DNA of 64,000 nt. It comes from Thermoanaerobaculia bacterium (GTDB lineage: Bacteria; Acidobacteriota; Thermoanaerobaculia; Multivoradales; JAIOJS01). Within the stretch, counting starts at the first letter, position 1. Every line of letters begins with the position of its first letter. The notes beneath the pieces are model-generated. The model saw only the letters and a program-made list of their open reading frames with translations, did not search any database and was not told the origin of the DNA. The translations under genes and the position numbers were made by a program. Of the stretch, positions 1 to 64,000 are shown one piece after another. Location of the stretch: assembly GCA_963806095.1 (NCBI GenBank), contig CAWDWV010000003.1, positions 64,657 to 128,656 of the forward strand, in the 5' to 3' direction.

Positions 1-1550
1 CTGCCCCGGCTGCCCCTTGCCGTCGAAGAACGAGCCGCCCAGGCGGTAGTCGCGCTCGTCGCAGCTGGCCACGCACGAGTTCCAGAACTCCTGGGTGTTG
101 GACTGGTAGGCGACGTCGCGCAGCATCGGCCGCCATCTTGCCGTCCTTGATCTCGTAGAACAGCTGGCCGCCGAACTGGAAGTTGTAGCGCTGCTGGTCG
201 ATCGAGTAGGAGCCGTCGCCGACGATGAGGATCCCCTTCTCGACCCCGGCGATGAGCTGCTGCGGGCGTGAGCTGCTCCTTGCCGGCGGCGAGCGAGACG
301 TTGGGCATGCGCTGGAACTGCACCGAGCTCCAGCTGTCGGCGTAGCAGCAGCCGTCGGACTCGGTCTGGCCGAGGATGTGGGCCTGGTCGCGGATCTTCT
401 GGTAGTCGACCAGGATGCCGTCCTTGACCAGGTCCCAGCGCTTGGTCTTCACGCCCTTCGTCGTCGTAGCCGACGGCGCCGAGCGAGCCGGGCTGGGTCT
501 TGTCGGCGAAGAGCGTGCACCTTGGGGCTGCCGTACTTGAAGCTCTTGGTCTGCCACTTGTCGAGGGTGGCGAAGCTGGTGCCGGCGTAGTTGGCCTCGT
601 AGCCGAGCACGCGGTCGAGCTCGAGCGGGTGGCCGACCGACTCGTGGATGGTGAGCCAGAGGTGGGTGGGGTCGAGGACGAGGTCGTACTTGCCGGCGTC
701 GACCGACTTGGCGGTGAGCTTCTCCTTGACCTGCGCGCCGGCCGCCTCGGCGTCGTCGAGCATGTCGTAGGTGTTGGCCCACAGCGGCGTGCCCAGCGTC
801 GAGACCGGCGCCGCCTTGCCGAGGTACTCCCAGCCCATCCCCATCGGCGCCGACAGGGCGTCGCGGGTCTGGAACTTGCCGCTCTTCTCGTCGATGGCGG
901 TGACCTGGAAGTTGGGCCAGATGCGGTGCACGTCCTGGTCGATCTAGGAGCCGTCGGTGGAGGCGAAGTACTTCTGCTCGTTGACCAGGAAGAGCTGCGA
1001 GTTGACGAACTTGGCGCCCGCCTTCATCGCCGCGGCGTTGACCGCCATCAGCAGGTCGACCTTCTCCTGGATCGGCACGTCGAACGCGCTCTTCTCGATC
1101 GGCGTCCGCCAGGAGACCTCGCCGTAGCCCTTCTGCGGCGCCAGGCGCACCGGCTCGGTCTGCACCTTGGCGTTGGCCTTGGCGATCGCGACGGCGCGCT
1201 CGGCGGCCTTCTCGACGCCGTCCTTGGTGACGTCGGAGGTGGCGGCGAAGCCCCAGGTGCCGTCGGCGATCACCCGCACGCCGACGCCGTAGGACTCGGT
1301 GTTGACGAGGTTCTGCACCTTGTCCTCGCGGGTGATGACGAACTGGTTGAGGTAGCGGCCGATGCGCACGTCGGCGTAGCTGGCGCCGCGGGCGCGCGCG
1401 CGTCTCCAGCGCGGCGTCGGCGAGCGCCTTCTTGTCCGCCGTGGGGATGGGAGTGGTGGCGCCGAACAGGTCGCGCGGCGCGCCGATGACGGGAATCATC
1501 AGCGTGCCCGCTCCCAGCCCGGTCAAACGCAGGAACTGGCGTCGGTCCAC
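1..1550 (-). pseudogene. tldD: TldD/PmbA-family Zn metalloprotease with Tat signal. Disrupted by 5 frame changes and 1 in-frame TAG. C-terminus runs off the window.
   Basis: The minus-strand translation starts at GTG 1550, after a GGAGG RBS. It gives VDRRQFLRLTGLGAG (twin-Arg), HESVGHPLELDR, GYEANYAGTSF and GDGSYSIDQQRYNFQFGG. Continuity requires frame switches near 1391-1402, 514, 454-456, 264-266 and 127, plus read-through of TAG at 941-943. Confidence 0.85.
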
Positions 1551-1721
1551 GAAGGCCTCCTCCTGGTCAACGGGTGGAAAGGGTGCAGCCGCCGGCACGC
1601 AAGGGCGCGCCAGCGGCAGGGATCCGCGTGGGGAGGGTCCGCACGATGACCAATATACGAGGTGCGGAAGCGAAGGTTGCCGGCGGTGGGCCGAGTGCTC
1701 TGCGTGCTACGCTGCCACGCG

Positions 1722-2015
1722 ATGCAGCTGGTGCTCGAGGTCGAGCAGGAGACCGACGGTCGCTGGCTGGCCGAGGTGCTCGACCTGCCCGGCGTGCTGG
1801 TCTACGGCCCGACGGCCGACGCCGCGGCCGCCGCGGCGAAGGCGCTCTCGCTGCGCGTGCTGGCCGACCGCATCGAGCACGGCGAGCTGGCCCCGGCGGA
1901 CCTCGACTCCGTGTCGTTCGTGCAGCGTGAGCCGCTGGCCGTCTCGCAAGGCGCGCCGGGTCCTGGCGGCTCTGCTCCGCATCGGCTGGTCAGTGGCGCG
2001 GCAGACCGGCTCTAA
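1722..2015 (+). CDS. HicB-like (UPF0150) antitoxin candidate; 3' end uncertain
   Basis: MQLVLEVEQETDGRWLAEVLDLPGVLVYGPTADAAAAAAKALSL resembles the HicB/UPF0150 fold. The tail overlaps the next ORF by about 90 nt. Confidence 0.5.
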   Translation: MQLVLEVEQETDGRWLAEVLDLPGVLVYGPTADAAAAAAKALSLRVLADRIEHGELAPADLDSVSFVQREPLAVSQGAPGPGGSAPHRLVSGAADRL

Positions 2016-2121
2016 TCGCGTGCTGCGGCGTGCGGGCTGGCCCGATTTCGTCTGGGCGTTCCACGACGGCGACGAAATCGGGCCGGTGATGCTGGCGCGG
2101 ATCGCGCGGCAACTGGACTGA
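1927..2121 (+). CDS. HicA-like (YcfA) mRNA interferase toxin candidate
   Basis: 64 aa with a GTG start. KARRVLAALLRIGWSVARQTGSNRVL...FHDGDEIGPVMLARIARQ matches the HicA pattern (K-x-R-x-hhxxLxxxGW...GSH..). Confidence 0.55.
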   Translation: MSRWPSRKARRVLAALLRIGWSVARQTGSNRVLRRAGWPDFVWAFHDGDEIGPVMLARIARQLD

Positions 2122-2178
2122 CCCTGCAGGACCTGTGAGCGGTCGGGCGGCTGACGTCACCGCACTGGAAGAAGGGGG

Positions 2179-2796
2179 TTGGGAATGGCAGATCGCCTCA
2201 AGAAGATCGTTGCCCTTCTGTGGATCTTGTCCAGCCCTGCAGCGCTGTGGGCCGCGCCTTCCCTTGAACACGCTCGCGACCTCCTAGACGAAGCTCGCGA
2301 AGAGCTCGAAGCGGTGTTGACCAGCGACGGCTCCAGCGCGGAGGACCGCACCGCCGCTCTCGCCCTGCTCAAGCAGCTCAACGGCGAGCAGGCGACCGCA
2401 CCCGCGGCACCTTCCACGGGGCAGCTCGTCGACAATGGCGATGGCACCGCGAGCGATCCGGTGACCGGGTTGACGTGGGCGCTGAAGGACAGCGGCGGTC
2501 CCACCACGTTCGAGGGTGCCGCCTCCAACTGTGGTTCCTCGAAGCGCGCGGGCCACGACGATTGGCGGCTGCCCACCCTCGCGGACATTCGCAGCCTGAT
2601 CGTCGACAAGTTCGCGGGCAACTACCGCGTGTCGCCGTTGCTACAACTTACGAGTTGCACGCCGTGGGTGGTCAACGACAGGCTCGACGCGCCCTCATTC
2701 ATGGAGGCCGACCTTTGCGACGGCGGCGGCATGGTAGTCAATGCCAAGTGGAAACGGGCACCGGCACTTTGCGTGCGCGGCCCACGAATCCCCTGA
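2179..2796 (+). CDS. Secreted DUF1566 (Lcl C-terminal domain) protein
   Basis: Signal peptide IVALLWILSSPAALWA. DNGDGTASDPVTGLTWA...AGHDDWRLPTLADIRSL is typical of DUF1566. Confidence 0.65.
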   Translation: MGMADRLKKIVALLWILSSPAALWAAPSLEHARDLLDEAREELEAVLTSDGSSAEDRTAALALLKQLNGEQATAPAAPSTGQLVDNGDGTASDPVTGLTWALKDSGGPTTFEGAASNCGSSKRAGHDDWRLPTLADIRSLIVDKFAGNYRVSPLLQLTSCTPWVVNDRLDAPSFMEADLCDGGGMVVNAKWKRAPALCVRGPRIP

Positions 2797-2921
2797 CGTC
2801 GGCCGGCGCCAGGGGGGAAGTGCGATGTCGCAGACTCGAACATGCTGCTCCCGAGGTGCTAGAAGGCTGCCTGCGGCCGTAGTTCGCCGGGTTCGGACCG
2901 GGCTCGTCGGATAGGCCCGCG

Positions 2922-3266
2922 TCAGGAGAGGTGGCGGGGCCTGACGTGAAGAAGCTCCGCGCGTCGCGTGACCGTCATCAGAAACGGTGGTTCGACTGGC
3001 GGGAGCTCCGCGAAGAGCCGCCGGAGCGTGTCGAGGATGATGGCGGGTTCCAAGTGCCCGGGTCGAAGCAGGATGACGCCGCGACACCGTTCGCCTTTCC
3101 GGATGGCGAGGGCGCCGAAGTCGGGGTCTTGGGTGACGACGACACGGTCGGTCAGCCGCGCGTGCTGGAGAACTTCCGTGTCGCTCTGCCCACAGAGGTT
3201 CGCTTCCGCCGCCGTTTCGACGTCGATTCCGAGCTCGCGGAGCGAGGGCGCGAGCTCGACCGGCAC
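2922..3266 (-). CDS. DUF5615 (PIN-like/Mut7-C-like) protein, putative toxin
   Basis: The sequence ...VVVTQDPDFGALAIRKGERCRGVILLR... is typical of DUF5615. The true start is probably a few codons upstream (LLLDENVPVE), overlapping the DUF433 stop. Confidence 0.55.
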   Translation of the reverse strand: MPVELAPSLRELGIDVETAAEANLCGQSDTEVLQHARLTDRVVVTQDPDFGALAIRKGERCRGVILLRPGHLEPAIILDTLRRLFAELPPVEPPFLMTVTRRAELLHVRPRHLS

Positions 3267-3298
3267 ATTCTCGTCGAGGAGGAGGGGGAAGGAGGCGT

Positions 3299-3544
3299 TC
3301 AGGCTTCGCTTCCGGAGGCTGCCAGCACGACGTCCTCCCTCACTCTTTGGGCGGCGAAATGCAACGCCGCCGCGAGTGCTTCATCCGCGACTTGCGGGTA
3401 AGCCCGCGTGATCTCCTCCTGCGAGGCCCCGCCCGCAAGCAGCTCGAGGAGGAAATCCACGCTGATCCGCGTGCCGCGGATGCAAGGCTTGCCTCCGAGC
3501 ACGTCGGGCTGGGAAACGATCCAGGCGTCGATCACAACCTCCAT
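3299..3544 (-). CDS. DUF433 protein, putative antitoxin partner
   Basis: IVSQPDVLGGKPCIRGTRISVDFLLELLAGGASQEEITRAYP is the DUF433 signature. It sits directly upstream of the DUF5615 gene. Confidence 0.65.
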   Translation of the reverse strand: MEVVIDAWIVSQPDVLGGKPCIRGTRISVDFLLELLAGGASQEEITRAYPQVADEALAAALHFAAQRVREDVVLAASGSEA

Positions 3545-3611
3545 TATCGCTCTTGTGCCGCCAACCCAGCTCACCTGCGTGCGGTTCCTGAGGCCGTGCT
3601 ATACCTTGTTC

Positions 3612-4046
3612 GTGGCTCTCGTCCTGACAGCCGGGGAGCTGGCGTCGATCCGCGAGCACGCGCTGGCGGCGTATCCGGAGGAGTGCTGTGGGCTGCTGCT
3701 CGGCGAGGCGGCGGCGGGGCGCGAGGACGTGACCTCGGTGGTGCCGTTGGAGAACCGCTACGCGGAGCCGCGACGTGGCTTTGAGCTGGCCCCGGACGCC
3801 GTGGCATGCGCGATGGCGCAGGAGCGACGCGGTGGGCGGGCGGTGGTGGGCGTCTACCATTCACACCCGGACGGCGCGGCGCTGCCGAGTCGGCGCGACG
3901 AGCGCGAGGCGTGGCCGGGTTGGAGCTACCTGATCGTGCCGGTCACGAATGGCGACTGCGGCGAGCCGCGGTCGTTCCGTCGAGAAGCGGCGGGGCGACC
4001 GCTGATCGAGGAGCCAGTCGACGTCGTGGAGGCCTCGATCGCATGA
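3612..4046 (+). CDS. JAMM/MPN+ (Mov34/Mec-like) metalloprotease
   Basis: YPEECCGLLLG and the JAMM motif VGVYHSHPDGAALPSRRD (HxHx7Sx2D). The stop overlaps the next start (ATGA). Confidence 0.8.
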   Translation: MALVLTAGELASIREHALAAYPEECCGLLLGEAAAGREDVTSVVPLENRYAEPRRGFELAPDAVACAMAQERRGGRAVVGVYHSHPDGAALPSRRDEREAWPGWSYLIVPVTNGDCGEPRSFRREAAGRPLIEEPVDVVEASIA

Positions 4047-5279
4047 GCGCGCTCGACCTCGTCGCCGAGCTGCCTTCTCTCGACGCCGTCGAGATGCGGC
4101 GGTACGGGCGGCACTTGGTCATCCCCGAGGTGGGGCCGGAGGGTCAGCGCAAGCTCAAGGCGGCGCGGGTGATGCTCGTCGGCGCCGGCGGGCTCGGCTC
4201 GCCTCTCGCGCTCTACCTCGCTGCGGCGGGAGTCGGGCGGCTCGGGCTCGTCGACTTCGACCGCGTCGAGGCGAGCAACCTGCAGCGGCAGTTGCTCTTC
4301 GGCGAGGGCGACGTCGGCCGCGACAAGGTGTCGGCCGCGGTGGCTCGGCTGCGCGAGGTCAACCCGCACGTGACCGTCGAGCCGCACGGCGTGCGGCTCA
4401 CCGCCGCCAACGCCCTCGAGCTGCTGCGCGGCTACGACGTGATCGCCGACGGCTCGGACAATTTCGCCACCCGCTACCTCGTCAACGACGCCTGCGTGCT
4501 GCTCGGCAAGCCCGACGTGTGGGGCGCGGTGCAGCGCTTCGAGGGGCAGCTCGCCGTCTTCTGGGCGGCGAAGGGCGCCTGCTACCGCTGCCTCTTCCCC
4601 GAGCCGCCGCCGCCGGGCGCCGTGCCTTCGTGCGCCGAGGCTGGCGTGCTCGGGGTGCTGCCCTGGAATCGTCGGCGCCCTGCAGGCGAGCGAGGTGCTG
4701 AAGCTGCTGCTCGGCATCGGCGAGCCGGCGGTGGGGCGGCTGCTCACCTTCGACGCGCTGCGGCTGCGCTTCCGCGAGCTCGCGCTCAAGAAGAGCCCGA
4801 GCTGCCCGATCTGTTCAGCGCAGCCGACGCAGCGCGGGCTGATCGACTACCCGGAGCTGTGCGGTGAAGGCGGCGCGGGGACGCGCTCGGACATTGCGTT
4901 GGAGGGGAGCGGCGTGAGCGAGACGAACACCGGCGGAGCATCGTTCGATGGACCTTGGGAGGACCTCGAGGTGGAGGTCGCTGACCTGCAGCGCTGGCGC
5001 GACGAGGGGCGCGACCTGCAGCTGCTCGACGTGCGGCAGCCGGTCGAGCACTCGATCGCGCACATCGAGGGCGCACTGCTGGTGCCGCTCCCCCAGCTGC
5101 CCGCGCGCGTCGGCGAGCTCGACCCCGCGCGGCCGGTGGTCGTCTACTGCCACCACGGGCCCCGCTCGCTGCATGCCACCGAGTGGCTGCGGGCGCAGGG
5201 CTTCCCTCGGGCGGCGTCGCTCGCCGGCGGCATCGACGCCTGGAGCGTCGAGGTCGACCCCGAAGTCGCTCGCTACTAG
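4043..5279 (+). CDS. moeZ: MoeB/ThiF-type E1-like adenylyltransferase fused to rhodanese (MoeZ type); single frameshift
   Basis: LVGAGGLGSPLALYLAAAGVG nucleotide loop, CYRC and CPIC pairs, and a C-terminal rhodanese (VVVYCHHGPRS). An extra C in the run at 4661-4663 splits it into ORFs 3806..4867 and 4695..5279. Confidence 0.85.
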
Positions 5280-5343
5280 CACTTCACAGCGTCGCGGCCG
5301 GGGTTGCGCCTAGAATGTCGCAGCCCGCAACCGGCCCGCGCCC

Positions 5344-6138
5344 ATGAGCCGCCTCTCGATCACGCCTCTCGGCACCAACGGCTTCATTCCCACCCACGGC
5401 CGCCAGACGCAGTGCTACCTGGTGCGCCGCGGCGAGGCGGCCTTCGTGCTCGACGCCGGCACCGGGCTCGGGCGGCTGCTCGAGGCGCCGCTGGCCAAGG
5501 CGCTCGTCGGGATCGAGCGGCTGGAGATCGTGCTCACCCACTACCACCTGGACCACACGGTCGGCCTGTCGTACCTGACCGCCGTCAACGGCTCGCTGCC
5601 GGTGCGCATCTACGCGCCGGCGCCGCCGCTGGTCGACGGTACCCCGGAAGCGCTGGCGCGGCTGATCGCGCCGCCGCTGTTCCCGCTGCGCTTCGCCGAG
5701 TTCCCGGTGGCGGTCGAGGTGGTGCCGTACACGCACGAGACGCTGGAAGTCGCCGGCGCGCGCCTACGGCTGCGGCGCCAGGAGCACGCGGGCGGCTCGG
5801 TGGGCGTGGTGGTCGACGATCGGCTCGCCTACCTCACGGATTGCGAGGCGGAGGAGGCTTCCGCCGACTTCGCGCGCGGCGTCGAGCTGCTGCTGCACGA
5901 GGTGTGGGTGACCGACGACGAGGCGGCGGCCGGAGCGCAGCGCCGCGGGCACTCGACGGTGGAGAAGGTGGCCGCGCTGGCGAGCGCCGCGGGCGCCGCC
6001 ACCTTGATGCCCATGCACCACCATCCGACGCGCTCGACGGCGGAGCTCGAGGAGATCACTGCGCGCCTGGGCGAGCTCTCCACGGCGCGCGTGGTGCTGC
6101 CGGTCGAAGGCCGCGAGTACGCGCTCGACGGGCGCTGA
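5344..6138 (+). CDS. MBL-fold metallo-hydrolase
   Basis: The HYHLDH motif (HxHxDH), with AGTGLG upstream and LLHEVW / MPMHHH downstream. Confidence 0.8.
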   Translation: MSRLSITPLGTNGFIPTHGRQTQCYLVRRGEAAFVLDAGTGLGRLLEAPLAKALVGIERLEIVLTHYHLDHTVGLSYLTAVNGSLPVRIYAPAPPLVDGTPEALARLIAPPLFPLRFAEFPVAVEVVPYTHETLEVAGARLRLRRQEHAGGSVGVVVDDRLAYLTDCEAEEASADFARGVELLLHEVWVTDDEAAAGAQRRGHSTVEKVAALASAAGAATLMPMHHHPTRSTAELEEITARLGELSTARVVLPVEGREYALDGR

Positions 6139-6145
6139 GCGCACG

Positions 6146-8323
6146 ATGACGTCGCCGGCGTCGAGCGCGGCGGCGAGGCCGATCGCTGCGGGCACGTCGC
6201 CACCCGGACGGACGCCGCGGTCCGAGCGGGCGTGGCTGCTCGCGGCCTGCCTGCTTGCGCTGGTTCTCCGGCTGGGCACGGCGCCCGAGGTGTTGGGCGG
6301 CGACCCGGTGCAGCGCGGTCGCGTCGTGCTCGACGGCACCGACGGCTACTACCACCTGCGCCGCGCCTGGCTCGTCCTCGCCGACTGGCCGCGCGTGCCG
6401 CAGCGCGATGCGTTCCTCGGGCCGCCAGGGTTGCCCGGACCCCAGAAGGGCGGCCGGATCTCGTGGCCGCCGCTGTTCGACTGGACCCTGGCAGCGCTCG
6501 CCAAGGTCTACCCGGCGCCGTCGGAGCCGGCGCCGATGCGGGGTCCTCGAGCGCCAACCGCGGCGGAGCCGGCGCTAGAGGCCGTCGGCGCGCGGCTGCC
6601 GGTGTTGCTCGGCATCGCGCAGGTGCTCGTTGCGGCGGCGTTGGCGCGGCGACTCGGCGGTCCCCAGGCCGCCGTGGCGGCCGCCTTTCTCGCCGCGGCG
6701 CTGCCCGCCGCCGTGCGCTACACGCTGCTCGGCGCGCTCGACCACGATCCGGCGGTGGAGCTGCTGGCGATGCTGGCGTTGCTCGGGCTCGCTCGGGCGT
6801 TGCAGCCGGCGAGTGCGATCGACGATGCACGCGAATCGGAAGGGCGAGTGGCGAACGACGACTCGCAGGTCCGGCGCGCTCGTTGGCTGCCCGCGGGTCA
6901 GGCGCTGCTCGTCGCCGCGGCGCTCGCCGCGCTGCCGCTGACGTGGGCGGGCAGCGAGGTGCATCTGGCGCTGGTTGCGCTGGCGCTCCTCGGTGCCGTC
7001 CTCGGCGGCGGCTGGCGCATCGCGGCGCCGGCGGGTGCGGTGCTTGCCGTAGGCGCCTCCGTCGCGGCGGTCGCCGTCGCTCCTTTCGCCGCTGACAGCG
7101 TCTGGAGCGGTCTCGACGCCGGCGCCTTCGCCGGTCTCTCGTGGCTGCACGTGGCCGCGTCGTGCGCTCTCGCCGTCTGGGGCGCGCTCGCGGCGCTGCT
7201 CGGCCGCGCGTCGCTCTCGACTGCGATGCGGAACACGGCGGCCGGGGCGGGAGCGCTCGCCGTGCTCGCGCTCGTCGCGCTGTTGCCGGCGACGGTGGCG
7301 CCTCTCGCCGCCGGCCTGCGCTTCGTCGGCGGCCGCGATGCCTTCCTCGCCGCCGTCGCCGAGTCGCGGCCGCTGCTCTTCCTCTTCGGGCCCTTCGACC
7401 CGCGGCCCGCGCTCGTTCGCCTCTCGGCGCTGCCGATCGTCCTGCCGATCGTGCTCGTGCGCTGGCGCTCGCGCCGCGATGCCGCGCTCGGCGTCGTCAT
7501 CGCCTGGGCCGCAGGCGCGCTCGCTCTCGCGATCGTCCAGTCCCGTTACAGCCACGCCGCCGCGTTGTCCCTCGCCGTCCTCGGCGGCGTCGTCTGGCAA
7601 CGGCTGCCGAGCCGTGCGCCGCGGACGCTCTTCGTCGCCGCGCTCGCGCCCTGTCTCGCCGCCTACCTCGCCATCCCCGCCTTCGGCGGCCTGCGCCTCT
7701 ACGGCCGCCCCGCCGACCTCGTCACCACCGGCATGGCGGAGGTTACGGCGTTCCTTGCCGCCACAGGCCCGCCGCCGCCCGCCTGGCGCGACGGCACGGG
7801 CGAAGCGACCGACGCCGTGCTCGCCCCGTGGAGCCACGGCCACTGGATCCATTGGCGCGCCCGCCGCCCGACGCTGGCCAACCCCTTCGGCCCGTACGGC
7901 CAGACGGGCTTCGCCGACGGGCAGCGCTTCTGGCTCCTCACCGATCCGCGCGCCGCCGCCGAGCTCCTGCGCCGTCACCAGGTCCGCTGGGTCGTCGCGC
8001 CGACGACGCTACAGCCGCCGTGGGAGCTGGCCGCCCTCGCCGGCGACGATGCCAGCCCGTGGCGCCAGGACGCCGTAGCCGGCAGCCCGCGGTTCTTGCG
8101 CACCATGGGCGCGCGCCTGGCGTGGTCGGCCGACACTCCCTACTTCCGCGAGGTCTACCGCACCGGCGCCAGCCGCCGCCTCCTGCACGTTCCGAACGTT
8201 CCGAACGTTCCGAACGTCCCGAACGTTCCGAACGGCACGCTCGCGCCGCTGCTTCGCGTCTACGAGCTGGTGCCCGCCGCTGGCGTCGTCACAGCTCCAC
8301 GTCGTGCGCCATCGGGTCCTTGA
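6146..8323 (+). CDS. GT-C fold membrane glycosyltransferase, STT3/AglB-like oligosaccharyltransferase homolog
   Basis: About 13 predicted TM helices. The N-terminal loop DGTDGYYHLRR..WPPLFDW resembles the AglB DxD loop. PWSHGHWIHWRARRPTLANPF sits where WWDYGHWI lies in STT3. Confidence 0.55.
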   Translation: MTSPASSAAARPIAAGTSPPGRTPRSERAWLLAACLLALVLRLGTAPEVLGGDPVQRGRVVLDGTDGYYHLRRAWLVLADWPRVPQRDAFLGPPGLPGPQKGGRISWPPLFDWTLAALAKVYPAPSEPAPMRGPRAPTAAEPALEAVGARLPVLLGIAQVLVAAALARRLGGPQAAVAAAFLAAALPAAVRYTLLGALDHDPAVELLAMLALLGLARALQPASAIDDARESEGRVANDDSQVRRARWLPAGQALLVAAALAALPLTWAGSEVHLALVALALLGAVLGGGWRIAAPAGAVLAVGASVAAVAVAPFAADSVWSGLDAGAFAGLSWLHVAASCALAVWGALAALLGRASLSTAMRNTAAGAGALAVLALVALLPATVAPLAAGLRFVGGRDAFLAAVAESRPLLFLFGPFDPRPALVRLSALPIVLPIVLVRWRSRRDAALGVVIAWAAGALALAIVQSRYSHAAALSLAVLGGVVWQRLPSRAPRTLFVAALAPCLAAYLAIPAFGGLRLYGRPADLVTTGMAEVTAFLAATGPPPPAWRDGTGEATDAVLAPWSHGHWIHWRARRPTLANPFGPYGQTGFADGQRFWLLTDPRAAAELLRRHQVRWVVAPTTLQPPWELAALAGDDASPWRQDAVAGSPRFLRTMGARLAWSADTPYFREVYRTGASRRLLHVPNVPNVPNVPNVPNGTLAPLLRVYELVPAAGVVTAPRRAPSGP
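8189..8233 (+). repeat. Coding 9-bp tandem repeat x5, (Val-Pro-Asn)5
   Basis: gttccgaac x5 (one gtc variant), codon-aligned within the STT3-like ORF. Confidence 0.95.
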
Positions 8324-9789
8324 GCACGCGGAAGTAGTGCGAGGTCCCGTAGTAGGCGAAGTTCGCCACCCGCGACGTGTAGATGCACGAGAAGTCGTCC
8401 ACCTGGCTGCCGAAGAGGCTCTGGCTGCCGCCCTGCTTGAACACCGACCCCCAGGTCGGGTTGTAGCGCGTGGCGATCGCCTCCTCCTGCTCGCCCGCCC
8501 GCCGCCGCAACGCCCGGTGCTCCTGCTGCAGCTGCTCGAGGCGCAGCCGCGCCGCCGCCTGCGCGCCCTCGGCTTCCTCGCCCGGGTGCCGGCCGTAGAG
8601 ACCGAGCACGTCGCGCAGGTCGTCCATCTTGTGCCCCATCGTCGACAGCTCGCCTTTGAGCGCGTCCAGGTGCCGCAGCTGCGGCGCCTGCTCCTGCTGC
8701 TTCTCGAGCTCGTCCTCGAGCTCCGACAGCACCAGCGCCGTGCGCCAGGTGGAGGTGAGCTTGCTCGACACGATGTCGCCGTAGATGTGGTCGCCGACGT
8801 AGAGGAAGCTCTCGCCGGGCACCTGCATGAGGTCCTCGAGCCCCCAGCGGCTGCCGCCGGCGTAGACCTTCCCCCAGCTCGGCACGTCGACCTCGCCCAG
8901 CGGCCGGCCGTCGCCGTCGAGCTCGACGAACGGGTTGCGCTTCCTGAAGAAGCCGGGCTTGCGCGAGCTGACGATCACCAGCGCGAACAGCTCGCGCCAG
9001 CTGTCGAGCCCGGGCAGCACGCCGTCGAAGAGGTACGAGCAGAGCCGGTCGGTGTAGGTCCAGTCGGAGTTGGTGATCAGGATCAGCTTGCGCTCGGGCA
9101 GCTGCAGCCGCACCAGCGCCAGCGCCAGGGCGCGGTCGCGCGGCAGGTAGCGCGGCAGGTCGGCGGCGATGCGCGGCTTCAGCGGCCCCTCGGCGTGGAC
9201 GCCGTCGACGGCGGCGCGCACGTCGGCGAAGAGCTTGCTGTACGACGGCGGGTCGAGGAGCTTGCGGCGCTGCAGCTCGACGAGCTCGGCGAGCAGGTTC
9301 ACCTCCGGCAGCTCGAAGAGGGTGTCCACCCAGTAGAAGCGCTCGCTGCGCAGGTCGAGGCGCTCCTGGCGGTAGAGCTTCGCCCGCGCGCCGCCGTCGA
9401 GCAGCTCGCGGCCGAGGTAGGCGCGGCCGACGTAGCGGTGACGGTCCATCTTCAGCACCACGCCCGCCTCGCGGTCGACGATGACGCCCGCGGTGCGGAA
9501 AGTGGGGGCGGAACTCGGCGCGGCGCACCGCCGGCGGATAGTCGAAGTGGCTCACCAGGCGGTCGAGGGCGAGCTCGAAGATCAGCTCCTCGATGGGCAG
9601 CCGGTAGTAGGGGGCGATCGTCCAGTCGAGGTCGAAGCCGATGCAGCGGATGCGCTCCATGCGCAGCGCGCGGTTGACGAAGACGCGCCGCGACGGCGGC
9701 GGCTCGACGCCGGCGAGGGCGTGGCGCAGCAGCGCGATCTCCGGCGAGGCCGGCGGGGCAGCGAGCGGTGGGGTGGGAGGCTGCGGCAA
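8289..9789 (-). CDS. HAD-superfamily cytosolic 5'-nucleotidase (cN-II/5_nucleotid family); single frameshift
   Basis: IGFDLDWTIAPYY (DxDxT), LILITNSDWTYT and LYVGDHIYGDIV. The G5 run at 9504-9508 (C5 on the coding strand) switches the frame between the ORFs ending at 9789 and 9461. Confidence 0.85.
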
Positions 9790-9890
9790 GACGACCTCTG
9801 CGCGCTGGTGATCTTAGCGGGCGCCCCGACACGACAAGGCCGAGGGTGCGGCCCCTCGGCCTCGACCATCACGGTGCCGCGCGTCCGCGC

Positions 9891-11806
9891 TCAGAGCTTG
9901 AAGTGGATCGGCAGGTCGACCCACCTCTTGACCGGCTGCCCACCCTGGGTGGCGGCCGCGAAGCGGGCGCCCTTGGCAGCCTGCAGGGCAGACTGATCGA
10001 AGCCGAAGCCCTTCTGCTCGCCCTTGAGCTCGGCCTGTTCCACGCGGCCGCGCTCGTCGACCAGCACCCGCACCACCACCGTCGCCTCTTTGCGCATGCG
10101 CTGGGCGATGGCCGGGTAGGTGGGGTTGGGCCGCGCCAGCAGCTTCGGCGGGGTGGAGGCGCTGGGGGCCGCCTGGGCGTCGGCGACGTCCGTGGGCAGC
10201 GCCGCCTGCGCCGGCTCCGGCTGCGCGGGTGCCGGCGCGGCGGCGGCGGTGGTCGCGGCACGGCGGCGGGTGCCGTGCTCGGCGCCGGCGCCGCGGCTGC
10301 CTGGGTGGCGGCGGGCCGCACCGGCTGGGACGCCACGGTGGCGAGGGGCGCCGGCCGGCTGGGCGGCGGTGCCGGAGCGTCGGCCGCCTGCTGCGCCTGT
10401 TGGGCGCGCTGTTTGGCCGTGTCCATCTCCTTGCGCATGGAGGCGAGCTGCTCGTCGTAGCGCGCCTGCATGTCCTTGCTCTGCTTCTCCAGCAGCTCCT
10501 TGTACTGCTGCTCGATGCGCGCCGCCTCGGCCAGCTGCGCCGCCGCCTGCTGCCTGCAGGGCGGTGCGGTCGGCGCTGGGCGGCGGGGCAGGAGTGGCGG
10601 CGGTGGTGACGGGGGCGGGCGTGGCCTTGCCGCGCAGGAGGAAGTACCCGACCGCCCGCGCCGATCACCAGCAGGGCGGCGATGGCGCCGATCACCAGCT
10701 TGGTCTTGCCCGCCTTCTCGCGGGCGCGCACCTGCGTCTCGGTCAGCACGCCGGTGGGCTCGCGCAGCTCGGAGCTCATCGAGCCGAAGGTGGGCGCCTT
10801 GACGGCCGGCTGCGCCGCGGCGGCTGCGGCAGCGCGCCGCGGCGGCGGCCGCCGCCGGCGGCAGCTGCAGCTCCATCGTCTTCTCCACCTCGATCTCGCG
10901 CGACTCCTTCTCGATCTCGTCGCGGAAGAGGTTGTGCATGAAGAAGGCGAGGTTGAACGTCGTCGGGTTGTACTGCCCCTCGAACATCATCCGCGACAGC
11001 GCCTTGTGCCAGCTGATGACGTCGCCGAGCCGCTTGTCGGCGGTGGTGAGGCTCTGCTTGAGCAGGCGCTTGAGGTCCTCGGGCAGCGGCGTGCCCTCGG
11101 AGGAGAGCTCGGCGTTGTCGATGAACGCGGCGAGGTCGCCGTCGGTGGGCACCGGCTGGCTGGTGAGCAGCTCGAGCAGGATGGCGCCCAGCGAGTAGAC
11201 GTCGTCGGACTTGCTGGCGGCAGCGCCGGAACGCGCCTCGGGCGAGAGGTAGCGCGCCAGCGGCTTGGTGGCCACCGCGCCGCGCACCACCTGGCGCAGG
11301 CCGGGAGCCGCCTCGAAGCCGAGCAGCCGCGTCTCGCCTTCGTTGGAGATCATCACCAGCTGCGGCAGCACGCAGCCGTGCAGCACGCGGTCGTCGTCGA
11401 GCCGCGTCTCGTAGCCGACGGCGAGGGCGAGCGCAATCCGCTCGGCGATGAGCAACGCGTGATCGGATGGGATCGGGTGGTTGCGGCGGCGGGCCTGCTC
11501 CTGCAGTGCCGCCAGGTCCTTGCCCGAGACGTAGTCGTAGGCGACGAACGGCACGCCGCGCACCTCGCCGAGGTCGACGCCGTTGCCGATGTTGGGCGAC
11601 ACCAGGGCCTGGTGCACCGCCTTGCGTTTTTGCAGGGCCGCCGAGAGCGTGGCGGCGTCGATGCCGGTGCCGTTGAAGACGCGCAGCAGGACCACCTGCT
11701 CCATGCCGTGCCCGCCGACGCGGCCGGCACGGAAGGTCTCGCCCAGGGCGTCCTCGGCCAACTTCTTCAGGAGGAGATACTTCCCGAACTGCTCCCGGAT
11801 GTTCAT
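9891..11806 (-). pseudogene. Ser/Thr-kinase-like domain + TM + coiled coil + Pro-rich linker + TonB C-terminal domain. Needs 4 frame changes.
   Basis: Kinase-like N-terminus (FGKYLLLKKLAEDALGE..., DDVYSLGAILLELLT). TM segment LVIGAIAALLVIGAGG. Coiled coil IEQQYKELLEKQSKDMQARYDEQL. TonB_C region ARPNPTYPAIAQRMRKEATVVVRVLVDERGRVEQAEL. The reading frame changes at about 10.82-10.87, 10.65, 10.555 and 10.25 kb. Confidence 0.65.
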
Positions 11807-11990
11807 CTCCGTGCTCCTCGCCGCAGGGATGTCGAGGATGGCCAAGCTCCTTGATACACCACGGGGTCCGTGGAGTCAAACGGCGCGGAGGGCGGCTGGG
11901 TCGCGGAAGGGAGCCTCACCTCGACGCGTTGAGCGAGTTGCTTGAATCCGCACGCCGGACTGGCGCAACGGTGAGAAAATCCGCGGAAAC

Positions 11991-12362
11991 ATGGAAGCCT
12001 CGGATCACGCTGCGTATCGAAATCGCGTGGTAGACCGCCTACGGGCGCTGGTGGACTCGCGCGGCTACTCGGTGGCGGACGTCGAGAAGAAGCTCGCGCA
12101 CAGCCGCGGCTACGTGGCGGACGCGCTGCGGGGCGTCAAGAAGCTCAGCGTCGAAGTGATCCTCGAGGTGCTCGCCGCCATCGACGTGCCGCCCGAGACG
12201 TTCTTCGAGCGCCCGATGCCCCAGCCGGCTCTCTTTCGGCGCCGGCGAGGGCGCCGTCCGCGCCGACGCCCCGCCACGGACTCTCTCCCGGAGGACGTGG
12301 AGACAGCAGCACGGCTCCCTGGCCCGCGAGCTCGCGGTGGATGGCGTCGTAGTCGAGGGTAG
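11991..12362 (+). CDS. Small HTH (XRE-like) regulator; 3' end uncertain
   Basis: RGYSVADVEKKLAHSRGYVADALRGVKKLSVEVILEVLAAIDVPPETFF fits an HTH_3-like pattern. The Arg-rich tail after about 12230 looks like out-of-frame read-on. Confidence 0.45.
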   Translation: MEASDHAAYRNRVVDRLRALVDSRGYSVADVEKKLAHSRGYVADALRGVKKLSVEVILEVLAAIDVPPETFFERPMPQPALFRRRRGRRPRRRPATDSLPEDVETAARLPGPRARGGWRRSRG

Positions 12363-12708
12363 CGAAGAAGGGCTCGCGCGCCAGGAGAGGCTCGGACGAG
12401 TCGACCGCGCCGCGCTCGAAGAGGTCGCTGCGGAGGTTCACGAGCGCCTGACCGAAAGCGGTGAGGGCGCCGCTGCAGGCCGCGAGCTGCTGCTTGCCCG
12501 CGGCGACGTGCTCCGCGGCAGCGGCCGCATTGCCGGCGAGCGCAGCGTCGACAGCATCGTGGACCGTACTTAAACCTCCCCGCCACGCGCCGTAGCCCTC
12601 GCCGTAACTGCTGTCCATCGTCGAGCAGCGACTTTCGAGCCGAGCGGTATGCGGGTTGTTGTGTGTCGTCGGAAAGCCGAGAAAGCACTTGATGTTGTGT
12701 GAGCTCAT
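12145..12708 (-). CDS. Hypothetical protein downstream of the CHAT gene; 3' end uncertain
   Basis: ATG 12708 is preceded by an AAGGAG RBS. The protein starts MSSHNIKCFLGFPTTHNNPH.... No family was recognised. The tail overlaps the convergent HTH ORF. Confidence 0.4.
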   Translation of the reverse strand: MSSHNIKCFLGFPTTHNNPHTARLESRCSTMDSSYGEGYGAWRGGLSTVHDAVDAALAGNAAAAAEHVAAGKQQLAACSGALTAFGQALVNLRSDLFERGAVDSSEPLLAREPFFATLDYDAIHRELAGQGAVLLSPRPPGESPWRGVGADGALAGAEREPAGASGARRTSRAARRWRRAPRGSLRR

Positions 12709-12845
12709 GACCAGATCTCCTTGTGCAGGTTCGTTTTCCATCAGGTCGACGAATGTGGCGGCAGCACGAGGAGGGCCGCGAGATCTCGCTCGCGGCAGCG
12801 GGTGGCCGCGCAACCAGGGCGGGATGCTTCCCGGCGGCTCGGCGT

Positions 12846-15800
12846 TCAGCCGCCGAAAGACTCGAACGCCGCCCAGACGCCGGGGGATCGCTGGGCGGAT
12901 TCGGTGCTGTGCATCATCAAGAGCTGGGCGGCGCGCAGTGCCTTCGCAGGCGGCTCGCCATTTAGCAAGCGCCGGTGGAAGGCCGTCATGAGCGGCGCGG
13001 AAGGCACGTCGGCGATCGGCCAAAGGCTCGCTACCACGTCCGACACGCCGGCGGCGAGGAAGGCATGCGCGAGGCTCAGCGGGCCTCCGCCTCCGCCATC
13101 GTTACCGACGCCCGTCTCGCATCCCGACAACACCACCGCCTGAGTGCCGGTGAGGTCGAGCCTGGCAATGTCCGCGGCGACTAGCAAACCTGACCGGCCC
13201 TCCTTCTCGGCCAGCGGCAAGCTCGATCGGTCTGGATCGACGCGATTCGCGAGGGCGTGTCCGGAGAAGTGAACCACGTCCCTGTGGCCGAGCGCAGCGA
13301 GGAACGCAGCTCGCGTGGCGGCATTGCCGAGGAGCAGCTCGCGACGCGAGTAGAGCGCCGCCACCTCGCGAGCCTCCAATCTCGCCCCGGGGAGCGATCG
13401 GATCGCCGGGAACAAGGTCGGGTCAGTACGAGGATCGCCAACGACCAAGGCGTCGCGCGGCGTATCGGGGAGCTTCACACGGCGAGCTCGACTGCGCAGG
13501 AAGGCGACCGCGCTGGGAGCGATCGCAACCTCCCGCTCTTCGATCAGGAAGCGCCCGCTCGTCGGATCGATCAGTGCGGCAAACGGCAAGCTGTGCAAGT
13601 CCTTGTCGGGAACGATGACCAACCGACCGTTTGCGGGCTTCACCGGCGCCAGCAATGCGGAGTAGAGCTGCATCGCAGTCTCACGCGTGGCCGCGGTCCA
13701 GGCGCCGGCTTCGAGATCGGCCGCGAATGCCGAAATCAGCCGCCGCAGGTCGCGGGGAGATTTCCCAAGGCGTACGACAGAGACGCGGCTCCGTTCGACT
13801 CGCCACACCGTCACGCCGTCGGAAAGCCAGGAGTACAGGACTAGCGTGGTGTTGGGATCGAGTCGCGCCGCGACCTCGGCAGGCCGCAATGGCGCGCCTG
13901 TGAAGGAGTCGGCGCGTGCCTCGCCATTCCGCGTGAGCGCGCGGACGCGTTGCGCTCTCCCGGCCTCGGCCGCCGCGAACGCATCGTCTGCACGGCCTTG
14001 CATGAGCGCCAGCCGCACCCGCTCCGCAAAGAGCTCATCGGGCCGATCGAACCGAGGCGTCGAGAGCTGGCGGCTCTCCTGACCTCCTTCCTCGTCCATG
14101 AGCGCCAGTCCCTGGCGGAGGTCAGCTTCAGCTGCAGCGGCCTGGCCGGCCAGGACGTGGGCACGAGCCCGGGCGAGCAGGATCCCCGGCAGCCGCCAGT
14201 GGAGCCCCCGCGCGCGAAATCCGTCGAAGGCGCGTGAGAGGAGCTGTACGGCTTGCTCGGGATCGGTCGCAACCAGTCCGTAAGCGAAGTCCAGATCGGG
14301 GGCGAGATCGCGGCGTTCGAAGGGCCTTGCGCGGCTCATCCAGGCGCCGGCGCGCCGAAGCTCCTGAGCTGCCTCGTGCCGGCGCCCGAGCTCGCGCAGC
14401 ACGCGGCCACGCCAGAGGTAGGTGCGGGCGATCTGGTCCGGCTCGCTCATGTCGGGCTCTGCCAAGGTCGCCGCGAGAAAATCGGCGGCGACCCTTGGAT
14501 GTCCCTGATACAGCGCCAGGATGCCGGACAAGCGGAGGATGTCCATTGCACGTTCGCGATCTGTGAGGATCGCGGCTTGCTCCAGGGCGATTCGTCGATG
14601 CCTCCAACAGGCGTCACTGGTGCCCATCAGGCCGTAGACGTCGCCGATGAGATGGTGCAACGCCACAGCGGGTTCGACGTCATCAAGCCGTTCATAGGCG
14701 TCGAGCGAGAGCCGGTATTCCGCTAGGGCGGTCGCGAAGTTCCCGTGCCTGACGTGCAAGACGCCGGAGATCCACCACGCACGACCGATGGTCGCCAAGT
14801 CGCGGGGCGAGTGGCGGGCGATCGCTGAGGCTTGTGCGCCTACCTCACCGCCGCGGTAGCCCAAGCACGCCAACCGCACGAGGGCGGCCCACGCGAGGGC
14901 TGGGCTTTCCGCCGGAAGCGCGCTGAGCGCGCGCTCCGCCGCGCCCTCGGCAGCGTCGAGGTCGAAGGCGGCAAGCGCGCGGCTCGCCTGTCCGAGGTCG
15001 CGGTATGCGGTGACCAGCCGTTCCAGGGCGCTGCCCGTTGCGTTCTCGATTTCGGCAACCGCTTCGCGCAGGGTCAGGTCGGTGGTCTGCGCCTCCCACT
15101 CGTCGGCGATCAGGCGGGCGGCTGCGAGTTGGCGCTCCGCCGCTGTCCGGTCGCCGGACAGCCACGCTTCTGCCCAACCGGGCAGCAAGTCTTCCTGCAC
15201 GCTCGCGCGAGCGAGGTGACGATGCGACGCGACGAGCTCCGCGAGCCGTTCGCGGTCGCCACCGTCCGCGGCCGCCGCGATTTCGGCGCGGATGCGAGCT
15301 GGATCGGGCCGCGCCGGAATGACGATCGCCTCCAACCGCCGCTGCGCTTCGCGCGCCCACGCGCCTGAGTCATCGACGTCGAGATAGGCCTGCCAAGCCG
15401 CGAGCGCCGAGCGCCGCAGGTAGAGGCGCTCGAGCGCCAAAGCGCGGTTAAACAGTGCCTCGGGAAGCCGCGGCGAGATCTCGAGCGCGCGATCGATGGC
15501 TTCGAGGGCCGCGGGAATGTCGGCGTCACGGTCCTCCAGCTCGGCACCAGGGTTTTGCAGCCGACGCCGCTCGGCGAGCTCCGCGCGCGCCAGCAGCGCG
15601 GCCCCGAGGTCGCTCAGCAGCTCGGCCGAGTCCGGCGCCGCCGCCGTTGCGCGCTGGAGCGCCTCTACCGCCGACTCGGTGCGTCCGCCGAGTGCGTAGA
15701 CGGCTCCGACCGCTCCCAGCTCAGCGGCGGTTGGATCGGCGGACGCTCGCCGGCGCTGCTGCGCGGCTGCGACGTAGCGGGCAGTCCCAGGCTCCAGGTA

Positions 15801-16430
15801 AGGCTCGCGCGAGAGCTGCGCGCTCCATCGCCCGACGAGAGGCGCCCACGCCAGCCCGCCCGTGAACCGAGGTGTCACGAGTCGCTCGGCGCGCGCTGTC
15901 GAGTCGGGCGTGGTTTCGCGCCGGCTCTTGGGCAGGTGAGTGCCGAGGACCGCCCCGAGTACGACCGCGAGGGCAACGACGATCAGTGTCGCCGGTCGTG
16001 TCCTTCGCGGCGGATGGATCCTCGACGGTTCGGTTCCCGCAGCCGCGTAGACCAACAGCGAGGTGGGCCACGGGATCTTCGATTCCGCCGAGTCGCTACC
16101 CGGGAGCAGCGTCCGCAAGCGCTTGGAATCGACCCATTCGAACCGCCTCGGGCCTGGCGAGTTCCCGACCACGCGCTCGTCTTGTCTCTCTGAGATCTTG
16201 ACGAGCGCCTGGATGAGTTCCTGGACATCGTCGCCGCACCTGTCACACCGCTCGAGGTGGGCGGTCACCCGTGTCTGCTCGTCGGGCGGGAGCTTCCCCT
16301 CGAAATACTCGCTATACGTGTCCTGATCGGGGCACGGGCCCGGACCCCACCCGAAACGCCATCGGCGGAGTCGGGACGCAAGGCCGCGCCGGCGGCTCGA
16401 CTTGCGGTGGCGCCCGCTCTCAGCCGCCAC
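12846..16430 (-). CDS. zf-HC2 (anti-sigma-like) + TM + TPR array + CHAT protease domain protein
   Basis: N-terminal HLERCDRCGDDV, TM segment TLIVVALAVVLGAVLG, and long TPR-like repeats. The C-terminal CHAT domain has VVHFSGHA and AVVLSGCETG (caspase-like His/Cys dyad). Confidence 0.85.
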   Translation of the reverse strand: MAAESGRHRKSSRRRGLASRLRRWRFGWGPGPCPDQDTYSEYFEGKLPPDEQTRVTAHLERCDRCGDDVQELIQALVKISERQDERVVGNSPGPRRFEWVDSKRLRTLLPGSDSAESKIPWPTSLLVYAAAGTEPSRIHPPRRTRPATLIVVALAVVLGAVLGTHLPKSRRETTPDSTARAERLVTPRFTGGLAWAPLVGRWSAQLSREPYLEPGTARYVAAAQQRRRASADPTAAELGAVGAVYALGGRTESAVEALQRATAAAPDSAELLSDLGAALLARAELAERRRLQNPGAELEDRDADIPAALEAIDRALEISPRLPEALFNRALALERLYLRRSALAAWQAYLDVDDSGAWAREAQRRLEAIVIPARPDPARIRAEIAAAADGGDRERLAELVASHRHLARASVQEDLLPGWAEAWLSGDRTAAERQLAAARLIADEWEAQTTDLTLREAVAEIENATGSALERLVTAYRDLGQASRALAAFDLDAAEGAAERALSALPAESPALAWAALVRLACLGYRGGEVGAQASAIARHSPRDLATIGRAWWISGVLHVRHGNFATALAEYRLSLDAYERLDDVEPAVALHHLIGDVYGLMGTSDACWRHRRIALEQAAILTDRERAMDILRLSGILALYQGHPRVAADFLAATLAEPDMSEPDQIARTYLWRGRVLRELGRRHEAAQELRRAGAWMSRARPFERRDLAPDLDFAYGLVATDPEQAVQLLSRAFDGFRARGLHWRLPGILLARARAHVLAGQAAAAEADLRQGLALMDEEGGQESRQLSTPRFDRPDELFAERVRLALMQGRADDAFAAAEAGRAQRVRALTRNGEARADSFTGAPLRPAEVAARLDPNTTLVLYSWLSDGVTVWRVERSRVSVVRLGKSPRDLRRLISAFAADLEAGAWTAATRETAMQLYSALLAPVKPANGRLVIVPDKDLHSLPFAALIDPTSGRFLIEEREVAIAPSAVAFLRSRARRVKLPDTPRDALVVGDPRTDPTLFPAIRSLPGARLEAREVAALYSRRELLLGNAATRAAFLAALGHRDVVHFSGHALANRVDPDRSSLPLAEKEGRSGLLVAADIARLDLTGTQAVVLSGCETGVGNDGGGGGPLSLAHAFLAAGVSDVVASLWPIADVPSAPLMTAFHRRLLNGEPPAKALRAAQLLMMHSTESAQRSPGVWAAFESFGG

Positions 16431-16760
16431 TCGAGCGACTCCCGATCATGTCGCGAGGTATAGACGGCCTCGATCTGCCGAATTCCCCTTGCCGGGCTGC
16501 GGAGCGGGACGATTACCGCCGATTCGAAGGTGCCCCGCAGACCATTCCAAGCCTGAACCTCTTGACAGGCCGCTTGTCCCGCGAGATATTTCCGCCTATA
16601 AGCAGAAACTCACGGTCAAACAGGCGAAGCTGTGTAGCGGGGCATTTCCAGCAGTGGTCCGAGGTCTCGGCTCGGGGCCGAGGATCTGGTCCATGCGGTG
16701 ACCGCGATGATTCCCGTCGCGATCTGAATTCCAACTCGGGACCTGAGAACAGGAGGCGGT

Positions 16761-17495
16761 GTGAGAGTCACATGGAATCGTCTGCTACCCGTAGTCTTCG
16801 CTGCCACGTTTGCACTGATCGTCGCAGCCAAGGCAGAGGCGAACTGTGCGCGCTGCAACGCGGGGAGTTGCGACTCTGCGAACGGGTGGGAATCGGGCAA
16901 CTGCTCTTGTCACGTGACCACGAGGTGTATTCAGGACACATGCTGGTCCGTCTGCCGCCCTCAGGGTGTGTGTGACGCCACTCAAGGATGTTTGAGTGGT
17001 GGCGGCGATGGCCCGCCATCGAATGTCGTGGGAGGCGGAGGCGGGAACAAGGGCAGCCGTTGTCAGTCATCCGGCAATCACGCAAGCGCCACCGAGCGAA
17101 TCGCCTTTGTGGCCGACTCCGTGGTGTTCGATCTTCTAGACGCGCAGTTTCCTCTCCTGGGAGAAGTGGTCCACGCCATCGACCTGGAAGAGGGACCGTT
17201 CAGCGGGAACATGGGCTGGCGTCCTGCTGGAGAGCCGGACGCGAAGCCAGTACCGGGCCCGGCCTTCTCGGGCTCCCTGGCACGCGCACACGGCGGCCAG
17301 ATCAGGCTGTCCGTGTCCCTTCGCCCCGCTGAGGATTCAGGCTCGGACGGCATCATCCAGTACGAACTCGTAATGTCCAGGGACCTCCTGAGCGGCGACG
17401 TGATCGAGAAACGAGCCGAACGAGAGGTCCTCTTCAGCTGGACTGCCGAGGATGTCGCGAGGGAACGCCGTCACCTGTCCGGCCAGACACGATAA
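16761..17495 (+). CDS. Secreted Cys-rich hypothetical protein
   Basis: GTG start after an AGGAGG RBS. Signal peptide LLPVVFAATFALIVAAKAEA, then 12 Cys in about 50 aa (CARCNAGSCDSANGWESGNCSCHVTTRCIQDTCWSVCRPQGVCDATQGC). No family was recognised. Confidence 0.6.
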   Translation: MRVTWNRLLPVVFAATFALIVAAKAEANCARCNAGSCDSANGWESGNCSCHVTTRCIQDTCWSVCRPQGVCDATQGCLSGGGDGPPSNVVGGGGGNKGSRCQSSGNHASATERIAFVADSVVFDLLDAQFPLLGEVVHAIDLEEGPFSGNMGWRPAGEPDAKPVPGPAFSGSLARAHGGQIRLSVSLRPAEDSGSDGIIQYELVMSRDLLSGDVIEKRAEREVLFSWTAEDVARERRHLSGQTR

Positions 17496-17517
17496 GTGCG
17501 CACGGTTGACTAACGCG

Positions 17518-17548
17518 ATCGCCGGCGCGCGAGCGGCGCCGGCGATCC
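17518..17548. terminator. Perfect 12-bp stem hairpin between convergent genes
   Basis: gatcgccggcgc-gcgagcg-gcgccggcgatc. There is no clear U-tract. Confidence 0.35.
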
Positions 17549-17697
17549 TGTCGTGCGTTCTGCGGCGCGGCGGTCGCCCGGCGCTGCAAACAGAAGCTGG
17601 CGGCGGGCACCCCTCGCGCCGCTGACGCGCGCACCCATTACCCGGGTCCCCCCGCCTGTCGGTCGGCGAGCTCGTGCCGGCGCCGCTGTTGGGGACC

Positions 17698-18333
17698 CTA
17701 AGGTGCCGGTGCCGCCGGGAGCAGCGCGCGGGGAAGGGCTGGGAGCTTGGCGCCCTGCGTGCCGTCCAGGCTGAGCCGGAGTTGCTCGTAGGCGGCAGCA
17801 GTCGCCGTGACCCAGTTCTCGTCGCTGCTCAGAGCCCTGGCGACAGCTCGAACCGAGGCCGCGTCTTCGTCGGCGAGTTGCTCGATGATGAGACCGAGCT
17901 CGACGATGTTGCGCAGGCGAGAACCCTCGCGGCCGGTCACGAAACCGGAGTGGTCGAAATCGGCAGCTGCCTTCAGCCGCTGGAGCTCGACGGCGGTGCG
18001 TTGCTCGACCTCGGCCTTGAGTCGTTTCTGCTCGGGCGACTCGGCGCCAGGGCGAAAGCAGAGCGCCGTGGAGTACGTGCGCCCGTAGGAGCCGTCTTCG
18101 CCTTTCTCGACGAGGAGCGTCGAGCCTCCGGCGAGAATGTTGGCCACGGTACGGATCTCGCTCTCGGCGCCTTCGGTCATGGCGGCGGCGCGACGCTCGG
18201 CCAGGTACTGCTCCAACTCGCTATTCGCGGGCTTGCTCCCGGCGGGCTGGCTACTCGCGGACATGGGCAGCGCGACGAGCGAGCAGGTGACGAGGAACTT
18301 TGCGAAGGGGCGAATGCGCGCGTCACTGGTCAT
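17698..18333 (-). CDS. Secreted hypothetical protein with one EF-hand-like loop
   Basis: Signal peptide FLVTCSLVALPMSASS. DFDHSGFVTGRE fits the canonical 12-residue EF-hand loop DxDxSGxVxxxE. Confidence 0.55.
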   Translation of the reverse strand: MTSDARIRPFAKFLVTCSLVALPMSASSQPAGSKPANSELEQYLAERRAAAMTEGAESEIRTVANILAGGSTLLVEKGEDGSYGRTYSTALCFRPGAESPEQKRLKAEVEQRTAVELQRLKAAADFDHSGFVTGREGSRLRNIVELGLIIEQLADEDAASVRAVARALSSDENWVTATAAAYEQLRLSLDGTQGAKLPALPRALLPAAPAP

Positions 18334-18362
18334 CGGCGATCACCCTCTTGATCAATTATGTC

Positions 18363-19529
18363 TCAGCGACGGCGTCCCGGCACCAGGGGTGAGGGTGAGG
18401 GCACGGCGCGCTCGGCGGCACGGCGGTCGCGCCAGTAGCGGCGCTGCCAGGTGGAGACGTTGCGGTTGTGCTCGTCGAGGGTGGTGGCGAAGACGTGGGT
18501 GCCGTCGTTCTTGCTGACGAAGTAGAGGTAGGGGACGTCGGCGGGAGCGGCGGCGGCGGCGAGGGCGCCGGTGCCGGAGGAGCAGATCGGTCCCGGCGGC
18601 AGGCCCGCATGCTTGTACGTGTTATACGGCGAGTCGAGGGCGAGGTCGGCCTTGCGGATGTTGCCGTCCCAGCGGCCCAGGCGTTTGAGCGCGAAGATCA
18701 CGGTCGGGTCGGCGAAGAGGCCCATGCCGCGCTCGAGGCGGTTGGCGTAGACGGCGGCGATCAGCGGCCGCTCGGCGGCGGCCTTGGCCTCCTTCTCGAC
18801 GATGCTGGCGAGGGTCACCACCTCGCGCATCGTGCGGCCGCCGTCGGCGGTGAGGCGCGGCGTGACCTCCGTGCGCCAGCGACGCCGGAAGTTGGCGACC
18901 ATGGCGTCGACGATGGCGCGCGGCGGCGTCTCGGCGGCGAAGGTGTAGCTGTCGGGGAAGAGGTAGCCCTCGAGGTCTTCGGCGCGCGGGTCGAGGTCGG
19001 CGATCGGCTTGGCGTCGCGCATGAGGGCGAGGAAGGCGTCGCGGTCGCCCAGCCGCGCCGCCACCAGGCGGTCGGCGGTTTCCTCGAGGGTCAGCCCTTC
19101 GGGAACGGTGACCCGGTGGGCGACGACGTCGCCGCGGATCACCTTGCCGAGCGCGTCGGGTGTCGAGAGCGGAGCGCGGAAGAGGTACTCGCCGGCCTGC
19201 AGCGGCGGGTCGCCCTGCGCGAGCAGCCAGACGCGAGCGAGCCGCGCGTCGCGGATCACCCCTTCGCGCTCGAGGGTGGCGAGGATGGCGAGACCGCTGG
19301 TGCCGGGCTCGACGTTCACCCGCTGCTCGCCGCGGAAGCCGGCGTAGGGCTGCGCGAGGGAGCGCCACCCCCACCAGCCGGCGGCGGTGACGGCGAGCGC
19401 GAGCAGCAGGGCGAGGACGGCGAGCCGGCGCAGGAACCGGCGGAAGCCGCCGCCGCGCGGCCGCTTGGTGCGAGGGCGCCGTGGTGCTCCGTTGCCGTTG
19501 CCGTTGCCGTTGCCGCCGCGTGCGCTCAT
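18363..19529 (-). CDS. mltG: Endolytic murein transglycosylase MltG (YceG-like)
   Basis: YLFPDSYTF, LASIVEKEA and PYNTYKHAGLPPGPICSSG, with an N-terminal TM anchor. Confidence 0.9.
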   Translation of the reverse strand: MSARGGNGNGNGNGAPRRPRTKRPRGGGFRRFLRRLAVLALLLALAVTAAGWWGWRSLAQPYAGFRGEQRVNVEPGTSGLAILATLEREGVIRDARLARVWLLAQGDPPLQAGEYLFRAPLSTPDALGKVIRGDVVAHRVTVPEGLTLEETADRLVAARLGDRDAFLALMRDAKPIADLDPRAEDLEGYLFPDSYTFAAETPPRAIVDAMVANFRRRWRTEVTPRLTADGGRTMREVVTLASIVEKEAKAAAERPLIAAVYANRLERGMGLFADPTVIFALKRLGRWDGNIRKADLALDSPYNTYKHAGLPPGPICSSGTGALAAAAAPADVPYLYFVSKNDGTHVFATTLDEHNRNVSTWQRRYWRDRRAAERAVPSPSPLVPGRRR

Positions 19530-20011
19530 TTTCCTTCCTCGGCCGGCGCACCTTCTTCGGCCGACGCAGCGGCAGAAGCTTGTGCGCGTTCCTCGCGCCC
19601 CAGCACGTCCTCGAGCAGCAGCTGCGCCGCCACCTGGTCGACGCGCTCCGGATGGCGCCGCGGGTCGACGCCGGCGGCACGCAGCCGCTCCTCGGCGGCG
19701 CGGCTGGTGAGGGCCTCGTCGACGAGCGCGCAGGGCAGGCCGGTGGCGGCCTGCAGGCGGCGGGCGAAGGCGCCCACCCGCCGCGCCGCGTCGCCGGCCG
19801 TGCCGTCGAGCCGGCGCGGCTCGCCGACGACGAGGCCGGTGACGCCCTCCTCGCGCGCGACGGCGGCGATCTCGGCGACGGCCTCGGCGTCGCTGCGCCG
19901 CGCCAGCGTGGCGAGCGGCAGCGCCAGCGCGCCTTGCGACACCGCGAGGCCGATGCGCTTGGCGCCGAAATCGACGGCGAGGAGGCGGCGGGGAGCGGCG
20001 GGGGTGGTCAT
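19526..20011 (-). CDS. ruvX: Holliday-junction resolvase-like RuvX/YqgF
   Basis: LLAVDFGAKRIGLAVS, GLVVGEP and VDEALTS. It overlaps the mltG start by 4 nt. Confidence 0.9.
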   Translation of the reverse strand: MTTPAAPRRLLAVDFGAKRIGLAVSQGALALPLATLARRSDAEAVAEIAAVAREEGVTGLVVGEPRRLDGTAGDAARRVGAFARRLQAATGLPCALVDEALTSRAAEERLRAAGVDPRRHPERVDQVAAQLLLEDVLGREERAQASAAASAEEGAPAEEGK

Positions 20012-20101
20012 CGGGCGCCCATGTTACGATCCGGCCGCTTCCGCGGCGGGCACCCGCCGACCCACAACCCTAGCTCGGTTCTGATCAGCGGGGGCCACTC
20101 C

Positions 20102-21283
20102 ATGCCGGACGTCGTCATCCTGAGCGCGGCGCGCACGCCCATAGGCTCGTTCCAGGGCGCGCTCGCTCCGTTGCCGGCGACGGCCCTCGGCGCCGCGGCC
20201 CTCAGGGGCGCCATCGCCCGCGCCGGCGTCGAGGCGGCCGCCATCGAGCAGGTCTACATGGGCTGCGTGCTGCCCGCCGGCCTCGGCCAGGCGCCCGCCC
20301 GCCAGGCAGCCCTCGCCGCCGGCTGCCCGCCTTCGACCGGCGCCATCACCATCAACAAGGTGTGCGGCTCCGGCATGCGGGCGGTGATGAGCGCCGCCAA
20401 CGACCTGCGGGTGGGGGAGTTCGCCCTCGTCGCCGCCGGCGGCATGGAGAGCATGAGCAACGCTCCCTACCTCGCCGCCGGCGCCCGCGACGGCCTGCGG
20501 CTGGGCCACGGCAAGCTGGTCGACTCGATGATCCACGACGGCCTCTGGGACCCCTACGGCGACAAGCACATGGGCAGCTGCGCCGAGATCTGCGTCAGCA
20601 AGTACCAGCTCAGCCGCGAGGCGCAGGACGAGTACAGCCGCGAGAGCTACCGCCGCGCCCGTGAGGCCGCGGAGAACGGCGCTGCTGCGAGCGAGATCGT
20701 GCCCGTCGAGGTACCGGGGCGGAAGGGCCCCACCGTCGTCGACCGCGACGAGGAGCCGTTCCGCGCCGACCTCGAGAAGATGAGCAAGCTGCGGCCCGCC
20801 TTCCAGCCCGACGGCGGCACGGTCACCGCCGCCAACGCGAGCAAGATCAACGACGGCGCGGCGGCGCTGGTGCTGACGACGGCCGAGCACGCCGCGCGCC
20901 TCGGCAAGAAGCCCATCGCGCGCCTCCTCGCGCAGGCGACGTTCGCGCAGGAGCCCGAGTGGTTCACCACCGCGCCGATCACCGCCATGCAGCGGGCGCT
21001 CGACAAGGCCGGGATCGCCGTCGCCGACGTCGACCTCTTCGAGGTCAACGAAGCGTTCGCGGCGGTGGCGATGGCGGCGATGCACGAGCTCGCGATCCCG
21101 CACGAGAAGCTCAACGTGCGCGGCGGCGCGGTGGCGCTCGGCCACCCCATCGGCGCCTCCGGCGCGCGGATCCTCGTCACCCTGCTGCACGCGCTTGCCG
21201 AGCGCGGCGGCCGCATCGGCTGCGCCGGCATCTGCCTCGGCGGCGGCGAGGCAACGGCTGTGGTGGTGGAGCGGCTCGTTTGA
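20102..21283 (+). CDS. Acetyl-CoA C-acetyltransferase (thiolase II)
   Basis: VVILSAARTPIGSF, NKVCGSGMRAV (Cys nucleophile), NVRGGAVALGHPIGASGARI and CLGGGEATAVVVE. Confidence 0.92.
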   Translation: MPDVVILSAARTPIGSFQGALAPLPATALGAAALRGAIARAGVEAAAIEQVYMGCVLPAGLGQAPARQAALAAGCPPSTGAITINKVCGSGMRAVMSAANDLRVGEFALVAAGGMESMSNAPYLAAGARDGLRLGHGKLVDSMIHDGLWDPYGDKHMGSCAEICVSKYQLSREAQDEYSRESYRRAREAAENGAAASEIVPVEVPGRKGPTVVDRDEEPFRADLEKMSKLRPAFQPDGGTVTAANASKINDGAAALVLTTAEHAARLGKKPIARLLAQATFAQEPEWFTTAPITAMQRALDKAGIAVADVDLFEVNEAFAAVAMAAMHELAIPHEKLNVRGGAVALGHPIGASGARILVTLLHALAERGGRIGCAGICLGGGEATAVVVERLV

Positions 21284-23631
21284 TCGGCAGCGCCCACGTG
21301 CTCGCCGGCCTGCTGCTGCTCTCCATGCAGCAGACCACGACGCCGCCCGAGTACAAGCCTGTGTTCGAGCCGGATGCGCCCGGCGCGGCGCTCGACCCCG
21401 GCGGCGCGACGCTGCCGCCGTCGTCGACCGGCGACCCGGTGCTCTCCGGCTCGCCCGCGGCCCCCACCGGCGCCACGCCGCAGGAACCGCCGCCCGGCTC
21501 CCCGCCGCCGGCGCCCGAGCCGACGACGCCGCGCATCACCTTCACCCTGCCGTTCCCGCCCGAGCAGGGCGGCGGCGAGGCCACCGGCTCCGCGGGCGCG
21601 CTCGACTACCAGCGCGAGGACTACGCCGTGCTCACCGGCGGCGTCAAGCTCCACTACCAGGACGTCGACTTCGCCGCCGAGGTGCTGTCGATCGACCTCT
21701 CCACCAAGGAGCTCACCGCGGTCGGCAACGTGGTCATCGACCAGGGCCCGAGCCGCCTCACCGGCGCCTCGGCGACCTACGACCTCGACACCAAGCTGGG
21801 CAGCTTCAAGCAGGCCTCCGGCGCCGCCCAGCCCGGCATCTACTTCAGCGGCGAGCGGGTCGACAAGGTGGGCGTGGACGAGTACGTCATCGAGGACGGC
21901 ATCTTCACCTCCTGCACCGGCGAGGTGCCGGCGTGGAGCTTCCACGTCGGCCGCGCCCGCATCCAGCTCGAGGACTACGCGCACGTCAAGAACGCCAGCA
22001 TGCGGGCCAAGGTGGTGCCGGTGCTCTACCTGCCCTACATGGTGTGGCCGACGAAGACCGACCGCGCCTCCGGCTTACTGGTGCCGAAGATCGGCAACTC
22101 GAACACGCGCGGCGCCTATCTCGGCCTCGCCTACTACCAGGTGCTCGGGCGCAGCTGGGACACCACGGCCTACGCCGACCTCTACAGCAAGGACTACTTC
22201 GGCCTCGGCAACGAGATCCGCTACCACCCCAGCGACGAGACCAGCGGCGCCTTCCGCGGCTACGTCATCGACGACCCGACGCGCGAGGAGTACCGCTGGA
22301 AGGTGCGCTGGGACCACGACACCCGCGACCTGCCGCTGGGCCTGCGCGGCGTCGTGCAGTACGAGGACTACTCCGACTTCGACTATTTCCGCGACTTCGA
22401 GCGCGGCCTCTCCACCAAGACCCGCAACCAGATCTACTCCAATGCCTTCGTCACCGGCAACTGGGGCAGCCAGTCGCTGAACCTGCTGGTCGACAGCCGC
22501 CGCACCTTCCTCTCCGCCGACGACATCATCGAGCTGCAGCAGCTGCCCGAGGTGGAGTACAAGCTGCGGCCGACGCGCATCGGGCGCACACCGATCTACG
22601 CCGCCTTCGACAGCGCGGCGCACTACCTGGCGGTGGACCGCGGCCTCGTGCAGTCGAGCTACGCGCGCTTCCACTTCCAACCGTCGCTGCGGGTGCCGCT
22701 GTCGCCGGCGCCCTGGCTGTCGCTGACGCTCAACGGCGGCAGCAACCTCACCTGGTGGGGCAACTCGGTGGACCCCACCTCGGGGGCGCTCAACACCTTC
22801 ACCGGCGAGGACATCAGCCGCACGCTGCCCTTCGGCGGCGCCGAGGTGATCGGCCCCTCCTTCTCGCGCATCGTCGACCGCCGCATCGGCCCCTTCGGCA
22901 AGCTCAAGCACATCGTCGAGCCGCGCGTCGCCTGGAACTACTACGGCAAGTACGACGAGCAGGGGCGGGTGCCGATCTTCGACGAGGTCGACCCGCTGTC
23001 GCCGCGCGGCCTCAACATCGGCCGCGTCGCCATCATCAACCGGCTGCTCGCGAAGCCCGCCGACCCGGCCAAGGGCGGCGGGGCGCGCGAGATCCTGTCG
23101 TTCGAGCTCTCGCGCGGCTACAGCTTCGACGCCGGCCAGCCGCTGGAGAGCGGCCTCGGCGAGCAAAGCGCCTGGGGCCCGCTGCGCGCCAGCCTGCGCA
23201 GCTACCCGACGACGGCGTTCGGGTTGCGCCTCGACGCCGACTACAGCGTGCTGTTCAAGGAGCTCACCGGCATCCAGGCGAGCGGCAACTTCAACGTCGG
23301 CCGCCAGCGCTTCGACTTCACCTGGACGCCGCGCTGGGTGGCTACCAGCGGCGACGTGCTCACCAACCAGGCGACCTTCGGCACCACGCTGTCGCCGCTG
23401 CCCTCGCGGCAGCTCAACCTGAGCTCGTACGTCACCTACGACTTCGAGAAGAGCCTGTTGCGCGACCAGCGTCACCTGCTCACCTGGATCGGCAGCTGCT
23501 ACGCCTTGCACCTCGAGTTCCACCAGTCCAACCTCGTCAACGAACGCCGCCGCGACTACCTGTTCTCGATCGACCTCAAGAACGTCGGCACCTTCCTCGA
23601 CCTCAACGGCGGCGAGACAGAAGGCCTCTAG
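21280..23631 (+). CDS. lptD: LPS-assembly outer-membrane protein LptD (OstA family)
   Basis: OstA_N-like region (VLTGGVKLHYQDVDFAAEVLSIDLSTKELTAVGNVVI) followed by a LptD barrel (FTSCTGEVPAWSF, LLVPKIGNSNTRGAYLGLAYY). The TTG start overlaps the thiolase stop and is uncertain. Confidence 0.85.
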   Translation: MIGSAHVLAGLLLLSMQQTTTPPEYKPVFEPDAPGAALDPGGATLPPSSTGDPVLSGSPAAPTGATPQEPPPGSPPPAPEPTTPRITFTLPFPPEQGGGEATGSAGALDYQREDYAVLTGGVKLHYQDVDFAAEVLSIDLSTKELTAVGNVVIDQGPSRLTGASATYDLDTKLGSFKQASGAAQPGIYFSGERVDKVGVDEYVIEDGIFTSCTGEVPAWSFHVGRARIQLEDYAHVKNASMRAKVVPVLYLPYMVWPTKTDRASGLLVPKIGNSNTRGAYLGLAYYQVLGRSWDTTAYADLYSKDYFGLGNEIRYHPSDETSGAFRGYVIDDPTREEYRWKVRWDHDTRDLPLGLRGVVQYEDYSDFDYFRDFERGLSTKTRNQIYSNAFVTGNWGSQSLNLLVDSRRTFLSADDIIELQQLPEVEYKLRPTRIGRTPIYAAFDSAAHYLAVDRGLVQSSYARFHFQPSLRVPLSPAPWLSLTLNGGSNLTWWGNSVDPTSGALNTFTGEDISRTLPFGGAEVIGPSFSRIVDRRIGPFGKLKHIVEPRVAWNYYGKYDEQGRVPIFDEVDPLSPRGLNIGRVAIINRLLAKPADPAKGGGAREILSFELSRGYSFDAGQPLESGLGEQSAWGPLRASLRSYPTTAFGLRLDADYSVLFKELTGIQASGNFNVGRQRFDFTWTPRWVATSGDVLTNQATFGTTLSPLPSRQLNLSSYVTYDFEKSLLRDQRHLLTWIGSCYALHLEFHQSNLVNERRRDYLFSIDLKNVGTFLDLNGGETEGL

Positions 23632-23647
23632 GCCGGGAATCGACATC

Positions 23648-24715
23648 ATGAAAGGCCTCGTCCTCGCAGGGGGCAAAGGCACGCGCCTGCGCCCGATCAC
23701 CTACACCTCCGCCAAGCAGCTGGTGCCGGTGGCCAACAAACCGGTGCTCTTCTACGGCATCGAGGCGATCGTCGCGGCGGGGATCCGCGACATCGGCGTC
23801 ATCGTCGGCGACACCAAGGACGAGATCATGGCCGCCCTCGGCGACGGCAGCCGCTTCGGCGCCCGCATCACCTACGTGCCGCAGGAGGCGCCGCTCGGCC
23901 TGGCGCACGCGGTCAAGGTGGCGGCGCCCTTCCTGGGCGGCGACCCCTTCGTCATGTACCTGGGCGACAACCTCATCGCCGGCGGCATCACCAGCCTGGT
24001 CGAGGAGTTCCGCCGCGGCGAGTGCAACGCCATGATCCTGCTCGCCGAGGTGCCCAACCCCGAGCAGTTCGGGGTCGCCGAGCTCAACGGTGGCGGCGCC
24101 GTGCATCGGCTGGTGGAGAAGCCGAAGGTGCCGCCGAGCAACCTCGCCCTCGTCGGCGTCTACATGTTCGACCAGCACATCTTCGAGTCGGTCGACCGCA
24201 TCCGCCCCTCGGCGCGCGGCGAGCTGGAGATCACCGACGCCATCCAGGACTTGATCGACCGCCAGCTGGTGGTCCACCCGCACCGGGTGCAGGGGTGGTG
24301 GAAGGACACCGGCAAGCTCGAGGACATGCTGGAGGCCAACCACATCGTGCTCGAGCGCATCGAGACGGTGCGCCACGGCGAGGTGGGGGTGCGCAGCCGC
24401 GTCGAGGGGCGCGTCCAGCTGGGCGAGGGCGTCGAGCTCGTCGACTCGCTGGTGCGCGGGCCCGCCATCCTCGGCGCCGGCACCCGCCTCGAGCATGCCT
24501 TCGTCGGCCCCTACACCTCGATCGGCGACGGCTGCCTGCTGTCGCGCTGCGAGATCGAGAACTCCATCGTCCTCGCGCAGTGCGAGATCCGCGACATCCC
24601 GCTGCGCATCGACGGCTCGCTGATCGGCCGCAACACGAAGATCACGAAGACCGACTTCAAGCCCAAGGCCTACCGCTTCATGCTGGGCGATAACTGCGAG
24701 GTCGGCGTCCAGTGA
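23648..24715 (+). CDS. Glucose-1-phosphate thymidylyl/nucleotidyl-transferase, long form with C-terminal beta-helix
   Basis: LVLAGGKGTRLRPITYTSAKQLVPVANKP and LGDN, with hexapeptide-like repeats at the C-terminus. Confidence 0.85.
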   Translation: MKGLVLAGGKGTRLRPITYTSAKQLVPVANKPVLFYGIEAIVAAGIRDIGVIVGDTKDEIMAALGDGSRFGARITYVPQEAPLGLAHAVKVAAPFLGGDPFVMYLGDNLIAGGITSLVEEFRRGECNAMILLAEVPNPEQFGVAELNGGGAVHRLVEKPKVPPSNLALVGVYMFDQHIFESVDRIRPSARGELEITDAIQDLIDRQLVVHPHRVQGWWKDTGKLEDMLEANHIVLERIETVRHGEVGVRSRVEGRVQLGEGVELVDSLVRGPAILGAGTRLEHAFVGPYTSIGDGCLLSRCEIENSIVLAQCEIRDIPLRIDGSLIGRNTKITKTDFKPKAYRFMLGDNCEVGVQ

Positions 24716-24722
24716 CGGATCG

Positions 24723-25586
24723 ATGCGGGCGCTGATCTTCGGGGGACGCGGCATGCTCGGCCGTGCGGTGGCGGAGGAGGCGGGTCGCCGCGGGTGGCCG
24801 GCGACGGCGCTCGGCCACGCCGAGGCCGACGTCACCGACGCGGCCGCGGTGGCCGGGCGCGTGCGCGAGCTCGCGCCGCAGGTGGTGTTCAACTGCGCCG
24901 CCTTCACCGCCGTCGACGCTTGCGAGGAGCGGCGCGACCACGCGTTCGCGGTCAACGGCGACGCCGTGGGCACGATCGCGGCCGCGGCGCGCGACGCCGG
25001 CGCCGCGCTGGTGCACGTTTCCACCGACTACGTCTTCGACGGTACCTCGCGCGAGCCCTATGCCGAGGACCATCCGACGGCGCCGCTCTCGGTCTACGGC
25101 GCCAGCAAGCTGCGCGGCGAGGAGCGGGCGCTCGACTACGACGCCGCGCTCGTCGTGCGGGCGAGCTGGCTCTTCGGCCCCGGCGGCCCCAACTTCGTGC
25201 TCACCATGCTGCGCCTCATCGACGCCGGCAAGGTGCCGCTGCGCGTCGTCGACGACCAGGTGGGCTGCCCGACCTACACGCCGTTCCTCGCCGCCGCGCT
25301 CTGCGACCTCGCCGCCCGGGGCGCGCGCGGCCTCGTCCACTACCGCAACCGCGAGCCCGTCTCGTGGTTCGGCTTCACCCGCGAGATCGCCGCCGGCTGG
25401 GACGGCAGCGTCGAGGTGCAGCCCGTCACCACCGCCGAGTTCCCCCGCCCCGCCCGCCGCCCCGCCTACTCGGTGCTCGCCGTCGACCGCTGCGAGGCGC
25501 TGCTCGGCCGCCGCGTCGAGCCCTGGCGCCGGGGGCTTTCCGAGTACCTGGCCGGCCTGCGCGCCGGCCACTTCGACCGCAATTAA
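24723..25586 (+). CDS. rfbD: dTDP-4-dehydrorhamnose reductase
   Basis: IFGGRGMLG, FNCAAFTAVDACEE, STDYVFDG and PLSVYGASKLRGE. Confidence 0.85.
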   Translation: MRALIFGGRGMLGRAVAEEAGRRGWPATALGHAEADVTDAAAVAGRVRELAPQVVFNCAAFTAVDACEERRDHAFAVNGDAVGTIAAAARDAGAALVHVSTDYVFDGTSREPYAEDHPTAPLSVYGASKLRGEERALDYDAALVVRASWLFGPGGPNFVLTMLRLIDAGKVPLRVVDDQVGCPTYTPFLAAALCDLAARGARGLVHYRNREPVSWFGFTREIAAGWDGSVEVQPVTTAEFPRPARRPAYSVLAVDRCEALLGRRVEPWRRGLSEYLAGLRAGHFDRN

Positions 25587-25607
25587 GCAGAGAAGGAGTC
25601 CGTGCCC

Positions 25608-26567
25608 ATGCGTGCCCTCATCACCGGCGTCACCGGCTTCGCCGGCTCTCACCTCGCGGAGTACCTGCTCGAGAACCAGCCCGACGTGGAGGTCTGGGGC
25701 CTCTACCGCTGGCGCAGCCGGATGGAGAACCTCGAAGGCGTGCGCGGCCGCCTGCGCATGGTCGAGTGCGACCTGCGCGACTTCACCTCCGTGCATCACG
25801 CGCTCGGGCAGGCGCGGCCGGACGCCATCTTCCACCTCGCGGCGCAGAGCTTCGTGCCGTCGAGCTGGAAGGCGCCCAACGACACCCTGGTCACCAACCT
25901 CACCGGCCAGACCAACCTCTTCGAGGCGGTGCGCTTCCTCGCCCTCGACCCGGTGATCCAGATCGCCTGCTCGTCCGAGGAGTACGGCCTCGTCCACCCC
26001 GACGAGGTGCCGATCAAGGAGGACAACCCGCTGCGGCCGCTGTCCCCCTATGCGGTGTCGAAGGTGGGGCAGGACATGATGGCCTACCAGTACTTCCAGA
26101 GCTACGGCCTGAAGACGGTGCGCACCCGCGGCTTCAACCACACCGGGCCGCGGCGCGGCGACGTCTTCGTCACCTCCAACTTCGCCAAGCAGCTGGCCTC
26201 GATCGAGGCCGGGCTGCAGGAGCCGGTGATCCGCGTCGGCAACCTCGAAGCGGTGCGCGACTTCACCGACGTGCGCGACATGGTGCGCGCCTACTGGCTG
26301 GCGGTGACCAAGGGCAAGCACGGCGAGGTCTACAACCTCGCCACCGGCTCCGGCATCACCATCCAGGAGCTGCTCGATCGCCTGCTGGCGCTGTCGACGG
26401 CGAAGGTCGACGTGGTGCAGGACCCCGAGCGCATGCGGCCCTCGGACGTCGTGCGGCTGATCGGCGACAGCACCAAGTTCCGCAACGACACCGGCTGGGC
26501 GCCCGAGGTGCCGTTCGACAAGACGCTCGCCGACCTGCTGCAGTACTGGCGCGAGCGCGTCAAGTAG
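25608..26567 (+). CDS. SDR sugar-nucleotide dehydratase/reductase (GDP-mannose 4,6-dehydratase / GDP-6-deoxy-hexulose reductase family)
   Basis: ITGVTGFAGSHL, PYAVSKVGQD (YxxxK) and RGFNHTGPRRG. ATG 25608 has a GAAGGAG RBS; GTG 25602 is an alternative start. Confidence 0.8.
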   Translation: MRALITGVTGFAGSHLAEYLLENQPDVEVWGLYRWRSRMENLEGVRGRLRMVECDLRDFTSVHHALGQARPDAIFHLAAQSFVPSSWKAPNDTLVTNLTGQTNLFEAVRFLALDPVIQIACSSEEYGLVHPDEVPIKEDNPLRPLSPYAVSKVGQDMMAYQYFQSYGLKTVRTRGFNHTGPRRGDVFVTSNFAKQLASIEAGLQEPVIRVGNLEAVRDFTDVRDMVRAYWLAVTKGKHGEVYNLATGSGITIQELLDRLLALSTAKVDVVQDPERMRPSDVVRLIGDSTKFRNDTGWAPEVPFDKTLADLLQYWRERVK

Positions 26568-26592
26568 TGACGGCGCCGCCGCGCTGACTCGC

Positions 26593-27537
26593 ATGCGCAT
26601 TCTGGTCACCGGCATCTCGGGCTTCGTCGGGCAGCACCTCGCCCGCGCGCTGCTCGCGCACGGGCACGAGGTGGCGGGCACCTGCCTCGACGAGTGCGTT
26701 CCGCTGCCGGGGGCGGGGCGGAAGATCGAGCTCCATCGACTCGACCTCGCCGCCGAGCGCGGGCGCATCGACGACGACCTGCGCGCGGCGATGGCGGCGT
26801 TCCGGCCCGAGCGCATCGTGCACCTCGCCGGCCTCGCCCACGTCGGCCGCTCCTGGACGGAGACTGCCGCTTACGAGCGCGTCAACGTCGAGGGCACGCA
26901 GGCGGTGCTCGACGCCGCGGTGGACGTGCCGGTGCTGTTCACCTCGAGCGCCGAGGTTTACGGGGCGGTGCCGGAGAGCGAGCAGCCGATCGTCGAGACG
27001 CGCGCGGCGGCGCCGGCGAGCCCGTACGGCCGCAACAAGGCGGCGGGCGAGCGGCTGGTGCTGGCGCGCGGAGGCGTGGTGGCGCGGCCGTTCAACCTCA
27101 TCGGCCCCGGACAGGCGCCGCACTTCGCGCTGCCCACCTTCGCCCGCCAGCTGGCGGCCATCGAGGCGGGGCGCCAACCGCCGCTGCTGGCGGTTGGCAA
27201 CCTCGACGCGCGACGCGACTTCGTGCACGTCGCCGACGGCGCCGAGGCGCTGGCGCTGCTCGTCGAGCGGGGCGAGCCGGGTGCCGTCTACAACGTCGCC
27301 AGCGGACAGGCGATCTCGATCCGCGAGGCGCTCGACCTGCTGCTCGCCGCCGCCGGCGTCGAGGTCGAGATCACCGTCGACGAGCGCTTCCTGCGCCCGT
27401 CCGACACTCCCGTGCTCGCCGGCAGCGCCGAGCCGCTGCGCCGCCTCGGCTGGGCGCCGCGCAAGAGCACCGCCGAAGCGATCGCCGACCTCTGGCAGTG
27501 GAGTCGCGAGCAGGTGGCGGCGGAGGCCCTCCGCTGA
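26593..27537 (+). CDS. NAD-dependent epimerase/dehydratase (second Rmd/GMD-like SDR)
   Basis: VTGISGFVGQHL, SPYGRNKAAGE and PFNLIGPGQ. Confidence 0.75.
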   Translation: MRILVTGISGFVGQHLARALLAHGHEVAGTCLDECVPLPGAGRKIELHRLDLAAERGRIDDDLRAAMAAFRPERIVHLAGLAHVGRSWTETAAYERVNVEGTQAVLDAAVDVPVLFTSSAEVYGAVPESEQPIVETRAAAPASPYGRNKAAGERLVLARGGVVARPFNLIGPGQAPHFALPTFARQLAAIEAGRQPPLLAVGNLDARRDFVHVADGAEALALLVERGEPGAVYNVASGQAISIREALDLLLAAAGVEVEITVDERFLRPSDTPVLAGSAEPLRRLGWAPRKSTAEAIADLWQWSREQVAAEALR

Positions 27538-27553
27538 TGACGAGGATGCAGCG

Positions 27554-28576
27554 GTGAAGGTGCTGGTCACCGGCGGCACCGGCTTCCTCGGCCGCGCCGT
27601 CGTGGCGCGGCTCGCGGCCGCCGGCCACGAGCTGACGCTGTTGGTGCGGCCGGCGGCGTCGCGCGACGGCTTCCCGGCCGGGGTGGCGTTCGCGGCGGGC
27701 GACGTCACCGACCGCGCGAGCCTGGTCGCCGCCTCGCAGGGGCAGGAGGCGATCGTGCACGCGGCGGCGCTGGTCAAGCTGGTGGCGAAGGCCGCCGACT
27801 TCGACCGCGTCAACGTCGGCGGCCTGGAGAACGTGCTGTGGGCTGCCGCCGAGGCCGGCGTCGGCCGCCTCGTCTACGTGTCGAGCTTCATCGCCCTCGG
27901 ACCCACCGAGGGCGGCCCGGGAGGCGAGCTCGACGAGACCGCCGAGTCGCCTCTGGATAGACAAACGGAGCGTCCGTGGATCAACGACTACGAGCGCACC
28001 AAGACGCTGGCCGACCGGCGGGCGCGCGAGGCGATCGCCGCCGGGGCGCCGCTGGTCGTCGTCTATCCCGGCGTCATCTACGGCCCCGGAGTGATGACCG
28101 AGGGCAACCTGGTGGTGCGCGGCATCGTCGAGGCGCTGCACCGGCGGCTGCCGGCGCTGGTCGGCGACGCGGCGCGGCGCTGGAGCTACGTGCACGTCGA
28201 CGACGTGGCGACCGGGGTGCAGGCGGCGCTCGAGCGTGCCCCCACCGGCGGCCGCTACGTGCTCGGCGGCGAGAACGTCACCCTCGGCGACTTCTACGGC
28301 ACCATCGAGCGGCTCTCGGGCGTGCCGGTGCCGAAGCGCTGGCTGCCGCGCGGGCTCGCCAAGGCGATGGGCTGGCTGATGCGCGCATGGTCGCAGGTCT
28401 TCGGCGGCACACCGCAGCTGACTCCCGACCTCGTCGAGGTCTGCCACCACGACTGGGCGTACCGCTCCGACACCGCGGCGCGGACGCTGGGATACGCGCC
28501 GCGGCCGCTGGCGCAAGGGATGGCGGAGACCATCGCGTGGCTGGAGACGACCGGCCAGTGGAAGCGGCGCTCGTGA
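27554..28576 (+). CDS. NAD-dependent epimerase/reductase (dihydroflavonol-reductase/HpnA-like SDR)
   Basis: VTGGTGFLGRAVV and NDYERTKTLAD (YxxxK). The stop overlaps the next start (GTGA). Confidence 0.75.
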   Translation: MKVLVTGGTGFLGRAVVARLAAAGHELTLLVRPAASRDGFPAGVAFAAGDVTDRASLVAASQGQEAIVHAAALVKLVAKAADFDRVNVGGLENVLWAAAEAGVGRLVYVSSFIALGPTEGGPGGELDETAESPLDRQTERPWINDYERTKTLADRRAREAIAAGAPLVVVYPGVIYGPGVMTEGNLVVRGIVEALHRRLPALVGDAARRWSYVHVDDVATGVQAALERAPTGGRYVLGGENVTLGDFYGTIERLSGVPVPKRWLPRGLAKAMGWLMRAWSQVFGGTPQLTPDLVEVCHHDWAYRSDTAARTLGYAPRPLAQGMAETIAWLETTGQWKRRS

Positions 28577-29961
28577 AGGATGCGGTGAGCAGCGTGCCGC
28601 TCGCCGCTCCCGCCGCGCCGGGCGCTTCACGGCTGAGCCGGGGAGAAGTGCTACGCAAGCTCGTCCACATGGGCGTCGGCGGCATGGCCTTCCTGCTGCG
28701 CTTCCTCGGCCCGCTGTGGGGGGCCGCTTGCGCGCTCGTCGCCGTGCTCTTCAACCTGCTGCTGCTGCCGCGCCTCGGCGGGCGCAAGCTGTGGCGGGAA
28801 GCGGAGACCCTGCGTGGCGGCTCGTGGGGGATCGTGCTCTACCCGGTGGCGGTGCTGCTGCTCATCCTCACCTTCCACCGGCGGCTCGAGGTCGCCGCGG
28901 CGGTGTGGGGCGTGCTCGCCTTCGGCGACGGCATGGCCTCGCTCGCCGGCATGGCGCTGGGACGCCGCAAGCTGCCGTGGAACCCGCGCAAGAGCTGGGT
29001 GGGGAGCTTCGCCTACGTGCTCTTCGGCACCCTCGGCGCGGCGGGCCTGCTGCTGTGGACGGCGCCCGGGCGCTACGCGGTGGGGTTCGCTTTCGCGGCG
29101 GGCTTCGCGACCGCGCTGCTCGGTGCGGCGGTCGAGTCGATCCCGCAGGCGCTCGACGACAACATCTCGGTGCCGTTGCTCGCCGGGCTGCTGCTGTTCT
29201 GCATCCTGCTCACCGAGGGGCGCTGGGAGGCGGTGCTCGCTTCCGGCCTGCTGCCGCAGCTGGCGATCGGCGCGGCGGTCAACGCCGCGCTCGGCGCCCT
29301 CGCCTTCGCCATCCGCGGCGTCGACCGCTCGGGTGCCGTCGTGGGTTGGGCGATCGGCACGCTCATCTGGGCGGCGCTCGGCTGGCAGGGGTGGCTGCTG
29401 CTCCTCGCCTTCTTCGTCATCGGCACCGCCTGCACCAAGCTCGGCTACCGCAAGAAGGCGGCGGCGAAGCTGGCGCAGGAGAAGGGCGGGCGGCGCAGCG
29501 CGCGGCACGCCATCGCCAACGGCGGCGTCGCGGCGCTGGCGGCGACGTTCGCCGCCACCACCGACTACCCGCTGGTGTTCGCGCTCGCCACTGCCGGCGC
29601 GCTCGCCACCGCCGCCGCCGACACGGCGGGCAGCGAGATCGGCCAGCTCTGGGGGCGGCGCACGTTCCTGGTCACCACGCTGCGGCCGGTGGCGCGCGGC
29701 ACGCAGGGCGCGGTGTCGCTCGAGGGCACGCTCGCCGGCGTCGCCGCCTCGGCGCTGGTGGCCGCGCTCGGCGCCTGGGGCGGGCTCTATCCGTGGCTCG
29801 GCGCCGTCGCCGTCGTCGTCGCCGCCTTCCTCGGCTCGCTGCTCGAGAGCGTCGTCGGCGCCACCGTCGAGCGCCGCGGGCTGCTCGACAACGAGGCGGT
29901 CAACTTCCTCAACACACTGATCGGCGCGCTGCTCGCGGCGGCGCTGTCCATGCTTCTCTGA
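28573..29961 (+). CDS. Fusion of a dolichol/phytol-kinase-like domain (CTP_transf_1, VTE5-like) and a DUF92 domain (COG1836, VTE6-like)
   Basis: N-terminal half: LRKLVHMGVGG and AFGDGMASLAGMALGRRKLPWNPRKSWVGSFAY. C-terminal half: FFVIGTACTKLGYRKK..GGRRSARHAIANGG and AAADTAGSEIGQLWG..GTQGAVSLEGTLAG. Confidence 0.7.
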   Translation: MKDAVSSVPLAAPAAPGASRLSRGEVLRKLVHMGVGGMAFLLRFLGPLWGAACALVAVLFNLLLLPRLGGRKLWREAETLRGGSWGIVLYPVAVLLLILTFHRRLEVAAAVWGVLAFGDGMASLAGMALGRRKLPWNPRKSWVGSFAYVLFGTLGAAGLLLWTAPGRYAVGFAFAAGFATALLGAAVESIPQALDDNISVPLLAGLLLFCILLTEGRWEAVLASGLLPQLAIGAAVNAALGALAFAIRGVDRSGAVVGWAIGTLIWAALGWQGWLLLLAFFVIGTACTKLGYRKKAAAKLAQEKGGRRSARHAIANGGVAALAATFAATTDYPLVFALATAGALATAAADTAGSEIGQLWGRRTFLVTTLRPVARGTQGAVSLEGTLAGVAASALVAALGAWGGLYPWLGAVAVVVAAFLGSLLESVVGATVERRGLLDNEAVNFLNTLIGALLAAALSMLL

Positions 29962-29969
29962 GAACGCCC

Positions 29970-31034
29970 ATGAGCACGACGACCTCGACGACGACTGCCG
30001 CGCCTCCCGCTGGCGGTGCCGCCTCTTTCAACCCGCCGCGCTCCAAGCTGGCGCTCTACACCCAGCTCGCGCGCCCGTTCACGTTGCTGCCGCCGCTGCT
30101 CGGCATCGTCTCCGGCGCCGTCTGCGCCTTCGGCTCGGTGCACAACCCCGATCCGGCCCGGCAGCTCACCTGGTCGGTGATCGCCACCGTCGCCCTCGGC
30201 TCGCTGTGCGCCGCCTTCTTGAACGCCGCCAACAACGCCCTCAACCAGATCTACGACCTCGAGATCGACCGCATCAACAAGCCGACGCGGCCGCTGTGCA
30301 CAGGCGAGCTGTCGCTGCGCGGCGTGTGGATCTTCACCATCGTCTTCTACGTGCTGGCGCTGGTGCCCACCTGGCTGGTGGTCGTGTACCCCTACACCTC
30401 GTGGGGGGAGAAGCTGCGCGCGCCGCTGCCGATGCACCAGACCTTCTTCATCTACCTGCTCGGCTTCGTCTCGACGTTGATGTACTCGGTGCCGGCGTGG
30501 GGGCGGACGAAGGCCCGCGGCATGTGGGCCAACGTCACCATCGCCATCCCGCGCGGCATGCTGCTCAAGGTGGCGGGATGGGCGATGGTGGCCACCATCG
30601 GCTACACCGAGCCCTGGTTCATCGGCGCCATCTTCGCCCTCTTCCTCGTCGGCGCCGCCTCGACCAAGGACTTCGCCGACATCCCCGGCGACCGCGCCGG
30701 CGGCTGCCGCACGCCGCCCATCCTCTACGGCGTGCGCAAGGCGGCGTGGATCATCGCGCCGTTCTTCATCTTCCCCTGGCTGCTGCTGCCGGTGGGCGCC
30801 TGGGTGCGCGACCCGCAGCAGCCGAGCCACCCCATCCTGACCGGCGACCCCATCCTGCTCACCGCGCTCGGCCTGCTGCTGACCGCGTGGGGGACCTACA
30901 CGGTGTGGCTCATCCTGCGCGACCCCGACTCGCTGGCGAAGGTCGAGAACCACCCGTCGTGGACGCACATGTACCTCATGATGATGGCGGCGCAGGTGGG
31001 CTTCGCGCTGGCCTACGTGGTGCGGTTGTCGTGA
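29970..31034 (+). CDS. UbiA-family aromatic/lipid prenyltransferase
   Basis: NNALNQIYDLEIDRINKPTRPLCTG (NxxxDxxxD), a second Asp-rich region KDFADIPGDR, and about 8-9 TM helices. Confidence 0.85.
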   Translation: MSTTTSTTTAAPPAGGAASFNPPRSKLALYTQLARPFTLLPPLLGIVSGAVCAFGSVHNPDPARQLTWSVIATVALGSLCAAFLNAANNALNQIYDLEIDRINKPTRPLCTGELSLRGVWIFTIVFYVLALVPTWLVVVYPYTSWGEKLRAPLPMHQTFFIYLLGFVSTLMYSVPAWGRTKARGMWANVTIAIPRGMLLKVAGWAMVATIGYTEPWFIGAIFALFLVGAASTKDFADIPGDRAGGCRTPPILYGVRKAAWIIAPFFIFPWLLLPVGAWVRDPQQPSHPILTGDPILLTALGLLLTAWGTYTVWLILRDPDSLAKVENHPSWTHMYLMMMAAQVGFALAYVVRLS

Positions 31035-31044
31035 ACCTGACGGG

Positions 31045-33432
31045 CTAGCGCTGGCGGCGACGAAGGAAGCCGACGAGCAGCGGGCTCACCACGACAAGCG
31101 CGAGCACCAAGAGGCCTAGGAGCTTCCACCAACTGCCGCCGATCGCCGCCGTGACGGCCGGCTCCAGCCAGCTGAGCACGGCGAACCAGAACGTGGCGGC
31201 GCCGAACAGCAGGGTCCAGGTGCAACCGGCGCGGGAGACGGGTGATGGTGCGACGAACGCCGGCCCAGGCGGCGAGGGCGAGAACTGCGTCGCGATCAGC
31301 CAGGCGGCGACCGCGAGATCTGCAACGACGACCCCGATCGGTAGCCACGGCAGGCCAACGGCCATCGACGCGATCCACGCGGCGCAGACGACCTGACCGA
31401 GAATGCCGAAGAGCGGACCGAGCGGAATCCCGCGCGAGCCGCCGCCGCGGATCGCCGCCAGCATCTCTGCCACGTCCCAGCGCCGCCAGAGGATGCGAGC
31501 CGCGAGGGCAGGCAGCAGGGCCAGGAGGAGAGCCCCCGCCGCCGGGCGGAGCGCAGCAAGGTCGAGCGTCGCGGGCGCGCCGGGTGGCGCGAAGCCGACG
31601 AGGCCGGCGAGCCAGCCGCCGGCGCGCCGCAGAGACCAGGTGATCAGCAACCGCCAGGCGTTCCATTGGACGATGATCGCCAGCGCCGCGGCAGGCCACG
31701 TCAGCGCGCGGATCGCGCGGAGCCATTGCAGCCGCCAGCGTCGCCGCGGCGTGACGGTGTCTGCCCACGCCGGCCGCGGCGTCAACAGGGGCTGCCCGTC
31801 GGCCGGCACCGCCATCAGCTCGGCGACCACCCGGCTGACGAACTCGTCGCGGTTGCGCCAATACGCCGTGTGGTCACCGATCGTCGAGCCCTCGTTGCAC
31901 AGCTCGACCGAGGCCGGCAACTCGCCATTCTCCCCGGCGTCGGCGGTGGGGTGCGGCCGATCGAGCAGCGGGCCGTTGGGCACCGGGTCGTGCGTCGCGT
32001 AGCAGTCCACCCAGCGCACGCCGGAGCGCGCGAAGTTGTCGATGCGCCGGTGGAGCCCCGGCAGCTCCATGCCTTCCAGCAGGTCCGCCAATCCGGCGGC
32101 GACGAGAGCGAAACCCCCCACGGCGAATGGCAGGAAGGCCAACATCCCGAAGACTTCGTGCACGGCCTGGGTGGCATCGCGGGCCGCTGCTCCTGCCACG
32201 AACTGCGCAAGGGCGCGCAGCAAGACCCAGCTGTAGAGCGCGCCGCCGAGGAGGCCGCCCAGGGTCAGCGCCATCGCCTTCAGGCGATAGCTGCCGGGGC
32301 CCGCCAGGTTGCGCAGCTCTTCGAGCTTGCGCATCCCCGAGCCGAAGGTGATGAGCAGCCGTAGATTGCGCGGCGGCGACTCGCTCAGCGCGTCGTAGGC
32401 CATCGCCGCCCCTTGGCTGTGCGCGAGCACCGCCAGGTTGCCGAATCTCGCTGCCCGTGCCAACCACGCGAGGTCGCGACGCACCTGGCCGACCATCGAC
32501 GCGGCCTCGATCGGCCGCGCCAGCAAGATGTAGCTGTCGCCGACGATGGCGGCGATCTGCCGTTGCAGCGTGCCGAGGGCCTTCCGGAGTTGCGGAATCG
32601 GGATGGCCGCGAGAAGAAAGAGGAGCGCGAGGGACACCTGCGCCAGGAGCGCCAGCGGCAGGCTGGCGAGGAGGCGCAGCGCGGCGACGATCAGCCGCGT
32701 GGACCAGCGCGCGCGGGCGAAGACGCCCTTCGCGGGCCGCGCGGCCCAAATGCGACGGACGGCGGCGCTGTAGTGCGAGCCGAGCGTCCACGGCACGATC
32801 CTGAGACCCCAGCGCGCGAGCTCGGAGAACTTCGGTGGCCAGAAGGTCTCGGCCCACCACGACTCGGCGACGAGCCAGCTCTCCTGGGCAATGCTGCCGT
32901 CGGTAGCGAGGCGACGAATGACCAGCCGTGCGTGCGCAGGAGCTTCCGGGTCGTTCGGCGTATCGCGTCGAGCATCGAGGAGCTCGACGCCGGCGGCGAG
33001 CACACCGGGTGCGAAGCGGCGCGCCTCGTCGAGCGCTTTCCCCGCATCGCCGGCTTTGGGCTTCGCCGGCCGCTCCGTGCTCTCGACGTCGTCGAGCAGC
33101 TCGTGGACCGCCTCGATCGCCCACGCGATGGACTCGCGATCTCCTTTCTCGAACTTCGACTGTGCCTCTAAGTTTCTTAGCAGCTTTCTTAGCGACGCGT
33201 GCAGACTTACTTCTTCTTCGATGGGCAACGTCGCGGTCGCGAGCACTGCATTCACCCAACGATCGTGGAGCCCGTCGCACCACAGGTGCAGCCACTCCAA
33301 GATCGGGCGGCCGAAGTCGGCCAGCGTCTCGCCGCGGCGCTGCACGCCGATGCCGTGCACGAGGAGGACGCCGAGGTCGTACCGCGGCGCGGACGTCGGC
33401 CCTTCGTGCGGATCCGCGGGGTTTTCGGTCAC
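31045..33432 (-). CDS. Large membrane protein with an N-terminal alpha/beta-hydrolase-like (lipase/esterase) domain
   Basis: LLVHGIG (oxyanion-hole-like) and LAVLAHSQGAAMAY (AxSxG nucleophile elbow). Several TM helices lie in the middle and the C-terminus. Confidence 0.55.
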   Translation of the reverse strand: MTENPADPHEGPTSAPRYDLGVLLVHGIGVQRRGETLADFGRPILEWLHLWCDGLHDRWVNAVLATATLPIEEEVSLHASLRKLLRNLEAQSKFEKGDRESIAWAIEAVHELLDDVESTERPAKPKAGDAGKALDEARRFAPGVLAAGVELLDARRDTPNDPEAPAHARLVIRRLATDGSIAQESWLVAESWWAETFWPPKFSELARWGLRIVPWTLGSHYSAAVRRIWAARPAKGVFARARWSTRLIVAALRLLASLPLALLAQVSLALLFLLAAIPIPQLRKALGTLQRQIAAIVGDSYILLARPIEAASMVGQVRRDLAWLARAARFGNLAVLAHSQGAAMAYDALSESPPRNLRLLITFGSGMRKLEELRNLAGPGSYRLKAMALTLGGLLGGALYSWVLLRALAQFVAGAAARDATQAVHEVFGMLAFLPFAVGGFALVAAGLADLLEGMELPGLHRRIDNFARSGVRWVDCYATHDPVPNGPLLDRPHPTADAGENGELPASVELCNEGSTIGDHTAYWRNRDEFVSRVVAELMAVPADGQPLLTPRPAWADTVTPRRRWRLQWLRAIRALTWPAAALAIIVQWNAWRLLITWSLRRAGGWLAGLVGFAPPGAPATLDLAALRPAAGALLLALLPALAARILWRRWDVAEMLAAIRGGGSRGIPLGPLFGILGQVVCAAWIASMAVGLPWLPIGVVVADLAVAAWLIATQFSPSPPGPAFVAPSPVSRAGCTWTLLFGAATFWFAVLSWLEPAVTAAIGGSWWKLLGLLVLALVVVSPLLVGFLRRRQR

Positions 33433-33506
33433 GGGCGAGGTCTCGACAGGTACGGCAACGATAAACCCGCTTCGCCGACCGCTACAATCTCCATGGAGGA
33501 ACTGCC

Positions 33507-34268
33507 GTGGGCGAAGACCGCGACGAGCTGGACGGCTACGACGACCCCGACGATGGCGACGGTCTCGGCGACCTCGACGAGCTCGAAGAGCCGGTCGCCG
33601 CCGACCCCGAGGTGTCGCCGCCGCACGGCGATCGTCTGACCGGCACGGCGGCCAGCATCGCCGCCGCCGACCGCGCGGAAGACCTGGCGCGCCAGGCGTT
33701 CCTGAGCGGCGCGCGCAGCGAAGGCGAGGTGGCGCCGATGCGCATGCTCGCCTTCTACGACCGCCTGCGCGGCCGCATCGTCGCGGCGATCGACAAGCGC
33801 GGCGGGCGGCTGGGCCGCGGCGCCGTCGACGCGCTGCTGGTGGTGCCCGACCTCTTCATGCTGCTGGTGCGCCTGGCGCTCGACCCGCAGGTGCCGGCGT
33901 CGACGCGCGGCCTCATCGGCGGCGCCCTCGCCTACTTCGTGCTCCCCTTCGACCTGCTTCCCGAGGCGCTCGTCGGCGGCCTCGGCTTCATGGACGACGT
34001 GGTGCTGGCGGCGGCGGTGCTCACCCAGGCCCTGGGCCCCGACCTCGAGCCGCGGGCGCGCCGCTACTGGAGCGGCCGCCACGAGCTGCGCGAGGTGCTG
34101 GGCGACGTCGTCGGCGCCGCCCAATCGCTGCTGGGCGAGAACCTCGTCGGCCGGCTCGAGCGGGTGCTCGCCCGCCGCGGCGTCAGCCTGCGGCGCGAAC
34201 GCGAGCCGCGCCACGGCGAGCGCGCCTTCGAGGGCTTCGAAGGCGACCCGGGCTCGGACCTGGCTTAG
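33507..34268 (+). CDS. DUF1232 (YkvA-like) domain protein with an acidic N-terminus
   Basis: ALAYFVLPFDLLPEALVGGLGFMDDVVLAAAVL is the DUF1232 core. Confidence 0.65.
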   Translation: MGEDRDELDGYDDPDDGDGLGDLDELEEPVAADPEVSPPHGDRLTGTAASIAAADRAEDLARQAFLSGARSEGEVAPMRMLAFYDRLRGRIVAAIDKRGGRLGRGAVDALLVVPDLFMLLVRLALDPQVPASTRGLIGGALAYFVLPFDLLPEALVGGLGFMDDVVLAAAVLTQALGPDLEPRARRYWSGRHELREVLGDVVGAAQSLLGENLVGRLERVLARRGVSLRREREPRHGERAFEGFEGDPGSDLA

Positions 34269-34362
34269 CTCCTGCTTGGCGTAGGATCAGGACCGACGCC
34301 CGGCGCAGGCCGCGGCGGATGGATCCCTTGGATGGAGCGGCCGTCCCGGCCGTAGGACGAGG

Positions 34363-36048
34363 GTGGACGCTGAAGCTCCCGCGCGCCGCTGGCTCTGGCT
34401 CGGCATCCTCGCCGCGGCGCTGCTGGCGGCGGCGGCGCTGCGGGTACCCGCCGTGCGCGCCGGCTACCCCTACCTCGCCTACGTCGACGAAGGGCACGTG
34501 CTGCGCCCGGCGCAGAAGCAGATCGCCACCGGCCGCTGGGAACCGGCCGAGAACCACTACCCGCAGCTGCCGTCGCGCCTGATCGCCGGCGCGACCTGGC
34601 TGACCGCCGCCGCCGCGGCGCCGTTCCGCGACGAGCCGCTGCTCGCGCACGCCGATCTCATCAGCGGCCACTACGACGCCATCGACCCGCCCGCGTTGGT
34701 GCTCGTCGGCCGCGGGCTGAGCGTGCTGCTGAGTCTCGGCATCGTCGCCCTCGCCGGCTTCTACGCCCGCCGGCTGGCGGGGGACGGCGCCGGGGCCGTC
34801 GCGGCGACGGCGGCGGCGCTGCTGCCGGCGCTGGTGCTGCGCGGCTCGATCGTCATCGTCGACGTCTACACCACCCTCTTCGCGCTCGCCGCGCTCGCCG
34901 TCGCCTCGTCGGTGCGCAAGCCTCGGCAGTGGTCGCGGGTGCTCCTCGCCGGCGCCTGCTGCGGTCTCGCCCTCACCTCCAAGTACCCGGCCGCGATGGT
35001 GGGCGTCGCGGTCGTCGTCGAGCTGTTGCTGTTGCCGTGGAGCTGGCGGCAGCGGTTGACGCGCGCGGCGGCGGCGGGGCTCGCCGGCGTCGGCACCGCG
35101 CTGCTCGCCATGCCGTCCTTGCTCGTCGAGGGCGCGGTGATCTGGCGTGGGCTGCTGCGCGAGAACGCGGGGTACAGCACCCATCGCAGTCCGTCGTACT
35201 GGGACCAGGCCGTGCGCCGCGCCGAGTGGGACCTGCACTTCGAGCGACCCGAGGTGGGGCTCACTTTCCTCGCCCTGGCGCTGGCCGGTCTCGCGGTGGC
35301 GGCCGCGGTGCCGCGTTGGCGCCGCGACGGCATCGCCTGGAGCGTCTTCGCCGCGCTGATGGTCGGGTTCCACGCCCGCTACGCCTTCCAGCCCTTCCGT
35401 CACCTGCTGCCGGTCGCCGCGGTCTGCTGCGTCGCGGTGGGAGTGCTCGCCGCCTGGCTGGGGGAGCGGCTGCGGCGTCCGGTCGCGTTGGCTGCCGGCA
35501 CCGTCGTCCTGCTCGCCGCCCTCTTCGTGCCCGCGGACGTGCGCTACGTCGTCAAGAGGGCGCAGCTGCGCGACAGCCGCACGCTGGCGACCGAGTGGCT
35601 GCTGCGCCACCGCCGGCCGGGCCAGGGGCTGCTGGTGGTGCGGCAGACGCCGATGGCGTTCGCGGAGGTGCGCCGGCTGGGCGGCAAGACCACGCACGAG
35701 TACTGGAATGGGAAGACGCGGCTTCTCGCGCGGCGCGCCGAGCCGCGCTTCCTGCTCGTCGGAGCGCTCGTGCACCCCGACCGGCGGCCGCTGATCTCCG
35801 ACGCCGACCGCGAGTGGCTGCTGCGCGCCTACGAGGTGCGCGCCACCTTCGGCAGCGCGCCCGGCCTCGCCGGCGGCATCCACTACGCCGACAACCGGCT
35901 GCGCGTCTACGTGCTCGAGCGGCGGCCGGGGGCGCGGCGCTCGCGCAAGGCGGCGAGCAACGTCGAGACCGGCGCGAACTCGTCGTCGGGGAAGTTCACC
36001 GGGTTGTCCCAGAACTCGCCCAAGCCGCCGGCGCCCCAGGATTCGTAG
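34363..36048 (+). CDS. GT-C glycosyltransferase, family 39/ArnT/PMT-like
   Basis: About 11 TM helices. The first-loop YVDEGHVL resembles the PMT/ArnT DE motif. The last ~140 nt overlap the convergent HD gene, so the true 3' end is uncertain. Confidence 0.6.
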   Translation: MDAEAPARRWLWLGILAAALLAAAALRVPAVRAGYPYLAYVDEGHVLRPAQKQIATGRWEPAENHYPQLPSRLIAGATWLTAAAAAPFRDEPLLAHADLISGHYDAIDPPALVLVGRGLSVLLSLGIVALAGFYARRLAGDGAGAVAATAAALLPALVLRGSIVIVDVYTTLFALAALAVASSVRKPRQWSRVLLAGACCGLALTSKYPAAMVGVAVVVELLLLPWSWRQRLTRAAAAGLAGVGTALLAMPSLLVEGAVIWRGLLRENAGYSTHRSPSYWDQAVRRAEWDLHFERPEVGLTFLALALAGLAVAAAVPRWRRDGIAWSVFAALMVGFHARYAFQPFRHLLPVAAVCCVAVGVLAAWLGERLRRPVALAAGTVVLLAALFVPADVRYVVKRAQLRDSRTLATEWLLRHRRPGQGLLVVRQTPMAFAEVRRLGGKTTHEYWNGKTRLLARRAEPRFLLVGALVHPDRRPLISDADREWLLRAYEVRATFGSAPGLAGGIHYADNRLRVYVLERRPGARRSRKAASNVETGANSSSGKFTGLSQNSPKPPAPQDS

Positions 36049-36537
36049 AGCGTCGCCTTGATCATCAGCTGCAGCTTGTCGCAGGCGGCGACGAAGCGCG
36101 CCTCCGGCGTCGCCTTGGCGCGGTACTCGCGATAGAGCGCGACCGCGCGGTCGCCGAGCGGCGCCAGCAGCTCGCGAAAGCGCCGCTTCCTCGGCGGCGT
36201 GCTTGGCGCCGTCGGGCAGGTAGCGCGCCGCGGTGCGCGGCAGGTCGCCCAGCCGCACCTCGGCGAGGTCGTGGACGATGGCGAGCTCGGCGGCGCGCGC
36301 CGCGTCGAGCCCCGGCACCTCGGCGGCGAGCGCCCACACCAGCAGCACGACGTGGAAGGCGTGCTCGCTGACGCTCTCCGGCTCCGCCACGCCGCGCAGC
36401 GCCCAGCCGCTGCGCGGCACGCGGTCGAGGATCTGCAGCTCGAGCAGCGAATCGAGGAGCGAGTCGTGGCGTTGCACGGGCGTGAGTCTATGGGGCTCGG
36501 CGCCGCGGCGAGCGACGGCGTAGGATTCACCGCGCAT
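35907..36537 (-). CDS. HD-domain phosphohydrolase (YfbR-like 5'-deoxynucleotidase family); single frameshift
   Basis: [25 protein letters not shown] and [12 protein letters not shown]. The frame switches near 36185-36195 (AAEEAA|[11 protein letters not shown]). Confidence 0.75.
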
Positions 36538-36561
36538 CGCTGGCAACCGGGAGGTGGCCCC

Positions 36562-37014
36562 ATGTTCAAGGAGTTCCGCGAGTTCGCCGTGCGCGGCAGC
36601 GTCGTCGACCTCGCCGTCGGTCTCATCATCGGCGCTTCGTTCGGCACCATCGTCAAGTCGGTGGTCGACGACCTGCTGATGCCGCCGCTCGGCCTGGTCA
36701 CCGGCGGCATGGACTTCGCCGACCAGTTCGTGCTGCTCAAGGCCGGCAACCCGAGCGGGCCCTACCTCAGCCTCGAGCAGGCCAAGGCCGCCGGCGCGGT
36801 GACGATGAACTACGGCGCCTTCCTCAACAACGTGGTGAGCTTCGTCCTCGTCGCCTTCGCCGTCTTCCTGATCGTGCGCGCCGTCAACCGGCTGCACCGC
36901 GAGGAGCCGCCGCCGCCGCCGAGGAGCAAGAGCTGCCCGTTCTGCGCCACCGACATCCCGGCCGCCGCCGTGCGCTGCCCGCACTGCACGTCGGAGCTGC
37001 CGAAGGCGGCCTGA
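36562..37014 (+). CDS. mscL: Large-conductance mechanosensitive channel MscL with a C-terminal CxxC..CxxC extension
   Basis: [31 protein letters not shown] and [23 protein letters not shown]. The tail is [19 protein letters not shown]. Confidence 0.9.
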
Positions 37015-37042
37015 TCGAGGCGCCGGTCAGGCTGCCGCGACG

Positions 37043-37636
37043 ATGGCTTCCGCAGAGAACGAGGTGACGGCGGCGCTCGCGGCATGGAGTGCCGGCGATC
37101 GGGAGGCGCTGCCGCGGGTGCTGCCGCAGATCTACGACGAGCTGCGGGCGCTCGCCGCGCAGCACCTGCGCAAGGAGCGCGCCGGCCACACGCTGCAGGC
37201 GACGGCCCTCGTCAACGAGGCGTTCCTCCGCCTCTGCGGGCGCGAGCGCGTGCACGTCGAGGCGCGAGTGCAGTTCTTCGCCGTCGCCGCGCAGGCGATG
37301 CGGCGCGTGCTCGTCGACCACGCCCGCAGGCGGCAGGCGGGCAAGCGCGGCGGTCGCGAGACGCCGGTGCCGCTCACCGAGGTCGCCGCGGCCGAGCTCG
37401 CCGCCGCGCCTGAGGAGGTGGACGTCCTCGACGTCGACGCCGCGCTGACGCGACTCGCCGCCCTCGACGCGCGGCAGGCGCGAGTGGTGGAGCTCAGGTT
37501 CTTCGCCGGCATGGAGGTCGAGGAGATCGCGGCGGCCCTCGACGTCTCGGCCTCGACGGTGCGGCGCGAGTGGCGGATGGCGCGCGCCTGGCTGCGCGGG
37601 CAGCTGGCGGGCGGCGCGGCGACCGCGCGCGGGTGA
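37043..37636 (+). CDS. ECF-type RNA polymerase sigma factor (Sigma70_ECF family)
   Basis: AWSAGDREALPRVLPQIYDELRALAAQHLRKER, LQATALVNEAFLRL and VVELRFFAGMEVEEIAAALDVSASTVRREW. Confidence 0.85.
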   Translation: MASAENEVTAALAAWSAGDREALPRVLPQIYDELRALAAQHLRKERAGHTLQATALVNEAFLRLCGRERVHVEARVQFFAVAAQAMRRVLVDHARRRQAGKRGGRETPVPLTEVAAAELAAAPEEVDVLDVDAALTRLAALDARQARVVELRFFAGMEVEEIAAALDVSASTVRREWRMARAWLRGQLAGGAATARG

Positions 37637-37719
37637 GTGCCGACAGCGCGCGAACGGCCGCTACCCCTCGTGGCATACTCGGCCGGCCGCCGTCGCCGCG
37701 GCGGCGCCTCCCCCCAGCC

Positions 37720-38562
37720 ATGACCGATCCCCGGCCCGGCTCGCTCCCCCGGATCTCCGTCGTCGTGCCGGTGTTCGACGAGGAGCCGAACCTCGCGCCG
37801 CTGGTGGCCGAGATCGGTGCCGCGCTCGCCGGCCTCGACTACGAGCTCCTGGTGGTCGACGACGGCAGCCGCGACGGCACCGCTGCCACGCTCGCGCGCC
37901 TCGCCGGCGAGCAGCCGCGCCTGCGGCCGCTGCGCCACGACCGCAACTACGGCCAGTCGGCGGCGCTCGCCACCGGCTTCGCCAGTGCGCGCGGCGAGCT
38001 GCTGGTGACGCTCGACGGCGACCTGCAGAACGACCCGGCGGACGCGCCGCGCCTGCTCGCCGAGCTCGACCGCGGCTTCGACGTCGTCTCCGGCGTGCGC
38101 CGGCGGCGGCAGGACAGCTGGGTGCGCAGGGTGTCGTCGCGTGTCGCCAACAGCGTGCGCCGGCGCGTGCTCGACGACGGCATCACCGACGTCGGCTGCT
38201 CGCTCAAGGCTTACCGCACGCGCGTCGTCAAGCGGCTGCCGCCGTTCGCCGGCATGCACCGCTTCCTACCCGCGCTCGCCCGCATGGAGGGGGCGCGCGT
38301 CACCGAGCTGCCGGTGGCCCACCGGCCGCGCCGCTTCGGCAAGAGCAAGTACAACATCAGCAACCGCCTGTGGCGCGGCATCGCCGACCTGCTCGGCGTC
38401 TGGTGGCTGCAGCGCCGCTGGGTAGCCGTCGCCAACGTCGAGGAGATCGCCGCGTGCACATCGACAGCATCTGGACCGTCGTCGGCTTCGCCGGGCAGGG
38501 CCTCTTCTTCTGCCGCTTCTTCGTCCAATGGCTCGCCTCCGAGCGCGCCAAGCGGAGCGTGA
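37720..38562 (+). CDS. GT2 polyprenyl-phosphate glycosyltransferase (DPM1/ArnC-like); 3' end uncertain
   Basis: ISVVVPVFDEEPNL, LVVDDGSRDGT, LDGDLQNDP and RRFGKSKYN. Conservation ends at about 38445, and the ORF tail overlaps the next gene. Confidence 0.8.
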   Translation: MTDPRPGSLPRISVVVPVFDEEPNLAPLVAEIGAALAGLDYELLVVDDGSRDGTAATLARLAGEQPRLRPLRHDRNYGQSAALATGFASARGELLVTLDGDLQNDPADAPRLLAELDRGFDVVSGVRRRRQDSWVRRVSSRVANSVRRRVLDDGITDVGCSLKAYRTRVVKRLPPFAGMHRFLPALARMEGARVTELPVAHRPRRFGKSKYNISNRLWRGIADLLGVWWLQRRWVAVANVEEIAACTSTASGPSSASPGRASSSAASSSNGSPPSAPSGA

Positions 38563-38762
38563 TCCCGCAGGCCTTCTGGTACTTCAGCCTCGGCGGCGGC
38601 ACGGTGCTGCTGCTCTACGCGATCTTCTCGCTGCACGACCCGGTGTTCACCGTCGGCCAGGCGGCGGGGCTCTCGATCTACGCCCGCAACCTGTGGTTCA
38701 TCCACAAGGGCGCCAAGCCGCCCGGGGCGAGCGGGGACCCCGCCGGCGACGCGGCAGTTTGA
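38454..38762 (+). CDS. Lipid-A-biosynthesis N-terminal (LAB_N) domain membrane protein
   Basis: GFAGQGLFFCRFFVQWLASERAKRSVIPQAFWYFSLGGGTVLLLYAI is the LAB_N signature. Confidence 0.7.
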   Translation: MHIDSIWTVVGFAGQGLFFCRFFVQWLASERAKRSVIPQAFWYFSLGGGTVLLLYAIFSLHDPVFTVGQAAGLSIYARNLWFIHKGAKPPGASGDPAGDAAV

Positions 38763-38788
38763 AGCTCGCGAACGCATCCGCCGCGCGC

Positions 38789-38816
38789 TTGACAGCCCTC
38801 GGCGGATTGATATCCT
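38789..38816 (+). promoter_or_regulatory. Sigma70-like promoter candidate for the respiratory cluster
   Basis: TTGACA (38789-38794), a 16-nt spacer, then TATCCT (38811-38816). It lies about 80 nt upstream of the ActA-like start. Confidence 0.35.
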
Positions 38817-38893
38817 GCGCCCCGGTTTTCGAGGCCATAAAAGCAGTGCAGACCGAAGCGGCGAAAGTCACCTCGCGGTAACGGGAGCGTTCG

Positions 38894-39541
38894 TTGGCGC
38901 AGGTCTTTCCACAGTGGGCGAACAAGGTCCCCCTCATCATTGGCGTCGGCGCGGTCGGCTTCGCGCTCTTCGCCACCTTCGGCATTTGGTACTGGTTCTC
39001 CCCGGCCTTCACCGACGCCGGCTATCGCCCCGAGCAGCCGGTGCCGTTCAGCCACAAGCTGCACGCCGGTGACCTGCAGGTCAGCTGCCTCTACTGCCAC
39101 GGCAACGTCGAGCGCGCCGCGGTGGCCTCGGTGCCGTCGACGCAGCTGTGCATGAACTGCCATGCGCTGGCGGCGCGTGACAAGGCGAGCCTCGAGCCGG
39201 TGCGGGCGAGCGCCAGCAGCGGCCAGCCGCTGATGTGGGTGCGGGTGCACAAGGTGCCCGACTACGCCTTTTTCACCCACGCGCCCCACCTGCGCGCCGG
39301 CGTCGGCTGCAGCAGCTGCCACGGCGACGTCAAGACGATGGAGCGCATCCAGCAGGTGGAGCCGCTGTCGATGGCATGGTGCCTCGACTGTCACCGCGAT
39401 CCGAAGCGCCACCTGCGGGCGCCGGACGAGCTGCTCGACACCGCCTGGCAGGCGCCGCAGGACCAGGACGTGCGCGCCGCCAAGTGGCTGTCGGAGCGCC
39501 AACTGGCGCCGCCGGTGGACTGCACCGGTTGCCACCGCTAG
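38894..39541 (+). CDS. actA: Pentaheme cytochrome c, ActA-like (Alternative Complex III subunit A family)
   Basis: An N-terminal TM anchor plus five CxxCH motifs: CLYCH, CMNCH, CSSCH, CLDCH and CTGCH. Confidence 0.8.
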   Translation: MAQVFPQWANKVPLIIGVGAVGFALFATFGIWYWFSPAFTDAGYRPEQPVPFSHKLHAGDLQVSCLYCHGNVERAAVASVPSTQLCMNCHALAARDKASLEPVRASASSGQPLMWVRVHKVPDYAFFTHAPHLRAGVGCSSCHGDVKTMERIQQVEPLSMAWCLDCHRDPKRHLRAPDELLDTAWQAPQDQDVRAAKWLSERQLAPPVDCTGCHR

Positions 39542-39556
39542 AGCACACACCGAGCC

Positions 39557-42500
39557 GTGAGCGAACCACTCGACCTGACCGCCGACGACGCCGCGAGCCC
39601 CGCCGTGCCCACCGGCCAGCCCGACGCGTCGCCGCGGCCCGAGACCTCCAAATCCTACTGGCGTAGCGTCGAGCGGCTGCTCGCTTCGCCAGCCGTGCAG
39701 GAGGAGCTGCAGCGCGAGGTCGAGACCGAGTTCCCCGCCGGCGCCCTCGACGCGCCCGACACGGTCACGCGCCGCAGCGTGCTGCAGCTGCTCAGCGCCT
39801 CCTTCGGCCTCGCCGGGCTCACCGCCTGTCGCCGCCCGGTCGAGCACATCGTCCCCTACGTGCGCCCGCCGGAAGAGATCATCCCCGGCATCCCGCAGCG
39901 CTACGCCACGACGCTGCCGCACGGCACCGAGGCGCTGGGCGTCGTCGTCGAGAGTCACGAAGGGCGGCCTACGAAGGTCGAGGGCAACCCGCGCCATCCG
40001 GCCTCGCACGGCGCCGCGAGCGCCTGGGCGCAGGCCGCCGTGCTCGACCTCTACGACCCCGATCGCGCCGACCGCGTGCGTCATCGGGCGACTGCAGGGA
40101 GCGAGGGCGAGGAGGCGAGCGACTGGGAAGCCTTCGGCAAGTGGTGGGCCGAGCGCGCCACGGCACTGGCGGCCGATGGCGGCAGCAAGCTCGCCGTGCT
40201 CGCCGCTCCGTTCGCCTCGCCGACGCTGGCGCGGCTCGCGCGCGAGCTGCGTTCGCGGTACCCGGCCATGCGCTGGGCGTCGTGGGACGCGCTCTCGGAA
40301 GAGGCGATCTTCGCCGGCAACGGCGGCATGCGCCCGGTCTACCAGCTCGACCGCGCCAAGGTGGTGGTGGCGGTCGACTGCGACCTGCTGCTCACCGAGG
40401 CCAACGCCGTCCACAACAACCGGACCTTCGCGCAGGCGCGGCGGCCGGAAGCGGCCGCGGCGCGTCCCGAGGGCATGCTGCGGCTCTACGCCGTCGAGGG
40501 GGCGCTATCGCTCACCGGCGCCAATGCGGATCACCGGCTGGCGCTGCGGCCGCGTCACGTCGGCCCCTTCGTCGCCGCGCTGGCGAAGGCGCTCGGCGTC
40601 GCCGCCGCCGGGTTGCCTGCCGTGTCCGCGCTGCCGCCGCCGGTGGCCGCCCGCGCCGCGGTGATGGCGCGCGACCTGCGCGCCGCCGGTGCCGCGGGTG
40701 TGGTGGCGGTGGGGCGCCGGCAGCCGGCGGCCGTCCACGCCGCGGCGTTGGCGATCAACCGCACCCTCGGCAGTGTCGGCACTGCGGTAGCGCTGCAGCC
40801 GCTCGACGACGTCGCGGCCAGCAGCGTCGCGGCGCTGCGCGAGCTCGCCACCGCGATGGCGGCCGGGCAGGTCGACACCCTGGTGGTGCTCGGCGGCAAC
40901 CCGGTCTACGACGCGCCCAGCGACCTCGACTTCGCGGCGGCGCTCGCCAAGGTGCCCAACAGCGTCTGCCTCAGCCCCCACCGTCATGAGACCGGCCGCC
41001 TCTGCGCCTGGCACGTTCCCGAAGCGCACGCGCTCGAGGCGTGGGGCGACGCGCGCGCCGTCGACGGCACGGCGTCGGTGATCCAGCCGCTCATCGCGCC
41101 ATTGCTCAACGGAGTGAGCCGCGTCGAGCTGCTCGGCTTGCTGGCAACCGGCGCGGCGCAACCCGGCCACGACCTCGTGCGCGCCACCTGGAGCGCGGCC
41201 GCGGCGGACGACCTCGCCTGGCGCCGCATCCTGCACGACGGCGTGGCGCCCGCCGGCGCGCTCGCCGGCGGCGGCGGCGCCGTCCGGAGTGGCGGTGGCG
41301 GAAGCACTGCGGTGACCGCCACCGCGGCGCCCGGTGCGGTACCGACAGCGCGTCCGCGCGAGCACCTGCCGCCGCCGTCCGGCGCCGCGCTCCCCTCCGC
41401 GCCGCCCTCCGACGAAAACACCGCGGTCACCACCCAAGGCGTCGGCGGCGGCCCGGTGGCGCTCGAGCACGCCGAGGAAGCGCAAGCCGCGGCGCCGCAC
41501 GGCGAGATGGACCTCGTCATCCTCCCGTCGCCCAACGTCTGGGACGGCGCCTCGGCCAACAACGCCTGGGTGCAGGAGCTGCCGCACCCGCTCTCCAAGC
41601 TCACCTGGGACAACGCCGCCTATCTCGCACCGGCGACGGCCGCCGAGCTCGGCGTCGAGACCGGCGACCGCGTCCTCGTCGTCGCCAACGGCCACCGCGC
41701 CGCCTTCGCCGTCGTCATCCTCCCCGGCACGCCTGAGCACACGGTGGCGGTGGAGCTCGGCTACGGCCGCGAGGGCCTCGGCCACGTCGCCGACGGCGTC
41801 GGCGGCAACGCCTACCCGCTGCGCGCGAGCGGTTCCTTGTGGGGTGCCTTCGGCGTCGAGGTGCACCGCACCTGGTTCGACCCGGAAGACGGCGAGCACC
41901 GCCTCGGCATCACCCAGACGCACTGGGAGATCGAGGGCCGCCCGCTGGTGCGCGAGGCGAGCCTCGCCGAGTACCGCGCCGACCCGGCGTTCGCCAAGGA
42001 GCCCGACCGCGAGCACGAGGAGGCGATCCCGCTGTGGGCGGAGCCGGTGTCGTGGGACAAGGGGCCGCAGTGGGCGATGGCCATCGACCTCTCGGCCTGC
42101 ACCGGCTGCAACGCCTGCGTCGTCGCCTGCCAGGCGGAGAACAACGTGCCGGTGGTGGGCCGCGAGATGGTGTCGCGCGCCCGCGAGATGCACTGGCTGC
42201 GCATCGACCGCTACTTCGCCGGCGAGCCGGAGTCGCCCGAGGTGGTCTTCCAGCCCGTCCCCTGCATGCACTGCGAGAACGCGCCCTGCGAGCAGGTCTG
42301 CCCGGTGGCGGCGACGGTGCACGACCACAACGGCCTCAACGCCATGGTCTACAACCGCTGCATCGGCACGCGGTACTGCTCGAACAACTGCCCCTACAAG
42401 GTGCGGCGCTTCAACTTCTTCAACTACACCAAAGACACGCCCGAGCTGATGAAGCTGGCGATGAACCCCGACGTCACCGTGCGCTCGCGCGGGGTGATGG

Positions 42501-42772
42501 AGAAGTGCACCTACTGCGTGCAGCGCACCGTCGAGGCGCGCCAGGCGGCCAAGCTCGCCGGCCGCGCCGTCGCCGACGGCGAGATCCAGACCGCCTGCCA
42601 GCAGACCTGCCCGACGCAAGCCATCGCCTTCGGCGACAAGACCGACGCCAAGAGCCGCGTGGTGGCGCAGAAGGCCTTGCCGCGCGACTACGTGCTGCTG
42701 GGCGAGCTCAACAACCGCCCGCGAACGAGCTACCAGGCCAAGGTGCGCAACCCCAACCCGGAGTGGGCGTGA
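39557..42772 (+). CDS. actB: ActB-like fusion of a molybdopterin-oxidoreductase-like domain and a 4Fe-4S ferredoxin domain
   Basis: Tat-like TRRSVLQLLSASFGLAGL and a MopB-like body. C-terminal Fe-S motifs are CTGCNACVVAC, CMHCENAPCEQVCP, CIGTRYCSNNCP and CTYC...CQQTCP. Confidence 0.85.
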   Translation: MSEPLDLTADDAASPAVPTGQPDASPRPETSKSYWRSVERLLASPAVQEELQREVETEFPAGALDAPDTVTRRSVLQLLSASFGLAGLTACRRPVEHIVPYVRPPEEIIPGIPQRYATTLPHGTEALGVVVESHEGRPTKVEGNPRHPASHGAASAWAQAAVLDLYDPDRADRVRHRATAGSEGEEASDWEAFGKWWAERATALAADGGSKLAVLAAPFASPTLARLARELRSRYPAMRWASWDALSEEAIFAGNGGMRPVYQLDRAKVVVAVDCDLLLTEANAVHNNRTFAQARRPEAAAARPEGMLRLYAVEGALSLTGANADHRLALRPRHVGPFVAALAKALGVAAAGLPAVSALPPPVAARAAVMARDLRAAGAAGVVAVGRRQPAAVHAAALAINRTLGSVGTAVALQPLDDVAASSVAALRELATAMAAGQVDTLVVLGGNPVYDAPSDLDFAAALAKVPNSVCLSPHRHETGRLCAWHVPEAHALEAWGDARAVDGTASVIQPLIAPLLNGVSRVELLGLLATGAAQPGHDLVRATWSAAAADDLAWRRILHDGVAPAGALAGGGGAVRSGGGGSTAVTATAAPGAVPTARPREHLPPPSGAALPSAPPSDENTAVTTQGVGGGPVALEHAEEAQAAAPHGEMDLVILPSPNVWDGASANNAWVQELPHPLSKLTWDNAAYLAPATAAELGVETGDRVLVVANGHRAAFAVVILPGTPEHTVAVELGYGREGLGHVADGVGGNAYPLRASGSLWGAFGVEVHRTWFDPEDGEHRLGITQTHWEIEGRPLVREASLAEYRADPAFAKEPDREHEEAIPLWAEPVSWDKGPQWAMAIDLSACTGCNACVVACQAENNVPVVGREMVSRAREMHWLRIDRYFAGEPESPEVVFQPVPCMHCENAPCEQVCPVAATVHDHNGLNAMVYNRCIGTRYCSNNCPYKVRRFNFFNYTKDTPELMKLAMNPDVTVRSRGVMEKCTYCVQRTVEARQAAKLAGRAVADGEIQTACQQTCPTQAIAFGDKTDAKSRVVAQKALPRDYVLLGELNNRPRTSYQAKVRNPNPEWA

Positions 42773-43446
42773 GAAGGGCGCCGCTGCTCGCGCTCGTGCT
42801 GCTCCTCGGCGCCTGCCGCGGCTGCCCGTCGTCGCGGCCGCCCATCCATTTGAACCCCAACATGGACGTGCAGCCCAAGGGCAAGCCGCAGGCCGAGAGC
42901 GGCTTCTTCGCCGACGGCGCCGTCATGCGCGTGCCCGTCGCCGGCACTGTCGCCCAGGGCGAGCTGCGCGAGGACTCCGCCTGGTGGACCGGCAAGGACG
43001 CCGCCGGGGGTTGGATCGGCACCATCCCCGGCCATGCCGACGGCGCCGTCCTCGCCCGCGGCGAGCAGCGCTACGGCATCTTCTGCGCCCCCTGCCACGG
43101 CGCGCAGGGCGATGGCAAGGGCATGCTCTTCCAGCGCGCCCAGGTGCAGTCGGCGAACTTGATGGAGGCGCGCTTCCGCGCCATGCCGGCCGGCCAGATC
43201 TACGACGAGATGACCAACGGCTTCGGGCTGATGCCCGCCTACGGGCCTTTCATCCCGGTGGCCGACCGCTGGGCGATCCTCGCCTACCTGCGCAAGCTGC
43301 AGGCGGAGACGCCGGTGGCCGAGAGCGCGGCGCCCGCCGCCGAAGCGGCTGCCGCCCCCGGCGAGCCCGCCTCGCCAGCCGCGCCAAGTCCCGCACCCGA
43401 TAACGCGCCAAGTCCCGCGCCCGCCTCGCCCGGAGCCGCGCGTTGA
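42769..43446 (+). CDS. Monoheme cytochrome c lipoprotein (ActE-like)
   Basis: Lipobox LLLGAC and a single CAPCH with GLMPAY (Met ligand region). The GTGA start overlaps the actB stop. Confidence 0.75.
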   Translation: MRRAPLLALVLLLGACRGCPSSRPPIHLNPNMDVQPKGKPQAESGFFADGAVMRVPVAGTVAQGELREDSAWWTGKDAAGGWIGTIPGHADGAVLARGEQRYGIFCAPCHGAQGDGKGMLFQRAQVQSANLMEARFRAMPAGQIYDEMTNGFGLMPAYGPFIPVADRWAILAYLRKLQAETPVAESAAPAAEAAAAPGEPASPAAPSPAPDNAPSPAPASPGAAR

Positions 43447-45413
43447 GCAAGCGCAACCTGTTCCTCGGCGCCGTCGCGCTGCTCGTCGGCCTCGCCGTCC
43501 TCGGCTGGCTGGCGCGCGCCTTCGACGCCCGCCTCGCCTACCACCCGCCGACCCACGTCACCACCGACCAGGACACCCCCCGCGAGCAGGCGCTGCGCCA
43601 GCAAGCCGCGGCGGAGGCGGAGACGGCGAAGGCGAAGAAGTACGAGGAGGCCGAGTACCGCCGCTTCCCCGGCACCGGCAGCCGCGTCGCCATCTGGATG
43701 GTGGCGCAGCTGCACCTGCTCTTCGCCGCCTTCGTGCTCGCGGTGCCGCTCTTCGCGCTCATCATCGAGTACATCGGGTACCGCACCAAGGACCCGCGCT
43801 ACGACGCGCTCGCCTACGAGTTCACCAAGCTGCTGTCGACCTCGTTCTCGTTGACCGCCACCTTCGGCGCGGCGCTCACCTTCATGCTCATCGCGCTCTA
43901 CCCGAAGTTCACCAACTACCTGATGAGCGTCTTCTCGCCGACGTTCCTGCCCTACGTGCTGCTGTTCTTCTTCGAGGCCGGCTTCCTCTACTCCTACTAC
44001 TACGGCTGGCACAGCTTCAGTAAGCGCGTGCACCTGCTGCTCGGCGTCGGCTTGAACCTCGTCGGCACGGCGATCATGTTCATCGCCAACGCCTGGCTGA
44101 CGTTCATGATGACGCCCAACGGCGTCTCCGAGTCGGGGGCGACGATCAGCACCTGGGAGGCGGTCCGCAACTACACCTGGATGCCGATCAACATCCACCG
44201 CATCATCGCCAACGTCGCCTTCGGCGGCGCGGTGGCGGCGGCGTACGCGGCCTTCCAGTTCCTGCGCGCCAAGACGCCGGAGGAGCGCGCCCACTACGAC
44301 TGGATGGGCTACATCGGCAACTTCGTCGCCATCTGCGCGCTGCTGCCGCTGCCCTTCGCCGGCTACTGGCTGGCCTCCGAGATCTACGCCTTCTCGCAGA
44401 CCATGGGCCTGATCATGATGGGCGGCGCCTTCTCCTGGCTGTTCATCATCCAGGCGGTGCTCATCGGCTGCCTCTTCCTCGCCGCCAACTACTACCTCTG
44501 GCTGGGCATGGGGCGCATCGAGGGCGCCGAGCGCTTCCGGCCGTTCATCAAGTACCTGCTGGCGCTCGATCACCGTCTGCTTCATGGTGTGGGCGACGCC
44601 GCGCTCGATCATCGCCACCGTCGAGGAAGTGCAGAACATGGGCGGCGCCAGCCACCCGCTGCTCGGCTTCCTCGGCGTCATGTCGGCCAAGAACACGGCC
44701 GTCAACCTGCTCATCCTCACCACCTTCGTCAGCTTCATGCTCTACCGGCGCAGCGGCCGCGTGCCGACGGTGCCGTGGGCGAAGCTCGGCAACCTCATCC
44801 AGTTCGTCGATCTTCGCGGCCGCGGCGGCCATCGTCATCTTCTTCGGCATCTACGGCTACTTCGTGGAAGCGGCGGTGCGCATCAAGTTCTCCATCCCGC
44901 AGGTGCTGTCGGTGCTCTTCGCCATGATCGCCGTCACCGTCGTCGACGTGCTGATGATGCGCGGCGCGCGGCAGACCGCGGTGCGCTGGGGGACGATCCC
45001 GAACCACGCCGCAGTACGTGCTCATCTTCCTCGCCGTCACCTTCACCTGGATGATGGGCCTGATGGGCTACGTGCGCTCCGGCCTGCGCCAGCACTGGCA
45101 CGTCTACGGCGTCATCCGCGACAACTCGCCGGACGCCTTCACGCCGACGCTGGGCTTCGCGACGCGGGTGGTGTCGGCGACGGTGCTGCTGTTCTTCGTC
45201 CTCATCGGCCTGGTGTTCTGGCTGGCGAGCCTGGCGGGGAAGAAGTCGCACCACGACGACATCGTGACGGCCTACACGCCGACCCCCGAGCCGTCGCCCG
45301 ACGCCGCTGCCGGTTTGATCCCACCCGGCGGCGGCTCGCTGCCGGTGCCGACTCACTCCGCGGAGGCGGACCTCGATGAAGAGTGCCGATCGTCGTCAAG
45401 ATCGGCGCGCTGA
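43443..45413 (+). pseudogene. Cytochrome bd subunit-I (CydA) superfamily 'bd-like' membrane protein; needs 3 frame changes
   Basis: CydA-like TM1 AQLHLLFAAFVLAVPLF, FIANAWLTFMMTPNG (compare ANGWMQNPVG) and INIHRIIANVAFGG. The frame switches at about 44568, 44809 and 45011. No CydB-like gene is adjacent. Confidence 0.7.
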
Positions 45414-46208
45414 CGCTGGCGTCGACGGCGTTCTACACCTACGTCGGCCAGTTGGTGCCGCAGAAGGAAGTGCAGCCGCCGGCGGAGACCAAGATGTCGG
45501 CGTCGATGACGACCGCCGACCTGGTGACGACCGGCAAGACGCTCCTCGAGGGGAAGGGGAGCTGCATGACCTGCCACACCATCGGCAAGACCAGCGGCCC
45601 GATGCGCTTCCCCGATCTCGCCGGCATCGGCGGACGCGCGGGCACGCGCGAGCCGGGGCTCGACGCGCTGACCTACCTGGCGAAGAGCCTCTACCATCCG
45701 AACGACTTCATCGTCCCCGGCTTCAGCCCCGGCATGCCGGCGATCAACAAGCCGCCGATCGGGCTCACCGACGACGAGATCCGTGCCGTCATCGCCTACC
45801 TCGAGTCGCTCGGCGGCACGCCGGCGGTGACCATGCAGACGGCGATCCCCTTCTCCGTGGGCGGCGCCGCGCCACCGCCGGGCGAGGCGGCCGCGGGCGC
45901 CGAGGCCGTCGCGGCGGCGCCTGAGGCCGGGGTGGCGCCCGCGGCGTCGCCAGGCGCCGCGCCGGCGTCGGCGGCCGCGGCGCGCGCGCCCGAGGCGCTG
46001 GTGAGCCAGTACCAGTGCGCCGACTGCCACGCCGACGGGGAAGCAGAAGCCGAGCCTCGACACGTCGGAGGCGAGGGGTGAGCCGACGCTGCTCGCCGCG
46101 CTCGCGGCGCACCCGCCGACCCCCGCCAAGTTCGAGCAGGCCATCACCCTCGCCGAGGCGCGCGCGCTGGCGCGCTACCTCGCCGCCCAGGGCGGAGGTG
46201 GAGCGTGA
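45376..46208 (+). CDS. Membrane-anchored diheme cytochrome c; 1-2 frameshifts
   Basis: CMTCH and CADCH. ATG 45376 has a GGAGG RBS but needs a frame switch at about 45387; GTG 45383 is the alternative start. An extra G in GGGG at about 46036 truncates the annotated ORF, and the corrected frame ends in GTGA overlap with the next gene. Confidence 0.7.
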
Positions 46209-47050
46209 ACTGGGGCTTCGTGGCGGCGGCCGTCCTGGCGCTCGTCGCGCTGCGCTTCGTCGACGGGCGCTTCCTGCGCGTGCCGCTGCTCGCCTGGCTG
46301 GGTGCCTGCTTCGCCGCCATCGCGGTCGTCCTGCGCTGGGGGTTCGTGGTGCCGATCCCCGCCTCGGTGCTCAACCTCTACCTGGCGATCGTCGCCGGCG
46401 CGCTGGCGGTCTACGCCACCACCGACCGCGAGCGGCTGCAGGAGGTGACGCGCCCGCTCTTCGCCTTCCTCACCGAGCGGCGCTTCGTCATCCCGCTGGT
46501 CCTGGTGGCGCTCGCCATCCCGGCGGCGGTGGCGGCCAAGATCTACCGCGACCTGACCTCGCCGCCGGTGCCGCCGTTCTTCGGCCGCACCATCCACCCG
46601 GCACCGCCCAACCAGATCACCGTCCACGACAAGGTCTACGACCTCACCACGCTGTCCAACCCGCACCGGGCGCTCGAGCGCACCAACCCGGCGCTCTACC
46701 GGCAGAAGGTGGAGGCGGGGCGCGTCGTCTACTACGAGAACTGCTTCTACTGCCACGGCGACCTGATGCGCGGCGAGGGGATGTTCGCCCACGCCCTGCT
46801 GCCGGTGCCGACCAACTTCCAGGACCCCGGCACCATCGCCCAGCTGCAGGAGGACTACCTCTTCTGGCGCATCGCCAAGGGCGGCCCCGGCCTGCCCGAG
46901 GAGGCGGGGCCGTGGTCGTCGGCGATGCCGGCGTGGGACCAGTTCCTCGACGAAGATCAGATCTGGGACGTCATCCTCTTCCTCTACGACTTCACCGGCA
47001 ACCGCCCGCGCGCGCGTCACGCCGTGACGGCGACGTCGACCCATGAATAG
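46205..47050 (+). CDS. Membrane (3-4 TM) monoheme cytochrome c
   Basis: An N-terminal TM bundle followed by YYENCFYCHGDLMRGEG and WSSAMPAW. Confidence 0.75.
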   Translation: MNWGFVAAAVLALVALRFVDGRFLRVPLLAWLGACFAAIAVVLRWGFVVPIPASVLNLYLAIVAGALAVYATTDRERLQEVTRPLFAFLTERRFVIPLVLVALAIPAAVAAKIYRDLTSPPVPPFFGRTIHPAPPNQITVHDKVYDLTTLSNPHRALERTNPALYRQKVEAGRVVYYENCFYCHGDLMRGEGMFAHALLPVPTNFQDPGTIAQLQEDYLFWRIAKGGPGLPEEAGPWSSAMPAWDQFLDEDQIWDVILFLYDFTGNRPRARHAVTATSTHE

Positions 47051-48935
47051 AAGCCGCGGCCGCCGCTCGTCGCCGCTCGCTGCCGGCTCGATCGGTGCCG
47101 TAGCCCTGGCGCTGCTGCTCCTCGCCGCACCCGACCGCGCGCAGGAACAACCCGGCGAGTCGAGCGGCGGATCGGGCCCGACCACCGCCGGCCCTCGGCA
47201 GGCGCAGCCAACGGGTGGCGCTGCCGTCTACACCAAGTACTGCGCGCAGTGCCACGGCGACAAGGGCGACGGCCTCGGCATCGCCGCGCCCTTCCTGCGC
47301 CCGGCGCCGCGCGACTTCACCTCGGGCAAGTACCAGATCCGCTCCACCGCCACCGGCAACCTGCCGACCGCCGACGACATCAAGCAGGTGATCCGCCGCG
47401 GCATCCCCGGCACCGGCATGCCGGCGTTCGAGGAGGTCACCGACGTCGAGGACCAGCTCGACGCTCTGGTGGCGCACCTGCAGGCGTTCTCGCCCAAGTT
47501 CAAGGGGGCGCGCGCGCCCGAGCTGATCTCGATTCCCAAGGATCCCGGCTACAAGCCCGACCAGGTCGAGGCGGCGCGCAAGGTCTACACCTCGATCGGC
47601 TGCGCCGGTTGCCATGGCGCCGAGGGGCGCGGCGACGGCGCTTCGGCGCCGACGATGAAGGACGACTGGGGGCAGTTCGTGCGGCCCGCCGACCTGTCGC
47701 GGCCGTGGACTTTCAACGGCGGCGCCAGCCGCACCGACGTCTTCCGCTCGATCAGCACCGGCCTCAACGGCACGCCGATGGCGGGCTTCGCCAGCGCGCT
47801 CTCCGAGGAGCAGCGCTGGCAGCTGGTGGACTTCATCACCTCGCTGGCGGGCGGCGACACCGAGAAGGTGCCGTACGCGAACCTGGTGGTGGGCAAGCAG
47901 GTCGAGGGCGAGCTCGACCTGGCGCAGGGCAGGAAGCTCTTCGAAGGCGCCGAGCCGGCGCTCTTCCCGCTGCTCGGCCAGGTCATCCAGCCGGGCCGCG
48001 CCTTCCAGCCCTCGACCGTCGCCGTCGAGGCGCGCGCGGTCTACAACCGCGACGAGGTGGCGCTGCTCATCACCTGGCACGACGTCCAGGCCGACCGTGG
48101 CGGCAACAACGGCCCAGACTTCGAGCTGCCCGAGCAGGAGGACCACCCCGGCCTCGAGCCGAAGGTCTCCGGCGGCGGCCAGGCGCCGGTCACGACCGAG
48201 CAGACAGATCCCTTCGCCGACGAAGAGGCGCCCGCCGCAGCCGCGCCCAGCGCCGATCCGTTCGCAGACGAAGAAGTGACACCCACGTTGACGCCCGCAG
48301 GTCCGGCTGACCAGGCAAGCGCCGATCCGTTCGCGGAGGAGGAAGCGCAAACCGGCGGGGGAGCAGAGGGAGCGGCGACGGCGGCGGAAGGCTCGGCGGC
48401 GAGCCAGTTCTCCGACGCCGTCGCCGTGCAGTTCCCGCGACAGCTCTCCGACGGCGTGCGCCGCCCGTACTTCGTCTTCGGCGATCCGCAGGACCCCGTC
48501 GAGCTCTGGTTCGTCGACCTCGCAAGCCCCGGCAAGGCCGAGCTGTGGGAGGGGAAGGGCAGCGACGACCTGCTGCCGGGCGAGGGCGTGACGCCGGAGA
48601 CCCGCGCCTCCTTCGACAAGGGCGAGTGGTCGGTGATCCTCAAGCGCAAGCGCGACGCCGGCCGCGGCATCGCCTTCCCCGACGACGCCTTCGTACCCAT
48701 CGCCTTCTCGGTGTGGGACGGCTTCCTCGACGAGCGCGGCAACAAGCGTGCGCTCTCCACCTGGTACCACCTCTACATGCCGCCCGCCGAGCGGCCGTCG
48801 CCGTGGATCGCCATGGCCAAGGCGGCCGGCGTCGTGCTGCTCGTCGAGATCGTGGTGATCGCGCTGGTGCGCCGTCGCGCCCAGCGCCGCCGGACTCCCG
48901 CGGTGGCAGCCGATGCCGCCGCGGGCGCCGCCTAG
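47043..48935 (+). CDS. Diheme cytochrome c fused to an ethylbenzene-dehydrogenase-gamma-like (EB_dh, NxrC/DMSO-reductase type II gamma-like) domain, with a C-terminal TM anchor
   Basis: Signal peptide, then CAQCH and CAGCH. The EB_dh-like part is AVQFP..RRPYFVFGD...WSVILKRK...FSVWDG. The C-terminal TM segment is AAGVVLLVEIVVIALV. Confidence 0.7.
   Translation: MNRSRGRRSSPLAAGSIGAVALALLLLAAPDRAQEQPGESSGGSGPTTAGPRQAQPTGGAAVYTKYCAQCHGDKGDGLGIAAPFLRPAPRDFTSGKYQIRSTATGNLPTADDIKQVIRRGIPGTGMPAFEEVTDVEDQLDALVAHLQAFSPKFKGARAPELISIPKDPGYKPDQVEAARKVYTSIGCAGCHGAEGRGDGASAPTMKDDWGQFVRPADLSRPWTFNGGASRTDVFRSISTGLNGTPMAGFASALSEEQRWQLVDFITSLAGGDTEKVPYANLVVGKQVEGELDLAQGRKLFEGAEPALFPLLGQVIQPGRAFQPSTVAVEARAVYNRDEVALLITWHDVQADRGGNNGPDFELPEQEDHPGLEPKVSGGGQAPVTTEQTDPFADEEAPAAAAPSADPFADEEVTPTLTPAGPADQASADPFAEEEAQTGGGAEGAATAAEGSAASQFSDAVAVQFPRQLSDGVRRPYFVFGDPQDPVELWFVDLASPGKAELWEGKGSDDLLPGEGVTPETRASFDKGEWSVILKRKRDAGRGIAFPDDAFVPIAFSVWDGFLDERGNKRALSTWYHLYMPPAERPSPWIAMAKAAGVVLLVEIVVIALVRRRAQRRRTPAVAADAAAGAA
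48207..48344 (+). repeat. Three coding copies of the acidic motif DPFA(D/E)EE in the linker
   Basis: TDPFADEEAP, ADPFADEEVT and ADPFAEEEAQ, read from the ORF translation. Confidence 0.9.
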
Positions 48936-48958
48936 CCTTTCGAGATCGGAGATCGACC

Positions 48959-51178
48959 ATGTACGACAACATCCTCGTCCCCGTCGACAACTCGCGCCAC
49001 AGCAACCGCGCCATCGACACCGGCGTCGAGCTGGGCAAGCGCTTCGGCGCCAAGCTCGTGGGCTGCCACGTCTACGCCGCCAAGATGCACGACTACCGGT
49101 TCAAGCAGATGGAGTTCACGCTCCCCGAGGAGTACCTCGTCGAGCAGGAGCTGCACCGCCAGCGCAAGATCCACGACAGCCTCATCACCATGGGGCTCGA
49201 GCTGATCTCCGACTGCTACCTGGAGTCGATGAAAGCTCAGTGCGATCGCGAGGGCGTCGCCTTCGAAGGCAAGATGATGGACGGCAAGCACTCGATCGAG
49301 CTGGTGCGCGACATCCGCGAGACCGGCTACGACCTAGTGGTGCTCGGCGTGCTCGGCATCGGCCGCACCCGCGACAGCCAGGTGGGCTCGGTCTGCGCCC
49401 GCATCGCCCAGGAGAGCAGCCGCGACGTCTGGGTGGTCAAGCACCTCCCCGAAGCGGACGAGCCCGAGCGCGACACCGTGCTGGTCGGCGTCGACGGCAG
49501 CCCGAAGTCGTTCGGTGCGTTGACCACGGCGCTCGAGCTCTGCCAGCGCTTCGGCAAGAAGCTCGAGGTGATCGCGGTCTACGACCCCTACCTGCACTAC
49601 GCGGTGTTCAAGGGCGTCGTCGAGGTGCTCACCGAGAAGGCCTCGAAGGTGTTCCGCTTCGAGGAGCAGAACCAGCTCCACGAGGAGATCATCGACACCG
49701 GTCTCGCGGCGATCTACCAGTCGCACCTCAACGTCGCCGAGCAGATGGCGCGCGAGGCAGGCGTCGAGTGCAGCAAGACGCTGCTCGACGGCAAGTGCTT
49801 CCAGAAGGTTCTCGACCACGCGCGCAAGAGCAAGCCGTGGGTGCTGGTGGTGGGGCGGCTGGGCGTGCACAGCGCGGCGGACGCCACGGGCCTCGGCAGC
49901 AACACCGAGAACCTGTTGCGCCTGGCGCCCTGCGACGTGCTGCTGACGACGGCGGAGGTGACGCCCGAGCTCGACGTGCGCGCCGAGGAGAGCATCCACT
50001 GGACGCCGGAGGCGCTCTCGCGCATGGAGCGCGTGCCGCCGGCGGTGCTCGGCATCGCGCGCACGGCGATCCTGCGCCTGGCGCTGGAGCAGGGGCACAG
50101 CGTGGTGTCGTCCGACCTCGTCACCGAGGCGATGGAGCGCTTCATGCCCAAGCGGGCTGCCGAGCGCAACCTCAAGCTCGCCGAGGCGCTGGTGCTCGAG
50201 CGCGCCGAGCGCGGCGAGACGGTGATGGTGTGCACCGGCTGCGGCATCGCCGCGCGCACGGCGCAGGCGGTCAAGTGCCAGGTCTGCGGCGGCGAGAGCT
50301 TCGAGGCCCTCGACCCGCAGGCCATCGCCCGCATCATCATGGAAGAGGGCGGCGCCGAGGAGGAGACCACCTACGACGGCCGCAAGGTGCGCTGGACGCA
50401 GGAGGCGCGCGAGGCGTTGCGGGCGATCGACGACCGCTACCAGCGCCGGCGGGCCAAGGCGCGCATCGAGAAGGCGGCCCACGGCGGGCGGACGGACGTG
50501 GTGACGCTGGAGCTGGCGAAGCGGTTCATCGAGGAGGAGACCGGGATCCTCTTCGCGGCGCCGGTGAAGGCGGATGGCGCGGCAGCGAACGGACACGCGA
50601 GCAACGGTCACGCGGCAAACGGGCACGCCGCAAACGGCAATGGGCAGGGGCATGCGAACGGCGCCGGTGCCAACGGGCACGACGGCAACGGGCATGCGCA
50701 CGCCGCCGATGGGCAAGCTGCCAACGGGGCCGCAGCAAACGGCCATGCCGACGAGGTCGACGGGCCTCGGCTCGTGGCGCGCGACGGCAAGGGCGTGCCG
50801 CTGGTCTCGACGCGCGAGTGGACGACGCCGGCGATCGAGCGCATCGTGCGCGTGCCGGCGGGGTTCATGCGCGACCGCACGCAGGAGCGCGTCGAGGCGC
50901 TCGCCGCGGCCGCGGGCGTCGCGACGATCGACCTGCCGCTGGTCGAGGAGGGCATTCAGCTCGGCGTGCAGGCGATGGAGGAGATGATCGCGCAGCAGGC
51001 CGCGGCACCGGCGGTGGCGGCGGCGGCGGAAACGGCACAGCCGGCGGCGTCAGCTTGCCCGTTCGCCCGCGTCGCCGCGGCGCAACCCGAGGCTCTGCGC
51101 GGTCTCTTCCCGCTCGACGAGGTCAGCGTCGTCAGCGAGCTCGAACGGCAACGCCGCGAGCTCGGCACGCAGAGCTGA
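48959..51178 (+). CDS. Tandem universal stress protein (USPx2) + zinc-ribbon + three PCP_red-like domains
   Basis: USP domains: ILVPVDNS..., VLVGVDGSPKS... and VVGRLGVHS. Zinc ribbon: CTGC..CQVC. PCP_red-like repeats: WTPEALSRMERVPPAVLGIAR, RWTQEAREALRAIDDRYQRRRAK and WTTPAIERIVRVPAGFMRDR. Confidence 0.7.
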   Translation: MYDNILVPVDNSRHSNRAIDTGVELGKRFGAKLVGCHVYAAKMHDYRFKQMEFTLPEEYLVEQELHRQRKIHDSLITMGLELISDCYLESMKAQCDREGVAFEGKMMDGKHSIELVRDIRETGYDLVVLGVLGIGRTRDSQVGSVCARIAQESSRDVWVVKHLPEADEPERDTVLVGVDGSPKSFGALTTALELCQRFGKKLEVIAVYDPYLHYAVFKGVVEVLTEKASKVFRFEEQNQLHEEIIDTGLAAIYQSHLNVAEQMAREAGVECSKTLLDGKCFQKVLDHARKSKPWVLVVGRLGVHSAADATGLGSNTENLLRLAPCDVLLTTAEVTPELDVRAEESIHWTPEALSRMERVPPAVLGIARTAILRLALEQGHSVVSSDLVTEAMERFMPKRAAERNLKLAEALVLERAERGETVMVCTGCGIAARTAQAVKCQVCGGESFEALDPQAIARIIMEEGGAEEETTYDGRKVRWTQEAREALRAIDDRYQRRRAKARIEKAAHGGRTDVVTLELAKRFIEEETGILFAAPVKADGAAANGHASNGHAANGHAANGNGQGHANGAGANGHDGNGHAHAADGQAANGAAANGHADEVDGPRLVARDGKGVPLVSTREWTTPAIERIVRVPAGFMRDRTQERVEALAAAAGVATIDLPLVEEGIQLGVQAMEEMIAQQAAAPAVAAAAETAQPAASACPFARVAAAQPEALRGLFPLDEVSVVSELERQRRELGTQS
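50579..50749 (+). repeat. Coding His/Asn/Gly-rich (A-N-G-H)n low-complexity repeat
   Basis: AAANGHASNGHAANGHAANGNGQGHANGAGANGHDGNGHAHAADGQAANGAAANGHA, with a 12-nt periodicity of gcN aac ggN cac. Confidence 0.9.
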
Positions 51179-51202
51179 CCGAGTCGTCAGAAGAGGGCCG
51201 AC

Positions 51203-51219
51203 CACAGCGCTTCGCTGTG
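51203..51219 (+). terminator. Short hairpin after the USP gene
   Basis: cacagcg-ctt-cgctgtg followed by ctttc. A weak intrinsic-terminator candidate. Confidence 0.3.
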
Positions 51220-51452
51220 CTTTCGCGATCCATCGATAGGGGCCGGTGAAATCCCGGCATCGAGTCCGTCTATAGTGGAGCCGGCCTCCCGGTAGACGGT
51301 CTTTGGTCAGGATGAGCCCAGCTGGCTCCGCAGGAGCTCGATCCGGGTGTACACCGCGTCGTGGACACCCAAGGGCACGGAGTGTGCCGTCGGCGCGCTG
51401 CCGGTCACTGCCCCTTGCAAGGATCTGCCCGCCAATTCCGTTCGAGGGAGCG

Positions 51453-52454
51453 ATGGACGCATCCCTCCCGACGGCGGCCGATCCTTCAGCGCCGGCTGCG
51501 CCGCGGCTCCTCGACCGCGTCAGCCATCGCATCCGAGAGCGCCGGCTCTCCCGCCGAACGGAGGAGGCCTATCGGCACTGGGTACGGCGCTACGTGCTCT
51601 TCCACGGCAAGCGGCATCCCTCCGAGCTGGGCATCGTGGAGCTCAACGCCTTCCTCTCTCACCTCGCGGTGGAAGGTCAGGTCAGCCCCTCGACGCAGAA
51701 CCAGGCACTGGCGGCGCTGCTGTTCCTCTATCGCGACGTACTGCAGGTCGAGCTCGGGCAGCCACGCGACTACATGCGCGCCCTGCGGCCGCGACGGCTG
51801 CCCATCGTGCTGTCGAGAACCGAAGTGCGCGCGCTCCTCGCCCAGCTCGACGGCACCGAGCGGCTGCTCTGCACGTTGCTCTACGGCGCCGGCCTGCGGT
51901 TGATCGAAGGACTACGCCTGCGCATTCACGACCTCGACTTCGAGCGGCGCGAGATCACGGTGCGCGCTGGCAAAGGCGACAAGGACCGCCGCACCATCCT
52001 GCCCGCGAGCTCGGTGGAAGGGCTGCAGCGGCACTTGGAGGCCGTGCGCCGGCTCTGGGAGAACGACCACGCTACCAACCTCGAGGGAGTCTGGATGCCG
52101 GCCGCTCTGGACCGGAAGTTCCGCGGCGCCGGCCGCGAGTGGCACTGGCAGTGGCTCTTTCCCACCGCGCGTCCCCAGCGCGACCCGCGCAGCGGTGTGC
52201 TGCGCCGTCACCACTTGCTGGACCGAACTCTCCAGCGGGCGGTGAAACTCGCGGCAGGCAAAGCGGGCATCGCCAAGGCCGCCACGTGCCACACCTTGCG
52301 CCACTCCTTTGCAACCCACCTCCTAGAGGCAGGGTACGACATCCGCACCGTACAGGAGCTCCTCGGCCACCGCGACGTACGCACCACCATGATCTACACC
52401 CACGTTCTCAACCGTGGAGGCCTCTGCGTCCAGAGCCCGGCCGACTTCGGCTGA
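51453..52454 (+). CDS. intI: Integron integrase IntI (tyrosine recombinase)
   Basis: The IntI-specific insertion [39 protein letters not shown]. Catalytic boxes are [46 protein letters not shown] and [11 protein letters not shown]. At 333 aa it is similar in length to IntI1. Confidence 0.93.
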
Positions 52455-52614
52455 ATTCGGGCCGCGTTCGCGGCGGGAGTGAAACAGCTTCTGCGACGCC
52501 GCAGGAGATTGCCGTCACCGATTGTCCGATCCGCCCTGGAGACGAAACCGCATCTTGGACGCTATCCCTACGTCGCCTCGGGACTTGCCCTTCGCGCCGC
52601 GAATCGGGCCCAGC

Positions 52615-52847
52615 GTGTTACGCGTCAATCGGTGTCGCGTAACACTCGGGGAGCGGTTGGAAGGCGCAGGAATCCTTTGTCGCCACTTGCTTGTGAGTCG
52701 GCGAGATAAGCTGGGACATAACAGCGTGACAGCGCGTTACTTGCGGTCGTCGTCAGGTCTCGGGCTGCCGTGTGTTACGCGACAGCCGCATCCACAAGCT
52801 TGCCGGCCGGCTGGCACTCGACCTGTCGGTTAATCAATGGGTTAGGC
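52615..52847 (+). other. Candidate attI region: repeated GTTAC(G) boxes ending in the GTTAGGC crossover core
   Basis: GTGTTACGCG occurs at 52615 and 52772, with its inverted copy CGCGTAACAC at 52636 (10-bp arms, 11-nt spacer). GCGTTAC is at 52734, GGTTAAT at 52828 and GTTAGGC at 52841-52847. No R'' partner is nearby. Confidence 0.5.
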
Positions 52848-52883
52848 GTCAGAACAACCAGCAGTGGCAGGCGTGAGATCGCC

Positions 52884-53267
52884 ATGAATCAGAGAGCAAT
52901 CGAGGTTTTCGCGGCGCTCTACTTCCTGATCATCGGCCTATCCCACGTCTTCCAGCCGCACGCATGGGTCGACTACTTCATTCGCCTCAGAGATCAGGGC
53001 CGCTCCGGCATGTTCACGGAGGGCTTCCTCGCCCTATCGTTCGGCGCGCTGATTGTCGCCTTCCACAACGTGTGGTCCGGCCTTCCGCTGGTGCTGACCC
53101 TCATCGGCTGGGGTCAGGTCGTCAAGGGAACAGTACGATTCGTGGCACCTCAACTAAGCCTCCGCCTCTACCAACAGGTGGCACACGAGCGTGCCGGCCA
53201 GTTCCGACTCGCCGGTGTCTTTGCTCTTGCCGTTGCGGCTCTCCTCGTCTATCTGCTGCTCCGCTAG
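52884..53267 (+). CDS. Cassette 1: small 4-TM membrane protein, unknown function
   Basis: 127 aa: MNQRAIEVFAALYFLIIGLSHVF.... It is the first ORF after the attI core. Confidence 0.6.
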   Translation: MNQRAIEVFAALYFLIIGLSHVFQPHAWVDYFIRLRDQGRSGMFTEGFLALSFGALIVAFHNVWSGLPLVLTLIGWGQVVKGTVRFVAPQLSLRLYQQVAHERAGQFRLAGVFALAVAALLVYLLLR

Positions 53268-53291
53268 GACACTTCGCGCAAGGGCTTGCGA

Positions 53292-54635
53292 CTGTAGGGC
53301 CGACCGCTCCATTTACACTTTGACCGACCGCTGTGTTTACACTCTTCCTCTTCTTACCCTAGCTGTTCTTCCCATTTCTTTGGTCTGTCTTTGGTACGGA
53401 GTTGCAGCATAGAGCTTGAACTTCCGCTCGTCGAACCTGCCGAGGAGAACCGCTCCGAAGTAGAGAGACCAGACGCCGTCGTCGACCTCTTCAAACCCGA
53501 CGTTCTCCTCGGCCAGGACGCTGCTGATGTTGAGCCAGCGCTTGGCCCAGCGCACGCCGCCGTTGCGGCTGACCCTCCGGATCTCCAGATGACCTGGGTA
53601 CTCGATGCTCGGCTCCTGCTTTGGGTATGGCCGCGGCGAGGGCTGGTACAGCGAGGCCGGCGTTCGCTGGCCGATTCCTTCATGAGGTCGCACGAAGTTG
53701 TACTCGCGGCGGAAGGCGGTGAAGCGACGCTGTTGGGCTCTGGCGTTGCCTGCCGCGGGACGCGTGGTGCTCGCCTTCAGCGTCCGATGCATGCGCTCGT
53801 GGGCTCCGTTCTGCTGGGGCGACGACGGCTCGATCAGCTCAGGCCGGATACCCAGCTTGATCCACCACACCGACAGGCGCGAGAGGCGGCCCAGGGCTTC
53901 GCTGGCAAACGGCACTCCGTTGTCGGTTCGAATCGCCTCGGGCAGGCCAAACTCGCGGAAAAGCCGTTGCAGGACAAGCCTCGTCGGCTGGTACAGCGTG
54001 CCGTCGAGGCTCTGGCAGGCCAGCAGGAATCGGCTGTACCCGTCGACCACCGTAAGCGGATAGCAGTACCTGCCATCGCCGGTCTTGAACTGGCCTTTGA
54101 AGTCCATCGTCCACACTCCGTTGGCCTTCGCCATAGGTGTCGTCGGCCGCCCTGGATGCTCGACCCTGCGCCGCGTTCGACGTCGCCGCACCAGGCCGTG
54201 GCGCTCGAGGATCGAGCCGGCCGTGCTGGGAGCTGGCCAAGCCCGATCTGGCTCGAGCTCCCGCAGCACGGCGACGAGCTTCTTGGGACCCCAGCGAAGC
54301 TTGCGCTTGGCCGCCACCAATGCCTTCTCGATCTCCCGAGAGGTCCGCAGCGGTTGCTGCTTTGCCACCGGCGGGCGATCCGCCAGTGCCGACTCACCGT
54401 CTGCTTCGAACCTCTCCAGCCACTTGTACCCTGTGGGCCGGGAGATCCCGTACCGCTGGCATGCTTCGACCATGCTCAGAGTCCCGGACTTCAGGTCTCT
54501 GATGAAGCTCACGCGCTGGTCCATTCGATCGCTCTCCTTCCACGGCATCGACACCTCCTTGGAGGTGTCCATCGTGATCTACCGTGTAAATGGAGCGGTC
54601 GGTCTAAGTGTAAACAGAGCGCCCGGTCTGTACCG
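53292..54635 (-). mobile_element. IS481-family insertion sequence, copy 1 (1344 bp)
   Basis: Identical over all 1344 bp to 61730..63073. The ends carry repeated GACCGACCGCTNNNTTTACAC motifs in inverted orientation. It encodes a single rve/DDE transposase. Confidence 0.88.
53337..54572 (-). CDS. IS481-family DDE (rve) transposase
   Basis: N-terminal HTH (ACQRYGISRPTGYKWLERF). Integrase core is WTMDFKG...PLTVVDGYSRF...IRTDNGVPF...QQNGAHERMHRTLK. 411 aa. Confidence 0.9.
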   Translation of the reverse strand: MDTSKEVSMPWKESDRMDQRVSFIRDLKSGTLSMVEACQRYGISRPTGYKWLERFEADGESALADRPPVAKQQPLRTSREIEKALVAAKRKLRWGPKKLVAVLRELEPDRAWPAPSTAGSILERHGLVRRRRTRRRVEHPGRPTTPMAKANGVWTMDFKGQFKTGDGRYCYPLTVVDGYSRFLLACQSLDGTLYQPTRLVLQRLFREFGLPEAIRTDNGVPFASEALGRLSRLSVWWIKLGIRPELIEPSSPQQNGAHERMHRTLKASTTRPAAGNARAQQRRFTAFRREYNFVRPHEGIGQRTPASLYQPSPRPYPKQEPSIEYPGHLEIRRVSRNGGVRWAKRWLNISSVLAEENVGFEEVDDGVWSLYFGAVLLGRFDERKFKLYAATPYQRQTKEMGRTARVRRGRV

Positions 54636-54642
54636 TCCTGAC

Positions 54643-54718
54643 GCCTAACCCCTCGTTGCAGCGGACGCTACCCGGGCGTTCGCCCGGGCAGCGCCGCTGA
54701 ACTCATAAGCCGTTAGGC
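54643..54718 (+). other. attC 1 (76 bp)
   Basis: R'' GCCTAAC ... GTTGCAGCGG / CCGCTGAAC stem with an extrahelical G, a central GC hairpin, and R' GTTAGGC. Confidence 0.85.
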
Positions 54719-54744
54719 GGCTCGCTCACCAGCAGAGGTTTCTG

Positions 54745-55059
54745 ATGCAGCCGACCTTCACCGTCATCGTGCCAATCGAGGACGGCTTCTTCATGGAGCA
54801 GGTCACTGGGTCTTCTGCTGCCGAAGCCATCGCAACCTGGGCGCGCGAGTTCCCCGCGGACCTCGTTCCGAGTCTTGGCTTCCCCAACAAGCGCAGCTTG
54901 GTTGGTGGGCTCAAGCGGAATCCCCCTCTGACCTCGCGTGACAATCCCGGCGTGTGGTCGTCGAACCTCCGCACTGGGAAGCGATACATCCCAGTGGTGG
55001 TCGTGCGCACGCAAACCTCAAGTCGCGCACCCTCCAAGCGCCGCGGCAAGCGACTTTGA
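54745..55059 (+). CDS. Cassette 2: hypothetical protein (104 aa)
   Basis: A single ORF between attC1 and attC2. No family was recognised. Confidence 0.55.
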   Translation: MQPTFTVIVPIEDGFFMEQVTGSSAAEAIATWAREFPADLVPSLGFPNKRSLVGGLKRNPPLTSRDNPGVWSSNLRTGKRYIPVVVVRTQTSSRAPSKRRGKRL

Positions 55060-55065
55060 TTCGCC

Positions 55066-55141
55066 GCCTAACCCCTCGTTGCAGCGGGCGCTACCCGGGC
55101 GTTCGCCCGGGCAGCGCCGCTGAACTCATACGCCGTTAGGC
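55066..55141 (+). other. attC 2 (76 bp)
   Basis: GCCTAACCCCTCGTTGCAGCGGGCGCTACCCGGGCGTTCGCCCGGGCAGCGCCGCTGAACTCATACGCCGTTAGGC. Confidence 0.88.
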
Positions 55142-55175
55142 GGCACTCGGAACACTCGCGTATTGTCAGCATCGC

Positions 55176-55892
55176 GTGGAAGAAGAGACCGGACTCCAGC
55201 GCAGGCTTAAGCGGCTCAAGGGCCATCCGATCGTGTTGATCGTCGGTGTGCTCGGTGCTCTCCTTGTTTGGCTCGTGAAGGTGACTGATTCTGCCGAGAA
55301 GCTCGCTAGCTTGGTCTCTCGCGATCAGCCTCACGCAACGGCAACGGCAACTCCCGGGGTTCAGCCGCCGGATATCGCACAAGGCCACTCTGCTGCTCCC
55401 CAGTCGAGCCCTCTGCAAGCTCCGCTCGCCGAGATACGCGTGTTCCCTCTAGCCGAAGAAGCGGAGAGCCGTCAGCTCATCACCAAACTCCGAACGGACG
55501 CTGGCCTTCGCTCATTGTCGGTGGTCGAAACTGGCGCCCGCCTCGAGAACGCCCCTTCGGGGACCTTCTTCACGATGAGGGTCATCGACATAGTGGCGGC
55601 ATCGCTTTCCCAGGAGTCCAGGATCAGTTCTCGTCCCGTGAACAACTCCGACTACGAGATCCATCGCCCGCCTCGGAATGGTCCATTGCTCCTCGCATAT
55701 GTAACTCCCACTGACGCAGCCAAGCTCAGCTCGCTTCGTACTTCCGAGGCCCAGGTCCTCTTCACGCCGATACCCTTCGGACCGTTCTCAGTCCTTGCAC
55801 TAGTTCCAATCGATCGGCTCACAGCCCTAACCCCGCGTTACCTTGACACTTCCGACAGTTCTGTCGCGGCACTTGACGCAACTGTTCGGTAG
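55176..55892 (+). CDS. Cassette 3: hypothetical protein with an N-terminal TM helix (238 aa)
   Basis: TM segment IVLIVGVLGALLVWLV, then a Pro/Ala-rich linker and a globular domain. No family was recognised. Confidence 0.55.
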   Translation: MEEETGLQRRLKRLKGHPIVLIVGVLGALLVWLVKVTDSAEKLASLVSRDQPHATATATPGVQPPDIAQGHSAAPQSSPLQAPLAEIRVFPLAEEAESRQLITKLRTDAGLRSLSVVETGARLENAPSGTFFTMRVIDIVAASLSQESRISSRPVNNSDYEIHRPPRNGPLLLAYVTPTDAAKLSSLRTSEAQVLFTPIPFGPFSVLALVPIDRLTALTPRYLDTSDSSVAALDATVR

Positions 55893-55907
55893 GGCTCGCG
55901 CGGTGCC

Positions 55908-55982
55908 GCCTAACCCTTCGTTGCAGCGGGCGACAACCGGGCTTCGCCCGGTTGCCGCCGCTGAACTCAAGCGCCGTTAGGC
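55908..55982 (+). other. attC 3 (75 bp)
   Basis: R'' GCCTAAC at 55908 and R' GTTAGGC at 55976, with the same stem family. Confidence 0.88.
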
Positions 55983-56014
55983 GACACTCGGACCGCACAC
56001 AAGGGCCAGCCATC

Positions 56015-56686
56015 GTGAAGATCGGATCGCTCCGCATGGCAGTGTGGGTTGCCGCCTCTGCCGTTGTGTTGGCGACGCTCCTCTATTCCAGCTTTCGGGT
56101 AGGCGATCCCCAGTTCCTTGACGCAGCCATGAGCGGGCTGTTGTCGACGATCGTCGGTGTTGCACTTGGCGTCCCGGTGGGATTAGAGCTTGCCCGTCGG
56201 CAAGCAGCTGCAGACGAGTCCGCACGTACCGCGGCTGAACGGCAGTCCGAATTGCAGTACCTTGATCAGGTCGTCACCAACGTAGCGCTAGAGCTCGACG
56301 GGAACAGAGACCGACTGCGGCGGCTTCACGAGGTGCTCGACAGTGCGCCGAAGCCCAGCGCCGAACTTTGGGCCGCTGCCGTTGCCGTCGCGGACTCGTT
56401 CGCTTATGCAGCCTTCGACCACTTGCGCACGCTCCCGAATCTCCGGAAGCACTTCGAGCATCACGTCCTTGTCCTCAGCGTCTACCCGTCACTTCGGACT
56501 GTTGCCGCCGACATTCATGCTGCCGAGGCGCTTCACAAGTTCCACATGGGGTTCTCGTTAAATGAGGCTGCTGCCTGCGAGCAGTTTGACTCCATCAAAC
56601 AGTCCGTCGACTTTGGACACTCCGTCCTCGAAGATGCCGTGAAGTCCTGCGATCGCCTCCTCGACCGCCTGCGCAGTGTCGCTTAA
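56015..56686 (+). CDS. Cassette 4: hypothetical 2-TM + helical-domain protein
   Basis: VWVAASAVVLATLLY and LLSTIVGVALGVPVGL, then a helical region. The TAA stop lies inside R'' of attC4. Confidence 0.55.
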   Translation: MKIGSLRMAVWVAASAVVLATLLYSSFRVGDPQFLDAAMSGLLSTIVGVALGVPVGLELARRQAAADESARTAAERQSELQYLDQVVTNVALELDGNRDRLRRLHEVLDSAPKPSAELWAAAVAVADSFAYAAFDHLRTLPNLRKHFEHHVLVLSVYPSLRTVAADIHAAEALHKFHMGFSLNEAAACEQFDSIKQSVDFGHSVLEDAVKSCDRLLDRLRSVA

Positions 56687-56756
56687 CCCCTCGTTGCAGC
56701 GGACGCTACCCGGGCATTCGCCCGGGCAGCGCCGCTGAACTCATAGGCCGTTAGCC
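56681..56756 (+). other. attC 4 (76 bp)
   Basis: R'' GCTTAAC and R' GTTAGCC (variant cores) with the same internal stems. Confidence 0.8.
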
Positions 56757-56802
56757 GACACTCGGGCCATCGTTAAATGCTCAACATCGTCAAGACGCCA
56801 CC

Positions 56803-57795
56803 GTGAAGTTGACCCGCGCCCAGATCGAGCGAGAAGTCTTGTACACCCGCAGCTTCTTCGGGAGCGGCGATTTCGTGCCCACGGAATCGGCTGCTGCGAT
56901 CGAAGAGCGTTGCGCCCAGCTGATCCACTCCTTCGAGGTCATGAGAAAGGCGGTGGAACCGCTGCGGCCCGGCGAACACGCCATCGTGACTTTGACCCGC
57001 AGGAAGACAGCCGCGCTCCTGGCTGACCGAGTTTGGGGGGCCGACACGCTGGCCGATCTCGCGATTAACTTCGGCTGGGAACTGCCGCTGGAAGTTCGTC
57101 TTCGGGCGATGCTCCGCCTCCATCCGTACTTCGAGCGTTCGCCGTCCGCCCCCAAGGTGTCCCCGACCTCACAAGCCGAGACGGAGTCATTCTTGGCGGA
57201 CGTAGAGCGCGACTTGGCCCTCGGCCTTGCTCAGGCCAGCGGGGCAGCAGTCTCTCCTCTCTACAGTCTTGCCTCCAGGCGGGACCTCCAGTATCGCGGG
57301 GGTGACCAAGCGGCCATCGTCTGCATCGTCGACCAACTCGCGATCGTTGACGAGGATCAGATGTCGTGGGAACAAGTCGTAGAGTTCCGCCGTGATCAAG
57401 CTGCCCGCAAGGCCCACAGACGATTCGTGCACTGGCTCGATCGCGAGATGATCGACAAGCCAGTTCAGTACATCGCCGATGACCTTTCGCAACGCCTCGA
57501 ACGGTATGCATGGTCCTTACGGAAGCACGGGATTCAGACCGTGATCGGCTCGTTGAGCAACACCCTGAATCCCAAGTCACTCGTCGCGTCTTCAAGCGCT
57601 GGCGTCGCAGTCAACGTCATCACCGGCCAACCGCTCTGGTCGCTGCTAGCCACCGGCGGCTTGCTGCTCGGGAACGCGGCACTTTCTCTAGCTACTGCGC
57701 TTGTAGAAAGGCGAGACCTTGAGATGGCGTCTCCGGAGATATCCTACGTACATCAGCTGGCCGGAGAACGACGGTCTGATGCCCCGACGCTCTGA
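56803..57795 (+). CDS. Cassette 5: hypothetical 330-aa protein with C-terminal TM helices
   Basis: A soluble N-terminal ~250 aa, then GVAVNVITGQPLWSLLATGGLLLGNAALSLATAL. No family was recognised. Confidence 0.55.
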   Translation: MKLTRAQIEREVLYTRSFFGSGDFVPTESAAAIEERCAQLIHSFEVMRKAVEPLRPGEHAIVTLTRRKTAALLADRVWGADTLADLAINFGWELPLEVRLRAMLRLHPYFERSPSAPKVSPTSQAETESFLADVERDLALGLAQASGAAVSPLYSLASRRDLQYRGGDQAAIVCIVDQLAIVDEDQMSWEQVVEFRRDQAARKAHRRFVHWLDREMIDKPVQYIADDLSQRLERYAWSLRKHGIQTVIGSLSNTLNPKSLVASSSAGVAVNVITGQPLWSLLATGGLLLGNAALSLATALVERRDLEMASPEISYVHQLAGERRSDAPTL

Positions 57796-57810
57796 GCGAC
57801 CGAGAGTGTC

Positions 57811-57886
57811 GGCTAACCCCTCGTTGCAGCGGACACCACACGGGCGTTCGCCCGTGTGGTGCCGCTGAACTCATACACCGTTAGGC
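57811..57886 (+). other. attC 5 (76 bp)
   Basis: R'' GGCTAAC and R' GTTAGGC, with flanks GAGTGTC / GGCACTC that extend the stem. Confidence 0.88.
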
Positions 57887-57919
57887 GGCACTCGGAGCAC
57901 GAGAGGTAGGCTCGAGTCC

Positions 57920-58315
57920 GTGAAGATCAAGAAGCGCTCGGGCTCGCCCATCGGCAAGGCCGCCCGCAAGGGATTCCGTGGCTATCCTGTCGCCACAGTT
58001 GCGTTCTATGGGCCCGACGATCGCCGCGCCAGCAAAGTGGCAGTCGGCATCGTACTGTCGGAGGGCGCCGAGCCCGACATTCTCGAGCGCTGGTTCTCCG
58101 ACACTACGGACGTCCGGTTCGACCGCCGCATCGCCTCCGAGATCCAGGCATTTCTGGCTCGCAACGGTGCGAAGACTGTGGTCACGACGGGCGAGATCAA
58201 CGGCGGTCCACACGAAGAAGGCATCGACTATCCCGAAGGCGATGTCTGCCCCCAGTGTCCGTTCTGGGCCACCGTCGACCGCTGGACCCATGAGCGCCTC
58301 CCCCCATCGCAATGA
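57920..58315 (+). CDS. Cassette 6: hypothetical protein (131 aa)
   Basis: A single ORF containing CPQCPFW. No family was recognised. Confidence 0.5.
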   Translation: MKIKKRSGSPIGKAARKGFRGYPVATVAFYGPDDRRASKVAVGIVLSEGAEPDILERWFSDTTDVRFDRRIASEIQAFLARNGAKTVVTTGEINGGPHEEGIDYPEGDVCPQCPFWATVDRWTHERLPPSQ

Positions 58316-58346
58316 CTTCCCAGACACTCCTCGGCATCTTGCCGCT

Positions 58347-58424
58347 GCCTAACCCCCCGCTGCAGCGGACAACAACCGCGCGTTCGCCCGGTTGTTGCCG
58401 CTGAGCTCTCATACGCCGTTAGGC
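58347..58424 (+). other. attC 6 (78 bp)
   Basis: R'' GCCTAAC at 58347 and R' GTTAGGC at 58418. Confidence 0.85.
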
Positions 58425-58465
58425 GTCACTCGGAGCGCTCTTACACTCCCCAAGGAGGTTGCGGA

Positions 58466-58984
58466 ATGAGCCAAGAAGGTGGCGAGACCTCTGGTCTTGA
58501 TGACGCTCTCTACCAAGGTGCGCTAGCAGAGAAGCACCACTACGACAACCTGTCGTGGACCATCGGCGCAATCGCATTGATCGGCGCTGGCGTACTCGTA
58601 GTTGGGGTCATGCAGGTACCGGGCGCAACCTACCTCGCCCGACTCCCTAGCCAACTGGCGCTCGCGACACTAGCGGTAATCCTTCTGGAGGGATGGCGTC
58701 GCATCTATGAGCGCAATCGGTTCTGGGCTGAAGTCGCCAATGAGAAGCTACGTGACCTCGAGCGTGCACGAGGCGTCGAAGGCGTCACTCTCTCGTTCAT
58801 GAAGGCCGCGCTAACCGGTCAGGTAGTCCTCCAGAACCTCGACCACACTGGTGCGCCGTTTCGCGACCCCTATGTCGAGCGGTGCAGCCAGCACTCAATG
58901 CACGTCAACATCAATAGGGTACTTTGGTTCGTGATGGTCGTTGTGGTTATCTTTGCCCTCCTCCCTCATAGTCCCAAGCAGTGA
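58466..58984 (+). CDS. Cassette 7: hypothetical 3-TM membrane protein (172 aa)
   Basis: AAGGAGG RBS. TM segments are WTIGAIALIGAGVLVVGV, LALATLAVILL and VLWFVMVVVVIFALL. Confidence 0.6.
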   Translation: MSQEGGETSGLDDALYQGALAEKHHYDNLSWTIGAIALIGAGVLVVGVMQVPGATYLARLPSQLALATLAVILLEGWRRIYERNRFWAEVANEKLRDLERARGVEGVTLSFMKAALTGQVVLQNLDHTGAPFRDPYVERCSQHSMHVNINRVLWFVMVVVVIFALLPHSPKQ

Positions 58985-58985
58985 C

Positions 58986-59027
58986 GCCTCTAAAACCCCT
59001 CGTTGCGGAACTCATACGCCGTTAGGC
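58986..59027 (+). other. attC 7, abnormally short (~42 bp) and lacking the central hairpin
   Basis: GCCTCTAAAACCCCTCGTTGCGGAACTCATACGCCGTTAGGC. R'' is interrupted and the variable loop is deleted. Confidence 0.55.
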
Positions 59028-59157
59028 GTCAAGCCGATTCAGCCGTGAGACTGAGCCGTGTCTAGAGACACGGAGGTGAACTCCATGCGCGGTGCCGTCC
59101 CGAGTGGCCGCCCGGGACAAAAGAAGAGGGCAATGGTGCCTGGTATCATCGGCACAC

Positions 59158-59898
59158 ATGGCTAGATGCACGGCACCAGTTCGAGGCCACCGCACAGCGA
59201 GCGCTGCAGCGGACTGCCCTGCATGCGGTGGCCGCTATCGCGGCTACAGCGGATACGGTGGCTACAGCGGCTACCGGCCGAACTCGTCCCCCTCCTACTC
59301 GTCGGGGAGCAGCGTGGGCGGCGGGAGCAGCGTCGGAGGGTCCGGCAGCAGCGGGAGGCCGAGATGGTCGCGACCCGGTTCGTCCGTGGCCTACACGCCT
59401 GCCGAGGTGCGGGCTCTCACGCCGGTCCGCGCCAGTATCGAAAGGCGAGCGCCCTTGCCCGACCTTCGGGACGTCTTTCTCTGCCATGCGTGGGACGACC
59501 GGCTAGGGCCTGCCAAGGAACTGCACGACTTGCTTGAGTCAGTCGGTGTGTCGGTTTGGTTCAGCGAGAAGGACGTCGTCCTCGGCACGCCGTTGCTCCG
59601 TGAGATCGACAAGGGTCTGGCGAAGTCGCGAGTTGGGATCGTGCTGGTGACTCCTGCGTTGCTGCGCCGTCTCCAGGCAGAGGGCATCGCCGACAAAGAG
59701 CTTTCGGCACTCCTAGCGCGCGACCTGCTCGTCCCCATCGTGCACGGCACGACGTACGAAGCTCTTCGCGAAGTCAGCCCCCTTCTCGGCTCGCGAAGCG
59801 GCTTGAGTACAGCAGAAGGACCGATGGCAGACATCGCGGCCAAGCTCGGCGAGTTGGTTGCCTTCAGTCCATTGCCGGGTTCGGGCGTCGCGAGCTGA
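59158..59898 (+). CDS. Cassette 8: TIR-domain protein with an N-terminal Cys pair and a Gly/Ser/Tyr-rich linker
   Basis: DVFLCHAWDDRLGPAKELHDLLESVGVSVWFSEKDVVLGTPLLREIDKGLAKSRVGIVLVTPALL matches the bacterial TIR pattern (DVFISH..D...A..L...L...G..VW.D). GTG 59092 is an alternative start. Confidence 0.75.
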   Translation: MARCTAPVRGHRTASAAADCPACGGRYRGYSGYGGYSGYRPNSSPSYSSGSSVGGGSSVGGSGSSGRPRWSRPGSSVAYTPAEVRALTPVRASIERRAPLPDLRDVFLCHAWDDRLGPAKELHDLLESVGVSVWFSEKDVVLGTPLLREIDKGLAKSRVGIVLVTPALLRRLQAEGIADKELSALLARDLLVPIVHGTTYEALREVSPLLGSRSGLSTAEGPMADIAAKLGELVAFSPLPGSGVAS

Positions 59899-59940
59899 TG
59901 CCCAGCTCCTCGGTCGACAAGGTTCGCGCGGGAGCTTGAC

Positions 59941-60115
59941 GCCTAACCCGTCGCTGCAGCGGACAGCATCGGTGGTTCACACGCGGGGCGTTTTAGGGGT
60001 TCAGGGCCGCACGGCAACACGCCGTCGGTCATGCCGCGTGCGGAGCACGCGTCCTGCCCGTCGGCTTATGGCGTTCTGCCGCCGGGCGCTGCCGCTGAGC
60101 TCAAGGCCGTTAGGC
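59941..60115 (+). other. attC 8, atypically long (175 bp) or two degenerate attCs flanking an ORF-less remnant
   Basis: R'' GCCTAAC is at 59941 and R' GTTAGGC at 60109. An internal degenerate L'-R'-like copy (TTCACACGCGGGGCGTTTTAGGGG) lies at about 59975-59998, and an R''-like GGCTTAT at about 60062. Confidence 0.6.
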
Positions 60116-60131
60116 GGCAGGGGGGACGACC

Positions 60132-60719
60132 GTGACCACCCAACAGCGCGAAGGATTCCCGCCCAACTTCAGGGCGCAGGCACCGGCGTCGGAATCGGCA
60201 CTGTCGGCTGTTCGCGAGGCGCTTCCCGCCACGATCGGCGACGACTACTTCGCCTTTCTGGCGACTGCAAACGGTGGCGAAGGCTTTATCGGCGACTCCT
60301 ACGTCGTCATCTACTCAACGGACGACGTTCTCGCCTTGAACCGGGCCTACGAGGTCCACAGGTTCGCTCCCGGATTGGTCCTCTTTGGCTCAAACGGCGG
60401 CGGCGAGGCGTTCGCCTTTGACAGCCACTCCCAGGCGGCAAGCGTGGTGCAGGTACCCTTCATCCCGCTTCGTGCCCAACTCGCTGAACCGCTAGGCAAC
60501 AGCTTCTCGTCATTCCTCGAAGGTCTTCTCGCCGCGCAAGTCGACCCGCCGCCAGAGATCAACGACGACACGTTTGGCATGGAGGTCCACGAGATCAAGC
60601 CCGTCGTCTTCGGTGGCGACCCAACGGACCACGGTAACAAGGCCCTGATCCCTCGCCCGCAGCATCCGCCGTTGGTCGTCTTCTGGAACGACACCTACCA
60701 GAAGGTTACGGGTCAGTAG
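60132..60719 (+). CDS. Cassette 9: SMI1/KNR4 (SUKH-1) family immunity-type protein
   Basis: LPATIGDDYFAFLATANGGEGFIGDSYVVIYS and LVLFGSNGGGEAFAFD fit the SUKH-1 pattern. Confidence 0.65.
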   Translation: MTTQQREGFPPNFRAQAPASESALSAVREALPATIGDDYFAFLATANGGEGFIGDSYVVIYSTDDVLALNRAYEVHRFAPGLVLFGSNGGGEAFAFDSHSQAASVVQVPFIPLRAQLAEPLGNSFSSFLEGLLAAQVDPPPEINDDTFGMEVHEIKPVVFGGDPTDHGNKALIPRPQHPPLVVFWNDTYQKVTGQ

Positions 60720-60729
60720 GTGACCTGCC

Positions 60730-60806
60730 GCCTTACTCCCTCGTTGCAGCGGACACCACCCGGGCATTCGCCCGGGCGGTGCCGCTGAACTCATACGCCG
60801 CTAGGC
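60730..60806 (+). other. attC 9 (77 bp) with mutated cores
   Basis: R'' is GCCTTAC and R' is GCTAGGC. The internal stems are conserved. Confidence 0.7.
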
Positions 60807-60856
60807 GGCACAGGAACCGACATCGATCCTGCGCCATCGCCAAAGACCAAGAGCCC

Positions 60857-61318
60857 ATGCCCGCCGACCGCTGGACCAACGCCGACTTTGATCAGCTTTC
60901 GTGGCATGACAACCACCTTCATGGCTTCACCGTTCGTGAGGGCGAGCAAGCGCTTGGCGAGCTCGCCCTGGACATCGACTTCATCTTAGAGTGGCTCTGC
61001 GACAAGGACTCGGGCTCATGCGAGTTCCGAATCGCACCAGCCACTCTCACCTTCCACGAGGTCTCGGACCTCGTCGTCGCCCTCGACTACGTCACGACAA
61101 CGGCCGCCTTGTGCCCAGCCAGCATTGGCGAGATAACGAGGGAATCGCGGGCCGACCCTAGCGGCTACCGAACGTTCAATTGGCGCATCGACATCAACTG
61201 GCCCGCAGGGTGTATCCGCTTCATCGCCAGCGGCTTTTCGCAGATCCTCAGAGCCGCGCCGATCGTGGTGCCACAGCAGTACCTTTCCCCTGGTCAACGT
61301 CTTTCAGTCTCTGACTAA
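60857..61318 (+). CDS. Cassette 10: hypothetical protein (153 aa)
   Basis: A single ORF, MPADRWTNADFDQLSWHDNHLHGF.... No family was recognised. Confidence 0.5.
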   Translation: MPADRWTNADFDQLSWHDNHLHGFTVREGEQALGELALDIDFILEWLCDKDSGSCEFRIAPATLTFHEVSDLVVALDYVTTTAALCPASIGEITRESRADPSGYRTFNWRIDINWPAGCIRFIASGFSQILRAAPIVVPQQYLSPGQRLSVSD

Positions 61319-61365
61319 CTACTTCATCCTGGCACGAAGAGCGAAAGCGTACCAGCAGCGAGGAC

Positions 61366-61441
61366 GCCTGACCCTTCCTTGCAACAGAGGCTTCCCGGGC
61401 AATCGTCCGGGCCGCACCGCTGAGCTCCTGGGCTCTTAGGC
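61366..61441 (+). other. attC 10 (76 bp), degenerate
   Basis: R'' is GCCTGAC and R' is CTTAGGC. The stems are diverged (TTGCAACAGAGG / CCGCTGAGCTC). Confidence 0.6.
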
Positions 61442-61486
61442 GACAGTCGGAACATCGGTGAATCTCGAACTAGTCAGACCGGCTCA

Positions 61487-61735
61487 GTGCTCATGCACCC
61501 GACTAAGAGTGATCGCGGTCTAGGCTTTTGTCTCGCGGCCTTCGCGGCTCGGCTGCTGCTTCCAGCAGCCTACGTTGCCGCGATAACGGTCTATCCGATC
61601 GCTCGCTTCGACTTCGGAGTTGGCGCCGCTCTGCTCTGGATCCTGATTTCCGTGTTCATCGTGCCCACCAGCGTTCTCATTCTTGTGCTGCGGGGCCGCC
61701 GCCGTCCTCAGACGGGCGAATGGGCTCGTCTGTAG
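61487..61735 (+). CDS. Cassette 11: small 2-TM membrane protein, 3' end supplied by the IS
   Basis: 82 aa. The TAG stop at 61733-61735 lies inside the left end of IS copy 2. Confidence 0.5.
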   Translation: MLMHPTKSDRGLGFCLAAFAARLLLPAAYVAAITVYPIARFDFGVGAALLWILISVFIVPTSVLILVLRGRRRPQTGEWARL

Positions 61736-63073
61736 GGCCGACCGCTCCATTTACACTTTGACCGACCGCTGTGTTTACACTCTTCCTCTTCTTACCCTAG
61801 CTGTTCTTCCCATTTCTTTGGTCTGTCTTTGGTACGGAGTTGCAGCATAGAGCTTGAACTTCCGCTCGTCGAACCTGCCGAGGAGAACCGCTCCGAAGTA
61901 GAGAGACCAGACGCCGTCGTCGACCTCTTCAAACCCGACGTTCTCCTCGGCCAGGACGCTGCTGATGTTGAGCCAGCGCTTGGCCCAGCGCACGCCGCCG
62001 TTGCGGCTGACCCTCCGGATCTCCAGATGACCTGGGTACTCGATGCTCGGCTCCTGCTTTGGGTATGGCCGCGGCGAGGGCTGGTACAGCGAGGCCGGCG
62101 TTCGCTGGCCGATTCCTTCATGAGGTCGCACGAAGTTGTACTCGCGGCGGAAGGCGGTGAAGCGACGCTGTTGGGCTCTGGCGTTGCCTGCCGCGGGACG
62201 CGTGGTGCTCGCCTTCAGCGTCCGATGCATGCGCTCGTGGGCTCCGTTCTGCTGGGGCGACGACGGCTCGATCAGCTCAGGCCGGATACCCAGCTTGATC
62301 CACCACACCGACAGGCGCGAGAGGCGGCCCAGGGCTTCGCTGGCAAACGGCACTCCGTTGTCGGTTCGAATCGCCTCGGGCAGGCCAAACTCGCGGAAAA
62401 GCCGTTGCAGGACAAGCCTCGTCGGCTGGTACAGCGTGCCGTCGAGGCTCTGGCAGGCCAGCAGGAATCGGCTGTACCCGTCGACCACCGTAAGCGGATA
62501 GCAGTACCTGCCATCGCCGGTCTTGAACTGGCCTTTGAAGTCCATCGTCCACACTCCGTTGGCCTTCGCCATAGGTGTCGTCGGCCGCCCTGGATGCTCG
62601 ACCCTGCGCCGCGTTCGACGTCGCCGCACCAGGCCGTGGCGCTCGAGGATCGAGCCGGCCGTGCTGGGAGCTGGCCAAGCCCGATCTGGCTCGAGCTCCC
62701 GCAGCACGGCGACGAGCTTCTTGGGACCCCAGCGAAGCTTGCGCTTGGCCGCCACCAATGCCTTCTCGATCTCCCGAGAGGTCCGCAGCGGTTGCTGCTT
62801 TGCCACCGGCGGGCGATCCGCCAGTGCCGACTCACCGTCTGCTTCGAACCTCTCCAGCCACTTGTACCCTGTGGGCCGGGAGATCCCGTACCGCTGGCAT
62901 GCTTCGACCATGCTCAGAGTCCCGGACTTCAGGTCTCTGATGAAGCTCACGCGCTGGTCCATTCGATCGCTCTCCTTCCACGGCATCGACACCTCCTTGG
63001 AGGTGTCCATCGTGATCTACCGTGTAAATGGAGCGGTCGGTCTAAGTGTAAACAGAGCGCCCGGTCTGTACCG
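61730..63073 (-). mobile_element. IS481-family insertion sequence, copy 2 (1344 bp, identical to copy 1)
   Basis: Offset by exactly 8438 bp from copy 1, in the same orientation and with an identical transposase ORF. Confidence 0.88.
61775..63010 (-). CDS. IS481-family DDE (rve) transposase (identical to 53337..54572)
   Basis: The 411-aa translations are identical in the ORF track. Confidence 0.9.
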   Translation of the reverse strand: MDTSKEVSMPWKESDRMDQRVSFIRDLKSGTLSMVEACQRYGISRPTGYKWLERFEADGESALADRPPVAKQQPLRTSREIEKALVAAKRKLRWGPKKLVAVLRELEPDRAWPAPSTAGSILERHGLVRRRRTRRRVEHPGRPTTPMAKANGVWTMDFKGQFKTGDGRYCYPLTVVDGYSRFLLACQSLDGTLYQPTRLVLQRLFREFGLPEAIRTDNGVPFASEALGRLSRLSVWWIKLGIRPELIEPSSPQQNGAHERMHRTLKASTTRPAAGNARAQQRRFTAFRREYNFVRPHEGIGQRTPASLYQPSPRPYPKQEPSIEYPGHLEIRRVSRNGGVRWAKRWLNISSVLAEENVGFEEVDDGVWSLYFGAVLLGRFDERKFKLYAATPYQRQTKEMGRTARVRRGRV

Positions 63074-63080
63074 ACGTGTC

Positions 63081-63158
63081 GGCTAACCCCTCATTGCAGC
63101 GGACACCACCCGGGCGTTCGTTCCGGCGGTGCCGCTGAGCTCACACGCCGTTTTAGGC
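63081..63158 (+). other. attC 11 (78 bp)
   Basis: R'' GGCTAAC, with R' carrying a TT insertion (GTTTTAGGC). Confidence 0.75.
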
Positions 63159-63175
63159 GGCAGGGGGAACCGCAG

Positions 63176-63550
63176 GTGACAACTCAAGGGCCGTACCTGA
63201 ACAGAGCCTACGCAGTGCTCGCCTGGCTTCTGGTCGCTCTTGCCGTCCTGCACATGGCCACTACATTCCGGCTTACCTCGGCTAGTGCATCTACCAAGGT
63301 CTGGTTCTTCTCGGCGGGTTTCGCGATGGCTCAAACTGCGGCCTTAAACCTCCTTCATCGCCAGTACGGCCGCTCGCTGCGGGCTCTGAGCTGGGCCACT
63401 CGCGGTTCCAACGCTCTCCTACTCGCGGTTTCGGTCGCTGGCGGGCTCGCCACGGGTGCCGGCGTAGCGGAGCTCGCCGTCGTACTCGGCGTACTCGCCG
63501 CCATCCTTGTCCTGTCTTTCATCGACGGTGCTGAACTCATACGCCGTTAG
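63176..63550 (+). CDS. Cassette 12: small 4-TM membrane protein (124 aa)
   Basis: GTG start after AGGGGGA. TM-rich sequence (AVLAWLLVALAVLHM...). The last 7 codons are encoded by an attC right half. Confidence 0.55.
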   Translation: MTTQGPYLNRAYAVLAWLLVALAVLHMATTFRLTSASASTKVWFFSAGFAMAQTAALNLLHRQYGRSLRALSWATRGSNALLLAVSVAGGLATGAGVAELAVVLGVLAAILVLSFIDGAELIRR

Positions 63551-63552
63551 GC
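63530..63552 (+). other. attC 12 remnant (right half only)
   Basis: GCTGAACTCATACGCCGTTAGGC with no R''/L'' partner upstream. Confidence 0.6.
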
Positions 63553-63596
63553 GACGTGCGGACCAACAGATCCTCCGGGAAGCCCGTAGAAAGCCT

Positions 63597-64000
63597 GTGC
63601 GCCTCCTCACAGCCACCACTTCGATCGTAGCCTTCGTGCTGCTGGCCACCAGCGCGCAGGCTGCACCACGGCGCTTCCCACCGACGTTCCCAGGCGCAAG
63701 ATCGTTGTTGTGGGTCGGGGCTCACCCCGATGACGAGACCATTGCCGCACCTCTCTTAGGCCGTCTGTGCCGCGAGGAAGGCTTGCACTGTGCCTTCCTC
63801 GTCATCACCAAGGGGGAGCGCGGACAATGTCGGCTCCCGAACGGCTGCCACCCGGATCTCGGCTCGGTAAGGGCTTCTGAAATGCGGCATTCGGCTCGCG
63901 TGTTTGGCGCCCAGCTTACGCAGTGGACTCTCCCAGATGGCGGCGCCATGTCGGGCTGGGCGATCGCCGCGGGAGGTGCCGGGGCGCCCTCAGCTCGATC
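63597..64000 (+). CDS. PIG-L/LmbE-family deacetylase with signal peptide (partial, continues past the window)
   Basis: My own translation gives VRLLTATTSIVAFVLLATSAQA...LLWVGAHPDDETIAAPLLGRLC..., which contains the AHPDDE motif. The ORF is open to the window end and absent from the ORF track. Confidence 0.65.
   Translation, partial: MRLLTATTSIVAFVLLATSAQAAPRRFPPTFPGARSLLWVGAHPDDETIAAPLLGRLCREEGLHCAFLVITKGERGQCRLPNGCHPDLGSVRASEMRHSARVFGAQLTQWTLPDGGAMSGWAIAAGGAGAPSAR

Follow-up and report, generated by a model that had tools for sequence, protein, structure and literature searches.

An acidobacterial gene cluster joining ActA, ActB, and ActE of alternative complex III to a putative OR-N2-type 'bd-like' membrane subunit

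Alternative complex III (ACIII, ActABCDEF) is represented by structures from Rhodothermus marinus (6F0K), Flavobacterium (6BTM), and Roseiflexus (6LOD). In the canonical complex, ActB receives electrons from quinol bound in ActC. In all of the ACIII, Qrc, and Psr-type complexes known to us, the quinol-binding, energy-converting part is an NrfD-type protein.

The 'bd-like' OR-N proteins were classed by Murali et al. as being without quinol-site features, and cytochrome c is their presumed electron donor. None has been purified to date, and their reduction of O2 is putative; in some cultured aerobic Nitrospirales, they are the only candidate oxygen reductases. The OR-N2 subfamily of Murali, Gennis, and Hemp has the signature H19=H, E99=Y, E107=E, H126=H, H186=H, M393=M/N, E445=S, W441=W (their Supplementary Table 6), and its operons "typically" carry several cytochromes c and an EbdC homologue. 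In the OR-N2 clusters of Nitrospira and Ca. Manganitrophus (NIDE0901-type, TO_1), a 14-TM CydA-like protein bearing this signature, with no Q-loop or CydB, is followed by a cytochrome c and then a diheme-c/EbdC-like heme-b protein, with a PCP_red gene nearby. ACIII-type genes also adjoin bd-like genes in Nitrospirales, where actABCDE precedes an OR-N5 bd-like gene, and in Manganitrophus TO_3/TO_4 (bd-like plus complex III/ACIII-like parts). In these clusters, ActC is kept, ActB is split into B1 and B2, and the oxidase is a 10-TM OR-N5a/b pair. The single parts are known already; in the literature, we found no description of ActABE combined with an OR-N2 bd-like protein.

Here, we analyzed a 64-kb stretch of acidobacterial DNA (the window) that contains seven co-directional genes on the + strand. 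The features of the locus are as follows.

38789..38816 (+), candidate sigma-70-like promoter, TTGACA-16-TATCCT, TG extended, 78 nt 5' of actA
38894..39541 (+), ActA, pentaheme cytochrome c with an N-terminal TM anchor
39557..42772 (+), ActB, 1071 aa, fusion of a MopB-like domain (predicted cofactor-less type) and a four-cluster Fe-S domain, with a Tat-variant N terminus
42769..43446 (+), ActE, monoheme cytochrome c lipoprotein
43443..45413 (+), putative OR-N2-type CydA-like 'bd-like' membrane subunit, ~14 TM, with single-G insertions at 44568, 44809, and 45011
45383..46208 (+), cytc2, membrane-anchored diheme cytochrome c, frame broken near the G-run 46034-46037
46205..47050 (+), cytc3, four-TM-helix N-terminal domain and monoheme cytochrome c domain
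47043..48935 (+), cytcEB, signal/anchor, diheme cytochrome c, EbdC/NxrC-like heme-b (EB_dh) domain, and C-terminal TM helix
48959..51178 (+), Usp/PCP_red neighbor 3' of cytcEB, tandem Usp and PCP_red domains (Pfam)

Neighboring genes are coupled via overlaps of 4-8 nt, with GTGA at the ActB/ActE and cytc2/cytc3 junctions, TTGA at ActE/CydA, and ATGAATAG at cytc3/cytcEB. On the point of co-transcription, these start-to-stop overlaps speak in favor of the earlier note. Its proposed composition (ActA, ActB, ActE, a CydA-superfamily protein, and four c-type cytochromes, one with an NxrC/EbdC-like domain) was likewise borne out by motifs, Pfam, and matches to R. marinus ACIII. The promoter is a candidate based on its consensus match, which is the sole one within 36-53 kb, where shuffles expect 0.4. 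The start coordinate that the earlier note gave for the locus coincides exactly with the first position of this match (38789). The Usp/PCP_red gene, possibly encoding a regulator or maturation factor, lies immediately 3' of cytcEB in the majority of loci, across several phyla.

ActA matched the R. marinus chain 6f0k_A over its full length (E 1.5e-59) and has five CxxCH motifs and a TM helix at residues 9-27. ActB matched 6f0k_B with an E value of 2.4e-268. Every Cys motif of its Fe-S domain, one three-Cys (3Fe-4S) and three four-Cys (4Fe-4S), aligns with R. marinus ActB, and the three-Cys motif CIGTRYCSNNCP is identical. Its N terminus scored above the cut-off for the Tat-variant domain TIGR04519, with TRRSVL at residues 71-76. 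On inspection, the MopB-like half of ActB (the N-terminal 830 residues) contained no FS0-type CxxC motif, and this domain is probably without a cofactor. ActE matched 6f0k_E (E 1.1e-45) and carries the lipobox LLLGAC and a single CxxCH (CAPCH). Judged by sequence, the first three genes are true orthologues of R. marinus ActA, ActB, and ActE, which they resemble in the pentaheme pattern, Tat-variant N terminus, Fe-S Cys motifs, and lipobox. Unlike ACIII, both the operon and the window are without ActC, ActD, and ActF, the membrane subunits that include the quinol site.

The fourth protein aligned with CydA, in agreement with the earlier note. Pfam PF01654 matched it with an E value of 3.8e-25, at model positions 2-245 of 418 only; 5doq_A matched with an E value of 4e-13, with H21, E108, and H128 of 5doq_A aligned; and an AF2 model (pLDDT 80) gave CydA chains as all of its top ten Foldseek matches. 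The model and hydropathy predict ~14 helices. A CydA-CydB fusion was rejected on this count, 14 helices rather than 18. Residues matching the OR-N2 pattern are H91, Y171, E178, H197, and H252, assigned via HMMER alignment to 5doq_A, and M413/N417, S545, and W551, assigned from where the motifs lie and how they are spaced against the OR-N2 numbering in the literature. The protein retains the TM1 His, the equivalents of E107 (Glu) and H126 (His), and the His and Met of the b558 pair (H252, M413). The E445 equivalent is Ser545, as in other OR-N2 proteins, and one proton-channel Glu is replaced (Tyr171). In the model, TM6 is followed by a loop of ~30 residues and then an extra TM hairpin, with no Q-loop; LPFAGYWLAxEIY, the motif with the highest conservation in the family and an invariant Glu, lies directly after TM6, at the canonical Q-loop start. 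Canonical cytochrome bd (CydAB(X)) shares the CydA fold, the TM1 His, the b558 pair, and the ANAW...P.G motif, whereas it differs in having CydB, a Q-loop in place of the short loop and hairpin, five fewer helices, and Glu at position 445.

The CydA-like protein is 45% identical, over its full length, to the Nitrospira protein P0389 and 31-39% identical to the other Nitrospirota group. Downstream of the P0389 gene lie those for a cytochrome c and then a diheme-c/EB_dh protein, and Nitrospira locus L085 likewise combines cytochromes c with an EbdC homologue. In a neighbor-joining tree, the Nitrospirota CydA-like proteins served as outgroups, with qOR, OR-C, and other OR-N reference sequences not included. 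Taking identity, gene context, residue pattern, and helix count together, we provisionally assign the protein to the OR-N2 'bd-like' subfamily, which makes exact the Nitrospira precedent of 'bd-like' and NxrC-like proteins given in the earlier note. The acidobacterial operon departs from the described OR-N2 clusters in several respects. ActA-ActB-ActE stands in front of the core and is absent from the Nitrospira/Manganitrophus description; a diheme cytochrome c occupies the place of the Nitrospira 439-aa unknown protein; and there is one CydA-like gene, whereas the presumed partner of OR-N2 in Nitrospira is a second CydA-like protein, OR-N1. No second CydA-like copy was present here. Compared with the Nitrospirales and TO_3/TO_4 clusters, this one lacks ActC, has a fused ActB, and carries an OR-N2-type oxidase. 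The host is probably a heterotrophic acidobacterium, whereas Nitrospira and Manganitrophus are nitrite or Mn oxidizers.

Three cytochromes accompany the CydA-like protein. Cytc2 has the motifs CMTCH and CADCH, the second heme domain lying in a tail in the +1 frame. The ORF as written stops at 46081, the true tail runs on in the next frame to 46208, and the tblastn match is split (45380-46045 and 46038-46163). Homologues of cytc2 are fused to the C terminus of the CydA-like proteins P0121, P0123, and P0133, and these natural fusions argue for a physical link between the CydA-like protein and the cytochromes. Cytc3, 75% identical to its L001 orthologue, is indeed a monoheme cytochrome c (one CFYCH) as the earlier note had read it, but the TM anchor named there comprises four predicted TM helices. 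This TM part is poorly conserved and has no invariant His. The reported fusion of a diheme cytochrome c to an EB_dh domain in cytcEB was recovered with both domains; that description lacked the C-terminal TM helix (residues 591-609; the other helix spans residues 12-30). Besides two cytochrome c domains, cytcEB has PF09459 above the cut-off and matches, with an E value of 2.4e-17, TIGR03477, the model for the heme-b subunit of type II DMSO reductases. Its diheme part matches 6h5l_B (E 6e-46) and, weakly, 2ivf_C.

The locus encodes neither an NrfD-type subunit nor CydB, as had been claimed. Multi-TM ORFs of the 64-kb window gave no match to PF03916, PF11821 (NrfD-type/ActD), or PF02322 (CydB), and tblastn queries taken from L056 and L057 (ActC-ActD and ActF) gave no match across the window. 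In the gene tables of three close relatives (L001, L002, and L004), no ActC, ActD, ActF, or CydB is listed up to a distance of 10 kb. The frameshifted region hides no NrfD- or CydB-like gene but encodes the C-terminal half of the CydA-fold protein.

A synteny check, which the earlier note had proposed, found the same gene order in dozens of species-level genomes, far more than chance would give. The four-gene bd-like core was found in no fewer than 593 species genomes. ActB/ActE lies 5' of the core in 38 of the 68 informative loci, and these 38 fall in one acidobacterial clade of the neighbor-joining tree, indicating a lineage-specific addition. Where ActABE is not upstream, as in Rhodothermales, Methylomirabilota, Myxococcota, and other groups, the core, and with it the CydA-like protein, keeps 66-70% identity. 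Complete canonical ACIII, including ActC, adjoins the ActABE-bd cluster in two acidobacterial loci (L056 and L020), and in Rhodothermales, a canonical ACIII-caa3 cluster lies ~3 kb 5' of the core. The closest relatives carry a gene for a PQQ-repeat protein just 5' of actA.

The earlier note had mentioned frameshifts, and its description can be made precise: three +1 shifts lie in the CydA-like gene and one more in cytc2 near 46034-46037. The three single-G insertions were located by a GC3 frame plot and DNA alignments to L001, L003, and L004; deleting them yields a 655-codon frame with 85-90% identity to intact homologues. The native stop of the CydA-like gene (~45376) is also disturbed, and the cytc2 ATG is lost. 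Because an unrelated nearby HD_3 gene is frameshifted too, we consider sequencing or assembly errors the most likely cause. At least six indels fall within 44568-46037, and this crowding of six of the seven-plus into 1.5 kb is odd for random error and counts against an artifact. It would fit recent inactivation of the bd-like gene and cytc2 as pseudogenes of a decaying operon in this organism, as would the fact that the genes on either side, those for ActB (3.2 kb), cytcEB, and Usp, are intact. We regard such decay as improbable, given that every shift is a single-base +1 insertion, four of them adding a G; bacterial pseudogenes tend toward deletion. Furthermore, no stop-creating substitutions are present, the shifted segments keep a GC3 of ~1.0 and 80-85% identity to homologues, the unrelated HD_3 gene is shifted as well, and many of the relatives come, by their record names, from long-read MAG projects.

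A further alternative concerns the route of electrons. ActABE could dock on the bd-like subunit, alone or together with the four-TM cytochrome, in place of the NrfD-type ActC as the partner that binds quinol and transduces energy, giving a hybrid quinol oxidase that reduces O2 with neither an NrfD nor a CydB subunit. The TTGA overlap of actE with the CydA-like start in a single operon, the lack of ActC, ActD, and ActF within 10 kb in the window and the relatives named above, the intact ActC-proximal three-Cys motif of ActB, and the old, monophyletic ActABE-bd association all point this way, and the LPFAGYWLAxEIY motif might be a candidate quinol site. Against it, the CydA-like protein is as well conserved in phyla without ActABE and thus has no obvious adaptation to docking, its OR-N class is described as free of quinol-site features, Foldseek found no NrfD-like similarity, and cytc3 is poorly conserved in its TM domain. 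The equal conservation of the core without ActABE and the canonical ACIII next to it in some genomes rather suggest that ActABE is an add-on to a self-contained module, so the proposal of a bd-like protein that replaces ActC in quinol oxidation is not supported, and we consider a hybrid enzyme unlikely. Still less probable is a CydA-like protein that, with no reduction of O2, serves as a heme-b membrane anchor and moves electrons between the membrane and a long periplasmic wire for some other donor or acceptor, for example metals or nitrogen oxides. In its favor, O2 reduction has never been demonstrated for OR-N proteins in the literature, the E445-type ligand and a proton-channel Glu are replaced, a periplasmic wire of 11 c-hemes plus Fe-S clusters is unusually heme-rich for an oxidase, and the closest relatives have the PQQ-repeat gene next to actA. 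Yet the retained TM1 His, Glu, His, and b558 ligands and the standing of OR-N proteins as sole candidate oxidases in some aerobic Nitrospirales speak for an oxidase, and no outer-membrane or porin-cytochrome genes were found nearby in the loci of relatives.

Taken as a whole, the explanation we favor, with somewhat better than even confidence, is that the seven genes form one operon encoding a membrane-bound respiratory complex, a putative O2 reductase fed by cytochrome c and equipped with an electron wire derived from ACIII. Judged by homology to the clusters of Nitrospira and Manganitrophus, the OR-N2-type core would most likely take high-potential electrons from the periplasmic heme chain and reduce O2, making it a cytochrome-c-type terminal oxidase on a bd scaffold. 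Three membrane-anchored periplasmic cytochromes go with this core: the diheme c, the four-TM monoheme c, and the diheme c/EbdC-NxrC-like heme-b protein. That no OR-N enzyme has been purified, that the E445-equivalent heme ligand is Ser, and that the OR-N1 partner of Nitrospira is missing count against this assignment. The analysis establishes the gene identities, the architecture, the conservation, the lack of NrfD and CydB, and one clade for the ActABE-linked genes, whereas we infer O2 reduction, the direction of electron flow, the physical docking of ActABE, and the site of quinol oxidation. ActABE probably lengthens the periplasmic wire and would link the oxidase to quinol-oxidizing machinery encoded elsewhere (canonical ACIII or bc1) or to other donors in the periplasm; since ActABE without ActC has no evident electron entry, this feeder role is a guess. 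In evolutionary terms, a second, ActC-less set of peripheral ACIII subunits would have been recruited once in front of the core in one acidobacterial clade and then kept. Should ActABE instead, as we think unlikely, dock directly on the 14-helix bd-like subunit, and should this subunit have assumed the quinol-binding, energy-converting role of NrfD-type proteins, the operon would stand for a quinol:O2 oxidoreductase class of its own, an 'ACIII-bd' chimera that is common among Acidobacteriota of soil.

Because the G+C content of the window is ~71%, genes were called by third-position GC instead of ORF length. Seven consecutive genes, all on the plus strand, were found between 38.9 and 48.9 kb.

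Genes of the respiratory cluster
38894–39541, plus strand: ActA, with five CxxCH motifs
39557–42772, plus strand: ActB, 1071 amino acids, residues 71–76 being TRRSVL
42769–43446, plus strand: ActE, with one CxxCH motif and the lipobox LLLGAC
start at 43443, plus strand: CydA-like gene
start at 45383, plus strand: dihaem cytochrome c (cytc2)
46205–47050, plus strand: monohaem cytochrome c (cytc3)
47043–48935, plus strand: dihaem cytochrome c fused to an EB_dh domain (cytcEB)

The gene junctions read GTGA, TTGA, and GTGA, followed by an 8-nt ATG/TAG overlap, and the sole sigma-70-like match within 36–53 kb lies just 5′ of actA (38789–38816). Gene order, motifs, junctions, and this promoter-like match agree with the seven-gene cluster described in the earlier note, and that description is therefore correct. 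Two of its proteins need a fuller description: the monohaem protein called TM-anchored is indeed a cytochrome, with four predicted helices, and the dihaem–EB_dh fusion, also rightly recognized, has a C-terminal helix to be added. A terminator scan returned only weak matches, all within coding sequence, and no tRNA genes were found in the window. Upstream of the cluster (34285–38762), envelope genes for a PMT_2 (ArnT-like) glycosyltransferase, for MscL, for a GT2 glycosyltransferase, and for a small protein with a LAB_N domain form a conserved group that is syntenic with the close-relative loci L001 and L004.

ActA, ActB, and ActE are orthologous to the corresponding subunits of the Rhodothermus marinus alternative complex III (ACIII), with E values of 1.5e-59, 2.4e-268, and 1.1e-45, respectively. 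All Cys motifs of the ActB Fe-S domain have aligned counterparts in the R. marinus protein, and one of them, the three-Cys motif CIGTRYCSNNCP, is the same in both. ActB also contains TIGR04519, a Tat-variant N-terminal domain. A role as a catalytic molybdoenzyme is unlikely, as ActB has no FS0 Cys motif and is the orthologue of the cofactor-less R. marinus protein. No match to ActD, NrfD, or Cyt_bd_oxida_II was obtained for any multi-TM ORF in the window, and tblastn with ActC–ActD and ActF proteins from related loci gave no match in the 64-kb window. For three close relatives, the precomputed gene tables list no NrfD, ActD, or CydB within 10 kb.

The frameshifts mentioned in the earlier note are present, in a higher number than it implied. 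The GC3 frame plot of the CydA-like gene revealed three successive +1 frame changes, near 44555, 44790, and 44990, downstream of which the original frame is regained. DNA alignments with three close relatives (83–87% identical) showed that each change corresponds to one surplus base in the window, which codon context places as a G at 44568, 44809, and 45011. Deletion of these three G's yields an uninterrupted frame of 655 codons that is 85–90% identical, over its full length, to intact homologues of 644–645 amino acids. At ~45376–45382, where one C is lacking and one A is surplus, both the native stop codon and the ATG of cytc2 are abolished; within cytc2, a shift at a G-run near 46034–46037 severs the second haem domain. 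Against the L001 orthologues, tblastn gave one segment in a single frame for each of three genes: ActB, cytcEB, and the Usp gene that lies 3′ of cytcEB. The minus-strand gene of an HD_3 (YfbR-like) phosphohydrolase at 35925–36480, which is unrelated to the cluster, occupies two reading frames because of one inserted base near 36172–36180 relative to L001 and L004; the indels therefore extend beyond the respiratory cluster. Other places in the GC3 plot, such as those around 280, 1400, and 4630, may mark additional frame switches.

An assembly error appears the more likely source of these shifts than gene decay, because in every shifted segment GC3 stays near 1.0 and homologue identity at 80–85%, and because the reading-frame shifts were all classed as insertions; the clustering of six indels within 1.5 kb is nevertheless odd for such an error. 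Programmed frameshifting was rejected, given that the homologues are single intact ORFs and that an unrelated gene is also shifted. We likewise rejected an NrfD or CydB subunit concealed in the frameshifted part, as what the three shifted segments encode are the C-terminal helices of the CydA-fold protein itself.

The CydA-like protein matches Pfam Cyt_bd_oxida_I only at model positions 2–245 of 418 and Geobacillus CydA across TM1–5, where H21, E108, and H128 of that CydA align with H, E, and H. NCBIfam has no model for this protein and none for cytc3. The AlphaFold model of an 85% identical homologue (P0007; mean pLDDT 80, pTM 0.79) contains ~14 TM helices. In a Foldseek search of the PDB with this model, all ten best matches were CydA chains, and no NrfD-type protein was among these ten. 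Murali, Gennis and Hemp divide the bd superfamily into qOR, OR-C, and OR-N and describe OR-N2 as 14-helix proteins without a quinol site, encoded in operons that contain an EbdC homologue and several cytochromes c. The conserved OR-N2 positions in the table of Murali et al. (H99, Y183, E190, H213, H269, M430/N434, S563, and W569) have as counterparts H91, Y171, E178, H197, H252, M413/N417, S545, and W551 in the corrected window protein. A further homologue search identified Nitrospira and Nitrospirota proteins as remoter relatives, among them P0389 from Nitrospira sp. Kam-Ns4a, which is 45% identical to P0007. The P0389 gene has a PCP_red gene and another CydA-like gene on its 5′ side and, on its 3′ side, genes for a cytochrome c and for a dihaem-c/EB_dh protein. 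Because the residue pattern fits the published table, and because P0389 shares this identity and similar neighbours, the window CydA-like gene is, on sequence grounds, an OR-N2-type "bd-like" gene.

In cytcEB, a haem-b domain of the EbdC/NxrC type accompanies two cytochrome c domains. In three CydA-like relatives (P0121, P0123, and P0133), a cytc2-type cytochrome with one or two haems is fused to the CydA-like C terminus, the fusions sharing the motif ...MP..I.PP..LS..E...IVAYLQSLGG; they provide evidence, at the level of gene fusion, for a physical association of cytc2 with the CydA-like protein. The TM part of cytc3 looks like an anchor, since it is weakly conserved and contains no invariant His. 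Another relative, P0152, carries a cytochrome c domain (CNTCH) at its N terminus, and P0132, P0135, P0137, and P0150 have long insertions.

Over 7300 CydA-like relatives were present in a large protein collection, the best 120 of them each being at least 69% identical, and a library clustered at 50% identity contained 255 clusters below 1e-30. When each species was represented by a single genome, the scan found a close relative in at least 593 species. The carriers include Thermoanaerobaculia, Vicinamibacteria, and Polarisedimenticolia within the Acidobacteriota and, beyond that phylum, Rhodothermales, Methylomirabilota/Rokubacteria, Myxococcota, Gemmatimonadota, and Fibrobacteria. When the L001 cluster proteins were searched against 84 loci, the four core genes (CydA-like, cytc2, cytc3, and cytcEB) were grouped together in nearly all loci of sufficient length, with one NC10 locus lacking a cytc3 match, and a Usp-PCP_red gene usually lay 3′ of the core. 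Upstream sequence was long enough in 68 loci, and in 38 of these ActB or ActE stood directly 5′ of the core; the 38 are labelled Acidobacteriota, except for a few MAGs with another or no phylum label.

In a neighbour-joining tree, the genes linked to ActA, ActB, and ActE (ActABE) form one clade with three apparent losses, and its sister is a Rhodothermales/Fibrobacteria/Myxococcota group without ActABE. Canonical ACIII sets occur nearby: in Rhodothermales, ActC/D/E/F and a caa3 oxidase lie ~3 kb 5′ of the core; in L056, an acidobacterial locus, a set of canonical type, ActCD-ActE-ActF, stops just 5′ of the ActA′-ActB′-ActE′ of the bd-like operon; and in locus L020, the opposite strand carries a second set, actA-actB1-actB2-actC. 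From the single clade and these neighbouring sets, we infer that the operon's ActABE is an old, dedicated paralogue set without an ActC of its own.

PCP_red is the domain at the C terminus of protochlorophyllide reductase subunit B. Proteins that contain it are encoded repeatedly beside bd-like genes of OR-N type, in Acidobacteriota as well as in Rhodothermales and Nitrospira. These proteins occur fused to Usp domains, fused to a radical SAM/SPASM enzyme, or alone by a ParA/Mrp-like ATPase, and may be tetrapyrrole-handling or maturation factors for bd-like oxidases.

Locations of PCP_red proteins
48959–51178: the window
15521–20199: close-relative locus L001
14926–21600: related locus L057
2825–3286: L085, the Nitrospira locus of P0389

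The window diverges from its relatives immediately 3′ of the Usp-PCP_red gene, where they have GNAT, ParA-like, and PCP_red genes. A tyrosine recombinase gene is followed by ~12 kb of lower-GC DNA (~63%) with 11 copies of a ~50-nt repeat that contains GCCGTTAGGCGGC with an attC-like GTTAGGC core. The copies are spaced by 400–1800 nt, with short ORFs between them, and two identical IS481-type transposases of 411 amino acids, with at least 300 nt of identical flank, lie within the array. The stretch 51303–64000 looks like a chromosomal integron cassette array.

Features of the integron-like region
51303–52454: tyrosine recombinase gene (Phage_integrase and Phage_int_SAM_4 domains)
53337–54572, minus strand: IS481-type transposase gene (rve, HTH, and LZ_Tnp_IS481 domains)
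59092–59898: TIR_2-domain ORF between repeat copies
61775–63010, minus strand: IS481-type transposase gene (same domains)

Counted over the operon, the proteins have 11 c-haems on the periplasmic side, four Fe-S cluster motifs, and a single b-haem of the EbdC type, and the CydA-fold protein retains the TM1 His and the b558-type His/Met pair. OR-N enzymes are regarded as cytochrome-c-oxidising O2 reductases, and in a few cultured aerobic Nitrospirales an OR-N enzyme is the sole candidate oxidase; for these reasons, the core would most likely reduce O2 with electrons arriving via its attached cytochromes. ActABE would extend the cytochrome wire that feeds the core. In ACIII, as seen in the R. 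marinus and Flavobacterium structures, quinol is bound in ActC and its electrons pass into ActB.

For the operon, we favour electron entry through a bc1 complex or a canonical ACIII encoded at another genomic location. Other periplasmic donors are a possible source: in the two closest relatives, actA is directly preceded, on the same strand, by a gene for a ~650-aa PQQ-repeat (β-propeller) protein (L001 3197–5158 and L004 3274–5193), which is not in the window and could encode a periplasmic quinoprotein dehydrogenase feeding the cytochrome wire. It is also possible, as the earlier note proposed, that quinol electrons enter at the bd-like subunit itself. The tight packing of the operon, the intact 3Fe-4S motif of ActB, and an invariant LPFAGYWLAxEIY loop, located where the Q-loop starts in canonical CydA, favour this idea. 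Against it, lineages that lack ActABE conserve the CydA-like protein just as well, and the protein has no likeness to NrfD.

ACIII genes adjoining a bd-like oxidase have been published for Nitrospirales (actABCDE with OR-N5) and for Ca. Manganitrophus (TO_3/TO_4), as has the OR-N2 cluster itself. In the part of the freely accessible literature that was searched, we found no description of an ActC-less ActA-ActB-ActE set directly coupled to an OR-N2 gene and no account of the spread of ActABE–OR-N2 in Acidobacteriota. OR-N "bd-like" enzymes are the presumed main oxidases in nitrite and manganese oxidisers, and none has been characterised. Our results show that the OR-N2 core extends far beyond those organisms, with many carriers among the Acidobacteriota, Rhodothermales, and Methylomirabilota of soil and sediment, and that one large clade joins it to the peripheral half of ACIII, minus the quinol-binding membrane subunit. 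This arrangement is a natural experiment on the electron source of OR-N oxidases and on the capability of the ACIII Fe-S and haem wire apart from ActC. Vicinamibacteria or Thermoanaerobaculia in culture may carry the operon; if such carriers exist, OR-N biochemistry could be opened in heterotrophs that can be grown with less difficulty than Nitrospira. The cluster overturns no existing view and gives a tractable handle on two unsolved enzymes.

Follow-up and report, generated by a model that had tools for sequence, protein, structure and literature searches.

Integrons whose integrase gene lies on the strand of the attC top strands and of the cassette ORFs, with attI and the array 3' of intI, form an established category of "inverted-integrase" or "reverse" integrons (PMC3575428, PMC4889954, PMC6557892, PMC13323075). 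These four papers cite Coleman 2004 and Boucher 2007 for examples in Treponema denticola, Chlorobium phaeobacteroides, and Blastopirellula marina. The locus presented here lies in a stretch of 64,000 nucleotides, referred to as the window, and differs from them in its host, an uncultured, soil-type, high-GC member of the Acidobacteriota, probably of the class Thermoanaerobaculia (an ActB-like protein is 76–79% identical to proteins of Thermoanaerobaculia MAGs), and in its IntI, only 55–62% identical to any IntI of the species-representative genome set. With the classical sedentary chromosomal integrons, i.e., the Vibrio cholerae superintegron and those of Xanthomonas and betaproteobacteria, it shares the fold of IntI with its additional domain, the attC geometry (3 bp, a bulge, 6 bp, a bulge, and an asymmetric spacer), homogeneous attCs, a fixed locus, fast turnover, and mostly unfamiliar cassette functions, while the orientation of intI relative to attI and the array is different. 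With a probability of about 0.9, the locus is an inverted-integrase integron of the sedentary kind, occupying a fixed chromosomal site (Table 1).

Table 1. Features of the integron locus (window coordinates; R1 and R2, attC models described in the text)
Feature	Position	Strand	ORF or content	attC	Evidence or remarks
intI	51453..52454	+	integron integrase, 333 aa, intact		TIGR02249, 2A3V alignment, catalytic residues
intI–attI spacer	52455..52827	+	conserved blocks		conservation in L081, L082, L084
Candidate attI simple site	52828..52847	+	GGTTAAT-CAATGG-GTTAGGC		lone R' box, conserved in relatives
Cassette 1	52842..54712	+	52884-53267, DUF2065-like; IS481-family insertion	54643-54718	Pfam DUF2065 30 bits; R2 65.9 bits, fold z -5.96
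IS481-family element, copy 1	53292..54635	-	1344 bp; transposase 53337-54572		end 8 nt 5' of attC1 R'' box
Cassette 2	54713..55135	+	54745-55059, 104 aa, without family	55066-55141	R2 62.0 bits; zero matches in Pfam and PADLOC
Cassette 3	55136..55976	+	55176-55892, 238 aa, without family	55908-55982	R2 60.4 bits
Cassette 4	55977..56750	+	56036-56686, 216 aa, without family	56681-56756	R2 58.4 bits
Cassette 5	56751..57880	+	56803-57795, 330 aa, without family	57811-57886	R2 65.4 bits
Cassette 6	57881..58418	+	57920-58315, 131 aa, without family	58347-58424	R2 59.6 bits
Cassette 7	58419..59021	+	58466-58984, 172 aa, without family, membrane-like (by eye)	58986-59027, 43-nt remnant	R1 23.9 bits, R2 none; z +0.48
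Cassette 8	59022..60109	+	59092-59898, TIR domain, Thoeris ThsB-like	59941-60115, 175 nt	R2 50.0 bits, fold z -2.6
Cassette 9	60110..60800	+	60132-60719, SMI1/KNR4 (SUKH-1 family)	60730-60806	Pfam PF09346 38.8 bits; R2 39.8 bits
Cassette 10	60801..61435	+	60779-61318, without family	61366-61441, degenerate	R1 69.9 bits, R2 none; z +1.3
Cassette 11	61436..63152	+	61487-61735, 82 aa; IS481-family insertion	63081-63158	R2 47.3 bits; stop codon inside IS end
IS481-family element, copy 2	61730..63073	-	identical to copy 1		end 8 nt 5' of attC11 R'' box
Cassette 12	63153..63546	+	63176-63550, 124 aa, membrane-like, without family	~63520-63552, remnant	missed by R1 and R2
Probable start of cassette 13	63553..64000	+	from 63597, PIG-L/LmbE family		Pfam PIG-L 46.5 bits; continues beyond window

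The integrase and its chromosomal surroundings

A sequence-only reading of the window had assigned the tyrosine recombinase to IntI and not to XerC/D, with all catalytic boxes intact, and the profile searches and alignments agree. With 446.8 bits, the intI product is well above the cut-off of 265 of TIGR02249 ("integron integrase"), and it stays under the cut-offs of the XerC, XerD, and XerA models. It aligns contiguously with VchIntIA/IntI4 (PDB 2A3V) over residues 25–330 (E 4e-90), the IntI-specific insertion included. The alignment with XerA is broken, skipping residues 198–255, the stretch of the insertion quoted in the earlier reading (ALDRKF...RRHH, residues 218–254). The catalytic residues R149, K174/K177, H280, R283, H306, and Y315 are all present. 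An identical IntI protein together with the same first cassette is found in an independent assembly, ERR12035939.

The upstream genes comprise lptD, a GDP-mannose dehydratase gene, and an ACIII-like gene cluster, and intI itself is located downstream of the respiratory genes and of a Usp-PCP_red gene. The order of the flanking housekeeping genes is kept in relatives. The length of the source contig, 187,664 bp, was counted toward a chromosomal setting, and the G+C content of the array is 62.5% versus 71.6% in the backbone. The sedentary chromosomal type proposed earlier is thus upheld by the fixed flanking genes, the G+C contrast, the homogeneity of the attCs, and the cassette turnover between relatives (see below).

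The attC sites and the cassettes

Twelve attC sites or remnants are found at 54.6–63.6 kb, every one on the + strand. The size of ca. 76 bp originally given for at least 12 palindromes holds for eight of them (75–79 nt); of the others one is longer, one degenerate, and two are remnants, the first with its centre deleted and the second reduced to the 3' half. The R'' box, read earlier as GCCTAAC, also occurs as GCTTAAC, GGCTAAC, CCTTACT, and GCCTGAC. A search of the window found the motifs GCCTAAC...GTTGCAGCGG...CCGCTGAAC...GTTAGGC confined to 54643-63552 and to the + orientation; the window has 14 copies of GTTAGGC versus 2.8 expected, a count reached in 0 of 100 shuffles.

The bottom (-) strand of the well-formed sites folds (z -4.4 to -6, and -2.6 in the 175-nt site) into a 7-bp R stem, an asymmetric unpaired spacer of 9/5 nt, and an L stem from which two bases, separated by 6 bp, are extrahelical. 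On the + strand these are the unpaired G seen before and a second conserved bulge (A) 6 bp inward. Six stem pairs carry compensatory changes, altered on both sides, and 92% of the stem cells are paired versus ~35% with the partner columns slid, at a mean column identity of 84%. The sites were also scored with two models tracing to the window attCs, directly or at one remove, R1 being the self-model and R2 a covariance model from 38 attCs of classical-layout relatives only; R2 accepts nine window sites at 40–66 bits, each of them on the + strand, and no other part of the window passes. On the classical relatives, the window-derived model gave 38 of 38 matches on the strand that leads away from intI, hence the + strand of the window is the attC top strand.

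Three attCs are degenerate or truncated, so that neighbouring cassettes are fused. The remnant in cassette 7 is unfolded and defective, which makes a fusion of this cassette with cassette 8 probable. The degenerate attC10 folds no better than shuffles, and the ORF of cassette 12 reads through a remnant of which the L'–R' half alone is left. These sites and the insertion sequences (IS) in two cassettes are signs of age. In each cassette, 9–13 nt at the 5' end are complementary to the sequence flanking the R'' box of that cassette, and some of the pairing is specific to one cassette, e.g., GTCAAGC with GCTTGAC or, in cassette 5, TTAGCC with the unusual R'' GGCTAA (over 13 nt); as read from the sequences, this pairing is the trace left by insertion of circular cassettes at G|TT.

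Each attC follows one ORF on the same strand, and only three of the 12 cassette ORFs have a Pfam match, in line with the earlier statement that most belong to no recognisable family. The earlier description of the integron as complete is right in the IntegronFinder sense (intI plus attC), and not as regards the end of the array, which falls outside the window. The array probably extends past the window end; GC3 of the PIG-L/LmbE-family ORF (0.71) is that of the cassettes (0.64–0.78) and not of the backbone (0.85–0.98).

The co-oriented layout, its relatives, and its origin

The first element of the array, a lone R' box devoid of the attC 5' half, follows the intI stop codon at a distance of 387 nt. 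Crossover at this candidate attI would fall at G|TT, 52841|52842, and the 11 nt past it pair with the R'' flank of the attC of cassette 1. Two relatives (L082 and L084) keep CTTAAT-N6-GTTAGGC / GTTGGGC in the corresponding position, making this a candidate double-stranded attI-type site positioned 3', not 5', of intI. The spacer contains a palindrome, GTTACGCG-N11-CGCGTAAC, at 52617-52643 and a direct GTTACGCG at 52774-52781; the three occurrences of GTTACGCG in the window are all in this spacer. Since such blocks are kept in the relatives and the remaining spacer has diverged, they may serve in accessory IntI binding or as operator or promoter elements. Neither a sigma-70-like promoter around intI and in the spacer, leaving Pc and PintI unplaced, nor a + strand terminator-like site between intI and the first cassette was found.

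According to the established integron mechanism, IntI would recombine the folded bottom strand of the attC of a circular cassette with attI, so that new cassettes would enter beside attI, and recombination between two attCs would excise cassettes. At least 12 cassettes, each an ORF and then an attC, follow the candidate attI on the intI strand. Cassette transcription probably starts at a promoter within the 387-nt spacer, results from read-through out of intI, or both; this is less certain, given that intI points the same way as the cassettes. With such an orientation Pc cannot lie inside intI and point away from it, unlike in class 1 integrons, and cassette transcription could, in contrast to classical integrons, be coupled to that of intI.

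The three closest relatives, L081, L082, and L084, have IntIs 79–85% identical to that of the window, the same neighbour genes in the same order, and a co-oriented intI; of their 23 attCs, 23 follow intI on the + strand. Eleven more distant loci are also co-oriented. In a neighbour-joining tree built without a XerC/D outgroup, all 14 co-oriented IntIs fall within one clade of 25, the best split separating 49 of 50 labelled taxa (bootstrap mean 47.2). The window IntI clusters with the other co-oriented IntIs, among them that of L061, a Planctomycetaceae genome, in this tree, to which the classic Treponema, Chlorobium, and Blastopirellula references do not belong. The "inverted intI" layout, attributed from the outset to a minority of lineages, is therefore corroborated by the strand calibration, the array 3' of intI, and the relatives; it is rare and already described.

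None of the cassettes of the window is shared with the three close relatives in spite of 95% identity of the neighbouring Usp, indicating recent turnover at attI. This speaks against the array being a fossil, passively inherited after capture and excision ceased, as do the full-length IntI with its catalytic residues complete, the nine well-formed attCs, and the preserved cassette-specific end complementarity. Such a fossil is unlikely, even with three of 12 attCs defective, two IS insertions, a promoter recognised nowhere around intI or in the spacer, and a relative, L082, whose IntI is shortened to 264 aa; the integrons of this lineage as a whole may be partly decaying. It is very improbable that the ancestor was classical (divergent) and a local, e.g., IS-mediated, inversion later turned intI around, the co-orientation here being accidental. 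IS elements do exist in the array, and Cury et al. reported an isolated inverted class 1 integron in A. baumannii; however, the three close relatives share the layout, the flanking genes, and the attI position 3' of intI, the layout recurs in the 11 distant loci clustering with the window IntI, the two IS copies, in direct orientation, are internal to the array and do not flank intI, and no attC was found in the 51 kb on the other side of intI. Finally, a XerC/D-like or phage integrase accompanied by REP-like palindromic repeats is effectively refuted, for, imperfect palindromes though the attCs are and despite a match of the protein to the generic Pfam Phage_integrase, the TIGR02249 score, the Xer scores, and the alignment of the insertion with 2A3V identify IntI, the repeats are strand-asymmetric, each preceded by one ORF and accepted by a model (R2) from attCs beside intI of other phyla, and the Rfam search of the window found no known RNA family.

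The TIR-domain cassette and the IS481-family element

Two components of this inverted-integrase integron were missing from the sequence-only reading. The first is the TIR protein of cassette 8, which matches the ThsB TIR model of the Thoeris system (ThsA and ThsB) nearly end to end (PADLOC PDLC00424, 400 bits, profile positions 1–233 of 234) and Pfam TIR_2. PADLOC detected no ThsA-like partner among the 10 ORFs of cassettes 1–10, and the protein encoded just upstream has no family. Defence genes in cassettes of sedentary chromosomal integrons are a described trend (bioRxiv 10.1101/2024.07.02.601686), and cassette 8, being ThsB-like, is a candidate defence cassette.

The second is the IS481-family element in cassettes 1 and 11, delimited by the 1344-bp block in which its two copies are identical. 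Its transposase scores 223 bits on NF033577 (cut-off 224) and matches rve, rve_3, and LZ_Tnp_IS481. In 10 of 10 independent insertions, this IS lineage lies 5' of an attC R'' box at a distance of exactly 8 nt, in a single orientation and a single fixed position relative to attC, with no recognisable target-site duplication at the insertions examined; owing to this position the IS becomes part of a mobile cassette. The pattern resembles targeting of attC sites by a DDE transposase, of which no description was found in the literature. The IS1111-attC group of insertion sequences and the group IIC-attC introns, known from Tetu & Holmes 2008 and Post & Hall 2009 (both cited through PMC11089894 and PMC12444791) and from PMC11187229, similarly have one orientation and a fixed site relative to attC and are cassette-borne. 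They lie inside attC, whereas the element described here inserts outside the R'' box; its lack of a recognisable target-site duplication is a further difference, and its transposase is of the DDE (rve) type, in contrast to the DEDD, seekRNA-guided enzymes of the IS1111-attC group. The integron itself is a member of the established inverted-integrase category, a finding that is correct and ordinary; an IS inserted twice at the same spot beside attC is a more unusual feature than the integron layout.

Integrase and chromosomal setting

The gene that opens the integron encodes a 333-aa tyrosine recombinase, which the sequence-only reading had identified as an integron integrase (IntI) and not XerC or XerD. 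The identification stands: the protein reaches 446.8 bits against the NCBIfam model TIGR02249 'integron integrase' (cut-off 265), and its alignment with VchIntIA/IntI4 (2A3V) is unbroken over residues 25–330 (E 4e-90), including the IntI-specific additional domain at residues 198–255. This insertion is skipped in the alignment with XerA, which comes in two pieces, and the XerD and XerC matches each break into two stretches around it. Identity with the XerC/XerD chromosome-dimer resolvases was rejected, since the insertion is present and the protein scores far under the XerC, XerD, and XerA cut-offs (146 bits vs. 330 for XerD and 144 vs. 335 for XerC). The catalytic boxes are intact, as had been stated, with R149, K174/K177, H280, R283, H306, and Y315 all kept. 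An identical IntI together with the same first cassette is found in one independent assembly, on a 2.8-kb contig.

The source contig is 187.7 kb in size, and the 51 kb upstream of intI comprise housekeeping genes, including those for LptD, GDP-mannose dehydratase, 5'-nucleotidase, and a respiratory complex. Thermoanaerobaculia MAGs encode proteins 76–79% identical to an ActB-like marker protein found here. The G+C content is 71.6% in the backbone vs. 62.5% in the array, and GC3 varies from 0.64 to 0.78 in the cassette ORFs vs. 0.85 to 0.98 in the backbone genes. The integron had been considered a sedentary chromosomal one, and the housekeeping genes upstream, the homogeneous attC sites, and the gene order kept in the three closest relatives (loci L081, L082, and L084) all support this. 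Sedentary chromosomal integrons commonly carry at least 20 attC sites. The window takes in 12 cassettes and breaks off within a probable 13th; the ORF past the last R' box, of the PIG-L family, runs off the window and has a cassette-like composition, so the array probably continues beyond it. Elsewhere in the backbone, a Usp-PCP_red gene contains 15-nt periodic direct repeats encoding an (ANGH)n-like low-complexity linker, and a large TPR-CHAT domain protein (1199 aa) is encoded that is unrelated to the integron.

attC sites and the co-oriented layout

The core motifs of the repeat family are confined to the array and occur in the + orientation only, GTTAGGC being present 14 times in the window vs. 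2.8 expected. When the – strands of eight sites are folded as single-stranded DNA, the canonical attC hairpin is obtained (z –4.4 to –6 vs. shuffles), with a 7-bp R stem, an asymmetric unpaired spacer (9 vs. 5 nt), and a long L stem carrying two bulged bases 6 bp apart, the extrahelical bases looked for in the bottom strand. In an alignment of nine sites 92% of cells are paired vs. ca. 35% with slid partner columns, six stem pairs are changed on both sides, and the mean column identity is 84%. The first extrahelical base of the attC bottom strand is, in the textbook form, a G. The C found here was rejected as an oddity, as the same base is present in 17 of 36 attCs of classical relatives, a fraction biased by the picking of these matches with a model favouring that base.

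Because the palindrome gives RYYYAAC...GTTRRRY on both strands, the strand of the array needed a separate test. A covariance model built from the window sites on the + strand was used to search 80 loci encoding related IntIs, each turned to place intI on +. Of these loci, 22, mostly of Proteobacteria, have attCs located 5' of intI, the classical layout; all 38 matches in them lie on the – strand and point away from intI. These classical attCs are thus in the canonical top-strand orientation, and therefore the + strand of the window is the top strand. A second model, built from the 38 foreign attCs alone, accepts nine window sites (40–66 bits), all on the + strand and including the unusually long attC8, while nothing else in the whole 64 kb passes it; rejection by an attC covariance model, which would have spoken against the integron, did not occur for these nine sites with the models used. 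The array of at least 12 palindromes of ca. 76 bp described earlier is accordingly a real repeat family whose site count and sizes need correction, three of its members being degenerate or partial and one much longer (Table). A detector combining a regular expression with folding was set aside in favour of the covariance models, since it found only four to six window sites and one false positive. An Rfam scan of the window gave no match at gathering thresholds.

Table. Features of the integron and its surroundings, in window coordinates
Feature	Positions	Strand	Remarks
TPR-CHAT domain protein gene	12846–16445	–	backbone
15-nt periodic direct repeats	50570–50770		inside the Usp-PCP_red gene
intI	51453–52454	+
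Conserved spacer block	52506–52535
Conserved spacer palindrome	52617–52643
Candidate attI simple site	52828–52847		lone GTTAGGC at 52841–52847
IS481-family copy in cassette 1	53292–54635	transposase –	1344 bp, identical to the other copy
IS481-family copy in cassette 11	61730–63073	transposase –	1344 bp, identical to the other copy
Span of the repeat core motifs	54643–63552	+
Cassette 7 gene	58466–58984
attC deletion remnant	58986–59027	+	43 nt; rejected by the foreign-attC model, folds no better than shuffles
TIR-domain protein gene, cassette 8	59092–59898
attC8	59941–60115	+	175 nt, structured variable region; 50 bits with the foreign-attC model
Degenerate attC	61366–61441	+	rejected by the foreign-attC model, folds no better than shuffles
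attC11	63081–63158	+	weak fold (z –1.2), yet 47.3 bits with the foreign-attC model
attC 3' half	ca. 63520–63552	+	rejected by the foreign-attC model, folds no better than shuffles

With the strand calibrated in this way, every attC site of the window lies on the + strand and 3' of intI, which bears out the 'inverted intI' layout, i.e., intI sharing its strand with the attC top strands. Between the intI stop and the first of these sites there are 2.2 kb, of which 1.3 kb are taken up by an IS. The three loci with the closest IntIs (79–85% identity) share the chromosomal setting, with ACIII-like Fer4/cytochrome c genes followed by Usp-PCP_red and intI, and then by + strand cassettes; all 23 attC matches in them are on + and downstream. 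The Usp genes of these loci reach 95% identity with that of the window, but not one cassette ORF is shared, indicating that the platform is vertically inherited and the cassettes turn over quickly. One close-relative IntI (82% identity; L082, positions 10001–10795, and L083, positions 238–1032) is called as a protein of only 264 aa, which may reflect a truncation or a misplaced start, and comes with a long array of well-formed attCs.

The same co-orientation is found in eleven more distant loci of Thermoanaerobaculia, other Acidobacteriota, Gemmatimonadota, Planctomycetaceae, Lentisphaeria, and one unclassified MAG. The window IntI groups with the co-oriented IntIs in a neighbour-joining tree lacking an outgroup as well as the Treponema, Chlorobium, and Blastopirellula references; 14 of 14 co-oriented IntIs fall into one clade of 25, as expected for members of the inverted-integrase group. 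The best split of the tree parts 49 of the 50 labelled taxa (bootstrap mean 47.2); the sole 'classical' member of the clade of 25, locus L036, owes its label to an attC match with E = 0.82, which is unreliable and was disregarded. A recent inversion of intI, giving co-orientation within a formerly classical integron, is very unlikely, because there is no attC in the 51 kb on the other side of intI and no IS flanks the gene.

The window integron is, then, an inverted-integrase chromosomal integron, as the sequence-only reading had it. The 'inverted integrase group' is listed in reviews as one of three IntI groups (PMC3575428), and was discussed and found paraphyletic by Cury et al. (PMC4889954). 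Integrons called 'reverse' or 'unusual' are on record for T. denticola, A. baumannii, Chlorobium, and Blastopirellula (PMC6557892), and a soil study from 2026 recognises two known types of integron, one for each orientation (PMC13323075). Co-oriented integrons being an established category, the result is the correct annotation of a known architecture. Thermoanaerobaculia are an abundant uncultured soil lineage, and what is added is a well-resolved inverted-integrase example from it, featuring a candidate attI and spacer motifs that are conserved; its close relatives keep the platform and swap every cassette. It provides useful material for two questions, the location of the Pc promoter and any coupling of cassette expression to the co-directional intI.

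attI candidate and cassettes

When the crossover is set at G|TT of the R' boxes, the cassette 5' ends (9–13 nt) complement the flank of their own R'' box, the pairing being in part cassette-specific, e.g., TTAGCC/GGCTAA in cassette 5 and GTCAAGC/GCTTGAC in cassette 8. Such complementarity is the footprint expected from circular cassettes inserted one at a time. The array is opened by a lone GTTAGGC without a 5' attC half, preceded by GGTTAAT and a 6-nt spacer, and the 11 nt past the crossover at 52841|52842 pair with the attC1 flank. Two close relatives keep CTTAAT-N6-GTTAGGC or GTTGGGC in the corresponding place, and this region is a candidate attI simple site. The 387-nt spacer between intI and attI comprises all three copies of GTTACGCG in the whole window, which are candidate accessory sites. 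Two of its elements, the palindrome GTTACGCG-N11-CGCGTAAC and the block GAGATTSCCG...GTCCGATCC, are conserved in L081, L082, and L084 while the rest of the spacer diverges; possible roles for them are those of an operator, of accessory sites bound by IntI, or of promoter elements. A sigma-70 scan of positions 51100–53300, not calibrated for Acidobacteriota, gave no consensus match, and a promoter/terminator scan only one terminator-like site, on the – strand. Cassettes would be acquired by the standard integron mechanism, with attI located 3' of intI and IntI predicted to recombine attI with attC and attC with attC.

Most cassette ORFs had been noted to have no recognisable family, and indeed only three of the 12 match one: DUF2065 (a weak match), SMI1/KNR4 (SUKH-1), and a TIR protein. 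The last, encoded by cassette 8, matches the PADLOC model of Thoeris ThsB almost end to end (400 bits). Neither ThsA nor any other PADLOC match was found in the other nine cassette ORFs scanned (cassettes 1–10 were covered), so that among these the TIR protein lacks the partner which the two-gene Thoeris system (ThsB plus ThsA) comprises. With no more than a non-folding attC remnant left between them, the genes of cassettes 7 (172 aa) and 8 now probably form one unit. Their being a conserved defence pair, considered because in L081, too, a TIR ORF comes after one of 172 aa, was rejected, as tblastn showed no similarity between the two pairs. Defence genes in chromosomal integron cassettes have been reported previously (bioRxiv 10.1101/2024.07.02.601686), and the ThsB-like cassette is in keeping with the recent idea that chromosomal integrons store genes for defence against phages. 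Exact-protein look-ups gave no match for the proteins of cassettes 7 and 12 or for the transposase of the IS described below.

A probable IS481-family element beside attC

The array also contains two copies of an IS, probably of the IS481 family, both unmentioned in the sequence-only reading. Its transposase carries the Pfam domains rve, rve_3, and LZ_Tnp_IS481, all above their cut-offs, scores 223.0 bits against NF033577 (cut-off 224) over profile positions 1–283 of 284, and has relatives named 'IS481 family transposase'. In ten of ten independent insertions (from the window and loci L086–L090 and L093–L100), the IS has the same orientation and its end (...CCGGWCTGTACC) is located 5' of an attC R'' box, at a distance of exactly 8 nt; the transposases of these insertions are 58–100% identical, and their attCs are of two types. 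The same 8-nt junction is present in relatives with transposases 86% and 64% identical, and a relative with 58% identity shows the same offset at at least three sites beside the different attC type. In three metagenome contigs matching the IS end exactly (IS identity 80–94% where measured), the junction consists of the IS end, eight variable nucleotides, and GCCTAAC of an attC confirmed by the model. No insertion away from attC was seen among those found with the same IS end and its relatives, one further case being interrupted by an IS110-family element, and no target-site duplication was recognisable at five complete junction pairs.

Two arrangements in other loci deserve mention. L091 and also L092 show an uninterrupted succession of an IS481-family element, an IS110-family (Transposase_20) element, and an attC, which suggests that two different attC-seeking IS hit the same site successively. 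In L093, the left end of the IS481-family relative directly borders a truncated integron-integrase fragment (positions 2722–3309; 195 aa, SAM_4 domain only) beside ilvD, and an attC is located at the other end of the IS; this may reflect an IS-associated deletion of the integron platform.

The target specificity of the IS beside attC looks solid, and suggests a DDE transposase that targets attC. The element resembles the IS1111-attC group only in targeting attC: members of that group have DEDD transposases and are seekRNA-guided, whereas the array IS has an rve/DDE transposase, and membership in the group (IS110/IS1111) was therefore rejected. In the literature searched, with ISfinder outside its scope, the only elements said to target attC are those of the IS1111-attC group and the group IIC-attC introns. 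The odds are roughly even that the array element represents an undescribed clade of attC-targeting IS with DDE transposases; this is a lead worth following, the main doubt being whether it has already been recorded.

While the integron itself leaves existing knowledge unchanged, the IS, a side finding, would matter more if new. Inserted 8 nt 5' of the R'' box, it rides inside mobile cassettes, and would offer a convenient way to spot cassette arrays in metagenomes. If new, the targeting would be a second, mechanistically different solution to the targeting of attC, beside those of IS1111-attC elements and group IIC-attC introns; a DDE transposon reading the attC position to the nucleotide would, if new, have a new route to colonise integron cassettes and to travel with them.

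Follow-up and report, generated by a model that had tools for sequence, protein, structure and literature searches.

To our knowledge, the dedicated parasites of attC sites known so far are the IS1111-attC elements and the group IIC-attC introns, and the former make no target duplication. Among DDE elements, IS1397 and ISKpn1 (IS3 family) insert into the loop of REP/BIME palindromes with short target duplications; they have two frameshifted ORFs and no integron link. The IS481 family, as defined in ISfinder, has terminal inverted repeats starting with TGT and target duplications of 4-15 bp, and its classical members make 6-bp duplications at NCTAGN.

The IS1111-attC group (ISPa21, ISPst6, ISKpn4; IS110/IS1111 family) is specific for attC and inserts near its 5' (R'') end, antisense to the cassettes (PMC3001079), and the IS1111 family also includes REP-targeting members, e.g., ISPa11 (PMC11187229). 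The target of group IIC-attC introns is the bottom strand of attC beside a stem-loop, where they lie antisense to the cassettes; their group IIC kin use other palindromes (PMC3001079). The IS1202 family (ISAjo2, ISAba71) encodes DDE transposases that combine a pair of N-terminal HTH domains with an RNaseH fold and a beta barrel, and has extra end-proximal transposase sites; ISAjo2 and ISAba71 share one orientation and lie 5 bp away from the binding arm of a tyrosine-recombinase site, where they produce a 3-5 bp duplication, and docking of the transposase on XerC at dif sites has been proposed for elements of this family (PMC10132070).

Here we describe two copies of an insertion sequence (IS) in an integron cassette array within a 64,000-nucleotide window, i.e., the whole stretch of DNA analysed. 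With considerable confidence, we take them to belong to an IS481-type clade that hunts the outer flank of attC and makes a 3-bp duplication; it most likely reads the attC arm directly and may have left a cointegrate-like block in the array. attC targeting would thereby extend to a transposase type that had no earlier link to integrons; a literature search for IS481-type attC targeting found no description of it. If true, a third, mechanistically unrelated class of element uses the same attC end and polarity, and a DDE family has strongly converged on one end, one polarity and a fixed distance.

The insertion sequence copies and their integron setting

The setting is a real integron, in which an integrase gene stands beside about 12 + strand attC sites and co-oriented cassettes (Table 1). 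IntI scores 446 bits against TIGR02249 (cut-off 265) and matches the Pfam families Phage_int_SAM_4 and Phage_integrase, and its homologues are labelled integron integrase by their sources. The three GTTACGC heptamers of the putative attI are the sole ones in the window, and their position between intI and the first cassette makes a functional attI probable. Every ORF of cassettes 2-10 lies on the + strand, cassette ORFs end at or within R'', and all attC sites of the array, including the two that adjoin the IS, resemble one another.

Pairwise comparison of 53292-54635 and 61730-63073 gives 100 % identity over 1344 bp in direct orientation, as the sequence-only reading of this DNA had claimed, with 0 extra matching bases on either side, which excludes the larger duplicated block that it had named as an alternative. 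It had also counted ten bracketed cassettes and let copy 2 supply the stop codon of cassette 11. Both points hold: the attC of cassette 1, the complete cassettes 2-10 and the cassette 11 ORF make ten cassette-equivalents, and the frame of the latter, which without the IS would end at TAA within R'', ends CTG TAG through copy 2. The 7-nt distance to R'' given by the same reading stands for the identical block, whose end ...GGTCTGTACCG is followed by tcctgac (copy 1) or acgtgtc (copy 2) and then by GCCTAAC (54643) or GGCTAAC (63081). However, the true IS, with ends set via homology to relatives and an empty/filled pair of sites, is 1342 bp long. With GAC and GTC as flanking triplets, the copies share one extra base per side, so that each IS end lies one base inside the block and the distance from tip to R'' is 8 nt at both copies, comprising the 3-nt target triplet and 5 nt.

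On the + strand the IS reads TGTAGG...CTGTACC, and in transposase orientation GGTACAG...CCCTACA. In both copies the transposase gene is antisense to the cassettes, and the non-coding DNA amounts to only 62 nt plus 44 nt. The 21-bp subterminal repeat has 8 matches in the window, all within the two IS copies (0.02 expected), and its pairs at each IS end are binding-site-like candidates for transposase recognition. Sigma-70 consensus scans, which carry little weight in a genome of ~70 % G+C, found no outward promoter or terminator in the IS. Insertions of this kind block read-through from the cassette promoter.

Table 1 Features of the integron and of the two insertion sequence copies, in window coordinates
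Feature	Position	Strand	Remarks
Integron integrase gene intI	51303..52454	+	longest ORF; a 333-aa called product would start at ~51453; cassette strand
Probable attI region	52617..52780	+	GTTACGC heptamers at 52617 (+), 52637 (-), 52774 (+)
Cassette 1 ORF (DUF2065)	52770..53267	+	stop 25 nt before IS copy 1
Flanking triplet GAC, left of copy 1	53290..53292	+	equals triplet right of copy 2
IS copy 1	53293..54634	-	1342 bp, identical to copy 2
Two 21-bp subterminal repeats, transposase-distal end	53298..53342	+	GNCCGACCGCTNNNTTTACAC
Transposase gene, copy 1	53337..54572	-	single ORF, 411 aa
Two 21-bp subterminal repeats, transposase-proximal (attC-facing) end	54584..54628	-	
Flanking triplet GTC, right of copy 1	54635..54637	+	then 5-nt spacer ctgac; equals triplet left of copy 2
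attC adjoining copy 1	54643..54718	+	R'' GCCTAAC, R' GTTAGGC; covariance model 104.8 bits
Cassettes 2-10	54719..61441	+	attC ends 55141, 55982, 56756, 57886, 58424, 59027, 60115, 60806, 61441
TIR_2 protein (in cassettes 2-10)	59092-59898	+	
SUKH-1 protein (in cassettes 2-10)	60132-60719	+	
Cassette 11 ORF	61487..61735	+	last codons replaced by copy 2; TAG stop 61733-61735 inside IS
Flanking triplet GTC, left of copy 2	61728..61730	+	
IS copy 2	61731..63072	-	1342 bp; transposase gene 61775-63010 (-)
Flanking triplet GAC, right of copy 2	63073..63075	+	then 5-nt spacer gtgtc
attC adjoining copy 2	63081..63158	+	R'' GGCTAAC, R' end irregular (GTTTTAGGC); covariance model 64.0 bits

Spacing to attC and target duplication among relatives

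The sequence-only reading had taken the shared spacing and polarity as a sign of attC recognition, and this is supported by a comparison set of 163 related loci that span six phyla or more, with 133 distinct IS 5' junctions. Copies of the exact IS examined were the two of the window plus a few short metagenomic contigs. At 68 of the 133 junctions, GTTAG, the bottom-strand form of R'', is found 7-9 nt beyond the IS tip (17, 42 and 9 cases at 7, 8 and 9 nt), any other offset having at most one case, against a chance expectation of ~0.055-0.06 per offset; besides this GTTAG, the L'' box is conserved. Free-energy hairpin calling over the 150 nt upstream was too noisy, and anchored folding and a covariance model, the latter built from the seven IS-free attC sites of the window only, were used instead. 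With anchored folding, 55 of 65 GTTRR junctions gave a closed hairpin in which this box pairs with the opposite end of the segment. Where the pattern is clear, that opposite end reads YTAAC and the bulges fall in the 3' half, identifying the attC bottom strand.

The covariance model gave 84 + strand matches in the loci versus 6 on the - strand, and placed an attC ending 7-10 nt before the IS tip, in a single orientation, at 21 of 118 checked junctions; by coordinates, at least three further junctions (L012, L013, L039) have an attC at this distance. Entire attC arrays surround the IS in these three loci and in L059. ORF ends near attC say nothing about the cassette strand in L012 and L013, where TAA occurs in both R boxes, and are at most suggestive in L039 and L059. 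Since copies at sites unrelated to attC had been named as the finding that would speak against attC targeting, the relatives were checked for such copies: the nearest ones, L081 (97 % aa identity), L162 (86 %) and L163 (64 %), each stand 8 nt from the R'' of a different attC, and the close relative L161 (81 %) is not at attC. About one third of the clade junctions are without a recognisable attC. The clade of attC-flank IS481-type elements is large and mostly soil-borne, and its attC specificity, as read from these junctions, is high but not absolute, because L161 sits away from attC.

Could this pattern arise by survivorship, i.e., by near-random insertion with persistence only in the neutral gap between cassette ORF and attC? 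Cassette arrays do tolerate insertions, and about a third of the junctions are located elsewhere, but selection cannot give 1-nt-precise spacing in one orientation at 68 of 133 junctions across many phyla, and the GTTAG offset distribution already contradicts such an origin. It also leaves unexplained why copy 2 truncates an ORF and why the identical 5-nt rule holds at the REP-like hairpins described below, and we regard it as very improbable. We give virtually no credence to a spacing that was inherited rather than chosen, whether because attC moves with the element or because both sites stem from one larger duplicated block. The two IS-adjoining attC sites are indeed similar, like all in the array, but identity stops at the IS ends, beyond which the next 7 bases and the attC sequences differ, and in multi-copy genomes the adjoining attC varies between copies. 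Moreover, the empty site L013 is an attC without the IS; this site and the limited identity already refute such an origin.

This empty site reads ...GTTAGGC GCGCG GCC CTCGCG..., and the filled site of L012 reads ...GTTAGGC GCGCG GCC[IS]GCC CTCGCG...; in a relative, comparison of the two sequences thus proves where the IS begins and ends, that 3 bp are duplicated and that the spacing is 5 nt. A 3-bp duplication is likewise present in 5 of 5 copies of one single-contig genome, and in 14 of 70 cases elsewhere versus ~1-2 expected by chance. The flanking triplets of L081, L162, L163 and L161 do not match, which may reflect chimeric short-read assembly across the repeat; in environmental integrons, IS copies of this type probably make many short-read assemblies stop precisely where a cassette ends.

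Family placement and proposed mode of insertion

The sequence-only reading named an rve/DDE enzyme of IS481 type. Pfam rve supports the catalytic type, and NCBIfam NF033577 (IS481) is the best family by far, with 223.0 bits, 1 under the cut-off of 224, over model positions 1-283 of 284; the runner-up IS3 reaches 106 bits (cut-off 160). Further Pfam matches are rve_3 and LZ_Tnp_IS481 (25.2 versus a cut-off of 22.2). One ORF encodes the transposase with its DDE (rve) core, without programmed frameshifting, and all 35 homologues compared retain the catalytic residues D157, D217 and E259. Judged by its sequence, the IS looks active. An exact-protein look-up with starts giving 411, 403 and 395 aa returned no match, and the best relative in the genome collection has 67 % identity.

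With classical IS481 members (IS481, IS1002), the element shares a single-ORF rve transposase, a leucine-zipper/HTH N-terminus and a TGT start, the last at one end only (TGTAGG at 53293, the other tip being GGTACAG). It differs from them in these asymmetric ends, in a duplication of 3 bp rather than 6 bp (4-15 bp in the family description), in its attC target and in a C-terminal beta-barrel domain of ~100 aa that extends past the IS481 family model. The fold order from structure prediction is HTH-HTH-RNaseH-beta-barrel, as in IstA, TnsB and MuA. This order is also its likeness to the IS1202 family, whose transposases, however, have 441-457 aa and target XerC/D dif-like sites; the 411-aa enzyme at attC is set apart from TnpAjo2 by description and by IS481 as its best family. 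The ISNCY_2 model, which may not represent the IS1202 group, scores 35 bits on it. Kinship between IS3 and IS481, a short duplication and a palindromic target link the element to IS1397/ISKpn1, which differ in their loop insertion and two ORFs.

A functional likeness to the IS1111-attC group lies in attC specificity, orientation-specific insertion at the R'' (5') end, antisense polarity and REP-type targets among kin. However, that group combines a DEDD transposase with a seekRNA from a long non-coding region and inserts inside attC, whereas the element described here has a DDE/rve enzyme, produces a 3-bp duplication and leaves attC intact, lying 5 bp outside R''. RNA-guided targeting was rejected here, because the non-coding DNA offers too little space. 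Group IIC-attC introns are retroelements (ribozyme and reverse transcriptase) that insert within attC, in contrast to this DDE element outside it.

In the mechanism that we propose, the 3-bp duplication generated on insertion would start 5 bp outward from the R'' box. The IS would invariably take the side of attC that faces the cassette ORF, in a fixed orientation in which the transposase gene runs antisense to the cassettes and the attC bottom strand is continued by its sense strand. attC would be left intact, and the IS would therefore be a passenger in a still-mobile cassette, able to travel with it. Most likely, the R''/L'' arm itself is what the transposase reads, probably in stem or hairpin form, with cleavage at a set distance from the base of that structure. 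A target that mimics the IS's own ends was rejected because the subterminal motif changes (TTTACAC in this IS, GGTAACA in most relatives) while the target stays GTTAG throughout. Sequence by itself does not distinguish between recognition of a hairpin, of a duplex sequence and of bound IntI.

The last of these, in which the transposase docks on IntI bound to the R''/L'' arm rather than reading attC, recalls the geometry reported for ISAjo2 and ISAba71 (PMC10132070), with which the element has in common a fixed orientation, 5 bp from a recombinase arm, a short duplication, extra end sites and the HTH-HTH-DDE-beta-barrel order; IntI is related to XerC/D, and the intI gene lies 0.8 kb from copy 1. 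The invariant GTTAG spacing and the conserved L'' box nevertheless fit DNA reading equally well, and sister subclades target REP-like hairpins or other repeats, where IntI is not expected, making IntI tethering unlikely. In the REP-like subclades, the IS lies 8-9 nt after 20-nt REP-like hairpins with 4-bp duplications, leaving 5 nt between stem base and duplication, as at attC; some sister subclades use other repeats besides. A DDE family that targets attC at this end, polarity and distance, if true, would offer a protein-only system for how a cut-and-integrate enzyme measures distance from structured DNA, and a parallel to IS1202 and dif for another tyrosine-recombinase site. More tentatively, and short of holding it likely, we suggest that the whole clade may be a widespread undescribed IS481-type lineage that reads folded or palindromic recombination and repeat sites, such as attC bottom-strand hairpins and REP-like hairpins, and integrates 5 bp from the stem base, constituting a third attC-converging class able to re-fuse multi-cassette circles without IntI.

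Exchanged triplets and the 8.4-kb block

The period between the IS copies is 8438 bp, and the + strand pattern is GAC-IS1-GTC ... GTC-IS2-GAC, in which the outer triplets match each other, as do the inner ones. The look for target-site duplications that the sequence-only reading had called for thus found a 3-bp duplication, but one exchanged between the two window copies and direct at neither. GAC and GTC differ in the middle base only and are mutual reverse complements, which weakens a cointegrate reading.

The two 3-bp matches make the exchanged triplets look like a cointegrate signature of the 8.4-kb block. Under this reading, a circle carrying the IS and ten cassettes fused beside another attC, either by replicative/dimer transposition or by IS-IS homologous recombination; if true, the IS could return excised multi-cassette circles to arrays with no need of IntI. 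Two independent attC-targeted insertions with a crosswise match by chance, and thus no cointegrate or recombination history, are the doubtful alternative. The triplets are distinguished by the middle base alone, a weak G preference is seen at the first duplicated position upstream of the other attC sites of the array, and matching duplications are missing in many relatives. Against this, direct 3-bp duplications are seen in relatives from contiguous assemblies but at neither window copy, although the crosswise match is exact for both pairs; moreover, the copies are 100 % identical. Returning to the cointegrate-like block, the exchanged triplets suggest that the present arrangement was itself made by an IS-IS recombination-type event. 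Deletion of the 8.4-kb segment by homologous recombination, as the earlier reading envisaged, is reasonable, and the IS repeats allow deletion, amplification or re-insertion of cassette blocks.

An identical pair of insertion sequences in a chromosomal integron

The blocks at 53292-54635 and 61730-63073 agree at 1344 of 1344 bases in direct orientation, as the sequence-only reading had claimed, and its right flanks, tcctgac followed by GCCTAAC at copy 1 and acgtgtc followed by GGCTAAC at copy 2, were found exactly as it gave them, 7 nt and then the attC R'' heptamer. An exact 1.3-kb repeat between unrelated flanks is no chance event. Identity extends 0 bases beyond the 1344 bp on either side, which disposes of the larger duplicated block raised there as the alternative. 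The ends needed correction: alignment to relatives places each IS one base inside the identical block on either side (1342 bp), and the extra shared bases belong to the flanking triplets.

The repeats sit within a genuine chromosomal integron, whose features are collected in the table. The integrase gene lies on the cassette strand, an unusual, 'inverted' layout, and the GTTACGC cluster at 52617-52780 probably marks attI. Cassette ORFs are co-oriented and stop at or within R'', and G+C falls from ~71 % outside to 63 % in the cassette array. The two half-recognised sites may be degenerate or truncated attC. Pfam gave no match for seven of the nine scanned ORFs of cassettes 2-10. The DUF2065 first cassette also occurs, with an identical IntI, in another sequencing run, on a 2818-bp Logan contig (ERR12035939); this contig ends 54 nt past the DUF2065 ORF, ~29 nt beyond the start of copy 1 in the window, as would be expected if the assembly broke off at a repeat.

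Coordinates of the integron, the IS copies and neighbouring features in the window
Feature	Position	Strand	Remarks
ORF upstream of intI	48545-51178		Two universal-stress-protein domains and PCP_red-type repeats (Pfam)
intI ORF	51303-52454	+	TIGR02249, 446 bits (cut-off, 265); homologues labelled integron integrase
GTTACGC heptamers	52617, 52637, 52774	+, -, +	The sole three in the 64-kb window, between intI and cassette 1
IS copy 1	53293-54634		
Transposase ORF of copy 1	53337-54572	-	411 aa
attC sites, ~12	54643 to window end	+	Profile and covariance model
Half-recognised site	58986-59027		R'-side half only
TIR_2 protein	59092-59898		E = 4e-13; cassette between the IS copies
Long attC	59941-60115		~175 bp; others ~76 bp
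SUKH-1/SMI1 immunity-type protein	60132-60719		Cassette between the IS copies
IS copy 2	61731-63072		
Half-recognised site	63524-63552		R'-side half only

Insertion beside attC across the clade

Targeting was judged on relatives, 80 loci from genomes, 80 from metagenomes and 3 by exact look-up, compared at the IS 5' junction, where the tip facing attC lies. Read on the bottom strand, the R'' heptamer begins GTTAG, and of 133 distinct junctions 17 have such a heptamer ending 7 nt from the tip, 42 have one at 8 nt and 9 have one at 9 nt; at any other offset GTTAG occurs in at most one case (0.055 expected per offset). The relaxed box GTTRR is present in 74/133, and several of the 'other' junctions carry degenerate boxes, e.g., GTTATGC, GTGAGGT and GCTAGGC. 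In 55 of 65 GTTRR junctions the box pairs with the opposite end of the segment to close a hairpin. The clear hairpins end in YTAAC and bear single-base bulges on the 3' half, the signature of an attC bottom strand.

A covariance model built only from seven IS-free attC sites of the window, in bottom-strand orientation, gave 84 matches on the transposase-sense strand of the loci versus 6 on the other, and in 21 of the 118 junctions checked a match ends at 7-10 nt from the tip. Judged by coordinates, L012, L013 and L039 likewise have a match at this distance, and the model reveals whole arrays around the IS, with 9-10 attC in L012 and L013 and 6-7 in L039 and L059. Upstream of the IS, conservation falls on the R'' heptamer and the L'' box (GtC.GCTgCA), not on the duplicated triplet. 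The earlier suggestion of attC recognition thus holds, with GTTAG at 7-9 nt in 68/133 junctions, in one orientation, and with an independent model. As to copies away from attC, three of the nearest relatives (97, 86 and 64 % amino acid identity; L081, L162 and L163) follow three different attC sites, each with its end 8 nt ahead of GGTACAG; a fourth (81 %; L161) has no attC 8 nt before its tip. The element is a recombination-site hunter for attC in its behavior, and it lies outside attC in a consistent arrangement, on the side of R'' and the cassette ORF and antisense to the cassettes.

Among the individual loci, L001, a 7-kb locus, holds two IS copies (2933, 5490), and a GTTAG heptamer lies 8 nt from either one; in L040 (2870-2910) the tip is nested beside the end of another copy, and L104, L110 and L151 share a different flank (...GAGCGAATGCGAG) directly before the tip.

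Published attC-targeting elements are of two kinds, IS1111-attC elements, which combine a DEDD transposase with a seekRNA (PMC11187229), and group IIC-attC introns. Both are antisense to the cassettes and lie close to the attC 5' end (PMC3001079). The present clade shares this attC end and polarity with them, but it leaves attC intact and is of a protein-only DDE kind. Its non-coding DNA amounts to just 62 and 44 nt, leaving no room for an RNA guide. Searches of full-text literature brought up no account of attC or REP targeting by IS481-type elements.

Ends, target duplication and the transposase

The relatives share the ends GGTACAR-ACCGGG at the transposase-proximal tip and ...CA at the other. 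A 21-bp motif, GNCCGNNCGCTNNNTTTACAC, occurs twice at each IS end, and all 8 of its matches in the window (0.02 expected) fall inside the two copies. The search for target-site duplications succeeded in relatives, with perfect 3-bp direct repeats (GCC, GTC, ACG, TTC, GCC) at 5/5 copies in the single-contig genome of STL-ACI13 (Thermoanaerobaculia), but neither window copy has one of its own. An empty site in a paralogous cassette of L013, ...GTTAGGC GCGCG GCC CTCGCG..., and the filled site in L012, ...GTTAGGC GCGCG GCC[GGTACAG...GGTCA]GCC CTCGCG..., together fix the IS ends, the 3-bp duplication and a 5-nt gap to the heptamer. Exact 3-bp duplications occur in 14/70 other elements (1-2 expected), many of those without one lying on short-read contigs, in which the left and right flanks of a repeat may stem from different places.

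Besides attC, the clade has other targets. Two Acidobacteriaceae MAGs carry the IS with its tip 8-9 nt behind a REP-like hairpin of 20 nt, GGCACG-N8-CGTGCC or CCCAGCGC-N4-GCGCTGGG; the relatives L065-L072, L079-L080 and L073, with 45-47 % amino acid identity, have this placement. A 4-bp duplication is present at 6/8 copies in one of the genomes (L065-L072), which again leaves 5 nt between stem base and duplication. Because this 5-nt rule is common to unrelated stems, we infer that the target would be recognised as a stem or hairpin rather than as plain sequence. The main rival is that the transposase could dock on attC-bound IntI: the IS1202 family is the closest mechanistic analogue of the present clade, and tethering to a bound recombinase was proposed for it by its authors (PMC10132070). 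L069 and L071 have the same 5' flank but differ in the 3' flank. In a sister subclade with the tip GGTACGGTCCGGCG, 3-5 tandem heptamers (e.g., GGACATA, GAAGTCA, CTCTCAA, AATCACT/GATCACT) directly precede the IS 5' tip (L033 2840-2905; L097, L099, L100, L126; L140-L149) and may be its target, its product or a part of it.

Each IS copy has one ORF, on the - strand, with Pfam matches to HTH_28, HTH_32, LZ_Tnp_IS481, rve and rve_3. The NCBIfam IS481 model covers the protein end to end at 223 bits, one bit under its cut-off and far higher than IS3 (106 bits). The transposase has roughly 7,900 homologues. D157, D217 and E259 are unvarying in 35 homologues, as is a block of C-terminal residues. The AlphaFold model (mean pLDDT 77.7) has an RNaseH core together with two helical modules for DNA binding and a beta domain of seven strands (residues 330-388); in structure it is matched best by IstA, TnsB, MuA and retroviral integrases. 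A divergent IS481-type IS is the best placement for the element, with a borderline family model and an atypical duplication length and ends.

How the 8.4-kb block may have arisen

On the + strand the flanking triplets read GAC-[IS1]-GTC ... GTC-[IS2]-GAC, so that no copy has a direct duplication of its own, while the outer pair and the inner pair each match. Such a t-IS-d ... d-IS-t pattern is what one would expect of a cointegrate, or if a circle carrying the IS had entered a resident IS by homologous recombination. Such a circle would comprise the IS, the attC at 54643, cassettes 2-10 and the cassette-11 ORF, i.e., ten cassettes in the form of an IntI-excised multi-cassette circle, and its target would be the flank of the attC at 63081, behind the cassette-1 ORF. 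With triplets, GAC and GTC, that differ in the middle base only, the evidence is slender, and we hold a cointegrate or IS-IS homologous integration only slightly more likely than not as the origin of the 8.4-kb block. In either pairing, the cassette-11 ORF first ended on the TAA of R''. Copy 2 supplies its present stop, as had been noted, and the last codons are now CTG TAG from the IS.
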